Shown here in pieces: positions 1-64,000 of a stretch of 64,000 nucleotides of DNA (its first letter is position 1; every line of letters starts with the position of its first letter). The position numbers were made by a program, and so were the translations under genes. Below the pieces are notes generated by a model, which was not told where the DNA came from, did no database searches, and saw only the letters and a list, made by a program, of their open reading frames with translations. This stretch comes from an uncultured Candidatus Peribacteria bacterium (GTDB lineage: Bacteria > Patescibacteriota > Gracilibacteria > Peribacterales > Peribacteraceae), in the NCBI GenBank assembly GCA_964533375.1, contig CAZHLW010000003.1, positions 17,823 through 81,822 on the forward strand, in the 5' to 3' direction.

Positions 1-37
1 CTTGTGATGTGAGTCGTAAGGGCATATGGACAGGTTC

Positions 38-784
38 TTAGGCAAGCACTTCACAACCGTCGTCGGTCACGAGAATTGTATGCTCAAAGTGTGCCGCAAG
101 CGATCCGTCTTCGGTCACAAGCGTCCAGCCGTCACGGGTGGTGCGGATATCGTCGCAGCTGACAGACACAATCGGTTCAATGGCCACAACCGTCCATGCC
201 GGGAAGACCGGGCCGGTTCCTTTCTTGCCGAGGTTCGGAATATCGGGAATCTGGTGCAGTGTGCGGCCGAGTCCGTGGCCCGTGAGTGATCGCACAGGAT
301 GCAGTCCTTCCTTTTCGACCGACTCCTGAATGAGTGCGGAGATATCCCCCACCCGCACGCCGGGTTTCAGAAATGCCACGGCATCAGCCAGAGCATTTTG
401 TGTGACATGCAGCAGATGCTCAGCTTCTTTGCTGATGTTCCCGATGCCGACTGTGACGCAGGCATCGGTGTAGAGACCGTCGCAAATCACACCGCAGTCG
501 AGGGAGACAATATCGCCATCCTGCAGCATGCGGTCCCCCGGCATGCCGTGCACACACTCGTCGTTTACCGATGCACAGATAGTGAACGGATAGCCGCTGT
601 ATCCTTTGAATGCGGGCAGTCCCCCTTTCTCCAGAATGTACCTTTCGGCCATACTATCCAGCTCTATGGTCGTGATTCCTGCGACTGCTTCTTTGCGAAG
701 CATTGCAAGACATCCGCTCAAAATGCGCCCTGCCTTGCGGAAGGATGCGATTTCATCGGCGTTGAAGACCTGGATGGCTGACAT
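38..784 (-). CDS. map: Methionine aminopeptidase, type I
   Basis: 248-aa ORF with MetAP-I hallmarks (DIVSLDCGV...DGLYTDA, TGHGLG, EPIV, HFEHT). It sits last in the conserved secY-adk-map order. Confidence 0.9.
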   Translation of the reverse strand: MSAIQVFNADEIASFRKAGRILSGCLAMLRKEAVAGITTIELDSMAERYILEKGGLPAFKGYSGYPFTICASVNDECVHGMPGDRMLQDGDIVSLDCGVICDGLYTDACVTVGIGNISKEAEHLLHVTQNALADAVAFLKPGVRVGDISALIQESVEKEGLHPVRSLTGHGLGRTLHQIPDIPNLGKKGTGPVFPAWTVVAIEPIVSVSCDDIRTTRDGWTLVTEDGSLAAHFEHTILVTDDGCEVLA

Positions 785-802
785 GAAACGAGCTTATAGG
801 TT

Positions 803-1360
803 TCAGAGAGCAGCGACAATTCTTGCGTAGACTTCGTCCATTGTTCCCTCTCCATCTACATCGGCAACTTTCCCCTGTGCACGATACTCGTTGATAACGG
901 GTTCGGTCTTTTCGTGGAAGAGTCCCATGCGGCGGCGGATGAATTCGGGATTCGCGTCGTCGGCTCTCCCCTGCTCCAGTGCGCGCTGCTGCACGCGCTT
1001 GAGTGCCTCCTCTTCGTTCACGGCCAGCTGCACGCAGCGGAAATCGCGGCCAAGACTTTGCATCATGTCATCGAATGCGGTTTTTTGATCATTATCGCGG
1101 GGAATACCGTCAAAGAGTAATGGCTCCGAAAGCGGGTGACTGCTGACCGCCGTGCGGACCACTTCCATAATGATCTCAAACGGCACCAGGTGCCCGTGAT
1201 CAATGTATGATGCGACTTTGTGTCCGAGCTCCGTGTCGGTTGCGGCAATCTTTCTGAGTTCTCCGCCTGCTTCAAAAATGGTATAGCCCTTTTCGGCGGC
1301 CAATCGTTTGGCTTGAGTTCCTTTGCCAGAACCTTGAATTCCAAAGATGAGGAGATCCAT
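803..1360 (-). CDS. adk: Adenylate kinase (short-LID form)
   Basis: 185 aa with P-loop GIQGSGKGTQ. No Cys4 zinc LID. Positioned between secY and map. Confidence 0.9.
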   Translation of the reverse strand: MDLLIFGIQGSGKGTQAKRLAAEKGYTIFEAGGELRKIAATDTELGHKVASYIDHGHLVPFEIIMEVVRTAVSSHPLSEPLLFDGIPRDNDQKTAFDDMMQSLGRDFRCVQLAVNEEEALKRVQQRALEQGRADDANPEFIRRRMGLFHEKTEPVINEYRAQGKVADVDGEGTMDEVYARIVAAL

Positions 1361-1598
1361 GGGAGCGCAGAGAATAGCGAAGTTCCAGAGAAGTGCAATG
1401 TACGGTTTATCCCAATAGGTGCGTCATTGATGAAAAAGAGAATAAAGTCACATTTAACCTGCGAAAAGTACTTTTCTTCACTCTAGTAAGGAAAAGTAGA
1501 CAGCGCTGCCACCTCATAGGATGATATGACCAGTACAGGCGGCAACGCTTGTTTTCGATCAGCGAGAATCGGTCATTTACATATCGAGGGGAAATCAC

Positions 1599-2399
1599 AT
1601 GAAAAGGTATCTTTCTTGGGGGCTGGCCGTTGTGCTGTTATGGCTTACATGGAGACAGGCAGAATACGCCCGGCTGTATCTGGCGGCACAGAAAGACGGA
1701 TGGAAAGGGGAAACAGCAAAAAACGAATTGCTGCTTGCGTTCCCTGGAAAAGAAGAAGACCGCATTGCTTTCCTGCATCTGAAAATAGCGGTCGGGAAAA
1801 TGAATATAAAAAAACCGGACGAGGCGCTGTACCATTTGCACAATGCAAAATTGCTGTCGCCACGCTTCTACGGCTTCCACAGTGATGCAGTAGAAGCGGT
1901 ACATCTTTTAGGGCAACAAGGAAGAACGGAAGACGCACTACGAGAGTTCGAAGCGCTCTTTACGAAGGCAGAGGAGGCATGTGCTCATCCGCCGGACAAT
2001 CCAGACGAGCTGCTGAAAGAAATAGCTCCCCGGCTGCGACACAAGACTCCGTGGCGAACGAACTTTCGTCAGGTAGGCTACCAACTGCATCAGAACATAG
2101 GTCATGCCTTTGCGATCTTTTTGCTCAGGACGAAGAGAAAGGAATTCCGCGCTCCCGAGAGAGCACTGCAGATCGCAAAAGCAATGGCGGAACGAAATGA
2201 AGACAATGCGTTTTTTTGGGAGTTCTTGTCGTTTGTAGAGTATGAAAATGCTCATAACGACAAGGCCCTGCTTGCGCTCGATTACTGTGAAAATTTGCAT
2301 CCACAAATGAAGTTCGTACCGGATAGCAGATGGAAACAGATGCGGCAGGCGGTCCTGAATCGCGAAGAATTCCCCCTGCAATTTCGGCTCCTACGCTGA
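1599..2399 (+). CDS. Membrane-anchored TPR-like helical-repeat protein (hypothetical)
   Basis: 266 aa. N-terminal hydrophobic helix (WGLAVVLLWLTW) followed by TPR-like helical repeats. Opposite strand to the flanking r-protein cluster. Confidence 0.5.
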   Translation: MKRYLSWGLAVVLLWLTWRQAEYARLYLAAQKDGWKGETAKNELLLAFPGKEEDRIAFLHLKIAVGKMNIKKPDEALYHLHNAKLLSPRFYGFHSDAVEAVHLLGQQGRTEDALREFEALFTKAEEACAHPPDNPDELLKEIAPRLRHKTPWRTNFRQVGYQLHQNIGHAFAIFLLRTKRKEFRAPERALQIAKAMAERNEDNAFFWEFLSFVEYENAHNDKALLALDYCENLHPQMKFVPDSRWKQMRQAVLNREEFPLQFRLLR

Positions 2400-2404
2400 T
2401 CGAT

Positions 2405-2437
2405 TCCCTCGCCGGCCTTCCGGCGGGGGAATTTGTT
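2405..2437 (+). terminator. Rho-independent terminator candidate
   Basis: TCCCTCGCCGG-CCTT-CCGGCGGGGGA hairpin (one mismatch) followed by ATTTGTT, 6 nt after the stop at 2399. Confidence 0.55.
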
Positions 2438-2576
2438 ATAGGTAGATTAAAATGCCTTCAATCGCCAAATGATTGAGTTTTGTCATAGATAGTATACATT
2501 ATGTGTACAGCCTTTGGGCTCTTATACGTGATCTTTTCACCACCGGTTCAGGAAATCCTCTCACTCATAGGAACAA

Positions 2577-3290
2577 ATGATGAAATTTGTAAAAAGTCAG
2601 ATTGCCGCTCACCCGTACCTGTCGTTCGTCGCGCTTGTTGCAATCATCCTTTTTGTGAACCACATATTTACTTTTTTTATGGTGCGCTACTCGGTCAGGA
2701 TAAGTATGGCGCAGGTCCTGATGGATTGCGAACTTGGTAACAGTATGGACGCGGACGCACGGATCCAGTTGCAGTTTGATACAGCTCCACCCGGATCCAG
2801 AGTGCGCAAAATCCGCGATGCGCACATGCATGCAAAGCTTCGCAACTGGGAAACTGCGTACAAACTCTGGCAGGAAACGCTGAGTATGCCGACAGACAAG
2901 GAACGACAAGGAAAGTCCTTCCTGATTGAGTTGGGCGATACGTTTGCTCAGTACCACAAAACAGAGCACGCAATGGACGTCTTCGATGATTTATTAAGAC
3001 GATATCCCAACGACCCTGAGACCTGCGCGCATTATGCAATCTGGTTAAACAGATGGGGACACCCTAAAGAAGCGCTTGCATTGATGGAGATCATCATCAA
3101 AAGCGAGCCGAAAATACGCATCTTCGATGTGGTGCCGTACATACAGTACTTGCATCGCGCAGGGGAAAGCGACAGAGCTTTGGCGGTCGCCAAACAGGTG
3201 ATCGCCGAAAGTCCCGCGTACTGGGAAGATGAACTCGCTAAGATACGCATGGAAGTGGCATCGATCGAGAAAACAATCGCCAGAAAATAA
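2577..3290 (+). CDS. Membrane-anchored TPR-repeat protein (hypothetical)
   Basis: 237 aa. N-terminal TM helix (YLSFVALVAIILFVNHIFTFFMV), then clear TPR-like repeats (AQYHKTEHAMDVFDDLLRRYPNDPE..., HPKEALALMEIIIKSEP). Confidence 0.55.
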   Translation: MMKFVKSQIAAHPYLSFVALVAIILFVNHIFTFFMVRYSVRISMAQVLMDCELGNSMDADARIQLQFDTAPPGSRVRKIRDAHMHAKLRNWETAYKLWQETLSMPTDKERQGKSFLIELGDTFAQYHKTEHAMDVFDDLLRRYPNDPETCAHYAIWLNRWGHPKEALALMEIIIKSEPKIRIFDVVPYIQYLHRAGESDRALAVAKQVIAESPAYWEDELAKIRMEVASIEKTIARK

Positions 3291-3322
3291 TATCCCGCGT
3301 TTCCTGAACCAATGAAAGGATC

Positions 3323-3358
3323 AAAAAATCCCGTCTCCACTTGGACACGGGATTTTTT
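3323..3358. terminator. Bidirectional hairpin terminator candidate
   Basis: AAAAAATCCCGT-ctccacttggac-ACGGGATTTTTT, with an A-run and a T-run flanking the stem. It lies between convergent genes (2577-3290 plus; secY and the small ORF minus). Confidence 0.55.
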
Positions 3359-3377
3359 CAAGAGGCAAAAGGACACA

Positions 3378-3572
3378 TCAATACAAACTCACCATGTTGA
3401 TTCTGCAGGAGGCAGGCAGCTCATTTCCTACAACATCACAAACTCGCTGATGTTGCTGATTCGATAGACCGCAACATGCTCCATCGACTGCATCTGAAGA
3501 ACATTCTCTTCTCTCCACTGGCGCGAGAGGCTTTTCTTCAGAAGTCGCCTCAGGCTGATCAGGTGTAGACAT
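3378..3572 (-). CDS. Small 64-aa ORF overlapping the secY stop (uncertain)
   Basis: Its ATG shares one base with the secY TGA (TGATG). Five Cys residues, no recognisable family. It ends just before the hairpin at 3323-3358. Confidence 0.25.
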   Translation of the reverse strand: MSTPDQPEATSEEKPLAPVERRECSSDAVDGACCGLSNQQHQRVCDVVGNELPASCRINMVSLY

Positions 3573-4852
3573 CAGACCAGCTTCTCGTAATCGTGCGCAA
3601 GCATCTGTGCATTTACCTGACGGATAAGTTCCATCACCACACCAACCATGATGATGAGTCCGGAACCGGAGATGATCAGGTTCTGGGCATCGAGGTTGGA
3701 GAACTTTGTAAAGACAATCGGAATGATGGCAACAAGTCCGAGGAAAATACCGCCCCAGAGGTTTAAGTTGTTGCTGGTTTTTGCGAGCATATCCGCAGTC
3801 TGCTTGCCCGGACGCATACCCGGAACGAAGCCGCCGCGCTTCTGAATGCTTTCTGCAAGTTCCACCGGCTTGAAGGTGACCGACACGTAGAAGTACGTGA
3901 AGACCATCACGAGCAGGAAGTAGGCAATGATGTACGGGTAGCTCGGATTCTGTGCGTTGAAGTAGGTGTTGATACTACTGACGAGCCACTGGAAGCGCGG
4001 AGCCGTCTGCAGGAACTGCGCGAGAATGGCAGGAAGTGTGATGAGAGAAATTGCAAAGATGATTGGCACCATGCCCGCCTGGTTCAGGCGGATAGGAAGA
4101 CCTCCCTGCACGCCGCGGCCCGCACCCTGGTTTGCGTAGGTGATGGGAATCAGGCGGTGGGCATCAGTAAAGAGCACCACGGCAATGAGCATGGCCAGAG
4201 AGATGAGTGCGAAGAAAATGAACGCGCCCTGGTTGCCGGTTGTGCCGGCCAGGTACATCGCGCTGATCTGTGTCGGAATGTTTGCGACGATTCCCGCAAA
4301 GATGATGAGCGAAATACCGTTGCCGATTCCCTTCTCCGTAATCATTTCACCCAGCCACATCAGGAAGACGGAGCCACCTGTGACAAAGAGCATGGGAAGC
4401 AGAATGCCCGGGAACGAGAGATCGATGAGGTTGATGCCGCCGCGGCCAAGGAGAATGAGAAATCCGTAGCTCTGCAGGAAACACAGCGGGAAGCTGAGCC
4501 AGCGTGTGTAGCGGTTCATCACCTGCTGTCCCTGCTGACCTTCTTTGCTGAGTGCCTCGAGCTTCGGGAAAATAACAGCACAAAGCTGCATGATGATGGA
4601 CGCATTGATGTACGGCGAAAGTCCAAGGAGTGCTACTGAGAAGTTATCGACCGCACCTCCTGTAAGCGATGCAAAGACGCCAAGCAGTCCTCCGGTGTTC
4701 CTGCTTGCGAGGAACTGACTCAGTGCGATCGGATCTGTTCCGGGAATAGGAGTGTGTGCAAGGAGACGGTAGACGAAGAGCAGTCCGAGGGTAATCAGGA
4801 TGCGCTTGCGGAGGTCTTTGGTATGCCAGATCTGGTGAAGGTAGCGGAACAT
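3572..4852 (-). CDS. secY: Preprotein translocase subunit SecY
   Basis: 426 aa, about 10 hydrophobic segments, typical SecY sequence (LGLSPYINASIIMQL..., GGFVPGMRPGKQTA). Follows rplO. Confidence 0.95.
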   Translation of the reverse strand: MFRYLHQIWHTKDLRKRILITLGLLFVYRLLAHTPIPGTDPIALSQFLASRNTGGLLGVFASLTGGAVDNFSVALLGLSPYINASIIMQLCAVIFPKLEALSKEGQQGQQVMNRYTRWLSFPLCFLQSYGFLILLGRGGINLIDLSFPGILLPMLFVTGGSVFLMWLGEMITEKGIGNGISLIIFAGIVANIPTQISAMYLAGTTGNQGAFIFFALISLAMLIAVVLFTDAHRLIPITYANQGAGRGVQGGLPIRLNQAGMVPIIFAISLITLPAILAQFLQTAPRFQWLVSSINTYFNAQNPSYPYIIAYFLLVMVFTYFYVSVTFKPVELAESIQKRGGFVPGMRPGKQTADMLAKTSNNLNLWGGIFLGLVAIIPIVFTKFSNLDAQNLIISGSGLIIMVGVVMELIRQVNAQMLAHDYEKLV

Positions 4853-4931
4853 AGAAAAGCGATGAACGCTGATAAGAAAGACTCAGGCGGATGGAACGAT
4901 AGTCGACCGTTCTGTAGCCATTGTCAATGAA

Positions 4932-5375
4932 TTAAACGTGGATGAGCGTGACGGTGCCGCCTGACGCGGCGAGTGCGGCCTTGGCTGCCTTGGATGCTGC
5001 ATGCACCTGGATATCGAATTTCTTCGACACGGTGCCCTGTCCCAGAAGCTTCACCAGTCTGCCCTTGCGGACGAGGCGCTTCTTCAAAAGGTCTGCAAGT
5101 GTGTAGGTTCCGGCCTCAAGAGTCTTTTCGAGGGTTGCAAGGTTGATGACTTCGAACGTTTTGTGGTTGACCGCAGTAAATCCGGACAGCTTCGGCTGGC
5201 GGCGGATGAGCGGGACCTGACCTCCTTCAAAACCAAAGCGGCGGCCCTTTCCTGTGCGGGACTGCTGACCCTTGGTTCCGCGTCCACCGGTGGCACCACC
5301 TTTACCGCTTGTACCACGCGCAATGCGCTTGGTCTTTCTGCGGGAGCCGGAGGCTGGACGAATGGAGTGCAACAT
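4932..5375 (-). CDS. rplO: 50S ribosomal protein L15
   Basis: 147 aa with the Gly/Arg/Lys-rich N-terminus (GSRRKTKRIARGTSGKGGATGGRGTKGQ) typical of L15. Immediately upstream of secY. Confidence 0.9.
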   Translation of the reverse strand: MLHSIRPASGSRRKTKRIARGTSGKGGATGGRGTKGQQSRTGKGRRFGFEGGQVPLIRRQPKLSGFTAVNHKTFEVINLATLEKTLEAGTYTLADLLKKRLVRKGRLVKLLGQGTVSKKFDIQVHAASKAAKAALAASGGTVTLIHV

Positions 5376-5552
5376 GAGGCCGCGATAGTACTTGGACAGA
5401 CGTGGAAGTTCAAGGGGAATTGTGATGGGCTTCCGGCTTTCTGCTTTCAGCTTTTAGAGCTGTTTTGGATGTTTTCAGGTTCTTTTGATGTTTATAACCT
5501 TTGATGTCTTTTTATTGGCTAATATAAGCCAAAATAGTACCATAGACTGTAA

Positions 5553-5581
5553 TTGCTAATATTTAGTAAATATTGTATAAT
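5553..5581 (+). promoter_or_regulatory. Sigma-70-like promoter candidate for the 5602 gene
   Basis: TTGCTA (-35), 17-nt spacer, TATAAT (-10), about 20 nt upstream of the ATG at 5602. It lies in an AT-rich divergent spacer that also holds the palindrome TTGGCTAATATAAGCCAA. Confidence 0.35.
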
Positions 5582-5601
5582 AGTAATAAGAAAAAAACCC
5601 T

Positions 5602-6711
5602 ATGTTCAGCCATATTCTCGCATCGGTGATGGTTGCCTTCAGCCTGCTTCCACAGACGGTGCAACCGGCAACAGAGCTGAAAACAGATGCGGTCACCCGG
5701 GCGGAGGCGGCAACGGCACTGCTCCTGGCGCGCAACCCGAACGTCGCGGTCATCAAAAACACCGGACAATTTCCGGATATTAAAAAGAGCGACTGGTTCT
5801 CCCCCTACATGCTCGCTGCGGAGCGTTTCGGCATTGTGAAAGCGGATTCCTATAAGTTGCTGCGCCCGCATACACGCGTGAATCGCGCGGAATTTTTGAA
5901 GATGCTCGCCTTCACTTTTACGGTGCCGACCGGTTACACGCACACCTTTACCGATGTCCCGAAAGACGCATGGTACAGCGAGTATGTTGGTATCGTGCGT
6001 TCATTCAAGTTGCCGCTGCAGGACAGCGCCACACAGTTCGGTCCGGAAAAACCCGTCACTCATGAAGAAGCACTCCAGTCTATCCAGACATTTGTGCGCC
6101 TCTACGATCCAACTGCAAAAACAATTCTCGATGAACAGCAGATCGCCATCGATCAGTCGCAGAATAATTTGTTCATTTATAGCGTCATCTCCTCACGCAA
6201 AACAAAAGTCGTCTTCACCGCAGACAAACAGACAACCGCTCTTCAAAAGCCCGCCACTCCCCCGCCGTCCCTGCCGGAACTGCGCACGCAGATTATCACG
6301 CTCGTGAATGCGGAGCGTCTGCAGGCGGGATTGAAGCCCCTCATCTACAGCACGCAGCTGGAACAGTCCGCCCAGAAGTATGCGGACGACATGGCAACAA
6401 ACGGATTTTTCGGGCACGTGAGCCCAAGCGGCCAGACGCTCAAAGACCGCGTGGCGGCAACCGGCTACTATACGCAGTCGTACTCCGCGGATTGCCAGTG
6501 TATAAAAGGATTCTCGCTTGGGGAAAATCTGGGTCGCGGACAGAAGACTGCAGACGAAGTGATGGCGGACTGGATGAAATCCCAAACGCACCGCGCGGCC
6601 ATTCTCAGTCCGGACTATAGTGATATGGGTGTGGGGGTATCGTCCGGCATCTGGGTTGAGCACTTTGGAGGAACGTTACTGCCGGGACAGAAGATTGCGG
6701 GAGCGAAGTAA
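5602..6711 (+). CDS. Secreted SLH-domain protein with C-terminal CAP/SCP (YkwD-like) domain
   Basis: 369 aa with an N-terminal signal-like segment. SLH-like repeats are present (FPDIKKSDWFSPYM...VNRAEFLKMLAF; FTDVPKDAWYSEYV...). The C-terminus is CAP-like (LVNAERLQAGLKPL...FFGHVSPSG...GENLGRG...MKSQTHRAAILSPDYSDMGVGV). Confidence 0.75.
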   Translation: MFSHILASVMVAFSLLPQTVQPATELKTDAVTRAEAATALLLARNPNVAVIKNTGQFPDIKKSDWFSPYMLAAERFGIVKADSYKLLRPHTRVNRAEFLKMLAFTFTVPTGYTHTFTDVPKDAWYSEYVGIVRSFKLPLQDSATQFGPEKPVTHEEALQSIQTFVRLYDPTAKTILDEQQIAIDQSQNNLFIYSVISSRKTKVVFTADKQTTALQKPATPPPSLPELRTQIITLVNAERLQAGLKPLIYSTQLEQSAQKYADDMATNGFFGHVSPSGQTLKDRVAATGYYTQSYSADCQCIKGFSLGENLGRGQKTADEVMADWMKSQTHRAAILSPDYSDMGVGVSSGIWVEHFGGTLLPGQKIAGAK

Positions 6712-6712
6712 C

Positions 6713-7042
6713 TTATCCTGCTTTTGCAGGTTCAAATGCAGGATAGGGATGCATCTGAGTTTTTTTAAGCTCACTGAGTGCATTGTATTCCTGCTGTAAA
6801 ACAGAACCATCGTCATTTACATGCAGTCTTGTTCTGCCGTCTGCATTCTGCAACACAACAGTACGCACCGTGAAAGGCTGTGATGAGAGTAGCGCAGCAA
6901 TTCTTGTCGTCACCTCCTCACTATTTTCAAAAGTAACCTGCACCACGCCCTGCATCATACGAATGGTAATACCATCCACTCCTTCGAGTGCTGTACGTAC
7001 CTCTTCAAGAGTGGGAGCCGGTGCAATAATTGATTCTGCCAT
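6713..7042 (-). CDS. Hypothetical 109-aa protein in the position normally held by L30
   Basis: Same strand as rpsE and 47 nt downstream of it. No similarity to L30 that I can see and no recognisable motif. Confidence 0.45.
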   Translation of the reverse strand: MAESIIAPAPTLEEVRTALEGVDGITIRMMQGVVQVTFENSEEVTTRIAALLSSQPFTVRTVVLQNADGRTRLHVNDDGSVLQQEYNALSELKKTQMHPYPAFEPAKAG

Positions 7043-7089
7043 AGAAAAGAAGCTACGCCAGTTTCTCCTGAAATCAAGAGCATCGATCC

Positions 7090-7725
7090 TTACTCTGCCT
7101 TCTTCTCGTCCTTCTTCGGAGCCTTCTTTTCAACCAGGTTTCCCCCCTCAATCTGATCCTTGGACACGGTCTTGATCTGAGCGGCGGCAACATCGGCCTT
7201 CTCTACAGCGGGAGCGCTGTCATCCACCATACCAACGCGGAGGGCGCGGAGCTTTGCGAGGGCCTTGAAGGTTGCCTGTGCGTTCACGAGGGTGTTACCG
7301 GTGCCGAATCTCTTCGCAAGAACGTTACGGACACCTGCGTGATCGAAGATGACACGGAGCGCACCACCGGCGATGATTCCTGTTCCTTCGGATGCAGGCA
7401 TCAGGCGGAGCTTGGCTGCTTTGAATTTCACGTCGACGTTGTGCGGGATGGTGCCCTTGGTGAGCGGCACGCGGATCATCTTGCGCTTGGCGGCCTTCGT
7501 TGCTTTCTGCACAGCTGCCTGTACTTCGTTTGCCTTTCCTGTTCCGAGTCCGACTTTTCCTTTCTTGTTACCGACAACCACGATAGCGCGGAAGCGCATA
7601 CGGCGACCTCCTTTCACCACGCGTGTCACACGGTCGACGGAGAGGGTGCTTTCCGTGAATTCGGAAGGCTCACGCTGTCCGCGGTCGCGCTTGTTCTGCC
7701 TGTCTGGGGATGAAGTCTTGGCCAT
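7090..7725 (-). CDS. rpsE: 30S ribosomal protein S5 (with N- and C-terminal extensions)
   Basis: 211 aa. S5 core present (VDRVTRVVKGGRRMRFRAIVVVGN...GTGIIAGGALR). Lys-rich C-terminal tail (KKAPKKDEKKAE). Confidence 0.9.
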   Translation of the reverse strand: MAKTSSPDRQNKRDRGQREPSEFTESTLSVDRVTRVVKGGRRMRFRAIVVVGNKKGKVGLGTGKANEVQAAVQKATKAAKRKMIRVPLTKGTIPHNVDVKFKAAKLRLMPASEGTGIIAGGALRVIFDHAGVRNVLAKRFGTGNTLVNAQATFKALAKLRALRVGMVDDSAPAVEKADVAAAQIKTVSKDQIEGGNLVEKKAPKKDEKKAE

Positions 7726-7752
7726 GAAAAGAAAAGAGGATAGAGGGGGAGA

Positions 7753-8097
7753 TCAGAATTGGAGTCCGCCTTCACGGGCGCTGTCGGCAAGAGCCTTAAT
7801 GCGGCCGTGGTACTTGTAGGCGTTGCGGTCGAAGATGACAGTATTGATGCCGGCATCCTTGGCTTTTTTGGCAATGAGTGCACCGACTTTCTGTGCGCCT
7901 TCCACGGTCGGCTTTGCCTTTGCTTCTTTTGCGGAAGCAGAGCAGATGGTGCGGCCAGCTTCGTCATCAATCAGCTGAACGCTGAGGTTGGTGAGCGAGC
8001 GGTACACCGTCATGCGCGGACGGGCAGCACTGCCATCGATCTTCGCACGAATGCGGCGCTTGCGAGCGAGCCGGTCCTGAATCTTCTTGAGTAACAT
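7753..8097 (-). CDS. rplR: 50S ribosomal protein L18
   Basis: 114 aa (RKRRIRAKI...PRMTVYRSLTNLSVQLID...YHGRIKALADSAREGGL). Conserved gene order. Confidence 0.9.
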   Translation of the reverse strand: MLLKKIQDRLARKRRIRAKIDGSAARPRMTVYRSLTNLSVQLIDDEAGRTICSASAKEAKAKPTVEGAQKVGALIAKKAKDAGINTVIFDRNAYKYHGRIKALADSAREGGLQF

Positions 8098-8124
8098 GAG
8101 GAGAAAAAAGAGAGTCGAAAGTGA

Positions 8125-8679
8125 TTATCCACCCTTGGCGGTGGCAGCCTTACCAACCTTGCGGCGGACGTGTTCCGTGCTGTAGCGGATACCCTTGCCC
8201 TTATACGGCTCAGGCGGGCGCAGTTCGCGGATGCGGGCGGCAACCTGTCCTACAAGCTGCTTGTCTGCACCTTTGATGAAAAGAATATTCTTGTTGCGTT
8301 CGTCCTGCGTGATTTCAATCTCTGCAGGGATGTCGAAGTCGATCGGGTGGCTGTGACCAAGGTTCAGCACGAGTGTCTTTCCCTTGAGGGCAGCCTTGTA
8401 ACCGACACCGATAATTTCAAGCTGCTTCTGGTACCCCTCGGACACACCCTTCACCATGTTGGCGATGAGTGCGCGGGTAAGACCGTGGCGAGCTCTTGCG
8501 TCTTTCGTGTCATTCTTGCGTCCGACAATCACCGTGGATCCGTCGACGGTGACGGTGACTTCCGGCAGAAGGTCGTAGCGGAGTTCGCCCTTGGAGCCCT
8601 TCACATGGACTGCCGAGCCCTTCAGCTCGACGGTGACCCCGGAGGGAAGTGCCACTGATTTGTTACCGATACGAGACAT
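8125..8679 (-). CDS. rplF: 50S ribosomal protein L6
   Basis: 184 aa (MSRIGNKSVALPSGV...GVGYKA...KGKGIRY). Conserved gene order. Confidence 0.9.
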   Translation of the reverse strand: MSRIGNKSVALPSGVTVELKGSAVHVKGSKGELRYDLLPEVTVTVDGSTVIVGRKNDTKDARARHGLTRALIANMVKGVSEGYQKQLEIIGVGYKAALKGKTLVLNLGHSHPIDFDIPAEIEITQDERNKNILFIKGADKQLVGQVAARIRELRPPEPYKGKGIRYSTEHVRRKVGKAATAKGG

Positions 8680-8703
8680 TTATAGTGAGGTACGAAACAA
8701 TGT

Positions 8704-9090
8704 TTAAGCGATGGTACAGAGAACTTCTCCGCCGATATTGCGCTTGCGCGCTTCCTTGTCTGTCAGAAGACCTTCACTCGTGGTCAGGATGGCAAGACCG
8801 TAGCCGCGAAGAACGGGCTTCAGGTCCGCGGCACCGCTGTACAGACGACGGCCGGGCTTGCTGACGCGGGTAAGCATCAGCGTTTTTCCCGGGACAAAGG
8901 TAACGGTCAGATTCTGCTTGGGAGCCTCTCCGACTACTTCCACCTTCTCGAGCATGCCTTCACGCTGCAGAAGATTGCAGAGTTCCTGCTTCAGGCGGGA
9001 CCACGGGGCACTTGTCGATTTACGGTGTGCGGCCTGCGCATTGCGGATGCGGGTCAGGAGGTCGCCGATGGGGTCGTTGACGTAAGACAT
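8704..9090 (-). CDS. rpsH: 30S ribosomal protein S8
   Basis: 128 aa (DPIGDLLTRIRNAQ...GGEVLCTI). Conserved gene order. Confidence 0.9.
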   Translation of the reverse strand: MSYVNDPIGDLLTRIRNAQAAHRKSTSAPWSRLKQELCNLLQREGMLEKVEVVGEAPKQNLTVTFVPGKTLMLTRVSKPGRRLYSGAADLKPVLRGYGLAILTTSEGLLTDKEARKRNIGGEVLCTIA

Positions 9091-9104
9091 GGAGAGTAAG
9101 GGAT

Positions 9105-9329
9105 TTACCAGGAGGACTTGGTGAGGCCCGGGATTTCGCCGTTTGCAGCGAGTTCGCGGACACAGATACGGCAGGCACCGAAGAAACGGATGAATCCATG
9201 GCGGCGTCCGCAGAGTTTACAGCGGTTGTACACACGTGTCGGGAATACGGACTTCTTTCCCTCAGTCTTCGCTTTCAGGAAGACATCCATATTCTTTTTC
9301 TGCCGGTTGACGAGTGCGAGACGAGCCAT
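9105..9329 (-). CDS. rpsN: 30S ribosomal protein S14 (zinc-ribbon type)
   Basis: Internal ATG of the 9105..9494 ORF, giving 74 aa ([12 protein letters not shown]...[10 protein letters not shown]...CRICVRELA...W). CxxC...CxxC motif present. Lies between rplE and rpsH. Confidence 0.85.
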
Positions 9330-9372
9330 GAGTGCGGGGGATTGTCTAGAAGAGGAGGGAAGAAAGCAAGGA

Positions 9373-9933
9373 TTAATCGGCTTTGCGGTCAGGACGGAAA
9401 GGCATACCGATCTGCTTGAGGAGCGCTTTTCCGGCTTCATCGTTGCCGGCTGTCGTCGTAATCTGGATCTGGAGACCGAAGGTCTTCTGCACATCGAGTG
9501 CGGGGATTTCCGGGAAGACGGTGTGGTCCTTCAGTCCGATAGCGTAGTTACCGTGTCCGTCGAGCTTTGTCGGCAGTCCGCGGAAGTCGCGGATGCGGGG
9601 CAGGACGTAGCTGATCAGTCTGTCCAGGAATTCTTCCATCTTGCGGCCGCGGAGGGTGACCATGGCACCGACGATACGGCCTTTCGTGATTTTGAAGTTG
9701 GAGATGGACTTCTTGCTGGCGCGGAGCACCGGCTTCTGTCCGGTCATTTTCATGAGGGCCTCTTCAATGAGTTCCTGCATTTCTTTGCCTTCCATCTTTG
9801 AGCGGTTGATACCGACGTTCACGACCACCTGCTTGATTTTCGGGAGGGCGTGGACGTTGGTGATGCCGAGCTCTTTCTTGAGCGTGTCAGCAATCGGGCC
9901 GCGGAGCCGGTCATGGAGAGTTGCGTAAGCCAT
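9373..9933 (-). CDS. rplE: 50S ribosomal protein L5
   Basis: 186 aa ([12 protein letters not shown]...ISNFKI..., [16 protein letters not shown]). Conserved gene order. Confidence 0.9.
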
Positions 9934-9938
9934 AGGGA

Positions 9939-10424
9939 TTATCCGCCTTGTGCGCGGTGAGCGGCTGTAAAGGATGCACCGCCTGCATCATTGGTCTTTG
10001 TGCCGTCTGCTTTGGCACCTTCAGCGTCTGCTTTCTTCCAGAAGGCCTGCTTCTTCGGCAGTGCGTCTTTGGCGTCGGTCTTCTTGGGTTTCTCGGCAGA
10101 CTTGGTGGTTGCTTTGGTAATGACTTCTCCGCTTACTTTCGCGATGCGGGACTTCTTGCCCGTCTTCTCGTCGACCTTGTACCCGATGCGCGTGGGCTTC
10201 TTGGTCTTCGGATCGAGGATCATAACATTGCTGGCATGGATGCTTGCTTCGTACTGGATGCGCTGACCCGGAGCCTGCGTGGTTTTCTTGATGTGGCGGG
10301 TGCGCATGTTGATACCTTCGACCACAACGCGGTTCTTGGTCTCGAGCACGCGGGTAACGGTACCCTGCTTGCCCTTGTCTTTGCCGGTAATGACTGTGAC
10401 TACGTCACCGGTGTGGATCTTCAT
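9939..10424 (-). CDS. rplX: 50S ribosomal protein L24 (long Lys/Ala-rich C-terminal tail)
   Basis: 161 aa. KOW motif ([18 protein letters not shown]). About 55 extra C-terminal residues rich in K/A/T. Confidence 0.9.
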
Positions 10425-10789
10425 AGAACGTCTGGGGCCTGGGAGATAATTTTCTGGTAGCCCTTGGCACGCAGTTCGCGGGCGACGGGACCGAAGACAC
10501 GTGTTCCCTTCGGAACACCATCTTTCTGGATGATGACACAGGCGTTGTCGTCGAAGCGGACCCCGGAGCCATCTTTGCGGCGGGTCATCCCGCGCATGCG
10601 GACGACAACTGCGCGCTCCACTGCCTTCTTCTTGACCGTACCGCGGGGAGCGGCGTCTTTAATGGCAACAACGATCACATCTCCAATGCGGGCGTAGCGG
10701 CGGCGTGTTCCACCAAGGACACGGATGCACATCGCCTGCTTGGCGCCGCTGTTATCTGCCACGGTGAGGTAGGTCTGCTGCTGGATCAT
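10421..10789 (-). CDS. rplN: 50S ribosomal protein L14
   Basis: 122 aa ([17 protein letters not shown]...). 4-nt overlaps with both neighbours. Confidence 0.95.
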
Positions 10790-11121
10790 TGTGCGGAGGG
10801 TTCAGATGTGGAAGGTTCGGATTCGGTTTTGCGGGTCATTGCCTTTGCAACGTCTTTCTCAACAGCGATGTCTCCCACGCGGGGGACGCGCTTTAGGACT
10901 TCTTTCAGGAGGAAATGCTTGTTCTTCGAGAGCGGCTTGCATTCTTCAATCAGGACTTCGTCGCCGACTGCCACGTCTTTCATATTGTTTAAGTCCACCA
11001 GGAATTTCTTGCTGCGGCGGAAGCTCTTTTTGTAGAGCGGGTGGCTGACCTGGCGGTGGGTAGTCACCGTAATGGTGCCGGTCATTTTTGCCGATGTGAC
11101 AATTCCTTTCTTGGTGATCAT
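10786..11121 (-). CDS. rpsQ: 30S ribosomal protein S17
   Basis: 111 aa ([15 protein letters not shown]...HPLYKK...KKFLV). C-terminal extension present. Confidence 0.9.
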
Positions 11122-11414
11122 TTGGCGGTTGCGGGAGCGGACACTTTAGCCTTCTTGGCTGTCTTTTTCAATGCTGGAGCGGATTTGTCCGCCGTAGCCC
11201 CGTTGAGCGGGACGGAGGTGGACTTTTCGTTCTGGATGGTGAGCATGCGGGCCAGTTCCTTCTTTTCGCGAAGGAAGCGGGCGGTATCCTTTTCGGAACG
11301 CATGTGGACATTAATCTGCAACTTGGCGACAACAAGGCGCTTCTCGGCAATCTCCTTGCGGAGATCATCCGTCTGCATATTGCGAAGCTCGGTGGTTGTG
11401 AGGTGGGTTGCCAT
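11118..11414 (-). CDS. rpmC: 50S ribosomal protein L29 (extended)
   Basis: 98 aa (ELRNMQTDDLRKEIAEKRLVVAKLQINVHM), then an Ala/Lys-rich tail. Confidence 0.85.
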   Translation of the reverse strand: MATHLTTTELRNMQTDDLRKEIAEKRLVVAKLQINVHMRSEKDTARFLREKKELARMLTIQNEKSTSVPLNGATADKSAPALKKTAKKAKVSAPATAK

Positions 11415-11419
11415 GGGGA

Positions 11420-11878
11420 TTATGCAGCGAGAGAAGTGGTTGCCTTATCAGCGGAAGCGACAGGGAGCATGTTACTGATGATCTTCGTCTTGAGCGGGAG
11501 CTTGTGGCTGGCCAGGCGCAATGCCTCGCGGGCCTTTGCTTCCGGCAGACCATCCATTTCAAACACGACGGCGCCGCGCTTGAGGGTGATTGCAAAGTAT
11601 TCGAGTGATCCTTTTCCTGCTCCCATCGGCACTTCTGCTGCTTTCTTTGTCACAGCGGTGTGCGGGAAGATGCGGATCCAGATTTTACCTCCGCGCTGGA
11701 CGGAGTGCGTCATTGCCTTACGAGCGGCTTCAATCTGGCGTGCCGTGATTTCACCACTTTCGAGCACTTTGAGACCAATGGAACCAAAAGCGAGGGTTGC
11801 GCCACGCGTGGCCTTGCCTCCGACGGCACCGCGGTTTCTGTGTGGCTTCCGATATTTGAGCTTCTTGGGTTCTAACAT
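11420..11878 (-). CDS. rplP: 50S ribosomal protein L16
   Basis: 152 aa (MLEPKKLKYRKPHRNR...GKIWIRIFP...). Conserved gene order. Confidence 0.9.
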   Translation of the reverse strand: MLEPKKLKYRKPHRNRGAVGGKATRGATLAFGSIGLKVLESGEITARQIEAARKAMTHSVQRGGKIWIRIFPHTAVTKKAAEVPMGAGKGSLEYFAITLKRGAVVFEMDGLPEAKAREALRLASHKLPLKTKIISNMLPVASADKATTSLAA

Positions 11879-11880
11879 GG

Positions 11881-12549
11881 TTACTTGGTGGGAGCGATGG
11901 AATCAGTCTGAGCCTGCTGGATGTTCTTAAACACCATTCCTTTGTAGACCCATACCTTGATGCCGATGGTGCCAAATTTCGTGATGGCGTGGCGGCGTGC
12001 GAACTGGATGTTCGCGCGGAGAGTCTGCAAGGGGATGTTGCCTTCTTTGAAGAGTTCATTGCGGGCAATTTCCGCACCATTCAGGCGTCCGGCAACGAGC
12101 ACTTTCACACCGAGTGCACCGGACTGCATTGCTTTTTCCATCGCCATTTTGGCGGCACGGCGGTACGGCATGCGGCGGGTGATCTGTCCCTGGATGTTTT
12201 CTGCAATGGAGACAGCGTCTGTATCCGGAGCACGCAGTTCCTGGATAACAACTTCGAAGTTGCCGCCGAAACGCTTTTCCAGATCCTTCTTCAGGTCTTC
12301 AATAGCAGCGCCCTGCTTGCCGATAATCACACCGGGCTTGCTGGATTCGATGGTGACAGATGTGCGCTTACTGCGCTCAATACCAATGGAACTGATACCT
12401 GCATCCTTCAGCTTCCCCATGATATACCGCTTAATCAGCTGATCCTGCAGGAACAAATCACGGTACTTTTTGCCGCGTGCGAACCAGACGGATGCCCATG
12501 TGTGGGTGATTCCGATTCGGAAGCCGTTGGGATTAACTTTCTGACCCAT
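11881..12549 (-). CDS. rpsC: 30S ribosomal protein S3
   Basis: 222 aa (MGQKVNPNGFRIGI...). KH and S3-C regions recognisable. Confidence 0.95.
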   Translation of the reverse strand: MGQKVNPNGFRIGITHTWASVWFARGKKYRDLFLQDQLIKRYIMGKLKDAGISSIGIERSKRTSVTIESSKPGVIIGKQGAAIEDLKKDLEKRFGGNFEVVIQELRAPDTDAVSIAENIQGQITRRMPYRRAAKMAMEKAMQSGALGVKVLVAGRLNGAEIARNELFKEGNIPLQTLRANIQFARRHAITKFGTIGIKVWVYKGMVFKNIQQAQTDSIAPTK

Positions 12550-12565
12550 AAGAGTGATAAGTGAG

Positions 12566-12597
12566 GGGAGCTTGCCCTGAGCGGCAGCGAAGGGTTA
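12566..12597. repeat. Spacer motif copy 1 (GGGAGCTTGCCCTGAGCGGCAGCGAAGGGTTA)
   Basis: Fills most of the rplV-rpsC spacer. On the sense (minus) strand it starts at the TAA stop of rplV. Near-identical copy at 14393-14424. Confidence 0.7.
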
Positions 12598-13143
12598 GGA
12601 CTGGGAGGAAGCAGAATTATCAGAAACTTTCTTCTCTGCCTGTACTTCGCTTGTCGCGGTTGCGGGCTGAGAGGAGCTGACATCTTTTACAGGAGTTTTT
12701 GCAGCTTGTGAAGCTGTTTTCTTCTGAGTTGCAGTAGGCTTCTCTCCCTGAGCCTGTCGAACGGGTTTGGTAGCAGCCTTTGTCTCTTTCTTTGCCTGAG
12801 CCTCCGCATGAACACCGTCTGAAATGCCGAGAGCGACGGAAATGTGGCTCATGAACTTGTTCATCATACGCATGCGGCCTCTCGCCATCGGCACACCGCG
12901 CTGGTAGGCCATTCCCTGGTTGACGATGATGGTTTTGATCATGAGGTTTCCCTTGCGCTGCTTGTCGTTATGCTCAGCGTTGGCAACAGCCGACTTTACG
13001 AGCGTTTCGACCAGACGGGCGCCTTTCTTGTTCGTCTTTGCAAGAGCAGTCAGTGCCTCATCCACGCGCATGCCGCGCACCATCATGGCAATGATGTTTG
13101 CTTTCTTCGGAGCGATGCGGGCGGAGCGGAGATAGGCTTTCAT
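12595..13143 (-). CDS. rplV: 50S ribosomal protein L22 (long C-terminal tail)
   Basis: 182 aa. L22 core (ARIAPKKANIIAMMVRGMRVDEAL...) plus about 70 residues of A/K/T/S-rich tail. Confidence 0.9.
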   Translation of the reverse strand: MKAYLRSARIAPKKANIIAMMVRGMRVDEALTALAKTNKKGARLVETLVKSAVANAEHNDKQRKGNLMIKTIIVNQGMAYQRGVPMARGRMRMMNKFMSHISVALGISDGVHAEAQAKKETKAATKPVRQAQGEKPTATQKKTASQAAKTPVKDVSSSQPATATSEVQAEKKVSDNSASSQS

Positions 13144-13154
13144 GGGATGAGGGG

Positions 13155-13198
13155 GATCGGCGATCAGAGATCAGAGATCGGGAGTGGAATTATTTCTT
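13155..13198. repeat. Heptamer array plus core (GATCGGC GATCAGA GATCAGA GATCGGG ... GTGGAATTATTTCTT)
   Basis: Four 7-nt repeats fill the rpsS-rplV spacer. The reverse complement of the adjacent core (AAGAAATAATTCCAC) contains the last codons and TAA stop of rpsS. Confidence 0.7.
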
Positions 13199-13480
13199 GG
13201 CGGGAGCGGGAGCGGCGGCCATCTTGCCTCCGTGGCCCTTAAACTTCGTGGTCCAGGCAAACTCACCGAGTTTGTGACCGACCATCTGTTCCGTGACATA
13301 CACAGGCAGGAATTCTTTTCCGTTGTGGACAGCGAAGGTGAAGCCAACGAATTCAGGCGGGATGTCGCAGTCACGGGCCCAGGTCTTGATGATCTTCTTT
13401 TCACCCTTGGCTATCTGTGCGTTGACCTTTCCGAGCAGGCGTTCGTTGATGTGTGGGCCTTTCTTGAGGGAGCGGGACAT
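13190..13480 (-). CDS. rpsS: 30S ribosomal protein S19
   Basis: 96 aa ([16 protein letters not shown]...GHKLGEFA.T). Conserved gene order. Confidence 0.95.
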
Positions 13481-13484
13481 CTTA

Positions 13485-13540
13485 GGTGATAGGAAGTAGG
13501 AAGTAGGAGTAGGGAGATTCAGAGGGGATTATTTCTTCTT
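13485..13540. repeat. Heptamer array plus core-like end (GGTGATA GGAAGTA GGAAGTA GGAGTA GGG ... GGGGATTATTTCTTCTT)
   Basis: 7-nt periodic repeats fill the rplB-rpsS spacer. On the minus strand rplB ends AAGAAGAAATAATCCCC, the same design as at 13184-13198. Confidence 0.6.
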
Positions 13541-14377
13541 GTTCTTCTTCACGCGGCGGCGAACGATCATATTGCTGCTCTTGAGCTTGCGCTTGCGGGT
13601 CTTCACACCGAGGGCCTTCTTTCCCCACTTCGTCTTGGGGGCCTTGAGACCGACCGGGTTGTGGCCTTCTCCTCCTCCGTGCGGGTGATCGACGGCGTTC
13701 ATGGACTTACCAAGCACATGCGGACGGATACCGCGCCAGCGCATACGTCCCGCCTTTCCCCAGCTGATAAGGCTGTGTTCGGGGTTGGAGACGATACCGA
13801 TGGTAGCGCTGCATTCCTTCTGGACTTTGCGCATTTCACTCGAAGGCAGTTCGATGAGGGCATACGGGCCGTCGAAACCGACGAGCGTTGCGGATGTTCC
13901 TGCGGAGCGGACAATCTGTCCACCCTGACCCGGGCGCATTTCAACGTTAAAGACCTTATAACCAACCGGGATGTACTGGAGCTGCATGCGGTTTCCTGTC
14001 TTCACCTTCGTGCGCTCTCCGGCAACAATGCTATCACCCACTTTCAGAGTCTGTGGAGCAAGGACGTAGCGCTTTTCACCATCGGCATAGTGCACGAGGG
14101 CAATATAGGAGGTGCGGTTTGGATCGTATTCGAGGGACATGATGGTTCCCGGAACACCTGCTTTGTCGATCTGGCGGAAGTCGATATCGCGCAGCAGTTT
14201 CTTGTGTCCTCCACCGCGGCGGCGGATGGCAATGCGGCCGGAGCCGTCGCGTCCGTTAATGCGGCGCTTTCCCTTCGTCAGTCCCTTCTCGGGACGCTTT
14301 TTCGTAAGCTCAGAGAAGTCTGCGACGGTGTAAGCGCGCCTGGCAGAGGTCGTTGGTTTGAGCTTCTTGAGCGGCAT
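13529..14377 (-). CDS. rplB: 50S ribosomal protein L2
   Basis: 282 aa (...GRDGSGRIAIRRRGGGHKK..., VDHPHGGGEG). Conserved gene order. Confidence 0.95.
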   Translation of the reverse strand: MPLKKLKPTTSARRAYTVADFSELTKKRPEKGLTKGKRRINGRDGSGRIAIRRRGGGHKKLLRDIDFRQIDKAGVPGTIMSLEYDPNRTSYIALVHYADGEKRYVLAPQTLKVGDSIVAGERTKVKTGNRMQLQYIPVGYKVFNVEMRPGQGGQIVRSAGTSATLVGFDGPYALIELPSSEMRKVQKECSATIGIVSNPEHSLISWGKAGRMRWRGIRPHVLGKSMNAVDHPHGGGEGHNPVGLKAPKTKWGKKALGVKTRKRKLKSSNMIVRRRVKKNKKK

Positions 14378-14392
14378 GAGAGTAAAGGGGAG

Positions 14393-14424
14393 AGGGACTT
14401 GCCCTGAGCGGAGTCGAAGGGTTA
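14393..14424. repeat. Spacer motif copy 2 (AGGGACTTGCCCTGAGCGGAGTCGAAGGGTTA)
   Basis: In the rplW-rplB spacer, again starting at the TAA stop of the upstream gene on the sense strand. Differs at only a few positions from 12566-12597. Confidence 0.7.
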
Positions 14425-14721
14425 GGAGGCTTTGAACTTAGAGAAATCGAGAGCAGAACTCTTCTCGGTGAGGGTGACCATCATTTTCTTTGATGGGTGG
14501 CGCTTCGTCATCACGCGTCCGGCGCCGAGGTTGCGGGTCTTTGTGGTAGTGCGCATGACACGGATACTTGCGACATCAACCTGGTAGAACTTTGTAAGAG
14601 CGGTTTTGACATCGATCTTCGTCGCACCATTCTGGACTCTGAGCGTGTAGCTGCGTCCGGCCTTCTGGCGTTCTGCCTTTTCTGTGACGATGGGACCGAG
14701 GATGATGCGGGAGATATCCAT
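14422..14721 (-). CDS. rplW: 50S ribosomal protein L23
   Basis: 99 aa (ILGPIVTEKA...YTLRV...ATKIDVKTALTKFY). Conserved gene order. Confidence 0.9.
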   Translation of the reverse strand: MDISRIILGPIVTEKAERQKAGRSYTLRVQNGATKIDVKTALTKFYQVDVASIRVMRTTTKTRNLGAGRVMTKRHPSKKMMVTLTEKSSALDFSKFKAS

Positions 14722-14730
14722 GGGAGGGGG

Positions 14731-15474
14731 TTAGGATTTCTTGGTAGAAGTCTTCTTTGCAGCGGTTTTCTTCGCTGCTTTCACTTTCGGTTCGGACTTG
14801 AGCTTCGCAACCGGAGCGCGCTTTGTGGTGTTTGCGACGTGCTCCTTCTTTCCAAACAGCTTGTCTGCTTCATCGATTGCATCCACCAGGAAGACGATGC
14901 TCTTTGCGTTCAGCACTTCCTCTGCGTTCAGGTACGCTGCGCGCACGGTTTCGGTGCGGGCAATATTGCGTGCGGAGAGCTGCAGGGACTTATGTTCGGA
15001 CGGGCTGACAATCAGAATATTGCGGCCGTACGAAACGGGCAATTTCTTGAGCAGATCCGCCAATGTCTTGGTTTTGATGGTTTCAGGGAAGCTGTCCACT
15101 GCAACAATAGCACCCTTGTTTGCCATCACGCTCAGACAGCTGCGGAGCGCTGCATGGCGCATTTTCTTCGGCATGTCTTTCGTCCAGTTGCGGTCGTTTC
15201 TGGGACCGAAGTTCTTTCCACCTCCGCGCATGAGAGAGTTTCTAATAGCACCGTGGCGTGCGCCTCCGGTGTGCTTCTGGGGCTTGATTTTGCGGGTGGA
15301 ACCCTGGACTTCGCTCTGCGTCTTCACGTGGGCCGGGGACTGGCGGCGGTTTGCCTGCTGCATCACCACAGCCTGGTGCATGAGACCCCAGTTTGCATCG
15401 GCTCCGAAGAGCGAGGCTGGGAGGTCCATGGATTTCACCTTGGAGCCGGTGGCGGAGAAAACATCAATAGTCAT
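14731..15474 (-). CDS. rplD: 50S ribosomal protein L4 (Lys-rich tail)
   Basis: 247 aa (...KPQKHTGGARHGAIRNSLMRGGGKNFGP...). C-terminal KVKAAKKTAAKKTSTKKS tail. Confidence 0.9.
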   Translation of the reverse strand: MTIDVFSATGSKVKSMDLPASLFGADANWGLMHQAVVMQQANRRQSPAHVKTQSEVQGSTRKIKPQKHTGGARHGAIRNSLMRGGGKNFGPRNDRNWTKDMPKKMRHAALRSCLSVMANKGAIVAVDSFPETIKTKTLADLLKKLPVSYGRNILIVSPSEHKSLQLSARNIARTETVRAAYLNAEEVLNAKSIVFLVDAIDEADKLFGKKEHVANTTKRAPVAKLKSEPKVKAAKKTAAKKTSTKKS

Positions 15475-15479
15475 AAGGA

Positions 15480-16082
15480 TTACTTGGATTGCTCAAGAGT
15501 AAGGAACACATGGGAACCATTCGGGCCCGGAACCGGACCTTTGATGGCAATCAGATTCTTTTTGAGGTCATTGATGACAACCGGACGATGCTTGATGGTG
15601 ATCTTATCCAGTCCCATGTGCCCGGCCATGCGCTTTCCTTTGAAGATACGTCCCGGCCAGGTACGCATACCGATGGAACCCGGTTCGCGCTTGAAGTGGG
15701 AGCCATGGGAGCCCGGACCTCCGTGGAAGCCGTGGCGCTTCATAACACCGGCAAAACCCTTTCCTTTGCTGATTCCTTCAACGCTGACCATGGAATCGGT
15801 CGGCATCACTTCCACAGTAAGGTTCTTGCCTGCTTCCATACCATCCAGGGATTCAACCTGGAATTCCTTCTGCAGGGCGTAACGGGTGTGTTCAGCGCCC
15901 TTGCGGGACTTCCACTGCTTGGCACCGATTCCAAGGACAACGGCATCATAACCGTCCTTTTCCTTTGTTTTGGTGCGAACAACGGTGTTCGGCTGAATTT
16001 CGAGATACGTGACGGGGACAGCCTCGCCCGTGGGCAAGAATGCTCGTGACATACCGATCTTTTTGGCGATGAGACCAATCAT
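15480..16082 (-). CDS. rplC: 50S ribosomal protein L3
   Basis: 200 aa (MIGLIAKKIGMSRAF...GKGFAGVMKRHGFHGGPGSHGS). First gene of the cluster in this window. Confidence 0.95.
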   Translation of the reverse strand: MIGLIAKKIGMSRAFLPTGEAVPVTYLEIQPNTVVRTKTKEKDGYDAVVLGIGAKQWKSRKGAEHTRYALQKEFQVESLDGMEAGKNLTVEVMPTDSMVSVEGISKGKGFAGVMKRHGFHGGPGSHGSHFKREPGSIGMRTWPGRIFKGKRMAGHMGLDKITIKHRPVVINDLKKNLIAIKGPVPGPNGSHVFLTLEQSK

Positions 16083-16272
16083 AGGAGTGCTTGGAGGTTC
16101 CTCTGGGCTGCTTGTTTAGTGCTTTAGGGGCGACGTAAAGGCGGCCTCGAACGTAAGCGAGGAGAAAGTGCGGGGAGTTTAGAAACCTTTCTCTGCGGAG
16201 TCAAATGTATTTTGCAGCTTTCTGCGGGAATCAGCGGAGTTTTGGAGGGGGCCCTATAAAAGAAGTGGCAAA

Positions 16273-17127
16273 GTGCCTACACTCGCTGCCATGACCCTGC
16301 TTGCAAGAACTCTTGCCCGTTTTCCGCTGATGGCGCGTCTGCAAGCCAAAAAACACGCACGGATTGATGCGTATCTGAAGCTCCATCTGCTGGAGAACCC
16401 GACGTACGATGATCCCAAACGCCTGAATCGCTTCGAGTTCCAGGCCTATTCCCAAAGCGGTGAAGACGGCATTATCGCAGAAATTTTCCGGCGCATCGGT
16501 GTAAAAAACCGTGTGTTTGTGGAATGCGGAGTTGGTGACGGCTACGAATGTAACTCCCTGTATTTGCTGATGCAGGGATGGACCGGTGTTTGGATAGAAG
16601 GCAATCCCCGCTTCTGCCGTACCATTCGCCGCGCGCACGCGGACAGCATCAGCGACAAAAAATTGATACTAAAGGAAGTGATGATAACGCCGGACACTGT
16701 TGATGATCTTCTGATGCAATCGGGTATTGATGATGAACCGGATCTGCTCTCGATTGATACCGATGGCAATGATTACTGGCTCTGGAAGAGCGTCCAGCAC
16801 AAGCAGCCGAGAGTGGTGGTGATTGAATACAATGCGCTGCACCGGCCTCCTGTGGAGTGGATCATGAAAGAAAATCCGGCGCACACCTGGACGCGCGACA
16901 CGTACTACGGTGCGAGTCTGTCGTCTCTGGAAAAACTGGGACAGGAAAAAGGCTACACGCTGGTCGGGTGTAACTTCAGCGGCGGCAACGCGTTTTTTGT
17001 GCGCAGTGATCTGGTGAGTGACAAGTTTGTGATGGCTGATGCCACGTACCACTACGAACCGCTGCGTCTGTTTCTGCTGCGGCCTGCGGGTGCGTTTCCT
17101 ATACGATTGACGGAGCAGCGCTCATGA
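16273..17127 (+). CDS. Class I methyltransferase-like protein (FkbM-like), function uncertain
   Basis: 284 aa (YSQSGEDGIIAEIF...VFVECGVGDGYECNS...LLSIDTDGNDYWLW). The family call is from memory of similar O-antigen-cluster proteins. The ORF-track start is GTG; an ATG lies 18 nt downstream. Confidence 0.4.
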   Translation: MPTLAAMTLLARTLARFPLMARLQAKKHARIDAYLKLHLLENPTYDDPKRLNRFEFQAYSQSGEDGIIAEIFRRIGVKNRVFVECGVGDGYECNSLYLLMQGWTGVWIEGNPRFCRTIRRAHADSISDKKLILKEVMITPDTVDDLLMQSGIDDEPDLLSIDTDGNDYWLWKSVQHKQPRVVVIEYNALHRPPVEWIMKENPAHTWTRDTYYGASLSSLEKLGQEKGYTLVGCNFSGGNAFFVRSDLVSDKFVMADATYHYEPLRLFLLRPAGAFPIRLTEQRS

Positions 17128-17873
17128 AAACGGTGATGATCCTGCTGCGGCGTCTGCACTGGTTTTGGGTGACTGTTCTGTATGAGCTGAGTCTCGTACT
17201 CCAGTATCCTGTGATGACAGCATGGTATCTCTGGGTGCGCACAAGCGACGGCCGTGTGCATTTTTCGATTGGCGACAGTCACGCACTTTTTAGCTTCGCA
17301 CGCATCCGTCATATCATTCGTTTGCCTATTGGACCTGTAACCATGCACCGTATTGGACGGGACGGACTTCAGGCATTTCCCCTCTTCCGGACGCACTCTT
17401 TCTTCTGGCCACAGCGGACACTACAAAAAGGGGACACAGTGTTTTTTTCGTTTGGAGAAATTGATTGCCGGTGCCACATCAACAAACAGATTGAGAGCGG
17501 ACGCACGGAAGAAGACGTCATCAGCAGTCTTGCAACTGCGTACGTACAGGCCATCGTGCAGGAACGACACGACGGTGTAACCTTTGCGCTGATGAGCGTG
17601 ACGCCGCCCGCACGCGCGGCGGATCTGCAGGATTTCCGTATTTTCCAGCCGCAGGGATCGGACGAAGAGCGATCGCGCTACACACGTCTTTTGAATGAAG
17701 CATTGCAGAGGCAGGCGATGCAGCATCATCTTCTGTACGTTGATACCTACAGCCACTACAAAGATGCAGACGGTATGCTGCGCTATCCCCTGTCCGACGG
17801 GAAAACGCACATCAGTGATCCAGATGGAATGCGGCAACTAGTCCATCACTCTCTCGGTGATGATGGAGTGTGA
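17124..17873 (+). CDS. Hypothetical protein, possibly SGNH/GDSL-type hydrolase
   Basis: 249 aa. 4-nt overlap with the upstream gene. GDS-like block (FSIGDSHA) and a later FSFGEIDCR block. Weak assignment. Confidence 0.3.
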   Translation: MKTVMILLRRLHWFWVTVLYELSLVLQYPVMTAWYLWVRTSDGRVHFSIGDSHALFSFARIRHIIRLPIGPVTMHRIGRDGLQAFPLFRTHSFFWPQRTLQKGDTVFFSFGEIDCRCHINKQIESGRTEEDVISSLATAYVQAIVQERHDGVTFALMSVTPPARAADLQDFRIFQPQGSDEERSRYTRLLNEALQRQAMQHHLLYVDTYSHYKDADGMLRYPLSDGKTHISDPDGMRQLVHHSLGDDGV

Positions 17874-18982
17874 TGCTGCGTGACAGCAGTTTCCAAAAAT
17901 GCCAGTGCATCGCGGGCGGTTGTTTCCCATGAAAACTGCGAGGCAAACGTGCGGGCCGCCTCCCCCATTGTCTTGCGCTGGTCGGGGTTTTGCAGGAGAG
18001 AGTTGATGCGCGCAGCGAGTGCATGCGTATCGCCATGTGAAACAAGATAACCCGTCTCGCCATCGCGCACCGATTCACGCAGACCCGGCGAATCACTCGC
18101 GACAGTCGGCACACAGCAGGCTCCGGCCTCGGTGACCGCAAGTCCCCATCCTTCATTGGAGGAAGTCTGCACCGCCACCCACGATTCCTGCAGCAGTTTT
18201 TTCTTGCCCGCTTCATCCATGTACCCGCAAAAATCCACCGCGTGAGTGATGCCAAGCGCCGCTGCAAGTGCACGCAATTGCATTTCCGCATCCCCTCTTC
18301 CGACAATTCTTAAACGTAATTCCGGAAATTGCGGAAGTACTTCCTTCACAGCCTGCAGGATGTGATCAATGTGTTTGTAGCGCTTGAGGCGCCCGATGTA
18401 GATGAGGCTCGGGTACGGCGTTTTAGCAACGGCAGGATCGGCTTCAAATAAATCAGGCGGTAAGCCGGCGTATGTGACATTGATTTTTTCAGGAGCGATC
18501 CCGCGGCTCCGCAGATCGCCCGCGGTACTCTGTGAATTCACCCAAAAGTGCGACTTTCGGTACACGGAGGGGATCATTTTTTCGTAGGCGATCCACGCGA
18601 GTCCGGCAGGCAGAGACAGTTCCTCAAAAATAGTGCGCCCGAAGAGGTGCGGAATCATCACTGCAACAGGCGCAGAGCGCACGGTAAGCGGCAGCAGACA
18701 CGGTACTTTGCTGATGTACTCCAGAATGACATCATACTTTTTTGCATGCATGCGGCGTATTTTGAGTGGCGCCCACCAGTGAAACACGTATTCCGACGGC
18801 CCGCGGATGAAACGGATACCATCAATGTTTTCCTCGCTGATGCTCCCCGGAAATCCCGCACAGAGCACATCGACTTCGTGCCCCCATTGCACCCAGTATT
18901 TCCCGGTCTGGTACACAATCTGTTCGAGTCCGCCGGCCTGCGGATGCAGACTATCCCGATGATTCACAACCAGAATGCGCAT
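17846..18982 (-). CDS. Glycosyltransferase, GT-B fold (GT4-like)
   Basis: 378 aa. MRILVVNH...GGLE N-terminus and the E-x7-E region (EGWGLAVTEAGACCVPTVASDSPGLRESV..GETGYLV). Confidence 0.8.
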   Translation of the reverse strand: MRILVVNHRDSLHPQAGGLEQIVYQTGKYWVQWGHEVDVLCAGFPGSISEENIDGIRFIRGPSEYVFHWWAPLKIRRMHAKKYDVILEYISKVPCLLPLTVRSAPVAVMIPHLFGRTIFEELSLPAGLAWIAYEKMIPSVYRKSHFWVNSQSTAGDLRSRGIAPEKINVTYAGLPPDLFEADPAVAKTPYPSLIYIGRLKRYKHIDHILQAVKEVLPQFPELRLRIVGRGDAEMQLRALAAALGITHAVDFCGYMDEAGKKKLLQESWVAVQTSSNEGWGLAVTEAGACCVPTVASDSPGLRESVRDGETGYLVSHGDTHALAARINSLLQNPDQRKTMGEAARTFASQFSWETTARDALAFLETAVTQHHTPSSPRE

Positions 18983-19033
18983 GAGGAAACTGACTATAGC
19001 AGCTGTACGCGGAAGGCAGAGAGGCGATAGAGT

Positions 19034-19870
19034 GTGGATATGGTCTTGTCACAGACAGTTCTCATTACCGGAGCCAACGCGGGCATTGGATACAAGACCG
19101 CGGAACTGTTTGCAGTGCGCGGCTGGCGGGTGATTGCGTGTACTCGAAAAGGAAGCGGCTATCCGGTGCACACAAATATAGAAGGCATGGTGATGGATAT
19201 GAACGACCACGCGTCTATTGATGCCTGCCTGCAGGCGCTCTCAGAAAAAGGAAAGATGCCGACGGTTCTTGTGCAGAACGCGGGATTTGGATTGCAACTG
19301 CCGTTTGTGTCGATGACAGACAGTGATGTGAAAACAATGTTCCAGACAAATGTTCTTGGTGTGATGCACCTCGCACAGGAATGGCTGAAACGACGGGATG
19401 CAAAAACACCAGGTGTGATGATGACGGTTGGGTCATTGGCCGGACAAGTGGGTCTGCTGTACTTCAATGTCTACTGCTCCACAAAACATGCTGTTCGCGG
19501 CTGGAGCGAAGCACTCTGGCAGGAGCTCACACCACACAATATTGCCGTGAAGTTGATTGAGCCGCTTAACCGTGTGGAGACGGATTTTTTCCGTGCAGCA
19601 AACAAGCAGGAAGAAGATCATCCGATTCCGGAAAACGACAGAGCCCGCTATGAAGCGTATCAGGCAGAGAGGGCACACATGATGCGCACCGCATTGAGCG
19701 CCACCGATGTGGCAGAGACCATTTTCAGAGCAGCCACCGACGGCAGAAAGAAACTCTACTACCCCGTCTCCAAGGGAATTGCCACGCGCGCACTGTACGT
19801 CGTCCATCGCATTGCACCATCTCTGGTGAACCGTTTACTTGGCCTCGTGATCTACAGTCGTCTGAAGTGA
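19034..19870 (+). CDS. Short-chain dehydrogenase/reductase (SDR)
   Basis: 278 aa with TGANAGIG (TGxxxGxG) and YCSTK (YxxxK). Confidence 0.8.
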   Translation: MDMVLSQTVLITGANAGIGYKTAELFAVRGWRVIACTRKGSGYPVHTNIEGMVMDMNDHASIDACLQALSEKGKMPTVLVQNAGFGLQLPFVSMTDSDVKTMFQTNVLGVMHLAQEWLKRRDAKTPGVMMTVGSLAGQVGLLYFNVYCSTKHAVRGWSEALWQELTPHNIAVKLIEPLNRVETDFFRAANKQEEDHPIPENDRARYEAYQAERAHMMRTALSATDVAETIFRAATDGRKKLYYPVSKGIATRALYVVHRIAPSLVNRLLGLVIYSRLK

Positions 19871-20785
19871 TGCAGACCGCAGGACATACACAAGTGATGC
19901 TGCGCGACGCGGACGGAGAAGACCGTACAGAACATCGATGATGCCAAGAAGAGCGCCGCGCAGGGCAGGCCCTTTGAGCAGACGTTCGTAGTAGAGGCCC
20001 ATGTAGAGCGGATCAAGATAGAGAGGCCGAATGGATGCCACGCGAAAGCCATGCAGCTCGGCAAGTCGTGTAAGCGTCTCAGGACGGAAATGCCACAAAT
20101 GACGCGGCACATCGTATATGTTGTAAAAGCGCATCAGCGGTCCGCCAATATTGGGCACGGCAATGATGGCAGAGCCGCCGACTTTCAGAAGCCGGTGAAT
20201 CTGATCGATAGTTCCATGCAGATCGTGCATGTGTTCGAGGACGTGCCAGAGGGTAATAGCATCGAATGATGCAGACGGAAGCTGAGCGAGTACTGCAGCA
20301 TCCAGACAGGAAATATCCTGCGACTCGCAATGCGCCCGCATTTTGGCGTTCTGCTCTGTAGCAGTCACGTTCCAGCCTTTCTGTTGCATCATCAGCGGAA
20401 ATTCACCGCTCCCGCAGCCAATATCGAGCAGGTGACCGGTAGACAGATGTGATGCTTGTTCGACCAGCCTGCGTTTCCCGGGAAGACGCACCCATGTCCG
20501 CGCGCGCTGCACAAGATGCATGCATCCGCGCTGCGTGATGTCGTGGGGAATGTACGCATCTGTGTCGTAATATCTGCCGATGTCCTTTTCCTGCGGCACA
20601 TCCTGTGTGAAAAGAAAACTGCAGGATGTACAGCGGAGAATCGTGAATGTTTCCTTTGATACGAGATCATCGCGACAGGTGAATGCCGTCTCAAACTTTG
20701 ACGCACCGCACAGCGGACAAGCGGTGTAGTGAAGAACGTCGGATGGAGGAACTGTCATAAAAAAAGTATAGCAAGAGAGGTACAC
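19835..20785 (-). CDS. Class I SAM-dependent methyltransferase with N-terminal zinc ribbon
   Basis: 316 aa. CPLCG...CTSCSF ribbon and motif I LLDIGCGSGEF. The true start may be the internal MTVPP at about 20758. Confidence 0.75.
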   Translation of the reverse strand: MYLSCYTFFMTVPPSDVLHYTACPLCGASKFETAFTCRDDLVSKETFTILRCTSCSFLFTQDVPQEKDIGRYYDTDAYIPHDITQRGCMHLVQRARTWVRLPGKRRLVEQASHLSTGHLLDIGCGSGEFPLMMQQKGWNVTATEQNAKMRAHCESQDISCLDAAVLAQLPSASFDAITLWHVLEHMHDLHGTIDQIHRLLKVGGSAIIAVPNIGGPLMRFYNIYDVPRHLWHFRPETLTRLAELHGFRVASIRPLYLDPLYMGLYYERLLKGPALRGALLGIIDVLYGLLRPRRAASLVYVLRSASLQTTVDHEAK

Positions 20786-20793
20786 TCACGCTG

Positions 20794-21669
20794 ATGAGTC
20801 CAAACGAAGCAACCTGCATCCTCTGCAAAGGCGAACCTGCAACATTCCTCTATTGTGATGATTTTCTGACAAACGGCGGCGCGTACAGACTGGTCCGCTG
20901 CAACGACTGCGGTTTTGTATGGACAATCGATGCGCCGGATAGCGAAGGAATTGGCCGATTCTACGACTCTTCCTACGAGGAACGCATTCATCCTCCTTTT
21001 GCACTGCATTTTCTCCGCCAGTTGCGACTGCGCCTACAGTCCAACAGCCGGGCGCGGATGATTCAAAAGAAGAGAGGTGATGCAGGACGTGTTCTGGATA
21101 TCGGCTGCGGGAACGGTAATTTTTTACTCGCGATGAAACGGCGTGGATGGGCTACTGTAGGCGTCGAGCCGTCTGCGATCAGACGAAAGGAATTGGAAAG
21201 CGCGGGCATTACGATGTGTGATGCAAAGAGTTGGCATAGTCTTCCGGATGCATCCGTTGACGTGATTACCCTCTGGCATTCACTGGAACATCTGCATGGA
21301 TTACCCGAAGCGGTTACGCAGATTGCAAGAATTCTGAAACCCGGAGGACATTGCATTGTTGCCGTTCCCAATGCCGGATCGCCGCAGGCACAGCGCGACG
21401 GAGCACGGTGGTTCGGGTACGACGTCCCGCGCCATTTATGGCACTTCACGCCAAAGACGCTGACGACACTGCTAGGTCAGCATCAACTGAAAGTAGAGGC
21501 AATACGCCCTATGCGACTCGATCCGCTCATTATGAAAGCATTCATTTCCGTACTGCAGCAGCGCAGAGACTGGTTGCCGGCAATCATCAGCAGTGCGTTT
21601 GCTGATGCACTCTTCGTGCGCACAGCCGATGCCGCGCCGTGCATGCTGTGCATTGTACAAAAGAGATGA
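20794..21669 (+). CDS. Class I SAM-dependent methyltransferase with N-terminal zinc ribbon (paralog of 19835-20785)
   Basis: 291 aa. CILCKG...CNDCGF ribbon and motif I VLDIGCGNGNF. Shares ITLWHSLEHL and VPRHLWHF blocks with the divergent neighbour. Confidence 0.75.
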   Translation: MSPNEATCILCKGEPATFLYCDDFLTNGGAYRLVRCNDCGFVWTIDAPDSEGIGRFYDSSYEERIHPPFALHFLRQLRLRLQSNSRARMIQKKRGDAGRVLDIGCGNGNFLLAMKRRGWATVGVEPSAIRRKELESAGITMCDAKSWHSLPDASVDVITLWHSLEHLHGLPEAVTQIARILKPGGHCIVAVPNAGSPQAQRDGARWFGYDVPRHLWHFTPKTLTTLLGQHQLKVEAIRPMRLDPLIMKAFISVLQQRRDWLPAIISSAFADALFVRTADAAPCMLCIVQKR

Positions 21670-22292
21670 GTACACTGCTTTTGATGATCCGTCGTTTCCT
21701 GTTTCGGCTCTTCCCGCCTGTCGTATCGCTGATAGGCCGTTTGTACATGCGCCTCTGCGGATGCAGCGTACCGGGAAATGCAAAAATCTACGGACTGCCG
21801 CGCCTGCTTCGAATGGAAGGAAAGCTCCGCATCGGCAACAATGTCTTTCTGTGTTCCATGCCATCGGTCAGTCCATCGGGGCAGGAATTCAGCCGCTGTT
21901 CTTTTTCCGCAGACAGGGGCGCCAGTATTGATATTGGTGACGACACATCGATTGTGGGGTCCGCCATTCACGCGAGCAGCAGTGTGACTCTTGGCAAACG
22001 CGTGATGATTGCGCCGGGCTGCAGAATTGTTGATACGGATTTCCATGCGGTCGATGCTGTGCCGCATGTGCATCACGCTGACACCAATCCGCAGCCGATT
22101 CGTATTGAAGATGATGTGTGGCTGTGTACGCAGGTGATGGTGTGTAAAGGTGTGCGGATAGGACACGGCAGTGTGATTGGCGCCAAGAGCCTGGTGACAT
22201 CCGATATTCCGCCAATGGTGCTGGCAGGCGGTATTCCGGCAAAAGTCATCCGCCCGCTGGCAGTAGGTGATCATCCTTCCGCTTCCGTATGA
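21666..22292 (+). CDS. Hexapeptide-repeat (LbH) O-acetyltransferase
   Basis: Internal ATG that overlaps the upstream stop (ATGA). Hexapeptide repeats present (IGDDTSIVGSAIHASSSVTLGKRVMIAPGCRI..., IEDDVWLCTQVMVCKGVRIGHGSVIGAKSLV). Confidence 0.75.
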   Translation: MSTLLLMIRRFLFRLFPPVVSLIGRLYMRLCGCSVPGNAKIYGLPRLLRMEGKLRIGNNVFLCSMPSVSPSGQEFSRCSFSADRGASIDIGDDTSIVGSAIHASSSVTLGKRVMIAPGCRIVDTDFHAVDAVPHVHHADTNPQPIRIEDDVWLCTQVMVCKGVRIGHGSVIGAKSLVTSDIPPMVLAGGIPAKVIRPLAVGDHPSASV

Positions 22293-23413
22293 AGAGCCCG
22301 CGCGCCCGGTGCATTGCGTTCTACCTGCCGGCGTTTTATCCCTTCCCGGAAAATGATACGTGGTGGGGAAAAGGATTCACCGAGTGGTGGCTTGTGCGTG
22401 AAAGACAGCCGCTTTTTAAGACTCACCAACAACCGCGTGTGCCGGATGAAAACCTCGGGTACTACAACACGCTGGATGCAGATACGCGCAGGAAGCAGGC
22501 ACAGATGGCAAAAGACTGTGGCATAGAAGCATTCTGCTACTGGCACATGTGGTTTGGGCACGGCAAACAATTGCTCCACGAAACTGTAAAAGAAGTGATG
22601 CAATCCGGTGAGCCGCACATGCCGTTTTGTCTGGCGTGGGCGAATCAGACCTGGACACGCAGGTGGGCCAGAACGGGAACAATCAGTAAAACGCTGATGG
22701 AACAAACCTATCCTGGCGATGATGATATTCGTGCGCACTTTGCAACCGTCCTCCCGATGTTTCAGGACCCGCGTTACCTTCGCATGCATAATCAGCCGCT
22801 CTTTATTCTGTATAAACCGTTTGCGGTACCGGATCTGGAAAGATTCATAGCACTCTGGAACACACTCGCACGCGATGCAGGAATACCTGGCATTTTCTTT
22901 TTGGGAATGATTGCACCGCATGAAAAATCGCCGACAGTTCTGGGACTCCACGGTTTCATTCGCCATCAGCCTGCCACGGATTTGATGCGCTACGGACAAT
23001 CCGTGATGAAAAAAACACTGCGAGGAAATGTCATGCCGCTCCTGCGCTTCCTTCGCGGTGCCCTGCGCCGCCCGCAGGTGTTTGATCACGGCACTATCGT
23101 ACAGTCGGCGATGACAGCAACACTGGAACAGAATGAATATCTGCAAGTCCTAACCAACTGGGACGACACGCCGCGACAGGGGAAAAACGGCACAATCTTT
23201 CAGGGAAGTACGCCGGACCATTTGCAATCGGTGATGCTGCACGCAGTCAAAGAATTGCAGTCACGCCCGCAGGAAGAACGCCTGCTCTTCCTGAAATCCT
23301 GGAACGAGTGGGGCGAGGGAAATTACATCGAACCCGACACGCAGACAAAAAACGGCTATCTGGATGCCGTACGCGCAGTGTTACGCGGTGATGATACGTC
23401 TACTTCTTCCTGA
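22289..23413 (+). CDS. WbsX-like glycan-biosynthesis protein (GH99-like/WbsX family)
   Basis: 374 aa. N-terminal AFYLPAFYPFPENDTWWGKGFTEWW signature remembered from WbsX-type proteins. ATGA overlap with the upstream gene. Confidence 0.6.
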   Translation: MKSPRARCIAFYLPAFYPFPENDTWWGKGFTEWWLVRERQPLFKTHQQPRVPDENLGYYNTLDADTRRKQAQMAKDCGIEAFCYWHMWFGHGKQLLHETVKEVMQSGEPHMPFCLAWANQTWTRRWARTGTISKTLMEQTYPGDDDIRAHFATVLPMFQDPRYLRMHNQPLFILYKPFAVPDLERFIALWNTLARDAGIPGIFFLGMIAPHEKSPTVLGLHGFIRHQPATDLMRYGQSVMKKTLRGNVMPLLRFLRGALRRPQVFDHGTIVQSAMTATLEQNEYLQVLTNWDDTPRQGKNGTIFQGSTPDHLQSVMLHAVKELQSRPQEERLLFLKSWNEWGEGNYIEPDTQTKNGYLDAVRAVLRGDDTSTSS

Positions 23414-23819
23414 GGTTTTGGATCTTGAGAACAATCCACCGAAGGACGCACACCACAATGTACATCCACAATCCCGAAAAGAGCAGCCCGATAATTCCTA
23501 CAAGCCCGCTTTCCAGAAGACCATACAGCAAACGAAAGGCGATGATGGTCGGCCACACGGCCACAATCATGAACATCTGTAACCACACCGGCGTCTGGCA
23601 TCCCATGCTGCCATCAAGGGCGCAGACCAGCGTGAAATAGAGCACAACTGCGGCAAGGAGTGTGAGGAGGAGAGTGGTGCCGATGGTCCAGGGGGTGGGA
23701 CGGAAGAAGGTGCGGAAGAACATAAGGAGATTGTAAGGAAAATGCGACCATATACAAAATGCCACCGGACTCTCAATGAAGAGAGTCACGGTGGCGGTTT
23801 TTGGTGATCTTCTGATCAC
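23400..23819 (-). CDS. Small integral membrane protein (hypothetical)
   Basis: 139-aa ORF with 3-4 hydrophobic helices. The likely start is further in (MFFRTFF...). No family recognised. Confidence 0.4.
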   Translation of the reverse strand: MIRRSPKTATVTLFIESPVAFCIWSHFPYNLLMFFRTFFRPTPWTIGTTLLLTLLAAVVLYFTLVCALDGSMGCQTPVWLQMFMIVAVWPTIIAFRLLYGLLESGLVGIIGLLFSGLWMYIVVCVLRWIVLKIQNLRKK

Positions 23820-23911
23820 ATCACTGGTTTACGCAATAAGTCGAGACGCTTCGGTTGTTTAAAATGATACACCAGAATGGTGATCAAACCGTTTGCGCCT
23901 TCTTGTCGCTG

Positions 23912-24085
23912 CTAGTCACCGTTCGGGGCGAACCCAGCAGCACCCAGGCCGGCGGTCGTGCCGTCTTCAGCTCGATTGGCTTCATTGCCAGCCTTCGTTG
24001 GCGGACCGGCGAGAGCGCCACCGTTGAAACCATTGGGGCCATTACCGTTCGTGTCGTTCGTCGCGTCGTTCTTTCGGACATTCAT
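23912..24085 (-). CDS. 57-aa Gly/Asn/Ala-rich small ORF (below the ORF-track cutoff; uncertain)
   Basis: Hand translation: MNVRKNDATNDTNGNGPNGFNGGALAGPPTKAGNEANRAEDGTTAGLGAAGFAPNGD. GGGAG lies 10 nt upstream of the ATG. It sits 92 nt upstream of the membrane-protein ORF on the same strand. Confidence 0.25.
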   Translation of the reverse strand: MNVRKNDATNDTNGNGPNGFNGGALAGPPTKAGNEANRAEDGTTAGLGAAGFAPNGD

Positions 24086-24227
24086 GATTGAAAAACTCCC
24101 AAACCAAAAAGATGTGAACCGTGCACCCCCGTCCGTAAAATGGACAAAAAGGGTGCGTTACCGCGTTTGTACGACTTTTCGCGTTGCAACAAATTGCTTG
24201 CGGCCGCTAAGCGTTTGCATACAACAA

Positions 24228-24272
24228 GTCGTAGCATCCTATGCACCAGGCAGATACGCAGGATGCTACGAC
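24228..24272. other. Perfect 13-bp inverted repeat (hairpin)
   Basis: GTCGTAGCATCCT-19 nt-AGGATGCTACGAC, in a roughly 750-nt stretch with no convincing CDS. A copy of the AAAAAAGAAGAATCATTAC core follows at 24284-24302. Confidence 0.6.
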
Positions 24273-24570
24273 AGATTGTAAGCAAAAAAGAAGAATCATT
24301 ACGTAAACCGATGCTTCCAAAAGATCACCAAGTGCATCCTTGCGGATGCTTGGGGAGATTCTAGAACGACTGAAGAGGGAGTCAACAGATCCTGACATGC
24401 ACCTATTCCAGCTCTTTGATGTCTTAAAACGGCAAAGAAAAGCCATGAATATGCTGTACCGCTACAGAAGAATAGTATTTATTGAATATATTTTTTATAC
24501 AGCAAGCAGAAGAAAGCGTAAGAGGGACAGACGCTATGCGTCACAGTTTTATCATTCCCCCACTCTTCCT

Positions 24571-24984
24571 ATGAAAACCCGTACAGCTCTTACTATCGGC
24601 GTTATCGGCACGGCAGGTGCTGCGGCTACGTATTTGTATAACCGCCCGAAATTGCGGAAGGAAATGATGAAGGCGGATTCCGCGCAGGAAGCGGCAGCGC
24701 TCTTTACAGAGCAGATTGAAAAAGATGCAGCGGATGTTGCAAAAAGTATGAAGAAGAAAGCCATGCACAACTGGCTGATGGATGAACTGCGCAGCAGCGG
24801 CAAGGCTATCAAGAAGCGCATCACAAAGGTGAAGTCCCATGCAAAGGCAGACGTGAAAGCGGTGAAGCGCGAAGGCAAAGCAATGCTCAGCGAGATGAAA
24901 CAGGAGAAGGCGCATGTGGAGCGCAAACTTCGCGAGACTGCAAAGAAGTCCGCAGAGGCGGTTGCGGAGAAGGCAACAGCGTAA
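24571..24984 (+). CDS. Small membrane-anchored coiled-coil protein (YtxH-like, tentative)
   Basis: Internal ATG of the 24340..24984 ORF, giving 137 aa. N-terminal helix (ALTIGVIGTAGAAATYLY), then a K/E/A-rich helical region. Confidence 0.45.
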   Translation: MKTRTALTIGVIGTAGAAATYLYNRPKLRKEMMKADSAQEAAALFTEQIEKDAADVAKSMKKKAMHNWLMDELRSSGKAIKKRITKVKSHAKADVKAVKREGKAMLSEMKQEKAHVERKLRETAKKSAEAVAEKATA

Positions 24985-24997
24985 TCCCCTGCTGTGA

Positions 24998-25038
24998 AAG
25001 ACCCGGAGGCGCCGTATCGGTCAGCCCCCGGGCTTTTT
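24998..25038. terminator. Hairpin terminator candidate between convergent genes
   Basis: ACCCGG...CCGGGC stem followed by TTTTT on the plus strand, between the stop at 24984 (+) and the stop at 25054 (-). Confidence 0.4.
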
Positions 25039-25053
25039 AAATACTAAGAAATA

Positions 25054-26316
25054 TTAATCGCAGATGTAGCGGTTGTTTGAGTCGTAGTAACAATCGTCGT
25101 CGTCATTGTAGTCGTCGTCACAGCGGTAGCGGCCATTGTTGTCGTAGTAGCAGTAGTAGTCGTTGTAGTTGTCATCATCGCACTGGTAGCGGCCGCGGTT
25201 GTCGTAGTAACAATTGCTGTCCTGGTAGCGGTCATCGCCGCTGCAGCGGTAACGGCCGTTGGTGTCGTAGTAGCAGCCGCTGGAGTTATCCGCAGTGCCA
25301 CAGACACGGCGTCCGTCGGAGTCGTAGACACAGTCTCCGTCGTCATCGTCATAACGATCGTCGCAGCGGTAGCGGTTATTGGAATCGTAATAACAATCCT
25401 CATCGTCATTGTCATCACAGATATAACGTCCGCTGTTGTTGTAATAACAATCGTTGTCATTGTCGCAGCGATAGCGGTTATTGCTGTCGTAATAGCAGTC
25501 ATTATCGTCATCATCATCACACACATACCGACCGTTGCTGTTGTAGTAACAATCGTCATCGGTGTTGTCGCAGTGGTAGCGGCCGCGGTTATCGTAGTAA
25601 CAGGTGTCGTTGTTCTGGTAGTAGGTGTCGTAGTTATAATCCTCGTAGTCGTCGCAGTAGTAGTTGTTGCGGAGATCGTAGTAGCAGTGGCGGTTGCTGC
25701 CGCCGTTCACGATATCGTCGTAGGACTGGGAGGAACGGCTGCGGTCATTGGCATCCAGGCGGTAGACAATGTCTGCCAGTTCGCCGCGGGTGACTGCATC
25801 GTCGACATCGTTAATGCTTGTCGGGATGGCATTGCGGTCAGCAAGGGCGCGGACGTAGGTATCGGACCAGCGGCCGGTGCTGGTGTAGCGGGCGTCCAGG
25901 TCGAAGGCCATGGCAAGAACCTTGGCTACTTCTTCAAAGGTAACCTCGCGGTCGGGACCGAAGCTGCGGCTGCCGTAGCCGGTCATGTATCCCCTGTCGT
26001 ACACGTACTCGATGTACGGTGCGTACCAGGCGTTTTCGTCGGTGTCATAGAAAGGAAGGGAGACAGAGTCATATCTGCTGACACGTCCGTTCTCGATCAG
26101 CGTGACGACTTTTGCGAATTCCGCGCGGTTCAGGTGGTTCCGCTCTCCGAATGATCCGTTGTCGTATCCGGTCATGAATCCCTCGTCCTGTACGTAGTCG
26201 ATAGGGTCGTTATTCCGGTAGTTGGCCGATGTATAGGTCTTTGCAACGGCAGGAGTCGACGATGCGACAACCGCGACGGTCACAACTGCGCTGATGAGAG
26301 AACGGGAGGTGAACAT
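25054..26316 (-). CDS. SLH-domain surface protein with 11 C-terminal 'CYYD.NGRY.C + acidic linker' repeats
   Basis: Internal ATG giving 420 aa. Signal-like N-terminus (MFTSRSLISAVVTVAVVASSTPAVA). SLH-like repeats present (FGERNHLNRAEFAKVV; FYDTDENAWYAPYIEYVYDRGYMTGY...VTFEEVAKVLAMAF; AVTRGELADIVYRL). Residues 211-420 form the repeat region. Confidence 0.8.
   Translation of the reverse strand: MFTSRSLISAVVTVAVVASSTPAVAKTYTSANYRNNDPIDYVQDEGFMTGYDNGSFGERNHLNRAEFAKVVTLIENGRVSRYDSVSLPFYDTDENAWYAPYIEYVYDRGYMTGYGSRSFGPDREVTFEEVAKVLAMAFDLDARYTSTGRWSDTYVRALADRNAIPTSINDVDDAVTRGELADIVYRLDANDRSRSSQSYDDIVNGGSNRHCYYDLRNNYYCDDYEDYNYDTYYQNNDTCYYDNRGRYHCDNTDDDCYYNSNGRYVCDDDDDNDCYYDSNNRYRCDNDNDCYYNNSGRYICDDNDDEDCYYDSNNRYRCDDRYDDDDGDCVYDSDGRRVCGTADNSSGCYYDTNGRYRCSGDDRYQDSNCYYDNRGRYQCDDDNYNDYYCYYDNNGRYRCDDDYNDDDDCYYDSNNRYICD
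25057..25686 (-). repeat. Coding tandem repeat: 11 units of C-Y-Y-[DN]-x-x-[GN]-R-Y-x-C followed by a 5-17-residue Asp/Asn/Tyr-rich linker
   Basis: Counted directly in the translation: 22 Cys, always paired at C-x9-C spacing. Unit length varies from about 16 to 28 aa. Confidence 0.85.
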
Positions 26317-26348
26317 AGGAATGGAGGTAATGAAGTACCCTATACTGC

Positions 26349-26380
26349 CAGAAAAGGCGGATCTTGGGAACCCGCCTTCG
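26349..26380 (-). terminator. Hairpin (possible attenuating terminator) after the DsbA-like gene
   Basis: Minus-strand AAGGCGG-gttcccaagat-CCGCCTT followed by TTCTGG, lying between 26402 and the start at 26316. Confidence 0.4.
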
Positions 26381-26401
26381 AGAAACAGTCCTTTTAGGCG
26401 G

Positions 26402-27169
26402 TTATTTGAGGAGATTATCAAAAACCTTCTTGAAAGACGCGAAGTCCTGCGCACCCTGAATCAGGGCTGTTTTGCCATCCGGTCCAAGCACCCAGAAAGA
26501 CGGCACACCACCGACTCCCCCGTCACTTGCGGCCTTCATATCCTCTTCAATCTGCGGGATAGTGGCCCCGGTATCAATGCAGTAGTACATCGCTTCGGTG
26601 TCGATGCCGTTCAGCGACTGGAAAGCGGCATAGACATCGTCCGCAGTCAGCTCGTCACCGTCTTTGGTGGCAGCGAAGAATTTCTTCTGAAGCTGGAGTG
26701 CGTAGCCTTCCGACTGCTCTCTGCTGCATTCAATAGCCTGAGCTGCAACGGATGCTGCTGCATGGAAACTTAAGGGCAAGTTGCGGAACACGAAGCGAAC
26801 TTTGCCGGGTGTAATGTAACGCTTCTGGATAGTGGGCAGTGTTTTCAAAGCAAACTGCGTGCAGAACGGACACGCATAGTCGATAAATTCCACAACAGTG
26901 ATGGGCGCGTCAGCATCACCAAGTGTGTAGCCGTTTGCAGGAAGAGCAGGCGTGTAGTCCCCTACTTTCTGATACGGCGTATTAATAGTCGCTTTTGGCG
27001 TCGTGGAGCCATTTGTACGAGTCGTAGCCTGCGTCTGGCGGCCTTCACGATGGGTGTTTACCAGAGTGCGGCGGGACACACGCTCTGTGCCCTTGATGGT
27101 GTAGGCAGAAGCGAGAGCGGGCTGGAGTGCAAATGTCAGAGTCAGTGCGGAGAGAAAGAGTTTGTGCAT
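26402..27169 (-). CDS. Secreted DsbA-like thiol:disulfide oxidoreductase (thioredoxin fold)
   Basis: Internal ATG giving 255 aa. Signal peptide (MHKLFLSALTLTFALQPALASA) and a CPFC active site in VVEFIDYACPFCTQF. Confidence 0.8.
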   Translation of the reverse strand: MHKLFLSALTLTFALQPALASAYTIKGTERVSRRTLVNTHREGRQTQATTRTNGSTTPKATINTPYQKVGDYTPALPANGYTLGDADAPITVVEFIDYACPFCTQFALKTLPTIQKRYITPGKVRFVFRNLPLSFHAAASVAAQAIECSREQSEGYALQLQKKFFAATKDGDELTADDVYAAFQSLNGIDTEAMYYCIDTGATIPQIEEDMKAASDGGVGGVPSFWVLGPDGKTALIQGAQDFASFKKVFDNLLK

Positions 27170-27225
27170 AGATAATAAGGGGTAGGTCTTGATGGTAGAG
27201 GGAGCGGAAGCTGGGAGCAAGAATT

Positions 27226-27360
27226 GCCTCACCCCCGACCCCTCTCCATACCCCAACCGCACGCCGCTGGAGAGGGGAGCAGTTTTTCATTCTATAAAGA
27301 AAGCCAGTTCCCCTCTCCCGTTGGAATCCAGGCGGCAGGGAGAGGGGCTAGGGGTGAGGC
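27226..27360. repeat. Nested inverted repeats (G/C-rich GGAGAGGGG / CCCCTCTCC arms)
   Basis: Outer arms are GCCTCACCCCCGACCCCTCTCC (27226-27247) and GGGAGAGGGGCTAGGGGTGAGGC (27338-27360). Inner arms are GGAGAGGGGA (about 27269-27278) and TCCCCTCTCC (27309-27318). It lies in the divergent spacer between the DsbA-like gene and lysS. Confidence 0.75.
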
Positions 27361-27406
27361 AGAAACCTAGCTTCAAACGCCAACTCTTTTTCCCTATACT
27401 CCGCCC

Positions 27407-29539
27407 ATGGATTCCTTCCGACAGAAAAAGGCCGACGCAATCCGCGCAAAGGGCGGGCAGCCGTATGCTGCAAAATTTAACCGGACGCATACATTGAGCG
27501 AAGGGCGTGATGCCGCAGAGGATACGGCGATGACCGTCTGTGGCCGTGTCATGCTGATGCGCGATATGGGAAAGATGGCGTTTCTCACGCTTCAGGACCA
27601 TACCGGGCGCTTGCAGCTGGTCTTCAAAGCGGATGATCTCGGCGCGGATATATATAAGGAAGCAATGAACCTGATCGACCTGGGCGATATTGTGGGTGTG
27701 AGCGGCAAGCGCTTTGCCACACAGAAAGGCGAACCGAGTGTGATGGTGGAAAACTGGCAGATGCTGAGCAAGGCTCTCCGCCAGCCGCCGGAAAAGTGGC
27801 ACGGCATTGCCGATCAGGAAACTGCCTGGCGTCAGCGGTATCTGGACATGACCAGTAATCGTGAGACGTTTGACCGGTTCCAGTTTAGGTCGAACTTTAT
27901 CCAGCGCCTTCGTAAGTTTTACTGGGACGAAGGATTTACCGAAGTCGAAACACCGGTGCTGGTGAATGCTGCGTCCGGCGCACTGGCGACTCCGTTTCAG
28001 ACGCACCACATGGCCTACGACAGCGATATGTTCCTGCGTATTGCCCCGGAAACCTTTCTGAAGGAATGTCTGGTGGGAGGGTTCGATAAGGTGTTTGAAT
28101 TGGGGCGGGTGTTCCGCAATGAAGGGCTGGACCCAAGTCACCTGCAGGACTTCACGATGGTCGAGCACTACGCTTCCTACTGGGACTACGTCGCAAACAT
28201 GGATTTTGCGGAGAAGATGATTCCGACTATTTTGATGGATCTGCTCGGGACGACAAAAGTGAAGATTCCGGACCGCGATGGCAATCTGGTGGAAGTCGAC
28301 TTCAAGGCCGGCTGGCCACGCCTGAGTATCCGGGATGTCATCAAGCAATCCTGCGGGATTGATTTCGAAGAGCACAATTCAGCTTCAGCCCTGAGGGAAG
28401 CCATAAAGTCGAAGGGCATCAAGCTGGATGTGAATGTGGAAGCTCTTGGTCGCGGCAACCTGATTGATCAGCTCTACAAGAAAGTCAGCCGCCCGTCCCT
28501 CATCCAGCCGACCTTCATCATGAAGCATCCGCTGGATTTGTCTCCGCTTGCCCGCAGAAACGACGAAAACCCGAACATCACCGACCGCTTCCAGCTGGTT
28601 GTGGGTGGATGGGAAATCATCAACGCCTACAGCGAACTGGTTGATCCAGTCGATCAGGCCCAGCGCTTTGAGGAGCAGGCAAAGGCAAATGCCGGTGGTG
28701 ATAGCGATGCGCACAGAAAAGATGATGAGTATGTAACAGCTCTCGAATACGGATGTCCTCCGTGTTCCGGCTTTGGCATGGGAATCGACCGCATTGTGGC
28801 ACTTCTCACACAGCAGACCAATTTGCGCGATGTGGTTCTTTTCCCGTTGATGAAACCCGATGTAAGTGATCAGCGATCAGAGATCAGGGATCAGGATACA
28901 AAAAAGAAAAATTCCACCCCCGATTACCGATTACCGATTACCGATCACCCGTTGTTATTACAACATGCAGAATACGGCCACCTTCTGGAAGGCGCCCACG
29001 GGCTCATCGAAGCACACGCCGATATGACCAAGGCCCACCTGATTGCAACGGGTGCTGCTATGGAAGCGCTCGCAAAAAAGTTTGGTGGCGATCCACAGAC
29101 CTGGAAAGTGGCAGGCATGCTCCATGATTTGGACTGGGATCAGTTGAACAAAGATTTTGCACAACACTGTGGTGACACATTGGAACACCTCCTCTCGACT
29201 ATCAAAGCTCCGCAAGAATTACTGGCAGACATCCGTGCTCACTACGCAGATAAATATGGTGAGGACTATCCGCTCGATACCATGCTCCGCAAATGTTTGT
29301 ACTGTGTGGATGAACTGACAGGCTTCATTATTGCGGTCACAAAGGTTCGCCCCAGCAAACAGATAGCCGATGTGGAAGTGAGCAGCGTAAAAAAGAAACT
29401 GAAAGACAAGGCGTTTGCGGCTCAGGTTAGCCGTGAACAGATCAGCAGCTGCGAGAGGATCATTCCTATGCCGCTGGATGAATTCATTGCAATAACATTG
29501 GATGCTATGAAGAATGTTGCAGCTGAATTAGGTCTTTAA
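27407..29539 (+). CDS. lysS: Lysyl-tRNA synthetase (class II) fused to a C-terminal HD-domain hydrolase
   Basis: 710 aa. Residues 1-485 are a complete class II LysRS (OB fold, motifs 1-3, ending VVLFPLMKPD). Residues 486-515 are a linker. Residues 516-710 carry H...HD (HLIATGAAM...GMLHDLDWD), typical of the HD superfamily. Confidence 0.85.
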   Translation: MDSFRQKKADAIRAKGGQPYAAKFNRTHTLSEGRDAAEDTAMTVCGRVMLMRDMGKMAFLTLQDHTGRLQLVFKADDLGADIYKEAMNLIDLGDIVGVSGKRFATQKGEPSVMVENWQMLSKALRQPPEKWHGIADQETAWRQRYLDMTSNRETFDRFQFRSNFIQRLRKFYWDEGFTEVETPVLVNAASGALATPFQTHHMAYDSDMFLRIAPETFLKECLVGGFDKVFELGRVFRNEGLDPSHLQDFTMVEHYASYWDYVANMDFAEKMIPTILMDLLGTTKVKIPDRDGNLVEVDFKAGWPRLSIRDVIKQSCGIDFEEHNSASALREAIKSKGIKLDVNVEALGRGNLIDQLYKKVSRPSLIQPTFIMKHPLDLSPLARRNDENPNITDRFQLVVGGWEIINAYSELVDPVDQAQRFEEQAKANAGGDSDAHRKDDEYVTALEYGCPPCSGFGMGIDRIVALLTQQTNLRDVVLFPLMKPDVSDQRSEIRDQDTKKKNSTPDYRLPITDHPLLLQHAEYGHLLEGAHGLIEAHADMTKAHLIATGAAMEALAKKFGGDPQTWKVAGMLHDLDWDQLNKDFAQHCGDTLEHLLSTIKAPQELLADIRAHYADKYGEDYPLDTMLRKCLYCVDELTGFIIAVTKVRPSKQIADVEVSSVKKKLKDKAFAAQVSREQISSCERIIPMPLDEFIAITLDAMKNVAAELGL
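28866..28950. repeat. Heptamer-palindrome element inside the lysS ORF (encodes the LysRS-HD linker)
   Basis: Left arm is GTGATCAGC GATCAGA GATCAGG GATCAGG. The core is AAAAAAGAAAAATTCCACCCC. The right arm is CGATTAC x3 plus CGATCAC. The arms are partly complementary. The element is read in frame as VSDQRSEIRDQDTKKKNSTPDYRLPITDHP. Confidence 0.75.
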
Positions 29540-29541
29540 TG

Positions 29542-29575
29542 CGACTTGCCCGCCGTAGCCCAAAGGGCAAAGTCG
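29542..29575 (+). other. Hairpin downstream of lysS-HD (CGACTTGCCC...GGGCAAAGTCG)
   Basis: 9-10 bp stem with one bulge and no U-run. Its left arm matches the GACTTGCCC of the r-protein spacer motif. Confidence 0.35.
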
Positions 29576-29621
29576 GGTGAAAGGGGTGGCACAGGAACTC
29601 GGCCTCTGATATCACTGGCCT

Positions 29622-30884
29622 GTGATGCATTTTCTCGCACGCAGGCACCGCTCACAAACGTATCAGCGTTTTATAGAAAGAATAAAACGTCTGCTGGGAC
29701 CGGGGCTTTTTTACACGATCAAGAACGGACCACGGCAGGCATTTGCGATGATGTACCGCCGGAAGCGTCAAAAGATCCGCCGGAAGGCGACGGGAAATGC
29801 GGACTTCATTCTGGTGATTGATCAACAGGTGCCTTCTGCTGACCGCAGCTCCGGGGAATGCAGAATGGATGCACTGTTGAGACTTTTGGCGGAAACAGGA
29901 AAGGACGTGTTTTTTCTTGGCGAAGATACGGCGCGGAAACCCGCCGAGGATTCACTCCGTGCGGCAGGTATCCACGTACTTCATGAATCCGTAAAAGGGT
30001 ATCTGAAACATGCAGGGAAACTGTATGGAACGGTGATTTTCAGCAGGGCGCACATAGCGGAGCAGTACATGGACGCAGTTGAACGGTATGCACCGCAGGC
30101 AGCCATCGTGTTTGATACGGTCGATCTGCACCATGTGCGCATGAAGCGCGCAGCGGAGGTGAAAAAAAGCGATGCGCTCCTGCAAGATGCGCGGAAGATG
30201 GAGAAAATTGAGTTGTCTCTTGCAGCGCGTGCGGATTGCACTCTTGTCGTGAGTGAGGCGGAGAAGCGGTATCTGCAGGAACGTCTGGCGGATGCGCATA
30301 TTTGTGTTCTCTCGAATATCAGCAGTGATCCGGTCAGACCGCATATGGCGCCGGAGCGCAGGCACATGCTCTTTGTGGGAAATTTTTATCATGACCCGAA
30401 CGAGGATGGTATCCGCTGGTTTGTGACTGATGTGTTGCCGCTTATCTGCAAACAACTACCGGATGCAGTATTGGATATTGTGGGATACGGCAGTGATGTG
30501 TTTGTGAAAGACCTGGCTGGCGATGGAATAAGAGTGCATGGACATCAGCCCTTCCTGAAGCCATTTTTTGAGAGTGCACGCGTTTCGGTCGCACCGCTGC
30601 GGTACGGTGCCGGCGTGAAAGGAAAAATATCGATGTCCATGAGCGAAGGCGTTCCGTGTGTCACAACATCTACAGGTGCGGAGGGCATGGATTTAAAAAA
30701 TAATGAGACAGTGCTGATTGCAGATACGCCGGAAGCCTTTGCGGCAGCCGTACTCCGTTTGTATTCCGACGATACACTGTGGATAAAGATTGCGACTTTT
30801 GCCCAGCAGCAAGGGCTGCATCTTTTTTCCAAAGAAAAAGCGCGCCATGCGGTGGAAGAGATGTTTGCTATGATCCGCTCATGA
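29622..30884 (+). CDS. Glycosyltransferase, GT-B fold (GT1/GT4-like C-terminal domain)
   Basis: 420 aa. The track start is GTG, with an ATG one codon later. C-terminal LFVGNFYH.PNEDG...SVAPLRYGAGVKGKI..SMSEGVPCVTTSTGAEGM. Confidence 0.7.
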   Translation: MMHFLARRHRSQTYQRFIERIKRLLGPGLFYTIKNGPRQAFAMMYRRKRQKIRRKATGNADFILVIDQQVPSADRSSGECRMDALLRLLAETGKDVFFLGEDTARKPAEDSLRAAGIHVLHESVKGYLKHAGKLYGTVIFSRAHIAEQYMDAVERYAPQAAIVFDTVDLHHVRMKRAAEVKKSDALLQDARKMEKIELSLAARADCTLVVSEAEKRYLQERLADAHICVLSNISSDPVRPHMAPERRHMLFVGNFYHDPNEDGIRWFVTDVLPLICKQLPDAVLDIVGYGSDVFVKDLAGDGIRVHGHQPFLKPFFESARVSVAPLRYGAGVKGKISMSMSEGVPCVTTSTGAEGMDLKNNETVLIADTPEAFAAAVLRLYSDDTLWIKIATFAQQQGLHLFSKEKARHAVEEMFAMIRS

Positions 30885-31741
30885 AGAGCCCTGGAATCAG
30901 CATCGTCATCTGCACGCATAACCCGACAGAAACCTTTGAGCAGGCGCTTGCGAGTGTGGACAGATTGGAGAACCGGGACCAGACCGAAATTCTGGTGATT
31001 GAAAACGCGTGTCATGCCGCATCAAAAGAAAAGATACATATACTTTTGAAAGACCGGCCGTGGATACGGTTGATTGAGGAACCGACGCTCGGGCTGTCTG
31101 TTGCGCGAAACCGCGGTCTACGCGAAGCGCGGGCACCGGTTGTCGGATTTATCGATGACGATGCGGAACTATCGCCACAATGGGGACATGTGATACTTGA
31201 TACGTTTGCCAGACACCCCGAAGCGGGTGCGGTGGGAGGAAAAGTGGTTCTGGAGTATCTGTCGCCTCCACCGGCTTTTTTGACGGATCTGCACCGGTTG
31301 TACCTTGGATGGTTCGATTGCGGACCGGAGGAAAAAATTCTGTCATTTCCCGACTGTCCGCGCGGCTGCAATATGGCATTCCGCACAGAAGCACTGTCTG
31401 CTGTCGACAGCTTTTCGCCGTGGCTGGGAAAAATCGGCGACAGTCTGGCGTGCTTCGAGGAAATTGATCTCTGCCAGCGCCTGATGCAAGCCGGATGGAT
31501 CAGTCTGTACCAACCCGATGCAGTGGTAACACATCTGATTGAAGCATTCCGCTATCAGCCGGACTGGTTTGTACAAAGAACCTACGAACAGGGGAAATCC
31601 GTGCGGATTTTTGAGCGCCTTGCGGGTTCCTTCTTCCCGTCACCCGCATCTCTGCGGCGCCTGTGTAGTAGCGGCCGACTCGAACGGCTCTTCGCACGCG
31701 GTTACCTGGCGGGGTGCAGGGCAAAATTGCACACGAGATAG
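30881..31741 (+). CDS. Glycosyltransferase family 2
   Basis: Internal ATG overlapping the upstream stop (ATGA), giving 287 aa. ISIVICTHN...LVIENAC...GFIDDDA (DxD). Confidence 0.75.
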   Translation: MKSPGISIVICTHNPTETFEQALASVDRLENRDQTEILVIENACHAASKEKIHILLKDRPWIRLIEEPTLGLSVARNRGLREARAPVVGFIDDDAELSPQWGHVILDTFARHPEAGAVGGKVVLEYLSPPPAFLTDLHRLYLGWFDCGPEEKILSFPDCPRGCNMAFRTEALSAVDSFSPWLGKIGDSLACFEEIDLCQRLMQAGWISLYQPDAVVTHLIEAFRYQPDWFVQRTYEQGKSVRIFERLAGSFFPSPASLRRLCSSGRLERLFARGYLAGCRAKLHTR

Positions 31742-31788
31742 CTGCTGTTTTCATTGGCAGGCCATGTGCTATTCTTCGCCTCCTGCCT

Positions 31789-34191
31789 ATGGATCGCTTC
31801 TGGTTCTCCGTCATCCGGCCCTGTCTGTCCTTTATCGGGGCGCGTGTAATTGCGGAAATCGGGACAGGGAAAGGAGACACTGCCGTTCTTGCGGCGGATT
31901 TCTGCAGGGAACACGGTGCACGCTTTCATACTATTGATACGGCTCCGGCGTTGGATGTGCGTGTTTTTGAGGAAACCCATGCCCCGTACATCACCTGTTA
32001 CCGCGGACGCAGTCTGGATATTTTGCCACACATTCCAACCTACGATGCCATCCTGATAGATGGCGATCACAACTGGTACAGCGTGTTCCATGAACTGGAG
32101 CTTGTCGAACGCCGGCGGCGCGAAACCGATGTGCAGTGCATGGTCTTTCTGCATGATACCGGCTGGCCATATGGACGGCGGGACCTGTACTACGACATCA
32201 CTCTCATCCCGGAAGAATTCCGGCAGGAATCGGAAGTAGCGGGTATCGATCCCGCAACGGATACGCTCTCGCCTGTCGGTTTCAATGCAAGACTGCGGCA
32301 TGCGAAAAAGGCAGGTGGCGACCGGAACGGCGTCCTGACGGCGGTAGAGGATTTTCTGCGCTCTCATCTCGACTGGCAGATTGTGACCGTACCGGGTTTC
32401 TTCGGCCTGAGCATTCTGATCCCCCAGCCGCTTTTAGATGCCTATCCGGATTTTTTGCGGTTTTTGGAACTGATCGTTCCCTCAGAAGAAATGGAGGAAC
32501 ATCTGAAAGAAATCGAGGCAGATAGAATCGTCCATCTTGCGCTATCGCAATCGGTACGGAAAACGAACGATGCCTTGCTGACACAGCTGGAAGAAAAAAA
32601 TATACACATCCGGGAACTGTCAGAGGCAAAAAAAACAGACCCTGCGGAAGAACAGGCAATTGCACAATTGAGGCATATGGAAAGCACGCTGAGCTGGAAA
32701 ATAACGGCACCTCTGCGTATTGCCGGGGCACTACTGCGACGGGATCTGTCTGTCTATAGCGACATGTGGGTACGGATGGGCAGGCCGTTTCCGCGAACCA
32801 TGCGTTTCCTCCGGCACAGACTGCTGGGTGCATTTTTGCCTGCAACGGTTGTAAGTATCCCGCAGCAGATGGTATCGGACACGGCGGTCATTGTCGTTTG
32901 TCCGGAGACGGCTATGTATCTTCCGGATACGCTCGACAGCCTGCTCAATCAGAGCCGGCGCCCCGCGGATATCCTGGTTGTCCGGACAAGTGACGTGCGG
33001 GACGATGTGACGGGCGTCCTGCTTCCCTATCTGGATAAAGGAGTCCGTTTTCTGCAGAGCGGATTTACGACGGCGCTTGCCGCAGCACGTGCCGGAATCA
33101 GCGCGACTACCAGCGGTTTCATCGTGTTTATGGAGAGCGGCGATCTGCTGCACCGCGATTTTGTGGAGTGCAACGAGCTGCTGCTTCTGGAGAATCCCTC
33201 GACAGGTATTGCTATGAGCGATGTCCGTCTCTTTGGCGCACAGAGGGGCTACAGACGCGCACCGGATACCGCAGATACCCATGCACCGCTGTCCATGGAA
33301 AGCCGCCCGCGAAACGGCATCATGATCCGGCGGGAAGCGCTGGAGCAGGCGCGGGGCTGGCCCATGGATCAAAAACAATCGGTCTGGAACGAAATACTGC
33401 AACTGGGATTTCGCGTGCAGCGTAGTATGGGTCTGTACCTGAAACGGGCGACTGCTACAGATATTTTCGCCGACAGCGCGCCGCACAATGCTCTTCTACC
33501 CGCAACGCTCTGTTTGTCTTTAAGCGGACGCAGCTGGGCCTGGCCACTCACAAGCTCCTTTCTGGAAACTCAAACCTATCCCCACGCACTCATCCATCTG
33601 GTGATTGTGGATACGGCGGATGATGCCGCGTTTTCCGCAGTCGTCCGGCGTTGGCTCTCGAGTTGCGACTACCGCAGCGTGACGTATAAAACACTGCGGA
33701 CAGGGCAGAAGGGGCTGGCGGATCTGCCACGTGAAACTGTTGCAAAAGACGTGAGCATTGCCTGTTCCGCTATCTACAATACCTTCGCGCGCACGATCGA
33801 TACACCTCTCGTCTTCACATTGGAGGACGATGTCATTCCACCGCAGGATGCATTCGTGCATTTAAGCACACTGATGACTGGCGACGTGTTGTCTGCTTCC
33901 GCGCTTTACTGGCACCGCGACAAAAAGCAGCCCGTCTGCTGGATCTGGGATCGCGGCGGTCCGGCGTTCCCGGAAAAAGGACACGGCGTGCAGGAGATTG
34001 GCGGAACGGGATTCGGGTGTCTGGCCATCCGCGGAGATGTTTTCCGTAGTACTGTTTTCCAGAGCGGACAGCCGTTTGGAAATTACGATCATAATTTCTT
34101 CGCTCTTCATACGCTCAAAGATTCCAGAACAGCCGTGATCGACTGGGACTGCGTGTGCCGCCATTACCAATCCCCCGACGTATGGTTCTAA
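31789..34191 (+). CDS. Multidomain enzyme: N-terminal class I methyltransferase-like domain, coiled coil, two GT2-like domains
   Basis: About 800 aa from the ATG at 31789; the track ORF starts at a GTG at 31714. Segments: VIAEIGTGKGDT...AILIDGDHNWYSV...FLHDTGWPY; then the coiled coil EEMEEHLKEIEADR...LEEKNIHIRELSEAKK; then AVIVVCPE...LLNQSRRPADILVV and LCLSLSGR...THLVIVDTADD. Confidence 0.6.
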   Translation: MDRFWFSVIRPCLSFIGARVIAEIGTGKGDTAVLAADFCREHGARFHTIDTAPALDVRVFEETHAPYITCYRGRSLDILPHIPTYDAILIDGDHNWYSVFHELELVERRRRETDVQCMVFLHDTGWPYGRRDLYYDITLIPEEFRQESEVAGIDPATDTLSPVGFNARLRHAKKAGGDRNGVLTAVEDFLRSHLDWQIVTVPGFFGLSILIPQPLLDAYPDFLRFLELIVPSEEMEEHLKEIEADRIVHLALSQSVRKTNDALLTQLEEKNIHIRELSEAKKTDPAEEQAIAQLRHMESTLSWKITAPLRIAGALLRRDLSVYSDMWVRMGRPFPRTMRFLRHRLLGAFLPATVVSIPQQMVSDTAVIVVCPETAMYLPDTLDSLLNQSRRPADILVVRTSDVRDDVTGVLLPYLDKGVRFLQSGFTTALAAARAGISATTSGFIVFMESGDLLHRDFVECNELLLLENPSTGIAMSDVRLFGAQRGYRRAPDTADTHAPLSMESRPRNGIMIRREALEQARGWPMDQKQSVWNEILQLGFRVQRSMGLYLKRATATDIFADSAPHNALLPATLCLSLSGRSWAWPLTSSFLETQTYPHALIHLVIVDTADDAAFSAVVRRWLSSCDYRSVTYKTLRTGQKGLADLPRETVAKDVSIACSAIYNTFARTIDTPLVFTLEDDVIPPQDAFVHLSTLMTGDVLSASALYWHRDKKQPVCWIWDRGGPAFPEKGHGVQEIGGTGFGCLAIRGDVFRSTVFQSGQPFGNYDHNFFALHTLKDSRTAVIDWDCVCRHYQSPDVWF

Positions 34192-35084
34192 ATGATGATC
34201 ACCGGCCGCGCATTCTGCTGATTGTGGATATTCCGAATTGGGCTTTCCACACACTGGCACGCGCCATCCAGTCGGGACTCGCCCACCGCTTCCGGTGCGA
34301 TATCATGATCGGATCGCAACTTGCCGCTTTTGACGAAACTGACTACGACCTGATTCATGTGTTCTTTGAAATGGAGCGCAACCATCTGCCATATGTCCAT
34401 GGAAAGACACGCATTCTGAAGAGTGTCTACAGCCATTACTGGCAGCAGTGGGGTATGAGCGTGGCGGATTTTTACAAGACACATCTGCGTGAGGCGCATG
34501 CCGTCTGCGTCCCGAGTGCCTTGCTTGCCGACGCTCTCCGGGAACTGCCGGTACCGGTTTCCATTGCACCCGAAGGAGTGGATACATCGTTCTTTACGCC
34601 CGCTGGGATAAAACGCGAAGGGCCACTGGTAGTCGGCTGGGCGGGACATCCGAACCGGTCCATCAAACGCCTCGAATGGATGAAGGCAGCTACGGACGAC
34701 CTCTGCGAATTACGGCTGACAAACGGGCTGCTGTCACCGGAGGAAATGCGTGAATTTTACAGAAGCGTGGACATCATTGCCTGCAGTTCGATTGCGGAAG
34801 GTGCGCCGCGCCCTCTTATGGAAGGCATGTCGTGCGGACTCTTCCCGCTCAGCTTCGATGTGGGGATTGCAGGGGAACTTATCAACGGAAACCGCAACGG
34901 CTACCTGGTGCAGAACAACACTATTGAAGGACTGCGGAGCGCCGTGGAATGGTGTGTGGAGCATCCGGACAAAATCCGCGATACCGCTTTCCTGAACAGA
35001 AACATCGCAATCGCGCGGCGCGACTGGCGCGTGACGCTCCCTGCACAGGAGCACATTTACGATACTATACTGGCAACGCGGTAG
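34182..35084 (+). CDS. Glycosyltransferase, GT-B fold (GT4-like)
   Basis: Internal ATG giving about 300 aa (RILLIVDIPNWAF...VVGWAGHPN...IACSSIAEGAPRPLMEGMSCG.FPL). Confidence 0.6.
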   Translation: MVLNDDHRPRILLIVDIPNWAFHTLARAIQSGLAHRFRCDIMIGSQLAAFDETDYDLIHVFFEMERNHLPYVHGKTRILKSVYSHYWQQWGMSVADFYKTHLREAHAVCVPSALLADALRELPVPVSIAPEGVDTSFFTPAGIKREGPLVVGWAGHPNRSIKRLEWMKAATDDLCELRLTNGLLSPEEMREFYRSVDIIACSSIAEGAPRPLMEGMSCGLFPLSFDVGIAGELINGNRNGYLVQNNTIEGLRSAVEWCVEHPDKIRDTAFLNRNIAIARRDWRVTLPAQEHIYDTILATR

Positions 35085-35772
35085 CGGGAGCCGCCATTCT
35101 GCCGTGGTTCATGTGCACAATACGGTCGGTAAATCTGCCAAGCTCATCAAAATCATGACTGACGAGTACCGCTGTTTTTCCCTGTGCTCTGAGCGCACGC
35201 AAATGCTCTTTGCACTTTTCCTGGAAATCCGCATCGCCGACAGCAAGAATTTCATCGAACAGATACAGATCACGATCGACTTGTGCCGCAGCCGCAAACG
35301 CCAGGCGCAGACGCATACCGGTGCTGTAGCATTTGAGCGGTAAGTCGAGCGCGGATTCTATACCTGCAAAGTTGATGATACGATCGGTCATCGCACGGAT
35401 CTCCTTTCGTGAATAGCCCTGCAGCAAGCCATGAAGATAGATATTTTCTTCCGCTCTGCGTTCCGGATGAAACCCGATCCCCAGTTCAAAAAAACAGGAG
35501 AGTGATCCGTGAAGGCTGACAGTTCCGGTATCCGGACGGAGGAGTCCTCCCAGAATGCGCAGCATCGTGGTTTTTCCGGACCCGTTGGGACCGTACATTC
35601 CCACCCACTCGCCGCGCCGGACGGACAGTGATGACGGAAAAAGCGCATTCACTGTGGTTGTTTTGCGCTGCAGACGCCACTTGAGCAACCGGTCCTGCAG
35701 AAGCACAGACGAAATCATCGACCGTTCATAGGTTTTGGAAACGCCGTCGGCTGCAAGCACAATATCGTTCAT
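35065..35772 (-). CDS. ABC transporter ATP-binding protein (Wzt/TagH-type polysaccharide exporter)
   Basis: 235 aa. Walker A GPNGSGKTT, signature YSTGMRLRL, Walker B LYLFDE. No C-terminal glycan-binding extension. Confidence 0.85.
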   Translation of the reverse strand: MNDIVLAADGVSKTYERSMISSVLLQDRLLKWRLQRKTTTVNALFPSSLSVRRGEWVGMYGPNGSGKTTMLRILGGLLRPDTGTVSLHGSLSCFFELGIGFHPERRAEENIYLHGLLQGYSRKEIRAMTDRIINFAGIESALDLPLKCYSTGMRLRLAFAAAAQVDRDLYLFDEILAVGDADFQEKCKEHLRALRAQGKTAVLVSHDFDELGRFTDRIVHMNHGRMAAPATALPV

Positions 35773-36614
35773 CAGTATTCTTCAATGAAATGAGGACTCC
35801 TGCGCAGGTAAATCCAGACGCCAAAGCCAAAAATTAACAGACAGACTGCGGTAAATCCTGCCGCATGGACAATGCTTGGCATGCCCTGTGTCGCCGGATA
35901 CAGAAACACCCGGTGCGCATCGTGCATCAGAATCGACATCGGCTGGAAATGGACAACCGCATCGAATGCATCACGCACGGATGAAATACCCGGATCGCCC
36001 AGACGTGATAGAAAAGCCTGACCGATGGGCTGATGCACATTGTACGCATAGGTAATGGGTGTCAGCCAGAAGAGAATCTGCGTGGCAATCCCCCACAGAT
36101 GATGAATATCGCGGTAGCGCAGACAGTACGCACACAGAATCATACCGACGCCCAGGGAGAGCAGTGTCATCTGCAACAGGAGCAAGGGAATGTACCATTG
36201 CGCCCAGCTCCAGCTGAACCCGGTAAAAAACTGGAAGAGGAAAAAAATCAAAAGATGTGTCAGAAAAATAATCAGATTCGTCCATCCGACCATAAACACA
36301 AGCAGCAGACGTGGAAAAACCATCTGCTGGATAATGGCGGCCTTCTCTTCCAGCATCGACATACAGGCGTTCGTGGTGACTACGAAATGCTCCCAGACGA
36401 TTATTCCCAGAAACAAATAGAACGGATACTCCGGAATGGAATGCTGGAGATACGGACCGATGGCGTAGAGAATAACCAGGAATTTCGCGACCGGACCGAT
36501 GAGCGACCAGAAATACCCGAGTACGGACCCGCGGTACTTCAACACAAAATCCGACCAGCCGACCGCGGCAATGACGGCAAGTGAATGACGGAATGTGAAA
36601 CGTTGTCCGGACAT
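35772..36614 (-). CDS. ABC-2 type transporter permease (Wzm/TagG-type)
   Basis: 280 aa with six hydrophobic segments (KYRGSVLGYFWSLIGP). 1-nt TGATG overlap with the ATPase gene. Confidence 0.8.
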   Translation of the reverse strand: MSGQRFTFRHSLAVIAAVGWSDFVLKYRGSVLGYFWSLIGPVAKFLVILYAIGPYLQHSIPEYPFYLFLGIIVWEHFVVTTNACMSMLEEKAAIIQQMVFPRLLLVFMVGWTNLIIFLTHLLIFFLFQFFTGFSWSWAQWYIPLLLLQMTLLSLGVGMILCAYCLRYRDIHHLWGIATQILFWLTPITYAYNVHQPIGQAFLSRLGDPGISSVRDAFDAVVHFQPMSILMHDAHRVFLYPATQGMPSIVHAAGFTAVCLLIFGFGVWIYLRRSPHFIEEY

Positions 36615-36640
36615 GACTGTATGCTAGCATACCCGCCGAC

Positions 36641-38218
36641 ATGATTGCTTCTTTCCGAGCTTCTTCACCGATGGCCATTGCAGTATTGGGTTCTTTTCTG
36701 ATGGGGATCGCGGCAACCGGTCTGCTCTTTGCAGCGTATCCGTACGGACTCATTGCCCCGGATACGTTTGATTATCTAAAGATGGGACAAAGTCTGTTCC
36801 AGGGAACAGTACCCATGATGGAACAGGCCAGAGGCCCGCTGCTGCCGCTGGCGCTGGCGCTGGCAACGCACACATCGAACCCCGGTGCGGTTATACTGTG
36901 GATGAACGGCATCCTTTTTGCTTTCTGTCTGGCAAGCATCGCATGGATGTGCACGTTCCTGTTCCGGAGAGCGCGCTCTGTGTGGCTGTTCACCGGTCTG
37001 CTGCTGCTCGTAGAAATCCTCATCAATCAGCCATTCATCTATATCTCCTTTGCACTGAACGATGCGCCGGCGGCATTCCTGCTGTGCGCAGGAACCATCC
37101 TGGCAGTCACAGGATGGTACAAACATCTGTCTGCCGCACTGCTGCTTGGTTTTCTTTGTCTGGGTCTGTCGGAAGCCTTCCGTCCCATGATGCTTGTTCC
37201 TTTTTTCTGGGGACTTGCGTGGGTATGGATGTGGCTGCAGCGCAAGCACGCACAGCTCCTCCTGGCAGGCTGTCTGATTGCCCTGTTGCTCCCGATGGGG
37301 ATATGGCATGTCCGCAATGCGGTTATCTACGGAAAAGTGCGATCGAATCCTTTTATTGCCTTTCATCTGATGACCCATGCCGTTGAACTCTGGTCAGAGG
37401 ATGACCGGATTTTTGATGATCCTGTCATAAACACCGCATTCCATACCGCCCTGCGGACAAAAACCCTGCCGGAAGAATACAAGGGTCCTGATTTCTTTTA
37501 TGTCACCATGGAACCATATCGCACCGTGTTTCTGTTTATGAGTTCACAAATGCCGCTTGTGCAAACCCATGGCTGGCAACCTGATGTCATCAGCCTGAAT
37601 ACCTACAGAGAAGAGTTCGCTGCACTGATCATGCGTATTGATCTCCAGACATTCCGCAGGCATCCCGTGAAATATATGTCGGCTGCCTGGCGAAAATACC
37701 AGGAACTCTATAATAATTTTCTGCCCCGCAATTATTTCCAGAGTTTCATGGCAAAGGATAGCAAAACCACCTATGCACGGCAGTCTGCTGCTGATGAAAT
37801 ACCCGTATCCCTCAGAAAAAAATTCCTTCCTGCTGCAGAATGGCAATCATCCGCGCTATCGGATACGGCAGCTTCTTTTCTCTTTGCCCTGTCTCTTCCA
37901 CTGCATATCCGACCGTTTCTTTTCACAGCGGCATCGGGATATTTCCTTGCAGTCCACCTATGTACCGTAGCGGCTCTGGCACTCTTTGTTTCAAAACGAT
38001 TACGGCAGGCTCTGGAACTGGATACCGATACTCACCGTTTTGCCTGGATACTGATGACGGTGTTTTTCCTCACAGCTTTCCTGCATTTTGCTGCCACTGC
38101 ATTTCTGACAGTTCTACAGGATGTCCGCTACAGCAGCCCGGGCGTGATCCCCTGCCAGCTGATACTCTTCCTTGCTGCCAGTCTGCTTTTGCAGCATCTG
38201 TCTTTCCGCAAGAAATAA
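36641..38218 (+). CDS. Polytopic membrane protein, GT-C-fold (ArnT/PMT-like) glycosyltransferase candidate, paralog 1
   Basis: 525 aa with more than 10 hydrophobic segments. The first loop carries an Asp motif (YPYGLIAPDTFDYLKMG). A large soluble loop follows, and C-terminal helices complete the protein. Confidence 0.45.
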   Translation: MIASFRASSPMAIAVLGSFLMGIAATGLLFAAYPYGLIAPDTFDYLKMGQSLFQGTVPMMEQARGPLLPLALALATHTSNPGAVILWMNGILFAFCLASIAWMCTFLFRRARSVWLFTGLLLLVEILINQPFIYISFALNDAPAAFLLCAGTILAVTGWYKHLSAALLLGFLCLGLSEAFRPMMLVPFFWGLAWVWMWLQRKHAQLLLAGCLIALLLPMGIWHVRNAVIYGKVRSNPFIAFHLMTHAVELWSEDDRIFDDPVINTAFHTALRTKTLPEEYKGPDFFYVTMEPYRTVFLFMSSQMPLVQTHGWQPDVISLNTYREEFAALIMRIDLQTFRRHPVKYMSAAWRKYQELYNNFLPRNYFQSFMAKDSKTTYARQSAADEIPVSLRKKFLPAAEWQSSALSDTAASFLFALSLPLHIRPFLFTAASGYFLAVHLCTVAALALFVSKRLRQALELDTDTHRFAWILMTVFFLTAFLHFAATAFLTVLQDVRYSSPGVIPCQLILFLAASLLLQHLSFRKK

Positions 38219-38251
38219 TATCGTTATGAAAAAACTGGTATCCTGCGCGCC

Positions 38252-39853
38252 ATGACATCCGTACGTTTACAACTGACACCTGTTGTTCTCGCCGTGGCGG
38301 CGTCTTTCGCGCTTGGCATACTGGCAACACTCTTGTTGTGGATTGCCTATCCGTACGGACTCATCACTCCGGACAGTTACGATTATCTGCGGGCGGGAGA
38401 GACCATGCTGCACCCCACTGCCGCCCTCTACGACAAATCACGGGGACCGCTCCTCCCGCTATTGCTGGCTCTTCTGACCCATACCCCGTTTCCCGGTGCG
38501 CTTTTGTTGTGGATAAACGGCATTCTTTTTTCCCTGGCAATAGCGGCGGCGGCATGGACGGGCACTCTGGTGTTTAAGAAAGCGGAGGCAGGCTTTCTGT
38601 TGGCATTTATTCTGCTTGCTACCGAACTTCTTTTGAACCAGCCGTTTTTTTATGCCGCCTTTGCTCTGACAGACGGACCTGCTGCCTATCTGCTCTTTGC
38701 GGGAACACTTCTTGCAACGGGAGGATGGTGGCAGAAATCGAAGGCAGCGCTGATTGGAGGATTTCTATGCCTGGGACTATCGGAAGCATTCCGACCGATG
38801 CTTTTGATTGCAGCCCTGTGGGGATGTGCCGGTATAGGAATGTGGCTGTATTGCAATAAACGCGGAGTGCAAAAAAGTATTCTAGCCCTCTGTCTGGCAG
38901 TCCTACTGCTTCCTATTGGGATATGGAACATCCGCAATGCCATTGTCTACAAAAACACGGAGCCTTCGCTGATGGGAGCACACTTACTGTCGCATGCAGC
39001 AACTCTTTGGACAGACGATGAAAAAGTGATCGACGATCCTGTTGCAAACAGCATTCTGCTGGCAAAAAGATGGAGTACCGATTTGCCGCCGCCGTACGAC
39101 GGACCGCGTGTGTTTGGATTATTGCCCCATCCGTCTGACTCCGCCGTCAGATTTTTTGCCTCACAAACACCGACGTACAAAGCCGAAGGATGGCAACCTG
39201 CGCGTATTCCGGCAGAAATATATAGGCAAGAAACACTCATCCTGCTGCTCCCCGTCTCAATCCATACAATCATACGACACCCTTTTGGATATGCACGTCA
39301 GGTTTTGATCGGGTATGCAGAACTCTATGACCGCCATAAAAATGAGGATTATCTGCAGAGCTTCCTGACAGCAAAAGCGAAAGAGACCTACGACCGTCTG
39401 TGGCAAATACAGATTATTCCCGAAAGTCTCAAAGAGACATTCCTGAAACGGGAACGATCCGATCCGCTGAGGACGGCAGCGTTTGCGAGCAGCATCCTGT
39501 GGTCTCTTGCTCTGCCCATCCAATGGCCGGAGGTGATGCGACAGCTCTTTCTTCCCTTTATTCTGCTTGTTCACGCCTGCGGATTACTTGGATGCATGTT
39601 GGCCTTCTCTCCGGTAATGAGGAAGCATCTTGGTGTGCAGGAACGGACTGGAAAAATATTCGCCGTCCTAATGGCAACGTTGTTTTTCACCACAGCGATC
39701 CCCGCGCTCTTCGTCGCATCCATTACACGTATGCTGGAAACACGGTACGCCGCTCCGGGGATGATGCCGTCTCATTTTCTCCTGCTCCTTGCAGCGGGAA
39801 TGCTGCTGTCAAAAATCACGGACAACTGGAAGAACCGGAGTAGTACAAAATAA
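38252..39853 (+). CDS. Polytopic membrane protein, GT-C-fold glycosyltransferase candidate, paralog 2
   Basis: 533 aa, colinear with 36641-38218 (YPYGLITPDSYDYLRAG, RGPLLPLLLAL, LNQPFFYAAFALTDGPAAYLL, GFLCLGLSEAFRPM). Confidence 0.45.
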   Translation: MTSVRLQLTPVVLAVAASFALGILATLLLWIAYPYGLITPDSYDYLRAGETMLHPTAALYDKSRGPLLPLLLALLTHTPFPGALLLWINGILFSLAIAAAAWTGTLVFKKAEAGFLLAFILLATELLLNQPFFYAAFALTDGPAAYLLFAGTLLATGGWWQKSKAALIGGFLCLGLSEAFRPMLLIAALWGCAGIGMWLYCNKRGVQKSILALCLAVLLLPIGIWNIRNAIVYKNTEPSLMGAHLLSHAATLWTDDEKVIDDPVANSILLAKRWSTDLPPPYDGPRVFGLLPHPSDSAVRFFASQTPTYKAEGWQPARIPAEIYRQETLILLLPVSIHTIIRHPFGYARQVLIGYAELYDRHKNEDYLQSFLTAKAKETYDRLWQIQIIPESLKETFLKRERSDPLRTAAFASSILWSLALPIQWPEVMRQLFLPFILLVHACGLLGCMLAFSPVMRKHLGVQERTGKIFAVLMATLFFTTAIPALFVASITRMLETRYAAPGMMPSHFLLLLAAGMLLSKITDNWKNRSSTK

Positions 39854-39860
39854 TAGTGTT

Positions 39861-42773
39861 TTAGACAACCCGGCGGCGGCGCATCCACGCATATCCCGCA
39901 GCCGCACCCGCAGCCATGATGGCTAATGTTGCCGGGCCCGACGCCGTGTTCTCGGGCGGCAGTCCGGTTGTCGGATCGATGACTGTTCCCGTGCCGGATG
40001 TAGCAGACGGCGTTCCGGTTGTCTGTCCCGGCTGGAACGGCAGTTCGATGACGGTGCCGGGAAGGACAGATGGAGATGCGTGCGCAAAGCGGCAAAGTGC
40101 CGTACAGGTCGAACCGGGCTGGCCGTTTTGGGAACCTTCATCACAGAGTTCGAGCGGTGTGTCGACCACGCCGTCACCGCAGCGTCCGAGCGAACAATCG
40201 GGGCGGCACTCCACATTCGGCTGCCAGAGATTTTTAGAACCGTTGTCGCACTCTTCACCGGCATCAATCCGTCCGTTTCCGCAGGCATTGAAGACGACAA
40301 TCGTCGCAGATGATGTTGATGATTCAGTATCTTCACCCGTACCAGACGACACTGACGACATAACTACAGAGAAGGGTACGGATGACCTGCCGGTCACCGG
40401 AACACTGGAAGACTGCCCGATACAACGGAGACACGGCGTCACAGTGTCTGTCACACACACGGCATTCTGCGTTGCGCAGAAATCACTGCCGCCATCTGCA
40501 CATTCGTTCCCTGTGCACATGCCGGTCAGGAACGGCTGGGAGCTGCGTGACGACCGGCTGCTGTTATTCAGCAGATATTTACAGGAGGGGGAGCAGGCAA
40601 AGCGGTTACCCTGATCTTTGAACTGCGGCTCACATTCTTCCCCGCGTTCCGGCTGCAATACGCCATCGCCGCAGAATCCTCCGTTTTGTGTGCAGGTACG
40701 GGAGCAGAGACTGTTTGGCATTCCATTTCTGTTGCCGTTATCACATTCTTCCGATCCTTCGCGCCGTCCGTTGCCGCAGACCGGAACAAATCCGGTGGAT
40801 GAAGACAGCGATACCTCGCTCTCTGCACTGCTGCGCGAGGATGAGCGGCTCGATACGACGCTGGAACTGGACCGGCTGCTACTGGAAGAACTCCTGGAGG
40901 ACGACACAGAGGATACGCGTGAGGAAGAAACGGACGAACGCCTGCTACTACTGACCGACGAAATCCTGGAAGAAGAAACGGAGGAGCGGGAGGAGGATCT
41001 GCCTGAAGAGACGGACGATGCGCGGGAGGAAGAGACCGAAGAGGACCGTAGAGATGAAGATCTATTCGATGATTGTGACGATGCAGAAGACGAGCGGGAG
41101 GAAGTGGAGGAAGACCTGGATGATGACACAGACGATGATAATGATGATTGCGATGAAGACACTGAGGACCTGCTGGAGGACACTGAAGAATGACTGCTTT
41201 GCGAAGAAGACCGCGATGAAGAGACGGAAGAGGCAGATGAGCGAGAGGAAGTGCTGCTCAGGCTGTGTGACGAACCGGATGACACGCTGGAAGAAGACCG
41301 GCTGGAGGATAATGACGATGAGCGTGATGAAGAGACGGAGGATGATCGTGAAGAAGAATGCGAAGAAGTGCTGCTTGCGGAGGAACGGGAGCTGGAACCG
41401 GTCGGACACAGATGTTGTTCCAGCAGTTCTTCAAACGTACAGGGCGTACAGGAGCTGCCATCCGGGAATTCGCTGATCGTGAGGAAATCCTTGCAGGACT
41501 GCGTGCACATCATGTCCTGCGGATCGGTACAGGAAATACAGATATCACGCCGGACACAATCGAGACAGGTATGACCCGCTGTCACACAGGAATCTTCAGG
41601 AGTACTGGCGTTTGACTGGGAATTGCCGGAAGACGCAGCACTGCTTCTGCTGCTGCTTACGCGTGATGACGACCGTGCGGATGATGCGCTGCTTGGCCTG
41701 GATCCGTTGCTGCCGGTACTACCGGTACTGCCTGTTGATCCTGTGCTTCCTGTTGTTCCGGTATCTCCGCCATCCCCTCCCGGATCCCCGCCGGGACCGC
41801 CAGGTCCGCCCGGACCGGAATCAATACCACTCGGTCCTCCGGCTGGAGTGCCGGCTGTTGCATTCCCTGCGGTTGCGTTGGTAGAAAGGGTCCCCGAAGG
41901 GATACCGGCAACGACGCCGGAAGGGGTACCCGCAGGAATACCGGTACCACCACCGCCGCCGGATCTACAAATCGAGTCCGCTTCACCCATACTTTCACTG
42001 CAAGCATAACTCCCCTCATAGTAGCCACGGGGTGAGCATCCCGCTGTTTCCGGATCACATGCGCACTTGGGATCGGTGTTGCCGGGTTCGCATGTCGCAC
42101 AGTTCTGGAAAAGACCGGTACCACATTGCGTGGGAAAGCCATCATCACTGGGATTTCCTTCACAGAAGACACATGCAAGTTTGCCGCACGTTTCCCCGGG
42201 ACTCCGGTACGAAAAATCATGACGGGAATTTGCGCTGTTTGCACAGGTCGGACAGACATCTTCACAACATTGCACGCCGGCCGGACGTGAACATTCACAG
42301 AAAAATCCTCCCGTATCGGCATCGGTACAGGTAAGGCCGGCTTTACACGTTGTCCCCATGGGCATTCCTGAATTGTTCGGACCTCTGAAACAACAGGTGA
42401 AATTACATTTATCGCCTAATTTACCCGGTTGTATGATGCCGGCTTCATCTACCACACACGTAGGGGTATCGGGATCGCAGAAGTTTGTGACAATACACGC
42501 ACCCGCCTGGCAGGTTCCAGCCTGCCCGTTCACATTACATTGTGCATTATTGTTTCTCCGGCATATGCCCGCACCACAGGGATTCGTCGGACCCATATAG
42601 GTATACTCGGGTGGACAGTTGCACTGGTTGTCTATGGGCGATGTCGTACAAACCGTCGTGGGATTTGCCGTAATAATGGCCGTTACCGGCGTCTCTTTCT
42701 GCTGCAACCGCACCGTCACAAAAACCGTGAGTGCAACAAGCGGCAGGAGAATGAAAAGAAAGCGACGATCCAC
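39861..42773 (-). CDS. Giant Cys-rich/Ser-rich modular surface protein, paralog A
   Basis: 970 aa. In order: N-terminal hydrophobic segment, Cys-dense head, Gly/Pro/Thr and Ser-rich spacers, two pairs of CGNG..E..EECDNG / CGDG...E.C repeats, and the C-terminal PPENTASGPATLAIMAAGAAAGYAWMRRRRVV. Confidence 0.8.
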   Translation of the reverse strand: MDRRFLFILLPLVALTVFVTVRLQQKETPVTAIITANPTTVCTTSPIDNQCNCPPEYTYMGPTNPCGAGICRRNNNAQCNVNGQAGTCQAGACIVTNFCDPDTPTCVVDEAGIIQPGKLGDKCNFTCCFRGPNNSGMPMGTTCKAGLTCTDADTGGFFCECSRPAGVQCCEDVCPTCANSANSRHDFSYRSPGETCGKLACVFCEGNPSDDGFPTQCGTGLFQNCATCEPGNTDPKCACDPETAGCSPRGYYEGSYACSESMGEADSICRSGGGGGTGIPAGTPSGVVAGIPSGTLSTNATAGNATAGTPAGGPSGIDSGPGGPGGPGGDPGGDGGDTGTTGSTGSTGSTGSTGSNGSRPSSASSARSSSRVSSSRSSAASSGNSQSNASTPEDSCVTAGHTCLDCVRRDICISCTDPQDMMCTQSCKDFLTISEFPDGSSCTPCTFEELLEQHLCPTGSSSRSSASSTSSHSSSRSSSVSSSRSSSLSSSRSSSSVSSGSSHSLSSTSSRSSASSVSSSRSSSQSSHSSVSSSRSSVSSSQSSLSSSVSSSRSSSTSSRSSSASSQSSNRSSSLRSSSVSSSRASSVSSGRSSSRSSVSSSRISSVSSSRRSSVSSSRVSSVSSSRSSSSSSRSSSSVVSSRSSSRSSAESEVSLSSSTGFVPVCGNGRREGSEECDNGNRNGMPNSLCSRTCTQNGGFCGDGVLQPERGEECEPQFKDQGNRFACSPSCKYLLNNSSRSSRSSQPFLTGMCTGNECADGGSDFCATQNAVCVTDTVTPCLRCIGQSSSVPVTGRSSVPFSVVMSSVSSGTGEDTESSTSSATIVVFNACGNGRIDAGEECDNGSKNLWQPNVECRPDCSLGRCGDGVVDTPLELCDEGSQNGQPGSTCTALCRFAHASPSVLPGTVIELPFQPGQTTGTPSATSGTGTVIDPTTGLPPENTASGPATLAIMAAGAAAGYAWMRRRRVV
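40794..41399 (-). repeat. Ser-rich low-complexity coding tract of paralog A (residues 459-660)
   Basis: About 200 aa of irregular (S3-5-[RVLQT])n. It is mirrored on the plus strand by spurious Asp/Glu-rich ORFs. Confidence 0.85.
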
Positions 42774-42788
42774 GGCAGGAAGTGTAGC

Positions 42789-45700
42789 TTAGAATTTCTT
42801 CCGTCGCATCCACGCAAAGCCCGCTGCAGCTCCTGCAGCCATAATGGCAATGGTGGCGGGACCCGACGCCGTGTTTTCAGGCGGATCGAGCATATCTGCC
42901 GGGATGACATCGACTGTTCCGGTCACCTGTCCCTCCAGAGGATTGTCCGGAGCCGGAGTGAACGGCAGTTCAATTACCGTTGCGGGCAGGACCGACGCAT
43001 CAGACGGCCTGCGGCATAGAGACGTACAGAGCGATCCCAACAATCCGTTTTGTGATCCCAGATCACACAGTTCCAGCGGCGTATCCACTACACCATCCCC
43101 GCAGCGGCCGAATGTGCAGTCCGGACGGCAGAATGCATTGGCACGGACGGAGTTCAGTACGCCATCATCACACTGTTCACCGGGATCGAAGCGCCCGTTG
43201 CCGCAATTGGCCGCGGCAATGAAAACGGCGGAAGAAGCGGATGAAGATCGGCCTGCAAAACTCCGGGAGGATACATTGAAGGATGACGGCCTGAAGGGGG
43301 GTTTAGACGGATCATTGGGAACACAGAGGATGCAGGGAACCGCAGCGTCCTGCACACACGTGGCATCCTGCGCACCGCAGAATTCTGATCCCCCAAGGCT
43401 GCATTCGATGCCGGAACAGATGCCCGGATCTTCCTCGACAACCAAAACCGGGGCAGATGAACGCTGAGAGGAATAGATGTACCGACAACTCTGCGAGCAG
43501 GCGAGCGGCGCATTGTTGGACACAAGCGAGGGTTCGCAATCCTCCCCCAAACGGGCCTGCACAATGCCATCGCCGCATGATGCACGCGTGAAACGGCAGG
43601 CAGTACTGCACAGACTGTTTCTGCCGCCATTCAGGGCGCCGTCATCACATTCTTCGATTCCTTCGCGGCGGTTATTGCCGCAGGTGCTGGTGCGCAAAGA
43701 GGAAGAATGCCCGGAAATAAGGCGGCAGGTATTCGGGTTACAGTTGGAAGCGGGATCTGTCAGGTTGGGTTCGCAGTTTTCCCCGATGAGCGATTCGATG
43801 ATGCCATCACCGCATTCCCCTCCTTCAATTCTGCAGCTGCCGTTACAGCCGTCATCGTTCCGGGTGTTGCCGTCGTCACATTCTTCGCTGCATTCGCGGG
43901 TGCCATTTCCACAAATGTTCATGCAGGAATTTGGGGAAGAAGACGAGTCTGATGCAGGAAACTCAGAACAGCTGATACAGGGCAAATCGCCAATCGCCGT
44001 ACAGAAAGGACGATTCACAGAAGCGCAGAATGCCTGTGCTGCAGGATTGTCGCAGGCAGCGGGATCGCAAAGATTGGACAGACCGGATGACGTACTTCCT
44101 GCAGAGCCGTTGCTGCCGTTTGATCCGCTGGAACCATTTGATCCGGTACTTCCGGTAGATCCATTCGAAGCACCCGAGCCGTTGCTGCCGTTTGATCCGG
44201 CCGAAGAAAGGTTCTGCGTACAAACCTGACAATTACTAAAACCGCAACCCTGCAACGGTCCGCCACAGAAGAGGCCGACGCAGCAGTAGCCAAAAGTTGC
44301 CGACGACACAGAAGACAGGCTGGACGAAGAGCTGGCAGATGATGTGCTGCTTTGGGAGGATATTGATGATGATTGAGACGAGGACTGACTACTGCTCTGG
44401 GAAGATGATTGTGATGATGACACGGACGAAGAGCTGGCGGATGACCTGCTGCTCTGGGAGGAAGAGCGGGACGAAGAAACGGACGATGAAAAACGCGAAG
44501 AGACCGATGATGCGCTACTGCTTTGTGATGACGCCGATGATACGGAAGAGAAGCTACCGGACGATACAGAGGAAGATGAACTGGAAGAAACCGATGAAGA
44601 GCGTGATGCTGAAGAATTGCTGCTTCCTCCGGACGATGATCCTCCGCTGCTGGGACAGGCTGCAGGCTCATTCAAAACCTGCTGCACGGTGCAGGGAGTA
44701 CACGCCGCTCCATCCGGATAGCGGTTGGTGACAATAATATTCGTACAGGATTGTGTGCAGGGATCATTCGGTCCGGCATTGGGGCAAGACACACACGTCT
44801 GTCTGGTTGTACAGTCCGCACAGGCACGGCCGGGTGCTGTACAGTTGATAGAGGATTGTGATGAACTTTGGGATGATACGGACGATGCGGATGATGCAGA
44901 TGACGAACGGGAAGATTGTGAAGAAACCGAGGAAGAGCTGCGGGACGAACTTCTGGAGCTGCTGGCAGATGAACGCGAACTTTGGGATGATGCTGAAGAC
45001 GCACTGCTTGCGCACGGACAGACCGGCACTTGCGTATAGCCGTTTCCCGCTCCACTGCAGGCATCAAAATAATTCACCGTCGCATAATCCTTGCCGGAAT
45101 CCGCGGTCAGTGTCATGGTGTTCGTACCGCCTCCGTCGCAACAGCCGGGGCCTGACCACGTGGTTGTAAATTTTACCTTTCCGCAGCTATCCGCAAAATT
45201 ACAGTCTGTGCTCTCGGTGGTACTGCAGGATCCTGCTGCCAGAAGATCTGCGGATGTTTTCCCCAGAGAGAGATTGATGCTTGTGGCGACCGCGGTGTTC
45301 TGATGAAACGCATTGCCTCCTCCGCCCGCACACGTACAACTCAAAAGCGGTTGTCCCGCAGTACAGACTCCCGATTTACACTGACTTTCCGTTTTGTTCT
45401 GACAGTTATAAGTGCTGCAGGGTGTGTTTTCAGTAACTGCCGGATGCGTGCAGGAACCGCCGGAGCAAATATCATTGGTGCAGGGATTATTGTCATTACA
45501 GTTTGTAGCCTGGTTTTGGGTGGTGCATTGTCCGGAAGACGGTAGCTGTTGGCAGTTACGCGGGAACGTACATCTGCCACCCGAACAAATGTAATCCGCA
45601 GGGCAATCTGCACTGGTGCCACAGGTATGTACCATGGGAAGTTCCGCAATTGCCACACACCGGACAGCAGCCGACACCCCTTTCCAGCAGCCGGGAAAGG

Positions 45701-46181
45701 GATCATAACAAGTGGGAAACCATTCGTATCCAGGATCAATCATCGTATTCGCCCATCCGTTTGTTGCACCGTTCCCCACCTGATTATCACAAATACCGGC
45801 GCAAGATTTTGGAGGGTGTGATGCATTGCATTGCGAATTGGGTCCTCCCAAATCAGTCATTTCTGCTTTATCGAACACCAATCCATATCCCGACGGGCAT
45901 TCAAAATTGTAGGATTCTGTTCCATCCACCGTACATTGTGTACCCGGCGGGCAGTTACAAATATGGGTATACGACCATACCGGCTTTGTGCACCACCCTG
46001 ACGGACTTTGATTGGTGACGGCCTGAGCAGTGAGACTCTTCCCGACGTTCTGCGTCTTTCCGTAGAAAGCCACACACACAAAAAACATCAGAACTCCGGT
46101 TATGAGGAAGCCGTTTTGCCTAGAAGAGAGCAATGCCATGCAAGGCACAATCGTACCGGACCGCTTTGGAAAAAACGACAT
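42789..46181 (-). CDS. Giant Cys-rich/Ser-rich modular surface protein, paralog B
   Basis: 1130 aa with the same plan as paralog A and three pairs of CGNG/CGDG repeats. The C-terminus is PPENTASGPATIAIMAAGAAAGFAWMRRKKF. The start may be the internal MALLSS. Confidence 0.8.
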   Translation of the reverse strand: MSFFPKRSGTIVPCMALLSSRQNGFLITGVLMFFVCVAFYGKTQNVGKSLTAQAVTNQSPSGWCTKPVWSYTHICNCPPGTQCTVDGTESYNFECPSGYGLVFDKAEMTDLGGPNSQCNASHPPKSCAGICDNQVGNGATNGWANTMIDPGYEWFPTCYDPFPGCWKGVSAAVRCVAIAELPMVHTCGTSADCPADYICSGGRCTFPRNCQQLPSSGQCTTQNQATNCNDNNPCTNDICSGGSCTHPAVTENTPCSTYNCQNKTESQCKSGVCTAGQPLLSCTCAGGGGNAFHQNTAVATSINLSLGKTSADLLAAGSCSTTESTDCNFADSCGKVKFTTTWSGPGCCDGGGTNTMTLTADSGKDYATVNYFDACSGAGNGYTQVPVCPCASSASSASSQSSRSSASSSRSSSRSSSSVSSQSSRSSSASSASSVSSQSSSQSSINCTAPGRACADCTTRQTCVSCPNAGPNDPCTQSCTNIIVTNRYPDGAACTPCTVQQVLNEPAACPSSGGSSSGGSSNSSASRSSSVSSSSSSSVSSGSFSSVSSASSQSSSASSVSSRFSSSVSSSRSSSQSSRSSASSSSVSSSQSSSQSSSQSSSQSSSISSQSSTSSASSSSSLSSVSSATFGYCCVGLFCGGPLQGCGFSNCQVCTQNLSSAGSNGSNGSGASNGSTGSTGSNGSSGSNGSNGSAGSTSSGLSNLCDPAACDNPAAQAFCASVNRPFCTAIGDLPCISCSEFPASDSSSSPNSCMNICGNGTRECSEECDDGNTRNDDGCNGSCRIEGGECGDGIIESLIGENCEPNLTDPASNCNPNTCRLISGHSSSLRTSTCGNNRREGIEECDDGALNGGRNSLCSTACRFTRASCGDGIVQARLGEDCEPSLVSNNAPLACSQSCRYIYSSQRSSAPVLVVEEDPGICSGIECSLGGSEFCGAQDATCVQDAAVPCILCVPNDPSKPPFRPSSFNVSSRSFAGRSSSASSAVFIAAANCGNGRFDPGEQCDDGVLNSVRANAFCRPDCTFGRCGDGVVDTPLELCDLGSQNGLLGSLCTSLCRRPSDASVLPATVIELPFTPAPDNPLEGQVTGTVDVIPADMLDPPENTASGPATIAIMAAGAAAGFAWMRRKKF
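44295..44654 (-). repeat. Main Ser-rich tract of paralog B (residues 510-629)
   Basis: Seen directly in the translation. Confidence 0.85.
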
Positions 46182-46187
46182 TTTCTC

Positions 46188-49100
46188 TTAGCGGCGACGG
46201 CGTCTCCATGCATAGCCCGCCGCCGCACCCGCCGCCATAATCACCAGCGTTGCGGGACCTGTGGCTGTTGTTGCCGGTGGCTGTGTTGTGCTTCCGGTAG
46301 TGATATCGAAGGAGCCGGTCACCTGGCCCTGCAGAGCGGTATTTCCATTTGTCGGCATGAACGGCAGATCAATCACCATTGCGGGAAGGACTGTAGTATC
46401 CGATACACGGCGGCAGAGCGTGGTGCAGGAAGAAATCTCCAATCCGTTTTGCGAGCCATCGTCACACGTTTCAAGCGGCGTATCCACAATACCGTCGCCG
46501 CAGCGGCCGAAGGTACAGTCCGGACGGCAGAATGCATTCGGGCGCATGCTATTGATGAGCCCTTCATCACACTGTTCTCCCGGATCAAAGCGACCGTTAC
46601 CACAGTTTGTGTTGGCAATCGGAGCAGCAGACGAAGCGGATGATGATTTCTTCGAGGAAGCTGCAGAGGTAAATCTCAAACGGGCATCCGGTCTGAAAGT
46701 GGATATACCCGGATCGTTGGGAACGCAGAGGATACAGGGAAGCGCAGCATCCCCTACACAGGAAGCATCCTGTAACCCGCAGAATTCCGAGCCTCCGAGC
46801 GCACATTCGGTGCCGGAGCACATGCCGGGAAGATCATTGGTTGCCACAAGAGATGCCGATGATTGCTGTGGCGAATAGAGGAAATGACACTGGGCGTCGC
46901 ACGCAAATGGCGCGTTTTTGGACACAAGCGACGGCTCACAATCTTCTCCAAACCGCTTTTGCACAACATTGTCCCCGCACGCTGCACGCGTGAAACGGCA
47001 GGCAGTACTGCACATACTGTTCCTGCCGCCATTGAGCGGACCGTCGTCACATTCTTCCGTGCCTTCGCGGCGGTTATTGCCGCAAATAATCGAGCGGAGA
47101 GAGGAGTGCGATGAAGGATTGAGACGGCAGGTTTGTGCATGACAGTCCGAGGACGGATCGGTCAGAGCCGGCTCACAGGTTTCCCCAAGCAGGGATTCGA
47201 TGATGCCATCACCGCATTCCCCTCCTTCAATGAGGCAACTGCCGTTGCAGCCGTCATTGTTTTTGGTATTACCGTCATCACATTCTTCAGCGCATTCGCG
47301 GGTGCCGTTGCCGCAAATATGCAGGCAGGAATTTTTGGAAGAGGATGATGGAGGAGTGCCGGAACAGCTGATACAGGGCAGATCATTGATGGGTGTACAG
47401 AACGGGCGATCCACAGAAACACAGAATGCCTGTGCTTCGGGATTCTCGCAGGCAGCGGGATCGCAGTTATTCACGAAGATATCTGTAGAGCTGACGGATG
47501 ATCCGCCAGAACTGGTAGAACTTCTTGAACTGCTTGATGCCGATGATGCACTCGATGCACTGGAATTGCTGTTACTTGCCGAGGAACTGGAAGGCTGCGG
47601 ACACAGCTGGCAGCTCTGTAGGGTACAGCCATAGAGCGGACCACCGCAGAAGGGTCCGATACAGCAGTAACCGCCGGCGGATGAGCTGGAGGATGAACTG
47701 CTCGAACGTGATGAAGACTGGGATGAGCCGGAGGATGCCGAAGAACTACTGTTGGAAGACGACTGGGATGAGCTGCTTGCTGATGAGCCCGAAGAAACAG
47801 ATGACTGCGAGGAGGAAGACCGTGAAGAGGTTGATGAGGCGGAAGAGGCAGACGAACTGCTGGATGACAGCGATGATCTGGATGATGAATATGATGAAGC
47901 GGAGGAACTCCGGGACGATGCGCTGCTGGCAGAAGACACCGACGAGGAGCCCGAAGACTGGGAAGAGGTTGATGATGAAGAAGAAGCGGAAGACTGACTG
48001 CTTCCTCCGGACGATGAGCTCGCACTGCCGGGACAAAGCGGTGCCTCATTCAGAACCTGATTGACCGTACAGGGAACGCAGGATGCTCCATCGGGGAAAC
48101 GGCTTGTTGTAATGAAATTCACACAAGATAATGTGCAGGCATCATGCGGGCCGGCATTGGGGCAGGTTACACAAATATTTCTGGTCGTACAGTCCGCACA
48201 TGCATGACCACGGGTTGTACATCGCACAGAAGATGATGAGCTCCGGGAGGAAGCCGATGATTGCGAAGACGTGGACGATACGGATGATGAGCTTGAAGAC
48301 GACTGCGAAGAAACTGATGAGGAACTTCTGCTGGATGATGCGCTGCTTCGTGAAGACGGCGAACTTTGTGAAGAAGCAGATGACGAACTTCCTCCGCACG
48401 GACAGACCGGAATCTGTTTGTTGCCGGTACCTTGTCCGTTACAGGCATCGTGAAAATCAAGTGTGGCATAATTTTGTCCTGGGTCCGCTGTCAGGATCAT
48501 GGTAGTAGATCCGCCTCCGTCGCAGCACCCCGGACCGGACCAGGTATTTGTGTATTCCACTTTGCCGCAGCTATCCGCAAAGTTACAACTGGTGCTGTCG
48601 TTATTGGTGCAGGATCCTGCAGCCAGAAGAGATGCCGGACGGTTAAAAGAAAGATCCACAAGAGACGCGATATTGTTCATGCGGGTGAAATCTCCGGCTG
48701 CCACGAAGCAGCTGCAATCCTGTCTCTTTTTGCAGGATCCCGTATAGCATTTCTGTTTATTACAATCGTTAGCGGGAAGTGTGTCACAAAGATCAGATCC
48801 ATCCGGCACATCCTGCAGCTGACATGTTCCGCCGATACATTTATTCGGACGACAACTATTGCCTGATGCCGGACAATCAGAATCGACGCTGCATGCCTGT
48901 GCGGGAAGAGGGCAACTGATGGTAGCTGTCAGATTATTGGTATCGCAGTGCGTACTTGTTAAACACCCGTATGCCGACATGCCATATTGTGGAACTATGA
49001 CGCCGTCTCCCACATAGCCAAACACATTCTGATTGCCATTCCATGAATAGCCGGGATGAACGATACATTGTTTTGCCGCTATACACGCAGGGGCTAATTC

Positions 49101-49439
49101 CCCATTAGCGCATCCCATGTTTACAATCTGATTATTGGCACAGGCATCGGAAGATGGACCGAAGGTGATGCTCGTGTAAGGGGAGCCACCTGATCCCCCG
49201 CAATAAATACCATACGGTCCGCCACTGCCTATATTGCTATAGGTACATGTTCCACCCGCCTGACAGTTGCAAATCACATAGTTACCATTGAAATAACAGG
49301 AACCGGGTCCACTCACTAACTGCGCACCCAGTTGTGCCTGCTGCAATCCATGAAAAACAATTGCCCAGATGCTCATCAGCGAAAACAGTGTAACTGCAAT
49401 AATTCCGCGATGTTGAAGGAAGGAAAACATCTCAACCAC
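46188..49439 (-). CDS. Giant Cys-rich/Ser-rich modular surface protein, paralog C
   Basis: 1083 aa. The C-terminus is PPATTATGPATLVIMAAGAAAGYAWRRRRR. Only 6 nt separate it from paralog B. Confidence 0.8.
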   Translation of the reverse strand: MVEMFSFLQHRGIIAVTLFSLMSIWAIVFHGLQQAQLGAQLVSGPGSCYFNGNYVICNCQAGGTCTYSNIGSGGPYGIYCGGSGGSPYTSITFGPSSDACANNQIVNMGCANGELAPACIAAKQCIVHPGYSWNGNQNVFGYVGDGVIVPQYGMSAYGCLTSTHCDTNNLTATISCPLPAQACSVDSDCPASGNSCRPNKCIGGTCQLQDVPDGSDLCDTLPANDCNKQKCYTGSCKKRQDCSCFVAAGDFTRMNNIASLVDLSFNRPASLLAAGSCTNNDSTSCNFADSCGKVEYTNTWSGPGCCDGGGSTTMILTADPGQNYATLDFHDACNGQGTGNKQIPVCPCGGSSSSASSQSSPSSRSSASSSRSSSSVSSQSSSSSSSVSSTSSQSSASSRSSSSSVRCTTRGHACADCTTRNICVTCPNAGPHDACTLSCVNFITTSRFPDGASCVPCTVNQVLNEAPLCPGSASSSSGGSSQSSASSSSSTSSQSSGSSSVSSASSASSRSSSASSYSSSRSSLSSSSSSASSASSTSSRSSSSQSSVSSGSSASSSSQSSSNSSSSASSGSSQSSSRSSSSSSSSSAGGYCCIGPFCGGPLYGCTLQSCQLCPQPSSSSASNSNSSASSASSASSSSRSSTSSGGSSVSSTDIFVNNCDPAACENPEAQAFCVSVDRPFCTPINDLPCISCSGTPPSSSSKNSCLHICGNGTRECAEECDDGNTKNNDGCNGSCLIEGGECGDGIIESLLGETCEPALTDPSSDCHAQTCRLNPSSHSSLRSIICGNNRREGTEECDDGPLNGGRNSMCSTACRFTRAACGDNVVQKRFGEDCEPSLVSKNAPFACDAQCHFLYSPQQSSASLVATNDLPGMCSGTECALGGSEFCGLQDASCVGDAALPCILCVPNDPGISTFRPDARLRFTSAASSKKSSSASSAAPIANTNCGNGRFDPGEQCDEGLINSMRPNAFCRPDCTFGRCGDGIVDTPLETCDDGSQNGLEISSCTTLCRRVSDTTVLPAMVIDLPFMPTNGNTALQGQVTGSFDITTGSTTQPPATTATGPATLVIMAAGAAAGYAWRRRRR
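47673..48029 (-). repeat. Main Ser-rich tract of paralog C (residues 471-589)
   Basis: Seen directly in the translation. Confidence 0.85.
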
Positions 49440-49496
49440 ATCATAGCTAAAAAACAGAGAGTCCTGTTTTTTTCTTTCAGCTTACCTTGACGAAAA

Positions 49497-52400
49497 TCAT
49501 GCTTTTATGCGGCGACGCCTCCACGCATATCCGGCAGCCGCGCCAGCCGCCATGATGGCAATGGTCGCAGGACCGGATGCCGTGTTTTCCGGAGGTGGAC
49601 CATTTTCACCCGGAATGACATCGATAATACCGGTTGTATCAGTCGGAATATCGGTGACCGGCGTAAACGGTAATTCGATGACCGTTGCAGGAAGGACGGT
49701 ATCGGGATCATTGCTGAAGCGGCAGAGAACGGTACAGGTGGAACCGAGTAATCCATTGTGCGATCCCAGATCACACAGTTCCAGCGGCGTATCCACTACA
49801 CCATCACCGCAGCGGCCGAACGTGCAGTCCGGGCGGCAGAACGCATTCGGTCTGTCGGTGTTCCGGGCACCTTCATCGCACTGTTCACCGGCATCAAAGA
49901 AGCCGTTTCCGCAGTTAGGACGCAACACAAAGAGCGCAGAAGAGACAGAAGATGCAAGCGAACTGCGGGATGAACGCGAGGAGCGTGGCACAAAGTTCGG
50001 TCTGAACGGCGGCTTGGACGGATCATTGGGAACGCAGAGAATACAGGGAGCTGCAGCATCTGCCACACAGGACGCATCCTGCGCACCGCAGAATTCCGAT
50101 CCCCCCAGACCACATTCATTACCCCCACAGATAGTATCCACAAGCAGCGGCGTCGATGATGACCGTGAGGATGACGACATTGATCCGTAGATGTAACGGC
50201 AACGGGGAGAACAGGCGAGCGGGGCATTTTTGGACACAAGCGAGGGTTCGCAATCCTCTCCGAAACGGGCCTGCACAATGCCGTCGCCGCATGATGCACG
50301 CGTGAAGCGGCAGGCGGTACTGCACAGACTGTTTCTGCCGCCGTTCAAGGAACCATCATCACATTCTTCTGTTCCTTCACGCCGGTTGTTGCCACAGATT
50401 GCAATGCGCAGGGATGAGCTGGCACCGCCTTTCAGGCGGCAGGTGACGTCATCACAATCCGATGATGGATCGGTGAGGTTGGGTTCGCAGTTTTCGCCGA
50501 TGAGCGATTCGATGATGCCGTCGCCGCATTCCCCTCCCTCAATGTAACAGCTGCCGTTGCAGCCGTCGTTATTCCGGGTGTTGCCGTCATCACATTCTTC
50601 AGCGCATTCACGAGAGCCGTTGCCGCAGATGTGGAGGCAGGAGTTGATGGAGGAAGACTGGCTCGAGCTGGAAAATGCGGATGATGGTGAAGCTGCAGAG
50701 GATGTGACTGCCGTACAGATAATACAAGGTAAAGCGCTGATGGGAGTACAGATCGGGCGATTGACTGATGCACAGAAGGCAAGGGCAGCAGGGTTTTGAC
50801 AGGCGAAGGGATCGCAGAGGTTCGATATCCCGGATGAGGTGCTTCCTGCAGAGCCATTGCTTCCGCCCGATCCATTCGATCCATTGGAACCGTTGCTGCC
50901 ATTGGACCCAGTAGAGCCAGCAGAATTGGCAGACGACTGCTGCGTGCAGATCTGGCAGTTTGAAAGCGTGCAGCCGACAATAGGTCCGCCGCAGATGGGG
51001 CCGATGCAGCAGTACCCTGCACCGACAGATGACGACGAAGAGCGGCTGGAAGAGTTCAGTGATGAAGAGGATTGTGACGATGTTGATGAAGCTGAAGAAG
51101 ATTGGCTACTGCTCTGTGATGATGATTGCGAGGAGGACTGTGATGACTGACTGCTGCTTTGGGAAGAAGCAGATATTGAGGAAGAACGGGATGATAGTGA
51201 TGAAGAAGAAAATGAGCGGCTACTGCTCAGTGATGATGATTGCGAGGAAGAGCGGGAAGAGGATTGTGACGACGCACTGCCGGAAGAGACAGATGATGAA
51301 CGTGAGGATGCGGACGAAGACCGTGACGATGCCGAAGAATTACTACTTCCCCCGGATGACGATCCCCCACTGCTGGGACAGGCTGCAGGCTCATTTAAAA
51401 CCTGTTGCACCGTGCAGGGAATACAGGCCGCACCGTCGGGGTAGCGGTTGGTGACAATAATATTCGTACAGGATTGTGTGCAGGGATCATTCGGTCCGGC
51501 ATTGGGACAGTTCAGACAGATTTGTCTGGTTGTACAATCGCTGCACGAACGTCCGGCCGGTGTACACCTGAAGGAAGATTGTGATGAGCTCTGGGATGAG
51601 GATATGGATGATGTAGAGGAGATGCTTGATGAGGAGCGGGATGAGACAGACGAAGAGGAAGCGGAGCTGCGTGAAGAGCTTCTGGAGGAGACGCTGCTGG
51701 AGGAGCGTGAACTCTGGGAGGATCGGGAGGAAGCGCTGCTGGTACAGGGACAGACCGGTACTTGGGTATAGCCGTTTCCTGCTCCGCTGCAGGCATCGAA
51801 ATAATTCACAGTGGCGTAATCTTTCCCGGCATCCGCAGTCAGTGTCATGGTGTTGGTGCCGCCTCCGTCGCAACAGCCGGGACCCGACCAGGTGGTGGTA
51901 AATTTCACTTTTCCGCAGCTGTCCGCAAAATTGCAGTCCGTGCTCTCGGTGGTACTACACGATCCTGCCGCCAGAAGATCTGCGGTTGGCTTGCCAAGAG
52001 AAAGATTAATACTGGTTGCGAGCGTCCTGCTTGGGTTAAAGGCATTGCCGCCTCCACCTGCACACGTACAACTCAAAAGCGGCTGCCCCGCAGTGCAGAC
52101 TCCCGATTTACACTGACTCTCCGTTTTGTTCTGGCAGTTATACGTACTGCAGGGCGTATTTTCTGCAACTGAAGGATGTGTGCATATTCCACCGGAACAA
52201 ATATCATCGGTGCAGACATTGTTATCATTACAGTTGAGGTTTGTCTGACATTGCGAAGAAGACGCACTGGAAGAAGAAGCTGCCGGCACCGGTTGACAGG
52301 TGGAATACGAGGGGCCCATGGGCGAATTATTCTGTATGCATTTGGACGGATATGGCCTATCCGGCAGAGATCCTCCCTGATAACAATCACTGTCCGATCC

Positions 52401-52955
52401 ACATTGTTCGCCATCGGGTATAAATGAATATGGTCCGTTTGCACCATTGGAACACTGTCTTTTGGCAATATTGCCTGTGCAAATCAGTGTGTGCGACGGA
52501 TCACCTGTCCATTGTTGATAGGCACCATTCCAGCCATTGGGCTGCCAGCCTCCATTGGAAAAAGTAAATGCAGGAGTATCGACATCACAAGGAAGGAATG
52601 TGAGCTTCTCAGCGGTATTCACACTCCCCCAATATCCATGACTGGCTGCATAGGCATACTCATCCTGGCTACCATAACGGGTGCAGGTCAGGGGTTCGGA
52701 TCCTACGCTGCAATAGTATTTCCACCGCGGATTTCCTCCGCATTCGTTAATACACTTCATATCATCTTTCCCTGCACCAATAACATTCATAGATGTCGGT
52801 GCTCCATTGCCACACTGGGGAACATCAATGACAGCTGCTACAAGACGAACGTGTTGTTCTTTGTTTTGAGGCAAAAAGACAAAAAGAAGAACTGCAAAAA
52901 GCGGAAGTAGTAAACCAAGGGTGATGCCATTTTTTTTCCAAAAATAGAACAACAT
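49497..52955 (-). CDS. Giant Cys-rich/Ser-rich modular surface protein, paralog D
   Basis: 1152 aa. The C-terminus is PPENTASGPATIAIMAAGAAAGYAWRRRRIKA. Long blocks are near-identical to paralog B. Confidence 0.8.
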   Translation of the reverse strand: MLFYFWKKNGITLGLLLPLFAVLLFVFLPQNKEQHVRLVAAVIDVPQCGNGAPTSMNVIGAGKDDMKCINECGGNPRWKYYCSVGSEPLTCTRYGSQDEYAYAASHGYWGSVNTAEKLTFLPCDVDTPAFTFSNGGWQPNGWNGAYQQWTGDPSHTLICTGNIAKRQCSNGANGPYSFIPDGEQCGSDSDCYQGGSLPDRPYPSKCIQNNSPMGPSYSTCQPVPAASSSSASSSQCQTNLNCNDNNVCTDDICSGGICTHPSVAENTPCSTYNCQNKTESQCKSGVCTAGQPLLSCTCAGGGGNAFNPSRTLATSINLSLGKPTADLLAAGSCSTTESTDCNFADSCGKVKFTTTWSGPGCCDGGGTNTMTLTADAGKDYATVNYFDACSGAGNGYTQVPVCPCTSSASSRSSQSSRSSSSVSSRSSSRSSASSSSVSSRSSSSISSTSSISSSQSSSQSSFRCTPAGRSCSDCTTRQICLNCPNAGPNDPCTQSCTNIIVTNRYPDGAACIPCTVQQVLNEPAACPSSGGSSSGGSSNSSASSRSSSASSRSSSVSSGSASSQSSSRSSSQSSSLSSSRSFSSSSLSSRSSSISASSQSSSQSSQSSSQSSSQSSSQSSSASSTSSQSSSSLNSSSRSSSSSVGAGYCCIGPICGGPIVGCTLSNCQICTQQSSANSAGSTGSNGSNGSNGSNGSGGSNGSAGSTSSGISNLCDPFACQNPAALAFCASVNRPICTPISALPCIICTAVTSSAASPSSAFSSSSQSSSINSCLHICGNGSRECAEECDDGNTRNNDGCNGSCYIEGGECGDGIIESLIGENCEPNLTDPSSDCDDVTCRLKGGASSSLRIAICGNNRREGTEECDDGSLNGGRNSLCSTACRFTRASCGDGIVQARFGEDCEPSLVSKNAPLACSPRCRYIYGSMSSSSRSSSTPLLVDTICGGNECGLGGSEFCGAQDASCVADAAAPCILCVPNDPSKPPFRPNFVPRSSRSSRSSLASSVSSALFVLRPNCGNGFFDAGEQCDEGARNTDRPNAFCRPDCTFGRCGDGVVDTPLELCDLGSHNGLLGSTCTVLCRFSNDPDTVLPATVIELPFTPVTDIPTDTTGIIDVIPGENGPPPENTASGPATIAIMAAGAAAGYAWRRRRIKA
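51021..51374 (-). repeat. Main Ser-rich tract of paralog D (residues 528-645)
   Basis: Seen directly in the translation. Confidence 0.85.
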
Positions 52956-52995
52956 TCTGCATCCATCCTACGTATGCCGATACAAAAAGAAAATG

Positions 52996-55900
52996 TTATC
53001 TCCTGCGCCGCATCCATGCATAGCCTGCCGCTGCACCCATCGCCATGATGGCAATCGTTGCAGGACCGGATGCCGTCGTAGCCGGCGGCTTCGTACCGCT
53101 GACCCCTTGTCCAACCGCTGTGGACCCGTCAACAGATCCTGGCTGGTCATCGAATGTGAGCGACGGTGTGAACGGCAGCTCAATCACACTGGCCGGGAGA
53201 ACGCCGGACGTAGTGCCATTCTGACAGAAGGCATTGCAGGAAGATGTGAGCAATCCGTTTTGCGAACCGTCGTCGCAGGTTTCGAGCGGTGTATCAATCA
53301 CCGTGTCACCGCAACGCGCAAATGTGCAGTCAGGACGGCAGAACGCATTGGGCTTCAGGGAGTTTTCCAGCCCATCATCACATTCTTCGCCGCTTCCCAA
53401 TTCCCCGTTTCCGCAGCCGGCCATTGCCACAAACAACGGAGTGGACGATGCAGAAGACGAGGATGATGTCTTGAACGATGCTTGTGTCGATGAGTTGAAA
53501 ACCAGCGTCGTATCCGGCCTGAAAGGGGGCTTGCTCGGGTCGTTCGGAATACAGAGGATGCAGGGAAGAGCGGCATCATCAATACAAGATGCATCCTGCG
53601 CGCCGCAGAATTCAGCACCTCCCAGGCTGCATTCCTGGCCGGAGCAGATGTTGGGGATGTCGTCGGGAACGAGGGTGGGTGTGGAAGAATCTGCAAAGTA
53701 GCGATAGTGACAATTGTTATCGCATGCCAGAGGCGCAAACTCGGATATGAGAGACGGTTCACAGTCTTCTTTCAGCAGAGATTCAACAACACCGTTTCCG
53801 CAGGAACCCTGAGTACGACGGCAGGAGGTATTGCAGATGCTGTTTGGGCCGCCATTCAAGGAACCGTCATCGCATTCTTCTGTTCCTTCGCGGCGGTTAT
53901 TGCCGCAAACGGGAAGCGGACTGACAGAGGAATTGGAGGAAGGATTGAGACGGCAGGTATTCGGATTGCAGTCAGAAGAAGGATCAGTCAGAACCGGTTC
54001 ACAGGTTTCCCCGATGAGCGATTCGATAATGCCGTCTCCACATTCCCCTCCTTCTACGAAGCAGCCGCCGTTGCAGCCGTCGTTGTTTCTGGTATTGCCG
54101 TCGTCACATTCTTCAGTGCATTCGCGGGTGCCGTTGCCGCAGATATGGAGGCAGGAATTCACCGACGATGTACCGCCACCCTGAGATGAAGCCGATGAAG
54201 ATGCGGGATCACAGCTGCCGTCATAACATGCTTCTCCTTGCGGACAGTCGTTGTCATCATCACAGTCATCAGGACTACAGGTGCCATTTGTGCACATTTC
54301 TCCTTCGGGACAATCGTTGTTGTCGTTGCATCCATCCAGACAGACAAGACACGGGAGGTTTAACGTGGGTACGCAGACTGGGCGGCCGAGCGCGTTGCAG
54401 AAGTTCTGAGCAGCGGGATTATTGCAGACGAGAGGATCGCAGATGTTATTGGGAGTAGAGGAGCTGCTTGCAGAGCTGCGGGAACTACTGGAAGACGATG
54501 ACACCGTACACGCCTGACAGCTGTCATGGGCACAACCCATCACCGGACCGCCGCAGAATGGACCGATGCAGCAGAAGCCGGGATTTTCGGGTTCACATGT
54601 TCCATTGTCCGTACACTGCTGGCCGGCGGGACAATCGTTATCGCTGTCGCAATCGTCAACACACGCACCATCTTCACACTGCTGATTTGCCGGACAATCG
54701 TTATCAGTCTGACAACTGTCGGTGCACTGGTGATCTTCGCACACCTGGCCCTCCGGGCAATCCGTGTCTCTGTTGCAGCTGTTGGGCTGGCTCACGGATG
54801 ATCCGGCCGATCCGGTGGAACCGGCACTGCTGTTACTTTGCGTACTGCCATTGCTGCCGTTCGATCCGGTGGAACCGCCTGAATTATTGGATCCGCCGGA
54901 GCTGTTACTGCTCCCGGAATGATTCGAGCCGCCGGAAGAACCGGAACTATTGGACCTGCTGCTGCCTGCAGATGACGCAGGACAGACATTGCTGCATCCA
55001 TTTGGACCGCAACTCGGGCAAGTGGGATCATTGCCGCAGCAGAACGGACTGCCAAGAAAACAACTGTATGCAACGTTTGGCAGGAAACAGCTGGAGGTAT
55101 TCGATCCGGTGGAACCGCTACTCGCTGTGGATCCGGCAGACGCATTGCTTGCAGTGCTGTTATTTCCTCCGGAGGAGGCACTGTTTGCCGCAGCGCAGGC
55201 TGCAGCCTGCGTCTGACTTTCCTGCGGGGTACACGGGGTGCAGGCACTTCTGTCCGGGAATTCATGAGGAGTGGGTGATCCGTCCAAGCGGTTAAATCCG
55301 CACACCGCCCCACCCTGACCATTGATTCTGCTGCTACACCAGCCGACAGCGAAGTTCGGACAGTTCGGACCCATCGGCCAGCACTCGGAGTTATTACAGA
55401 TACAGGCCTGTGTCTGCTGACAGTCATTGCAGCGGAACCCGGGATCGGGACAGGCCGCAGCTGATGATTGGGAGGAGGACCGTGACGCACCGGACGATGT
55501 GCTGGAAGCACACAGTGGAGGTTCATTCAGCAGCTCTGTCACCGAACAAAGTGAGCAAGTATCGCCATTTCCGTCTTCAAAGTTATACACCTGTCTGCAC
55601 GTCATCGATCCTGTGGACGGACAAAAATTCGGCCGGTTGGGATCCTGCACAATCATACAAGGCTGACCTGCCGGGCAAACGTAACACGTGCATTCGAGAG
55701 TGACACTCACCAAATGACAATCGTTGCAGCTCTCGCCCTCAGGTGTACAGGCAACCGATGATTGCTGTTGTGATGTTCCCGCTGATGATGATTGCCCCTG
55801 TGATTGTTGTGAGGATGATTGCCTGGATGATGACCTCGCGCTGGATGCCGAACTGCTCTGGCCAGCTGAACTTTGAGCCGATGAACTCTGTGCAGCCTGT

Positions 55901-56487
55901 GATGATGACTGCTGGCCTGCAGATGATTGCGCTGCAGACGAACTGGCAGGGTTTCCGGCAGAGGAAGCCTGACCCTGGCTGGAGGTAGGATTATTATTTG
56001 TACCGGCGGAGCTGCCGCCTCCGGGATTCGAAAAAGCCTGGCCCGCAGACGAGGACGATGTCGGTTCACAGCAGCAATCCGCTCTGCCGGGACACGCACC
56101 CCATCCGGCAGGACAGCCATTCGCTGCTGGATATGCACACGCACCTCCACCTCCGCCCGACGGAGCACACGTCCCGTTCGTACACTGCGACCCATTGCCG
56201 CAAAACTGCGACGCAGGTGAAATGCCTCCGCCTGGCATTTGCCAACAGCATGATCCGCCACACGATCCTCCATCTGCGGACGGGGCGGGATTTCCCTGTC
56301 CGTCGGTCGGACACCAGGGGAGCCCCGGGCTGCCACAACCGCCTGTCTGGGCCGTCAGTGTCTGCTGTTTTTGAAACTGCCGCACCGTTATGACGGATAC
56401 AACAGCAACGCCCAGTACCAGCAGAAGAAGGAAAGGTCTCTTCACAAGGCTGCAGTGTAGCGAAAAAAGAACGCACGCACGATTCAC
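52996..56487 (-). CDS. Giant Cys-rich/Ser-rich modular surface protein, paralog E
   Basis: 1163 aa. It carries extra D-x-D-C-P-x-G-x-x-C repeats. The C-terminus is PPATTASGPATIAIMAMGAAAGYAWMRRRR. Confidence 0.8.
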   Translation of the reverse strand: MNRACVLFSLHCSLVKRPFLLLLVLGVAVVSVITVRQFQKQQTLTAQTGGCGSPGLPWCPTDGQGNPAPSADGGSCGGSCCWQMPGGGISPASQFCGNGSQCTNGTCAPSGGGGGACAYPAANGCPAGWGACPGRADCCCEPTSSSSAGQAFSNPGGGSSAGTNNNPTSSQGQASSAGNPASSSAAQSSAGQQSSSQAAQSSSAQSSAGQSSSASSARSSSRQSSSQQSQGQSSSAGTSQQQSSVACTPEGESCNDCHLVSVTLECTCYVCPAGQPCMIVQDPNRPNFCPSTGSMTCRQVYNFEDGNGDTCSLCSVTELLNEPPLCASSTSSGASRSSSQSSAAACPDPGFRCNDCQQTQACICNNSECWPMGPNCPNFAVGWCSSRINGQGGAVCGFNRLDGSPTPHEFPDRSACTPCTPQESQTQAAACAAANSASSGGNNSTASNASAGSTASSGSTGSNTSSCFLPNVAYSCFLGSPFCCGNDPTCPSCGPNGCSNVCPASSAGSSRSNSSGSSGGSNHSGSSNSSGGSNNSGGSTGSNGSNGSTQSNSSAGSTGSAGSSVSQPNSCNRDTDCPEGQVCEDHQCTDSCQTDNDCPANQQCEDGACVDDCDSDNDCPAGQQCTDNGTCEPENPGFCCIGPFCGGPVMGCAHDSCQACTVSSSSSSSRSSASSSSTPNNICDPLVCNNPAAQNFCNALGRPVCVPTLNLPCLVCLDGCNDNNDCPEGEMCTNGTCSPDDCDDDNDCPQGEACYDGSCDPASSSASSQGGGTSSVNSCLHICGNGTRECTEECDDGNTRNNDGCNGGCFVEGGECGDGIIESLIGETCEPVLTDPSSDCNPNTCRLNPSSNSSVSPLPVCGNNRREGTEECDDGSLNGGPNSICNTSCRRTQGSCGNGVVESLLKEDCEPSLISEFAPLACDNNCHYRYFADSSTPTLVPDDIPNICSGQECSLGGAEFCGAQDASCIDDAALPCILCIPNDPSKPPFRPDTTLVFNSSTQASFKTSSSSSASSTPLFVAMAGCGNGELGSGEECDDGLENSLKPNAFCRPDCTFARCGDTVIDTPLETCDDGSQNGLLTSSCNAFCQNGTTSGVLPASVIELPFTPSLTFDDQPGSVDGSTAVGQGVSGTKPPATTASGPATIAIMAMGAAAGYAWMRRRR
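55753..56058 (-). repeat. Ser/Gln/Ala-rich tract of paralog E (residues 144-245)
   Basis: Seen directly in the translation. A second Ser/Gly/Asn tract lies at about 54784-54975. Confidence 0.8.
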
Positions 56488-56531
56488 TAGGCTTTAGGGC
56501 ACCTATCTGTCGCTGACAAATCGGAAAAATA

Positions 56532-57938
56532 TCATGCAATCTCTATCTCTTCCTCTTTTGCCGGCATGTACACCTCACACTCGGGCTTCATGCGCTTGAT
56601 GCGTTCAGCAAACGGCAGCATCTGCTCTTCTTCTCCGTGCACGAGAATAACATTCCGGAGCCCCTCAATCTGCCGTACGTACGCATCGAGTTCATCCATG
56701 CCTGCGTGGCCGGAATACGCGTCGATGTACTGGATTTCCGCTTTTTTGCGATACGTCTGATCGAAGATTTTCACTTCAGTAATGGCAGGATCCACAATGC
56801 GCGCACCGAGCGTGTCTTTGGCCATGAAGCCGACAGCCAGCACGGTGTTCTTCGGATCTTCAATCTCATTTTTCAGGTGATGGCGGATGCGTCCCGCTTC
56901 ACACATACCGGAGCCCGCCATGATGATAAACGGCCCCGGACGTCCGTTGAGCGCCTTGCTCTCTTCAGCATCTTCCGTGTAGCGAACCAGCGAAAACTGG
57001 AATGGGTTATGCGCACGGGACAGGAACTGATCAAACATCTGCTGGTCGTAACATTCCGGATGCTTCATGAACACGTCTGTTACCTTTGATGCGAGCGGGG
57101 AATCGATGATGATGGGAATCGGCGGCATCTCGTTTGCGTCGTGCAGCAGATGGAGGTCGTACACCAGCTGCTGTGTGCGTTCGAGCGAGAATGCGGGGAT
57201 GATCAGTTTTCCCCCGCGGGCTGCGGTTTTGGCTACCACTTCCTTCAGGCGATCCTTGGCCGTCGCCAGGTCTTCGTGGTTTCTGTTACCGTAGGTCGAT
57301 TCACAAATCAGCAGTTCAATGTTCGACGGCATGCTGGCCGGATCGCGGATAATCGGCAGCGTATTGCGTCCCACATCACCCGAAAAAGCGATGTGGCGGG
57401 TCTGGCCGTTTTCTTCAATATCGATCAGCACCATCGCAGCCCCCAGCACGTGTCCGGCATCAATGAACTGGACTTTCACCCCCGGCACCACCTGGAACCA
57501 CTGTCCGTAGTTCTCGCCCTGGAAAATCTCCATACAATCCATTGCATCCTGCTGGGTATAGAGCGGTCCGTCGCACGCCATCATGGATTTAGACAGATGT
57601 TTGCAGTGGAATTCTTCGTCTTTCTCCTGAATGTAGCCGCCGTCGGCAAGCATCACTGCAGCCAGATCTTTCGTCGCATAGGTGCAGTACACGGGTTTGC
57701 GGAATCCTTTTTTCCAAAGGAGCGGAATACGTCCGACGTGGTCCATATGCGCGTGGCTCAGGACAAGTGCGTCGATGTCTGTGGCGGGATTAAAATCAAA
57801 CGTCGCGTTCTTCACCGATGATTCTTCGCGGTGACCCTGAAACAGCCCGCAATCGAGGAGGATTCTGTAGCCGTTCACCTGCAGTTCGTGGCAAGTCCCT
57901 GTAACTTCGCGCGCAGCGCCATGTGTGATGATCTTCAT
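56532..57938 (-). CDS. Metallo-beta-lactamase / beta-CASP family ribonuclease
   Basis: 468 aa. HAHMDHVG (HxHxDH), beta-CASP insert, and a C-terminal RMMBL-like region (SGHAG...LVHGEE). Confidence 0.8.
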   Translation of the reverse strand: MKIITHGAAREVTGTCHELQVNGYRILLDCGLFQGHREESSVKNATFDFNPATDIDALVLSHAHMDHVGRIPLLWKKGFRKPVYCTYATKDLAAVMLADGGYIQEKDEEFHCKHLSKSMMACDGPLYTQQDAMDCMEIFQGENYGQWFQVVPGVKVQFIDAGHVLGAAMVLIDIEENGQTRHIAFSGDVGRNTLPIIRDPASMPSNIELLICESTYGNRNHEDLATAKDRLKEVVAKTAARGGKLIIPAFSLERTQQLVYDLHLLHDANEMPPIPIIIDSPLASKVTDVFMKHPECYDQQMFDQFLSRAHNPFQFSLVRYTEDAEESKALNGRPGPFIIMAGSGMCEAGRIRHHLKNEIEDPKNTVLAVGFMAKDTLGARIVDPAITEVKIFDQTYRKKAEIQYIDAYSGHAGMDELDAYVRQIEGLRNVILVHGEEEQMLPFAERIKRMKPECEVYMPAKEEEIEIA

Positions 57939-57950
57939 GGACGCATCATA

Positions 57951-58050
57951 ATTGAAAATTGAGAATTGAGAATTGAAAATTAAATTGCATTTTGTGAAGA
58001 CAGTAAAAAAGAATCATTCCACCATTATCCATTTTTCATTTTCAATTCTG
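57951..58050. repeat. Heptamer-palindrome element (ATTGAAA ATTGAGA ATTGAGA ATTGAAA ... core ... complementary arm)
   Basis: The left arm has 7-nt periodicity. The core AAAAAAGAATCATTCCACC lies at 58005-58023. The right arm ATTTTTCATTTTCAATTCTG is complementary to AGAATTGAAAAT of the left arm (12 bp). Confidence 0.75.
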
Positions 58051-58054
58051 CTGA

Positions 58055-58783
58055 TCACAGACCGACCGACTGAAGCAGCGCGGTTTTTTCCGTATCTGTC
58101 AGCGGCCGCAGCTTTCCCGGTTTTAGGTGCGGATCGGAAAGCGTCATAATGCGGATACGCGTGAGCTGATCGACCGGTGATCCCACTTTCTGCGACATAC
58201 GGCGGATCTGCCGGTAGCGGCCTTCGGTCAGTGTGATGGAGAATTTATTCGGGGCAAGCCGTTTGATTTCCGCAGGCTTGGTCTTGCTTCCATCAATCAT
58301 AATCCCCTCCTCCAGTTTCTTGAGTGCCCCGTTTTTGATTTCATTCGCGACAGTCACTTCGTACTCTTTCTCGTGATCGAACTTCGGGTGCGTGAGGCGA
58401 AAGGCCAGTACCCCGTCGTTTGTAAGCAGCAGCAATCCCCCGCTGTCTTTGTCCAGTCTGCCGACCGGCACAATCAATCCTTTCAGATGCTCGGGAAGCA
58501 GATCTTTGATTGTCTGCTGTCCGGCAATCGTCGCGTTCGTAGTCTCGATGCCGACGGGTTTATTGATAACGTAATACAGCATCTCCGCACGCTCGCTCAT
58601 TACCTTGCCATCCACTTCAATCGTATCGACTTCCGGATCAGCCTTCTGCCCCAGCGTCGCAACCTTTCCATTCACCTTCACAAGCCCAGCCGTGATGTAT
58701 TCCTCAGACTTCCGCCTGGATGCGATCCCTCTGGCCGATAAAATCTTCTGTAAACGCTCTAACATACACACAGTATAAAGCAT
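58055..58783 (-). CDS. Pseudouridine synthase, RsuA/RluB family, with S4 domain
   Basis: 242 aa. S4-like RLQKILSARGIASRRKSEEYI..G.VKVNGK and catalytic VGRLDKDSGGLLLLTNDG. The start may be the internal MLERLQ. Confidence 0.85.
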   Translation of the reverse strand: MLYTVCMLERLQKILSARGIASRRKSEEYITAGLVKVNGKVATLGQKADPEVDTIEVDGKVMSERAEMLYYVINKPVGIETTNATIAGQQTIKDLLPEHLKGLIVPVGRLDKDSGGLLLLTNDGVLAFRLTHPKFDHEKEYEVTVANEIKNGALKKLEEGIMIDGSKTKPAEIKRLAPNKFSITLTEGRYRQIRRMSQKVGSPVDQLTRIRIMTLSDPHLKPGKLRPLTDTEKTALLQSVGL

Positions 58784-58813
58784 CCTTTAAAAGCAAACCG
58801 CCTATCCAAGCCT

Positions 58814-58851
58814 CCCCATAACCGATAACCGGTAACCCATAACCCGTTACG
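58814..58851. repeat. Heptamer array (CCCCATAACC GATAACC GGTAACC CATAACC CGTTAC), direct repeat of 59730-59762
   Basis: It overlaps the stop codon of the SLH gene (58847-58849). About 30 of 32 nt are identical to the right arm of the element at 59663-59763. Confidence 0.75.
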
Positions 58852-59611
58852 CATGCTTCGTAATCCCCTCCCTCACCCGCACCTTCGTCCATTCGTAGAT
58901 AATCTTCGCAACCTCCGCACGGTTGATGTTGTCGTTCGGGCGGAAGAGTCCTGTCTCAATCCCCTTGCTGTCTTTGTCTCCGGACACGATGCCGCGTGTG
59001 TACGCGTAGGCAATGTCGGCTTCAAGGCGATGACCCTGCGTATCGCGGAAGTTTGAAAAGAGCGGGGGAACCACTTCACCGAACACATCATTGAGCACGG
59101 CAATCACTTCCGCGCGGCTTGCTTTGCGGTCGATGGAAATTTTTGTGTCCTGCAGAATACGCAGCTTCATCTGTTCACCACACGATACAAACTCCTGTGC
59201 CCAGTGGCCTATTGCCTGACTGTGGGTGGGCGGTACCAATCCGCAGGTGGCGGTATCAATCTGCGATGCCTTGAACGCCATCTTCAAAAGCTCTGCAACA
59301 GTCACGGCATTGGCAGGACCGAACTTTCCAAGCGGCCGGCCGTTTGCATCCTTGTAGCCGGACACCACTCCCCACCCGCTCACTGTTGCAACATACGGGC
59401 TGAACCAATCCCCTTCCGCCACATCGTTGAAAGAATTGCCGGACAGATTATCGAGCGTCGTGAAGAGATCGCTGAAATCGGCGGCATGCGATGTCTGCCA
59501 GCTGACCAGCTCCGCTTTCAGGCTGTCGATTTGGTCCAGAAATGCATGCACTGCAGACACAAGGCCAAACGCAACAATGATGCCGGTCAGGGGGATAGCG
59601 AAGCGGCGCAT
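58847..59611 (-). CDS. Secreted SLH-domain protein
   Basis: 254 aa. Signal-like N-terminus, then SLH repeats (FNDVAEGDWFSPYVATVSGWGVVSGYKD...VTVAELLKMAF; FRDTQGHRLEADIAYAYTRGIVSG...INRAEVAKIIY). Confidence 0.75.
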   Translation of the reverse strand: MRRFAIPLTGIIVAFGLVSAVHAFLDQIDSLKAELVSWQTSHAADFSDLFTTLDNLSGNSFNDVAEGDWFSPYVATVSGWGVVSGYKDANGRPLGKFGPANAVTVAELLKMAFKASQIDTATCGLVPPTHSQAIGHWAQEFVSCGEQMKLRILQDTKISIDRKASRAEVIAVLNDVFGEVVPPLFSNFRDTQGHRLEADIAYAYTRGIVSGDKDSKGIETGLFRPNDNINRAEVAKIIYEWTKVRVREGITKHA

Positions 59612-59662
59612 CTAGGCTGTTATCATACTCGCCCTGTTTCTTTTCTCAATGACTTCATTCTT

Positions 59663-59763
59663 CCGGTTATGGGTAATGAGTTATGGGTTATGGGATCATT
59701 GAAAAAAGCATCAACAAAAAATATTCCACCCCCCATAACTCATAACCGGTAACCCATAACCAC
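59663..59763. repeat. Heptamer-palindrome element (GGTTATG GGTAATG AGTTATG GGTTATG ... core ... CATAACT CATAACC GGTAACC CATAACC)
   Basis: The arms are inverse-complementary heptamer arrays. The core ACAAAAAATATTCCACCCCCC lies at about 59714-59734. Confidence 0.75.
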
Positions 59764-59782
59764 ATCGTCCTCAAGATGCGAT

Positions 59783-60757
59783 TTATTTGGTCGCGACGAC
59801 GGCAACATTGGCCTGCATACCCATCAGCTCCTCGTCTTCCACCGGTTTCACATCTGCAAAGCCTGCTTCTTTCAATTGCGCTTCGATAACATCCATATTG
59901 CCCACATTCAAAAAATTATTAGCATCGGTCACTCCCATATCGTATTTGTTTCCTTTTTCATCAAAAAACATCCGTCCGAAGGCAAAATAGTAAATGCCGT
60001 TTTTATCCTTGTAATAGCGTTCGCCATTATTTCCTTCCGTATAAAAGCCTTCTGGAGCCGATGGATCGGGATGCTTCGCATCGGCCATGTACTGATAAAA
60101 GGACTCTCCTGTTTTGGTATTTTTTGTCAGCGTTCTCACTGCACCATCTCTTTCACACTCTTCCTCTTCCATACCAAGATCTTCCCGCGCTTTGGCCAGT
60201 TCCTCCTTGTTGATTTTGTTCTCATCCACCTTCCAGCTGCGCCACCCGAGTACCAACTTCCCACCTTTCGGCAGAAGATCATACATGGCTTTCAGTGTCT
60301 GCCGCCTGTCGTGGTCATTTTGGAAAATGAAGGACTGACCCAAAACAGTAATCAGTTTATAGGTTTCTTTCTCCTTCTGTCCGATATCTGCCATATCACC
60401 GACTCTGAATTTTACTTTTTCTCTGATGGCTCCCCCAAGCGCATCAACCTTGGCTTCTGCCTGCCTGATCAACACATCTGCACGATCCATAGCAGTAATC
60501 GGCACCTTGTCATTGAGGAGATTACTCATCACCATCGCATGTTCACCCGTACCGACAGCGACATCCAAAATGCCCTCTCCCTCTTCAAACTGCAATTGTC
60601 CGTCAAGTGCACCCGCTGCCCTCAGTGCCAGTTCCCCCTCGCGTTGATACAACTCCTCCGGCGTCAGACCATTGGCATAGCCACGTTCCATAGCGACCGT
60701 TTTCGGGTACAGCAATGTGTTGTAGTGATCCGAACTGTGGCGTACTTCTTCGCTCAT
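59783..60757 (-). CDS. Class I SAM-dependent methyltransferase with extended C-terminal region
   Basis: 324 aa. Motif I ILDVAVGTGEH. 4-nt overlap with the upstream histidine-kinase gene. Confidence 0.7.
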   Translation of the reverse strand: MSEEVRHSSDHYNTLLYPKTVAMERGYANGLTPEELYQREGELALRAAGALDGQLQFEEGEGILDVAVGTGEHAMVMSNLLNDKVPITAMDRADVLIRQAEAKVDALGGAIREKVKFRVGDMADIGQKEKETYKLITVLGQSFIFQNDHDRRQTLKAMYDLLPKGGKLVLGWRSWKVDENKINKEELAKAREDLGMEEEECERDGAVRTLTKNTKTGESFYQYMADAKHPDPSAPEGFYTEGNNGERYYKDKNGIYYFAFGRMFFDEKGNKYDMGVTDANNFLNVGNMDVIEAQLKEAGFADVKPVEDEELMGMQANVAVVATK

Positions 60758-62445
60758 AGATGCGTAAGCGGAACACTATAGGTAAAGATACTTCCCTTCC
60801 CGGGAGTCGATGCAACCGTAATATCCCCCTTCTGCAGTTTCATAAAGTTCCGCGCGATATAGAGTCCGAGTCCGGTACTTGCTGCAGAATCCGTGTTCGA
60901 ACCTTTCACTCCCGCGCGGTCGAAGAGCTTGTCGATAATATCCTGCGTCATGCCTTCGCCGGTGTCCGATACATCGATGTAACCGAAGTGTTCATCCTTG
61001 CGAAGCGTGATGGTAATGCCGCCGGTCTTCGTGTGTTTGATGGCATTGCTGATGGAGTTGGTCACGGCTTCTGCCATCTTCTCTTTGTCCGCCAGAACGG
61101 TGATGGTTTTATCGTCTTTCACAGTAAGGGAAAGTCCCGCTTTTTCGAGGGCGATGCGGTAATCGCGCAGCGCACGATCCGCAATCTCGGAGAGGGAAAC
61201 AGCTGCCACCGCAACGTCGATCACACCGCGGTCGATACGGGAGACGTTCAGGATATCGTTGATGAGATCGCCGTTCTGGATCGCGACGTCTTTCAGACTG
61301 TTGAGCGGTTCTTTGAGCGATTCATCAAAGGTGCCATAGTCGCCATCAAGCATCGACTCAATCGTCCAGCGCATGGCGGTGACCGGGGCGCGGAGCTGGT
61401 GCGATACAAAAGAGGTGATGTCCTGGAGCGTTTTATTCTTCGCAGAAAGCGCGATGGTCAGGCGCTGATTCTTCAGGCTCATCATGCCGAGCGCAATGAC
61501 CATGCCCAGTGTCAGAAGCGTGAGGACGCCGCCGGCAATGCTGATGCGGAAGATCACACTTCGCAGCGGCTGATACGCCTCGCTTTCCGGCTGGCCCGCC
61601 ACAATCGTCCAGTCGTAACCACCCACACTGATCGGCTGGAAGGTTGCCAGCATATCGGCCTGCATGAAAGGATCGCGGTACGACTCCATCGAGAGTGTCG
61701 ATGCCTGCCTGATGGGCGTGATGTCTTTGTAGAAATCGTACAGCTGATCCGTGGATGCCAGGTGCGGGTGCGCAACCACCATGCCATGCTGATCGACCAC
61801 GTACACATAGCCTGATTTCCCCAGGTGAATATTCTGCAGCCAGCGGACAATTTCTTCCGTGCGATATTCCAGCACGAGGGTGCCCAGCACCGCACCGCTT
61901 CCCTCACTCATCACCGGCACGGCTATGGCGACTGCCGGGGACTTTGCGCCTTCGTAGGGCACATAGACACCGGACACATACGGCTTCCAGTCCTTCGAGA
62001 GTTCTTTGTACCACTCAGTGTCTGTGTGATCTTTTCCATATGATCCCGGTACCGCCGGATAGTCGCTCCAGAGTAATCCGCCGCTGTTGGTCATGAAGGC
62101 GCGCTGAATGTGCGGGTACGCCAGCACCAGCGCCTTCAGGCGGATATTCATCGTGAGGGCATCCTGTGTTTTTGCAGCTTCGGTTGTGCCGGGCACAGAG
62201 GCAACGGCGTGCCCCAGGCGAACCATCTGCGTAATGTCATCAGTGAGGAGCTGCGAGACGTTTGCCGCAGCAGACAGGTTGGTGGATTCCACCAGAACTT
62301 TCACCGACGACGACGCAATCTGCAGCGCGTAAATGCTGAGGAGCACAATAGGAAGAAGTGCTGCAAAAAACGGCAGCGCCCACCGCAGCGCGTGGACGAG
62401 CGGATGAGTAGTTTGCACACTGTTTGTCTGTGTATCTGCTGACAT
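60754..62445 (-). CDS. Sensor histidine kinase with extracytoplasmic Cache-like domain
   Basis: 563 aa. Two TM helices flank a roughly 250-aa Cache-like region (GYVYVVDQHGMVVAHP). H-box SFVSHQLRAPVTAM, N-box NAIKHT, G-boxes DTGEGM and GLGLYIARNF. Confidence 0.85.
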   Translation of the reverse strand: MSADTQTNSVQTTHPLVHALRWALPFFAALLPIVLLSIYALQIASSSVKVLVESTNLSAAANVSQLLTDDITQMVRLGHAVASVPGTTEAAKTQDALTMNIRLKALVLAYPHIQRAFMTNSGGLLWSDYPAVPGSYGKDHTDTEWYKELSKDWKPYVSGVYVPYEGAKSPAVAIAVPVMSEGSGAVLGTLVLEYRTEEIVRWLQNIHLGKSGYVYVVDQHGMVVAHPHLASTDQLYDFYKDITPIRQASTLSMESYRDPFMQADMLATFQPISVGGYDWTIVAGQPESEAYQPLRSVIFRISIAGGVLTLLTLGMVIALGMMSLKNQRLTIALSAKNKTLQDITSFVSHQLRAPVTAMRWTIESMLDGDYGTFDESLKEPLNSLKDVAIQNGDLINDILNVSRIDRGVIDVAVAAVSLSEIADRALRDYRIALEKAGLSLTVKDDKTITVLADKEKMAEAVTNSISNAIKHTKTGGITITLRKDEHFGYIDVSDTGEGMTQDIIDKLFDRAGVKGSNTDSAASTGLGLYIARNFMKLQKGDITVASTPGKGSIFTYSVPLTHL

Positions 62446-62520
62446 AGAACTATCAGGATATTATACCATTTTTTACAGATACGCGGAAGCAGTTACTGGC
62501 GCACCGTTTGAGCCTGCGAT

Positions 62521-63915
62521 ATGCTTTCGTCCATGCGACAGAAAAAGGCGCAGAAACTTGCGCTCCTCAAGACGACTGTTGTGCTGTGTATTGTGGCAAC
62601 CGCTGCATGTCTTTCGGCGATTCTCTTCGGTCCGCTGGTCTTTGGCGACCTCACGTCCATCCCATCCAACAGCAATAGCGGCTCCGGCCAGGGGAGTACA
62701 ATGTCGATAGGCAGTGCACAGGGAGGCAGTAAGGTGACGGGCCAGACGCAGACAGATATTGTGGGTAATGTATCGGGGGATTGTATCCTGCATATCAGCC
62801 AGTGTCCGGATAATGAGCCTAATTGTCTGAATAGTGCGCTCTTTATCCGCGGCCTCTGCAGCGATGTCCGCTGTAGTGATTCAAAAAATATCTGCACCCC
62901 CGTCTCCAATCCGGGACCATCAGGGGATGGCAGATCCTCTGCAGGACAAACATCGGGCACGAACCATTCAGACGCATCATCACGCACAAACGAACAGAGC
63001 GGAAATAGTGGTCAGGGCTCACCGCTGACCATTGCTCCGTCGGCTCTGACCGACAGGCAGCCGCTTGGCTGTTACGACAATGACGGCAAATGGACAACTG
63101 ACCGCTCCGCCTGTGCCGAAAACCAGTCACCGTTTTTGCAGGAGCAGACAGCCGACAGAACGGACAATAGCGGGACGAGCGGCAACAGTGGGAATGGGAC
63201 AGTATCCTCCCGCGGTACGCGCCCGGTTTTTGAGAATCAGAGTTCACTGGAAACACGACCAGCCATCACTACTCCGGAGGCAACTGTCCGCACCACTATC
63301 GAAGCTGACCGTGAGGACCCGACTCTGCAGCAGGCCTTCCGGGAAATGTTCGACACAGCACCGGAGCCCGCAGACCGTGCCGGAGAACTTTTGCAAACCG
63401 CTACAAACGCTCTTGAGCGTCTCCAGCAACTTCGCGCGCGCCCGCTCTCTGCTGCCGCAGCCGCCAGCGTGGACGATTCCTACAACTGGATTTCCATCCT
63501 CCTGAGCGATCTGGCCACGCATAACCAGACCGACGAGGAGATCGAAACAAAAGCCGTTCTCCTGAAGGAGCGCCTGGAGCAAACAACCAAGAGCATTTCC
63601 TCTCTCCCCACCCCGGAGCCGCGTCCGTCGGGGGTATTGGCCGCTCTCGACTCGCTCTTTTTAAGGCTCCCGGTCGTCTTTGCCTTCATGCAGGAGGAAA
63701 AAGTGCCGCTCCATATGAATGCAGTCAACACCTATCAGTCTGCCTACACGCTCTACACATCCACCCGCACCGCCTGCATAGAAACCGCGTCCCGGTGTGC
63801 GGAACTTGCTAATGTCATTGCAAAGTTAGAAACCCTGCGCACGGAAATCTCGCTGATTCTGCAAGAAGCGGGGAAGACGGATTTGCAGGAGCGGATTGAT
63901 GAGATGCTACGGTAA
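62521..63915 (+). CDS. Membrane-anchored/secreted hypothetical protein
   Basis: 464 aa. In order: N-terminal TM helix, Ser/Gly/Asn/Thr-rich low-complexity region with a few Cys, and a C-terminal helical region. No family recognised. Confidence 0.5.
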   Translation: MLSSMRQKKAQKLALLKTTVVLCIVATAACLSAILFGPLVFGDLTSIPSNSNSGSGQGSTMSIGSAQGGSKVTGQTQTDIVGNVSGDCILHISQCPDNEPNCLNSALFIRGLCSDVRCSDSKNICTPVSNPGPSGDGRSSAGQTSGTNHSDASSRTNEQSGNSGQGSPLTIAPSALTDRQPLGCYDNDGKWTTDRSACAENQSPFLQEQTADRTDNSGTSGNSGNGTVSSRGTRPVFENQSSLETRPAITTPEATVRTTIEADREDPTLQQAFREMFDTAPEPADRAGELLQTATNALERLQQLRARPLSAAAAASVDDSYNWISILLSDLATHNQTDEEIETKAVLLKERLEQTTKSISSLPTPEPRPSGVLAALDSLFLRLPVVFAFMQEEKVPLHMNAVNTYQSAYTLYTSTRTACIETASRCAELANVIAKLETLRTEISLILQEAGKTDLQERIDEMLR

Positions 63916-64000
63916 AGTGGGCATCTTTTTCTTATCCACCCTGCTTGTATGAATATCAGCAGTGTTTATCCCAAATCTTTTTATAAGGGCTTCTACGAAT

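What the first reader, a model, noticed from the sequence alone, without database searches (positions are those of the whole stretch)
39861..39953. Near-invariant C-terminal tripartite motif (PP[EA][NT]TA[ST]GPAT-hydrophobic-RRRR) on all five giants: candidate uncharacterised sorting signal
The last roughly 30 residues of the five paralogs are:
- A: PPENTASGPATLAIMAAGAAAGYAWMRRRRVV
- B: PPENTASGPATIAIMAAGAAAGFAWMRRKKF
- C: PPATTATGPATLVIMAAGAAAGYAWRRRRR
- D: PPENTASGPATIAIMAAGAAAGYAWRRRRIKA
- E: PPATTASGPATIAIMAMGAAAGYAWMRRRR

The other copies lie at 42789-42881, 46188-46280, 49497-49589 and 52996-53088. A short polar motif, an Ala/Gly-rich helix and a basic tail is the architecture of LPXTG (sortase), PEP-CTERM (exosortase), PGF-CTERM (archaeosortase) and GlyGly-CTERM (rhombosortase) signals. 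The motif itself ([NT]TA[ST]GP) matches none of those consensus sequences as I remember them. This segment is far better conserved than the neighbouring sequence, which argues for recognition by a processing enzyme rather than a plain membrane anchor. No sortase, exosortase or rhombosortase gene is visible in this window.
Basis: partly seen in the sequence, partly recalled or inferred. Interest (0 to 1): 0.7.

Follow-up and report, generated by a model that had tools for sequence, protein, structure and literature searches.

The report
Peribacteria C-terminal surface-protein sorting tail
The five giant proteins end in a real, strongly conserved "motif, membrane helix, arginine" tail that hundreds of large surface proteins share across one uncultured bacterial class (Candidatus Peribacteria); it fits no catalogued sorting signal and probably directs how these adhesin-like proteins are attached to the cell surface.

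Summary
Five tandem minus-strand genes (970-1163 aa) end in PP[EA][NT]TA[ST]GP-AT[LI][AV]IMA[AM]GAAAG[YF]AW-RR[RK].. The tail is under strong purifying selection (pN/pS 0.12 at saturated pS 0.67), not homogenised by gene conversion.

It is not confined to these paralogs:
- A degenerate DNA pattern finds it in 66 loci of 47 species-level genomes, nearly all labelled Candidatus Peribacteria/Peregrinibacteria.
- An exhaustive profile search finds 448 protein clusters; in the 150 listed the match is always at the extreme C-terminus.

The universal core is [ST]GP + A[VI]MAAGAAAG[WFY]AW + RR[RK].

Carriers have diverse head domains on a DUF4215 Cys-rich stalk. No curated sorting-signal model matches the motif. 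Public pipelines label a few fragments PEP-CTERM or MYXO-CTERM through the helix and Arg part only.

There is no processing enzyme in the window. A conserved Peribacteria-specific sortase clade exists elsewhere in these genomes but is not convincingly linked.

Most likely this is an uncatalogued lineage-specific sorting signal, with sortase the leading candidate enzyme. An uncleaved GxxxG membrane anchor remains a serious rival.

The parts
39861..42773 (-). Giant A, 970 aa: N-terminal hydrophobic segment, Cys-rich head, Ser-rich tracts, DUF4215/myxo Cys-rich repeats, linker, tail
   Evidence: ORF and translation; TIGR02232 repeat hit; N-terminal hydrophobic segment
42789..46181 (-). Giant B, 1130 aa, same architecture
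   Evidence: DUF4215, TIGR02232
46188..49439 (-). Giant C, 1083 aa, same architecture (P0071 appears to be this protein from an alternative start)
49497..52955 (-). Giant D, 1152 aa, same architecture
52996..56487 (-). Giant E, 1163 aa, same architecture (P0068 appears to be this protein)
39861..39959 (-). Tail A: PPENTA (39942-39959), SGP (39933-39941), hydrophobic ATLAIMAAGAAAGYAWM (39882-39932), basic RRRRVV (39864-39881), stop
42789..42884 (-). Tail B: PPENTA, SGP (42858-42866), ATIAIMAAGAAAGFAWM (42807-42857), RRKKF, stop
46188..46280 (-). Tail C: PPATTA, TGP (46254-46262), ATLVIMAAGAAAGYAW (+R) (46203-46253), RRRR, stop
49497..49595 (-). Tail D: PPENTA, SGP (49569-49577), ATIAIMAAGAAAGYAW (+R) (49518-49568), RRRIKA, stop
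52996..53088 (-). Tail E: PPATTA, SGP (53062-53070), ATIAIMAMGAAAGYAWM (53011-53061), RRRR, stop
40026..40067 (-). Second conserved element VLP.TVI[ED]LPF.P, 34-38 residues upstream of [ST]GP. The copies in B-E lie at 42951-42992, 46350-46391, 49656-49697 and 53161-53202.
   Evidence: family-wide enrichment of 77 of 184 carriers against 3 of 384 background windows

Best explanation
The tail is a lineage-specific (class Candidatus Peribacteria, a Candidate Phyla Radiation lineage) tripartite C-terminal sorting signal for large, adhesin-like, Cys-rich surface proteins.

Proposed mechanism:
1. The protein is exported through Sec by its N-terminal hydrophobic segment.
2. The C-terminal Ala/Gly-rich segment, which is only marginally hydrophobic, together with the Arg/Lys cluster stops transfer. 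This leaves the body outside, held at the membrane on a Pro-rich linker.
3. A genome-encoded factor then reads the signal. It reads the class-wide [ST]GP and GAAAG/W helix, and also the short extracellular motif, which comes in three genome-specific versions (PxGxTGP, PPxT[TS]x[ST]GP, GxL[SN][DN][ST]GP).
4. That factor most likely cleaves at or next to [ST]-G and fixes the protein to the envelope.

The leading candidate enzyme is the conserved Peribacteria-specific sortase, whose gene is encoded between tsaD and lgt. It would cut [ST]|G and link the protein to peptidoglycan.

What is shown: the existence of the signal, its strict C-terminal position, its spread, purifying selection, uniformity of the upstream motif within each genome, the lack of a match to known signal models, and the presence of an intact sortase clade in the lineage.

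What is inferred: that the tail is cleaved at all, and that sortase is the enzyme. I put about 0.35 absolute probability on sortase, within 0.55 for a processed signal of any kind.
For: The tail is real and non-random. Purifying selection, not gene conversion: tail core pN/pS 0.12 at pS 0.67, against 0.72 for the linker. Taxonomic spread: 66 loci in 47 species-representative genomes, nearly all labelled Peribacteria or Peregrinibacteria. Family size: 448 clusters at E<=1e-3, with the match at the extreme C-terminus in every listed case. Carriers have varied heads (FG-GAP, DUF11, Vgb-lyase and LVIVD propellers, disintegrin, H-lectin, LamG, CARDB, collagen). The upstream extracellular motif is uniform within a genome in 16 of 16 genomes with more than one tail, although by the overall class frequencies two tails would share a class only about half the time. 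The hydrophobic segment is marginal (crude Hessa sum +2.0 to +2.5 kcal/mol over 17 residues). That is close to the S. aureus protein A LPXTG signal (+1.2) and the Peribacteria LAPTG signal (+2.0), and unlike the proteins' own N-terminal anchor (-2.2). Sortase: PF04203 at 64-66 bits with intact His, Cys and Arg; a 37-member clade in which every source-named member is Peribacteria or Peregrinibacteria, with conserved synteny in all six contexts examined. The Ca. Peribacter riflensis gene table lists two further srtA hits, one directly beside a pappalysin-like protein, the label the paper gives its Cys-rich repeat proteins. It contains none of the words exosortase, archaeosortase, CAAX, prenyl or abortive, and its only rhomboid hit is at noise level. 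T-G or S-G is present in every tail recovered; G was enforced by the search pattern and [ST] partly so, and class I reads [AVI]-G-x-T-G, one residue away from the LAxTG form.
Against: No cleavage data exist. Sortase adjacency is no better than chance: 2 of 66 tail loci, and these form one orthologous arrangement. L-P is absent, and class II and III motifs have polar residues where LPXTG has Leu-Pro. A near-invariant hydrophobic segment is atypical of sortase signals. A canonical-looking PPLAPTG + TM + RR signal occurs on small proteins in two related Peribacteria genomes (L027, L031), so the sortases may have other clients. The tail is coupled to DUF4215 in 58 of 63 carriers, so part of its spread is shared ancestry of a stalk-and-anchor cassette rather than free modularity. 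Uniformity of the motif within genomes could also come from lineage-specific paralog expansion.
Confidence: 0.55

Rival explanations
1. The tail is a permanent, uncleaved C-terminal membrane anchor. [ST]-G-P caps the start of the helix at the outer membrane face. The invariant G-A-A-A-G is a GxxxG helix-packing motif that drives dimerisation or hetero-oligomerisation of these surface proteins, or docking to a membrane partner. The Trp and the Arg cluster fix the inner interface and the N-out/C-in topology.
For: GAAAG, or G-small-small-small-G, is essentially invariant even in the looser variants, as are the aromatic-x-W and RR elements. Conservation is highest inside the hydrophobic segment rather than in the extracellular motif. 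No processing enzyme is linked by gene neighbourhood. The tail travels with one stalk module, DUF4215.
Against: The segment is short (about 17 residues) and only marginally hydrophobic, far weaker than the same proteins' N-terminal anchor. Simple anchors normally drift in sequence, yet this one is held at pN/pS 0.12 across saturated paralogs and across a whole class. A passive anchor does not explain a genome-specific extracellular motif that is shared by diverged paralogs.
Confidence: 0.3
2. The tail is a divergent member of an already catalogued non-sortase signal family (MYXO-CTERM/CPBP myxosortase, PEP-CTERM/exosortase, or CGP-, PGF- or GlyGly-CTERM), processed by the corresponding enzyme family.
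For: It has the same tripartite layout and sits on Cys-rich-repeat stalk proteins, as MYXO-CTERM does on TraA (PMC11980579). Isolated tails score 16-19 bits against PEP_CTERM (cutoff 16), and two of the five window tails score 16.6-17.9 against GC_trans_RRR (cutoff 15.85). JGI and NCBI label a few fragments MYXO-CTERM or PEP-CTERM.
Against: These HMM alignments cover only the hydrophobic and Arg part (PEP_CTERM profile positions 4-24, which skips P-E-P). TIGR03901 (MYXO-CTERM) stays below its cutoff, and full-length proteins give no such hits. MYXO-, JDVT-, Synerg- and CGP-CTERM are defined by an invariant Cys that is required for cleavage (10.1101/2023.06.07.544157; PMC11980579), and none of the tails inspected has a Cys in the signature motif. 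The words exosortase, archaeosortase, CAAX, prenyl and abortive do not occur in the Ca. P. riflensis gene table, and the rhomboid hit is noise. Unannotated membrane proteins near the giants and near the sortase hit none of these enzyme models.
Confidence: 0.07
3. The similarity is a by-product of recent duplication or gene conversion among five tandem paralogs, or of low-complexity Ala/Gly/Arg composition, and has no function of its own.
For: The genes are tandem paralogs, and the tail is rich in Ala and Gly.
Against: Synonymous divergence in the tail is saturated (pS 0.67) and equal to the rest of the genes, while non-synonymous change is suppressed. The pattern has zero expected chance hits. 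The same tail recurs in 47 genomes and 448 clusters.
Confidence: 0.01

Closest known systems
LPXTG-type cell-wall sorting signal and sortase (TIGR01167; PF04203)
   Same: Signature motif, then hydrophobic segment, then basic tail at the extreme C-terminus of large secreted adhesin-like proteins, preceded by a Pro-rich linker. A Thr/Ser-Gly dipeptide sits where sortase cuts. The hydrophobic segment is marginal. Intact sortase genes are conserved in the lineage.
   Different: There is no Leu-Pro. Three alternative upstream motifs exist. The motif abuts the hydrophobic segment with no spacer. The hydrophobic segment is near-invariant and contains GxxxG. The HMM score is marginal and reaches the cutoff for only two isolated tails (16.1-16.4 against 15.9). 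The sortase fits none of classes A-F. No neighbourhood link was found.
MYXO-CTERM and myxosortase MrtX; Myxococcus TraA-type proteins (TIGR03901, TIGR03382; PMC11980579)
   Same: Tripartite tag at the end of proteins built as a variable head plus a Cys-rich acidic repeat stalk (TIGR02232/DUF4215). Many paralogs per genome. Ala/Gly-rich helix and Arg cluster. Some fragments already carry this label in JGI.
   Different: The invariant Cys needed for cleavage by MrtX is absent and is replaced by Ser/Thr. TIGR03901 is below cutoff. No CPBP protease appears in the reference gene table. The tag is described for Myxococcota and, from the abstract of PMC11980579, reaches the surface through the type II secretion system, whereas this host is a Candidate Phyla Radiation bacterium.
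PEP-CTERM and exosortase (TIGR02595)
   Same: Short motif, then TM, then Arg cluster. Isolated tails scrape past the permissive 16-bit cutoff. NCBI names one Peregrinibacteria fragment this way.
   Different: The alignment omits the P-E-P positions, and the tails have no P-E-P. No exosortase is listed in the reference gene table.
CGP-CTERM (Thermococcales) and PGF-CTERM or GlyGly-CTERM
   Same: The signature tripeptide, including x-G-P, sits directly at the start of the helix. Overall length is about 25 residues. (The resemblance in motif position is from my own knowledge.)
   Different: CGP-CTERM is defined by an invariant Cys (10.1101/2023.06.07.544157). None of these models was reported in the NCBIfam scans. 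Their known enzymes (CPBP, archaeosortase, rhombosortase) were not found.
Large Cys-rich extracellular proteins of Ca. Peribacter riflensis (Anantharaman et al. 2016, PMC4736985)
   Same: The protein family appears to be the same: twenty large Cys-rich exported proteins per genome including a 14-gene cluster, weak myxo Cys-rich repeat and pappalysin similarity, and strain variability.
   Different: The main text of that paper contains no occurrence of 'C-terminal', 'LPXTG' or 'transmembrane', and its one occurrence of 'anchor' lies in the reference list. The tail and its motif classes are not described there.

Membership tests
Generic tripartite C-terminal sorting domain (Haft-type: signature motif, TM segment, Arg-rich cluster) | Short signature motif followed by a hydrophobic segment and a basic cluster at the extreme C-terminus | tested here: met
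   All five window tails and every listed profile hit end 24-34 residues after [ST]GP.
Generic tripartite C-terminal sorting domain | Shared by multiple proteins per genome that otherwise differ in architecture | tested here: met
   There are five copies in this window and up to three tails detected per species-representative genome. Heads are diverse. Caveat: 58 of 63 carriers also share DUF4215.
Generic tripartite C-terminal sorting domain | A cognate processing enzyme that co-occurs across genomes | not testable with these tools
   Whole-genome phylogenetic profiling could not be run. Only a lineage-level overlap with a Peribacteria sortase clade was seen.
LPXTG / sortase signal (TIGR01167) | L-P-x-T-G (or LAxTG, NPxTG and similar) pentapeptide | tested here: not met
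   The window has [NT]-T-A-[ST]-G. The family consensus is P-x-G-x-T-G-P. Only the T/S-G is shared.
LPXTG / sortase signal (TIGR01167) | HMM score above the curated cutoff | tested here: inconclusive
   Where the model was reported, the window tails score 13.2-13.9 against the 15.9 cutoff. Two of 10 other Peribacteria tails reach 16.1-16.4 when scanned alone. There is no hit on full-length proteins.
LPXTG / sortase signal (TIGR01167) | Sortase encoded in the same genome | tested here: inconclusive
   There is none in the 64-kb window. Sortases are present in related Peribacteria genomes. The rest of the window's own genome was not available.
MYXO-CTERM (TIGR03901 / TIGR03382) | Invariant Cys in the signature motif, required for cleavage by myxosortase | tested here: not met
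   None of the tails inspected has a Cys in the signature motif. The requirement is documented in PMC11980579 and 10.1101/2023.06.07.544157.
MYXO-CTERM (TIGR03901 / TIGR03382) | HMM score above the curated cutoff | tested here: not met
   TIGR03901 scores 12-19 bits against a cutoff of 20. TIGR03382 is marginal (16.6 and 17.9 against 15.85) for two isolated window tails only, over the TM and RRR part.
MYXO-CTERM (TIGR03901 / TIGR03382) | CPBP-family myxosortase in the genome | tested here: inconclusive
   The words CAAX, prenyl and abortive do not occur in the Ca. P. riflensis gene table. No hit was found among the local unannotated membrane proteins. No genome-wide HMM scan was possible.
PEP-CTERM (TIGR02595) | P-E-P signature at the start of the domain | tested here: not met
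   The HMM alignments start at profile position 4, and the tails have no P-E-P.
PEP-CTERM (TIGR02595) | Exosortase (EpsH/Xrt) in the genome | tested here: inconclusive
   The words exosortase and archaeosortase do not occur in the reference gene table, and nothing was found locally. This is not a genome-wide HMM test.
CGP-CTERM | Invariant Cys-Gly-Pro signature | tested here: not met
   The tails inspected have Ser or Thr in place of Cys. No CGP-CTERM model was reported.
DUF4215 / myxo_disulf_rpt proteins (PF13948, TIGR02232) | Cys-rich acidic repeat C..G..E.CD.G | tested here: met
   TIGR02232 scores 21.6-50.5 bits against a cutoff of 20.8 in all five giants. DUF4215 hits occur in four of the five, below the Pfam gathering score, and in 58 of 63 carriers at E<=0.001.

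The most novel reading that the evidence does not exclude
The tail defines a new protein-sorting system. The [ST]GP + GAAAG-helix + Arg signal would be read inside the membrane by a so far unrecognised processing enzyme family specific to Peribacteria, not a sortase, exosortase or archaeosortase, rhombosortase or CPBP protease. The three genome-specific extracellular motif classes would then reflect co-evolution with that enzyme.
Probability: 0.2. Interest if true: 0.8.

Novelty: new variant of a known kind. Interest (0 to 1): 0.58.

Why it matters
Candidate Phyla Radiation bacteria such as Peribacteria are uncultured and are thought to live attached to other cells. The 2016 genome paper proposes that their giant, strain-variable, Cys-rich surface proteins function in attachment. 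How those proteins are fixed to the envelope is unknown.

A class-wide C-terminal signal with hundreds of clients gives three things:
- a sequence handle for listing the surface proteome of these organisms;
- a correction to current automated labels (PEP-CTERM and MYXO-CTERM), which imply enzymes that these genomes do not appear to have;
- a concrete, testable pairing problem (signal against sortase or an unknown enzyme) of the kind that has repeatedly revealed new sorting enzymes, including exosortase, archaeosortase, rhombosortase and myxosortase.

The three genome-specific motif versions would be a natural system for studying co-evolution of enzyme and signal.

Tried and rejected
1. Word-indexed protein searches with tail profiles returned only 36-83-aa fragments. 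Full-length carriers were apparently lost, so I used a DNA pattern scan and the exhaustive profile search instead.

2. The GVDTG_CTERM model (NF058571) looked promising by name. It scores only 15-18 bits against a cutoff of 29, over the helix only. Rejected.

3. Guilt by association. I clustered all neighbours in the 66 loci. The recurrent neighbours I examined look like housekeeping genes (for example lysyl-tRNA synthetase; RNA polymerase beta-prime, FtsH and LemA/TPM as judged from their sequences) or further tail-bearing paralogs. No dedicated enzyme emerged.

4. Sortase adjacency occurs in only 2 of 66 loci, which form one orthologous arrangement. This is roughly chance level and is not used as evidence. 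Giants lying 5 kb from the sortase in L069, L071 and L072 run off the loci and have no detectable homology to known carriers, so they are uninformative.

5. The idea that the sortase's membrane helix pairs with the tail's GxxxG motif: the sortase helix is only moderately conserved. Neither supported nor excluded.

6. The two 525- and 533-aa membrane proteins next to the giants as a candidate partner enzyme: no Pfam, NCBIfam or PDB sequence match. The AlphaFold model has pLDDT 44, so no fold search was run.

7. Literature searches for a described sorting signal in Peregrinibacteria or the Candidate Phyla Radiation found nothing.

8. The metagenome scan was not used. It would have added unlabelled loci without resolving the enzyme question.


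Full report
**1. Observation**

The stretch 39861-39953 read on the minus strand gives ENTASGPATLAIMAAGAAAGYAWMRRRRVV*. Twenty tail columns are invariant.

A degenerate DNA pattern for [ST]GPxxx[AV]hMxxGAAAGxxWxRR hits the window five times against 0.00 expected from shuffles. No other window ORF has such an end.

Codon analysis shows the conservation is due to selection, not gene conversion:
- The 22-codon core has pS 0.67, the same saturated level as the rest of the genes, but pN 0.08, giving pN/pS 0.12.
- The adjacent 30-codon linker is nearly neutral (0.72).
- The whole genes average 0.57.
- The last Cys-rich repeat (0.32) ties with the tail as the most invariant 30-column window.

So the tail is far better conserved than its immediate neighbourhood, but it is not uniquely so within the protein.

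**2. The proteins and the organism**

The giants have an N-terminal hydrophobic segment, Cys-rich regions, long Ser-rich tracts and C-terminal Cys-rich acidic repeats (TIGR02232 myxo_disulf_rpt; DUF4215).

The window (53.7 % GC) also carries:
- a ribosomal-protein operon with secY, adk and map, as judged from the N-terminal sequences of its ORFs;
- glycosyltransferases and methyltransferases;
- an ABC-2 exporter;
- DsbA;
- three SLH-domain proteins;
- no sortase, exosortase, rhomboid or CPBP gene.

Related loci are almost all labelled Candidatus Peribacteria or Peregrinibacteria (taxonomy). Anantharaman et al. 2016 (PMC4736985) described what appear to be these same proteins in Ca. [quoted passage not shown] That paper does not describe a C-terminal motif.

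**3. The tail is a class-wide element**

The DNA pattern scan of 185,579 species-representative genomes returned 66 loci from 47 assemblies. All are labelled Peribacteria or Peregrinibacteria, apart from three contigs of a MAG labelled only 'bacterium' and one 6-kb contig in a Dehalococcoidia MAG (L010), which is probably misbinned.

An exhaustive HMM search of 1.84 billion representative proteins found 448 clusters at E<=1e-3. In all 150 listed hits the match lies at the extreme C-terminus, on proteins up to 3,171 aa. Of the 144 listed hits not seen in earlier searches, 126 fit a generalised core pattern.

The consensus is ...P-x-G-x-[T>S]-G-P-A-[AT]-[VI]-A-[VI]-M-A-A-G-A-A-A-G-[WFY]-A-W-[MV]-R-R-[RK]-[RK]..., ending 24-34 residues after the Thr/Ser. 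Positions that the pattern did not enforce are also strongly conserved. Looser variants in adjacent paralogs keep G-small-small-small-G and the Arg/Lys cluster, and most keep the aromatic-x-W.

**4. Upstream motif classes**

- class I: P-x-G-x-TGP (103 of the 184 carriers classified);
- class II: PP-x-[NT]-[TAS]-x-[ST]GP (51 of 184), which includes the window;
- class III: G-x-L-[SN]-[DN]-[ST]GP (15 of 184).

In every one of the 16 genomes with more than one detected tail, all tails belong to a single class. From the overall class frequencies, two random tails would share a class about half the time. The paralogs in this window are anciently diverged. This within-genome uniformity of an extracellular segment therefore suggests a genome-encoded reader of the signal. 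Lineage-specific paralog expansion is an alternative explanation.

**5. Modularity**

Tail carriers have heterogeneous heads: FG-GAP, DUF11, Vgb-lyase and LVIVD propellers, disintegrin, H-lectin, LamG, CARDB and collagen. However, 58 of 63 full-length carriers contain DUF4215 repeats.

The usual layout is head, then stalk (Ser-rich tracts and DUF4215), then a conserved h-[ED]-L-P-[FL] element, then a variable linker of about 30 residues, then the tail. The L-P-[FL] element occurs in 77 of 184 carriers against 3 of 384 background windows.

This is the same design as Myxococcus TraA-type proteins, which have a variable head, a Cys-rich repeat stalk and a MYXO-CTERM tag (PMC11980579). (The TraA domain order is from my own knowledge.)

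**6. Comparison with curated signals**

NCBIfam release 20 models align only to the helix and Arg part, whether scanned against the five full proteins, the five isolated tails, or ten diverse Peribacteria tails:
- PEP_CTERM scores 14-19 bits (cutoff 16) but over profile positions 4-24, which skips P-E-P.
- MYXO-CTERM TIGR03901 scores 12-19 bits (cutoff 20).
- GC_trans_RRR is marginal for two tails.
- JDVT scores at most 22 bits (cutoff 27).
- GVDTG scores at most 18 bits (cutoff 29).
- LPXTG_anchor scores 13-16.4 bits (cutoff 15.9).

MYXO-, JDVT-, Synerg- and CGP-CTERM are defined by an invariant Cys that is needed for processing (10.1101/2023.06.07.544157; PMC11980579). The tails inspected have Ser or Thr at that place and no Cys. 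Even so, JGI and NCBI already name a few fragments 'MYXO-CTERM' or 'PEP-CTERM sorting domain-containing protein'. I regard those labels as spill-over from permissive cutoffs.

**7. Search for the partner enzyme**

Neighbour clustering over the 66 loci found housekeeping-type genes and further tail-bearing paralogs, but no dedicated enzyme.

One ORF, L011:5600-6373, with an orthologue in L032, is a genuine sortase. It scores 64-66 bits on PF04203 and passes only the generic sortase_fam model, falling far below the cutoffs for classes A-F. Its relatives form a clade of 37 proteins. Every member that a source names comes from Peribacteria or Peregrinibacteria, including Ca. P. riflensis.

The clade has intact AGHSSPP, LITC[YF]P and Arg motifs. 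Its synteny was conserved in all six contexts examined, even at 38 % identity: two unannotated genes (about 290 and 335 aa), a PKD-domain protein, tsaD, the sortase, lgt (directly adjacent or a few genes further on), RNase HII, a Mur ligase and an SLH protein.

The P. riflensis gene table lists two further srtA hits. One is fused to an S-layer domain, and the other sits directly beside a pappalysin-like protein. The table contains none of the words exosortase, archaeosortase, CAAX, prenyl or abortive, and its only rhomboid hit is at noise level.

Against a sortase link:
- Adjacency to tail genes is at chance level.
- A canonical-looking PPLAPTG + TM + RR signal exists on small secreted proteins in two related Peribacteria genomes.
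- Class II and III motifs are far from LPXTG.

In favour:
- T/S-G is present in every tail recovered.
- Class I reads [AVI]-G-x-T-G.
- The LAPTG signal also abuts its helix without a spacer.
- The tail's hydrophobic segment is as marginal as known sortase signals and much weaker than a stable anchor.

**8. Verdict**

It is a Peribacteria-wide C-terminal tripartite signal that is not in the curated catalogue.

I consider a processed sorting signal the most likely reading (0.55). Within that, I put about 0.35 on the lineage's own sortase and about 0.2 on an unrecognised enzyme. A permanent GxxxG-mediated membrane anchor is a serious rival (0.3). A divergent member of a catalogued non-sortase family is unlikely (0.07). 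Artefact or gene conversion is excluded.

The novelty is a new variant of a known kind. Cleavage and the enzyme remain to be shown.

Noticed in passing
window 40026-40067, 42951-42992, 46350-46391, 49656-49697, 53161-53202 (minus strand): A second conserved element, VLP.TVI[ED]LPF.P, lies 34-38 residues upstream of [ST]GP in all five giants. A looser form, h-[ED]-L-P-[FL], occurs in 77 of 184 tail carriers against 3 of 384 background windows. Its function is unknown. It is too far from the helix to be a classical sortase motif.
   Followed up: partly
window 36641-38218 and 38252-39853 (plus strand); homologue at L013:3-1406: Two paralogous polytopic membrane proteins of 525 and 533 aa lie convergent with the 3' end of the giant array, and a homologue lies near a class II tail gene in L013. 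They have no Pfam, NCBIfam or PDB match, and the AlphaFold model has pLDDT 44. The first-loop motif YPYG..PD.[FY]DY recalls GT-C glycosyltransferases, but that comparison is from memory and untested.
   Followed up: partly
L027:2586-3182 (minus strand) and L031:4674-5258 (plus strand): Small secreted proteins in two related Peribacteria genomes end in a canonical-looking sortase signal, ...PPLAPTG, then a hydrophobic segment, then RR. A classical LAxTG-like signal therefore coexists with the new tail in this lineage.
   Followed up: partly
L069-L073, L075, L076 (sortase at about 10001-10800 in most): The gene order is strongly conserved around the Peribacteria sortase: a 290-aa gene, a 335-aa gene, a PKD protein, tsaD, the sortase, lgt (sometimes after inserted glycosyltransferase or unannotated genes), RNase HII, a Mur ligase, flavokinase and an SLH protein. 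The sortase-lgt pairing is unusual and unexplained.
   Followed up: partly
P0044, P0051 (JGI) and P0049 (NCBI): Public annotation names fragments that carry this tail 'MYXO-CTERM domain-containing protein' or 'PEP-CTERM sorting domain-containing protein', although they lack the Cys or P-E-P signatures. These are probably false-positive labels caused by permissive HMM cutoffs.
   Followed up: yes
L022:741-2675 (minus strand): A 644-aa Peribacteria ORF ends in a different hydrophobic and basic tail, ...TTVSTFFVMLLGTVAGWWWVRRR, with no [ST]GP or GAAAG. It may be another C-terminal signal type in the same lineage.
   Followed up: no
window 39861-56487, bodies of the five giants: The giants contain very long Ser-rich low-complexity tracts (SSSRSSS...). 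They sit in a window rich in glycosyltransferases and methyltransferases, with an ABC-2 exporter (35065-36614). A membrane protein whose N-terminus looks PMT-like to me also recurs near tail genes (L015, L052, L065). This suggests, without any test here, that the stalks are O-glycosylated.
   Followed up: no
L010 (JALNYR010000148.1, 6 kb, in a MAG labelled Dehalococcoidia): This is the only tail locus assigned to a named lineage outside Peregrinibacteria. It is a short contig with coverage 0.7 according to its record name, from the same groundwater site name (OW334) as a Peribacteraceae MAG. It is probably a misbinned Peribacteria contig.
   Followed up: partly
window 14497-15882 (plus strand); L001:5172-7139 and L012:5803-7998 (minus strand): A long ORF with no family match clusters with ORFs in L001 and L012. 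The L001 ORF lies antisense to called ribosomal-protein genes (L3, L4, L23, L2). It is most likely a spurious antisense ORF whose similarity comes from conservation of the sense strand.
   Followed up: no
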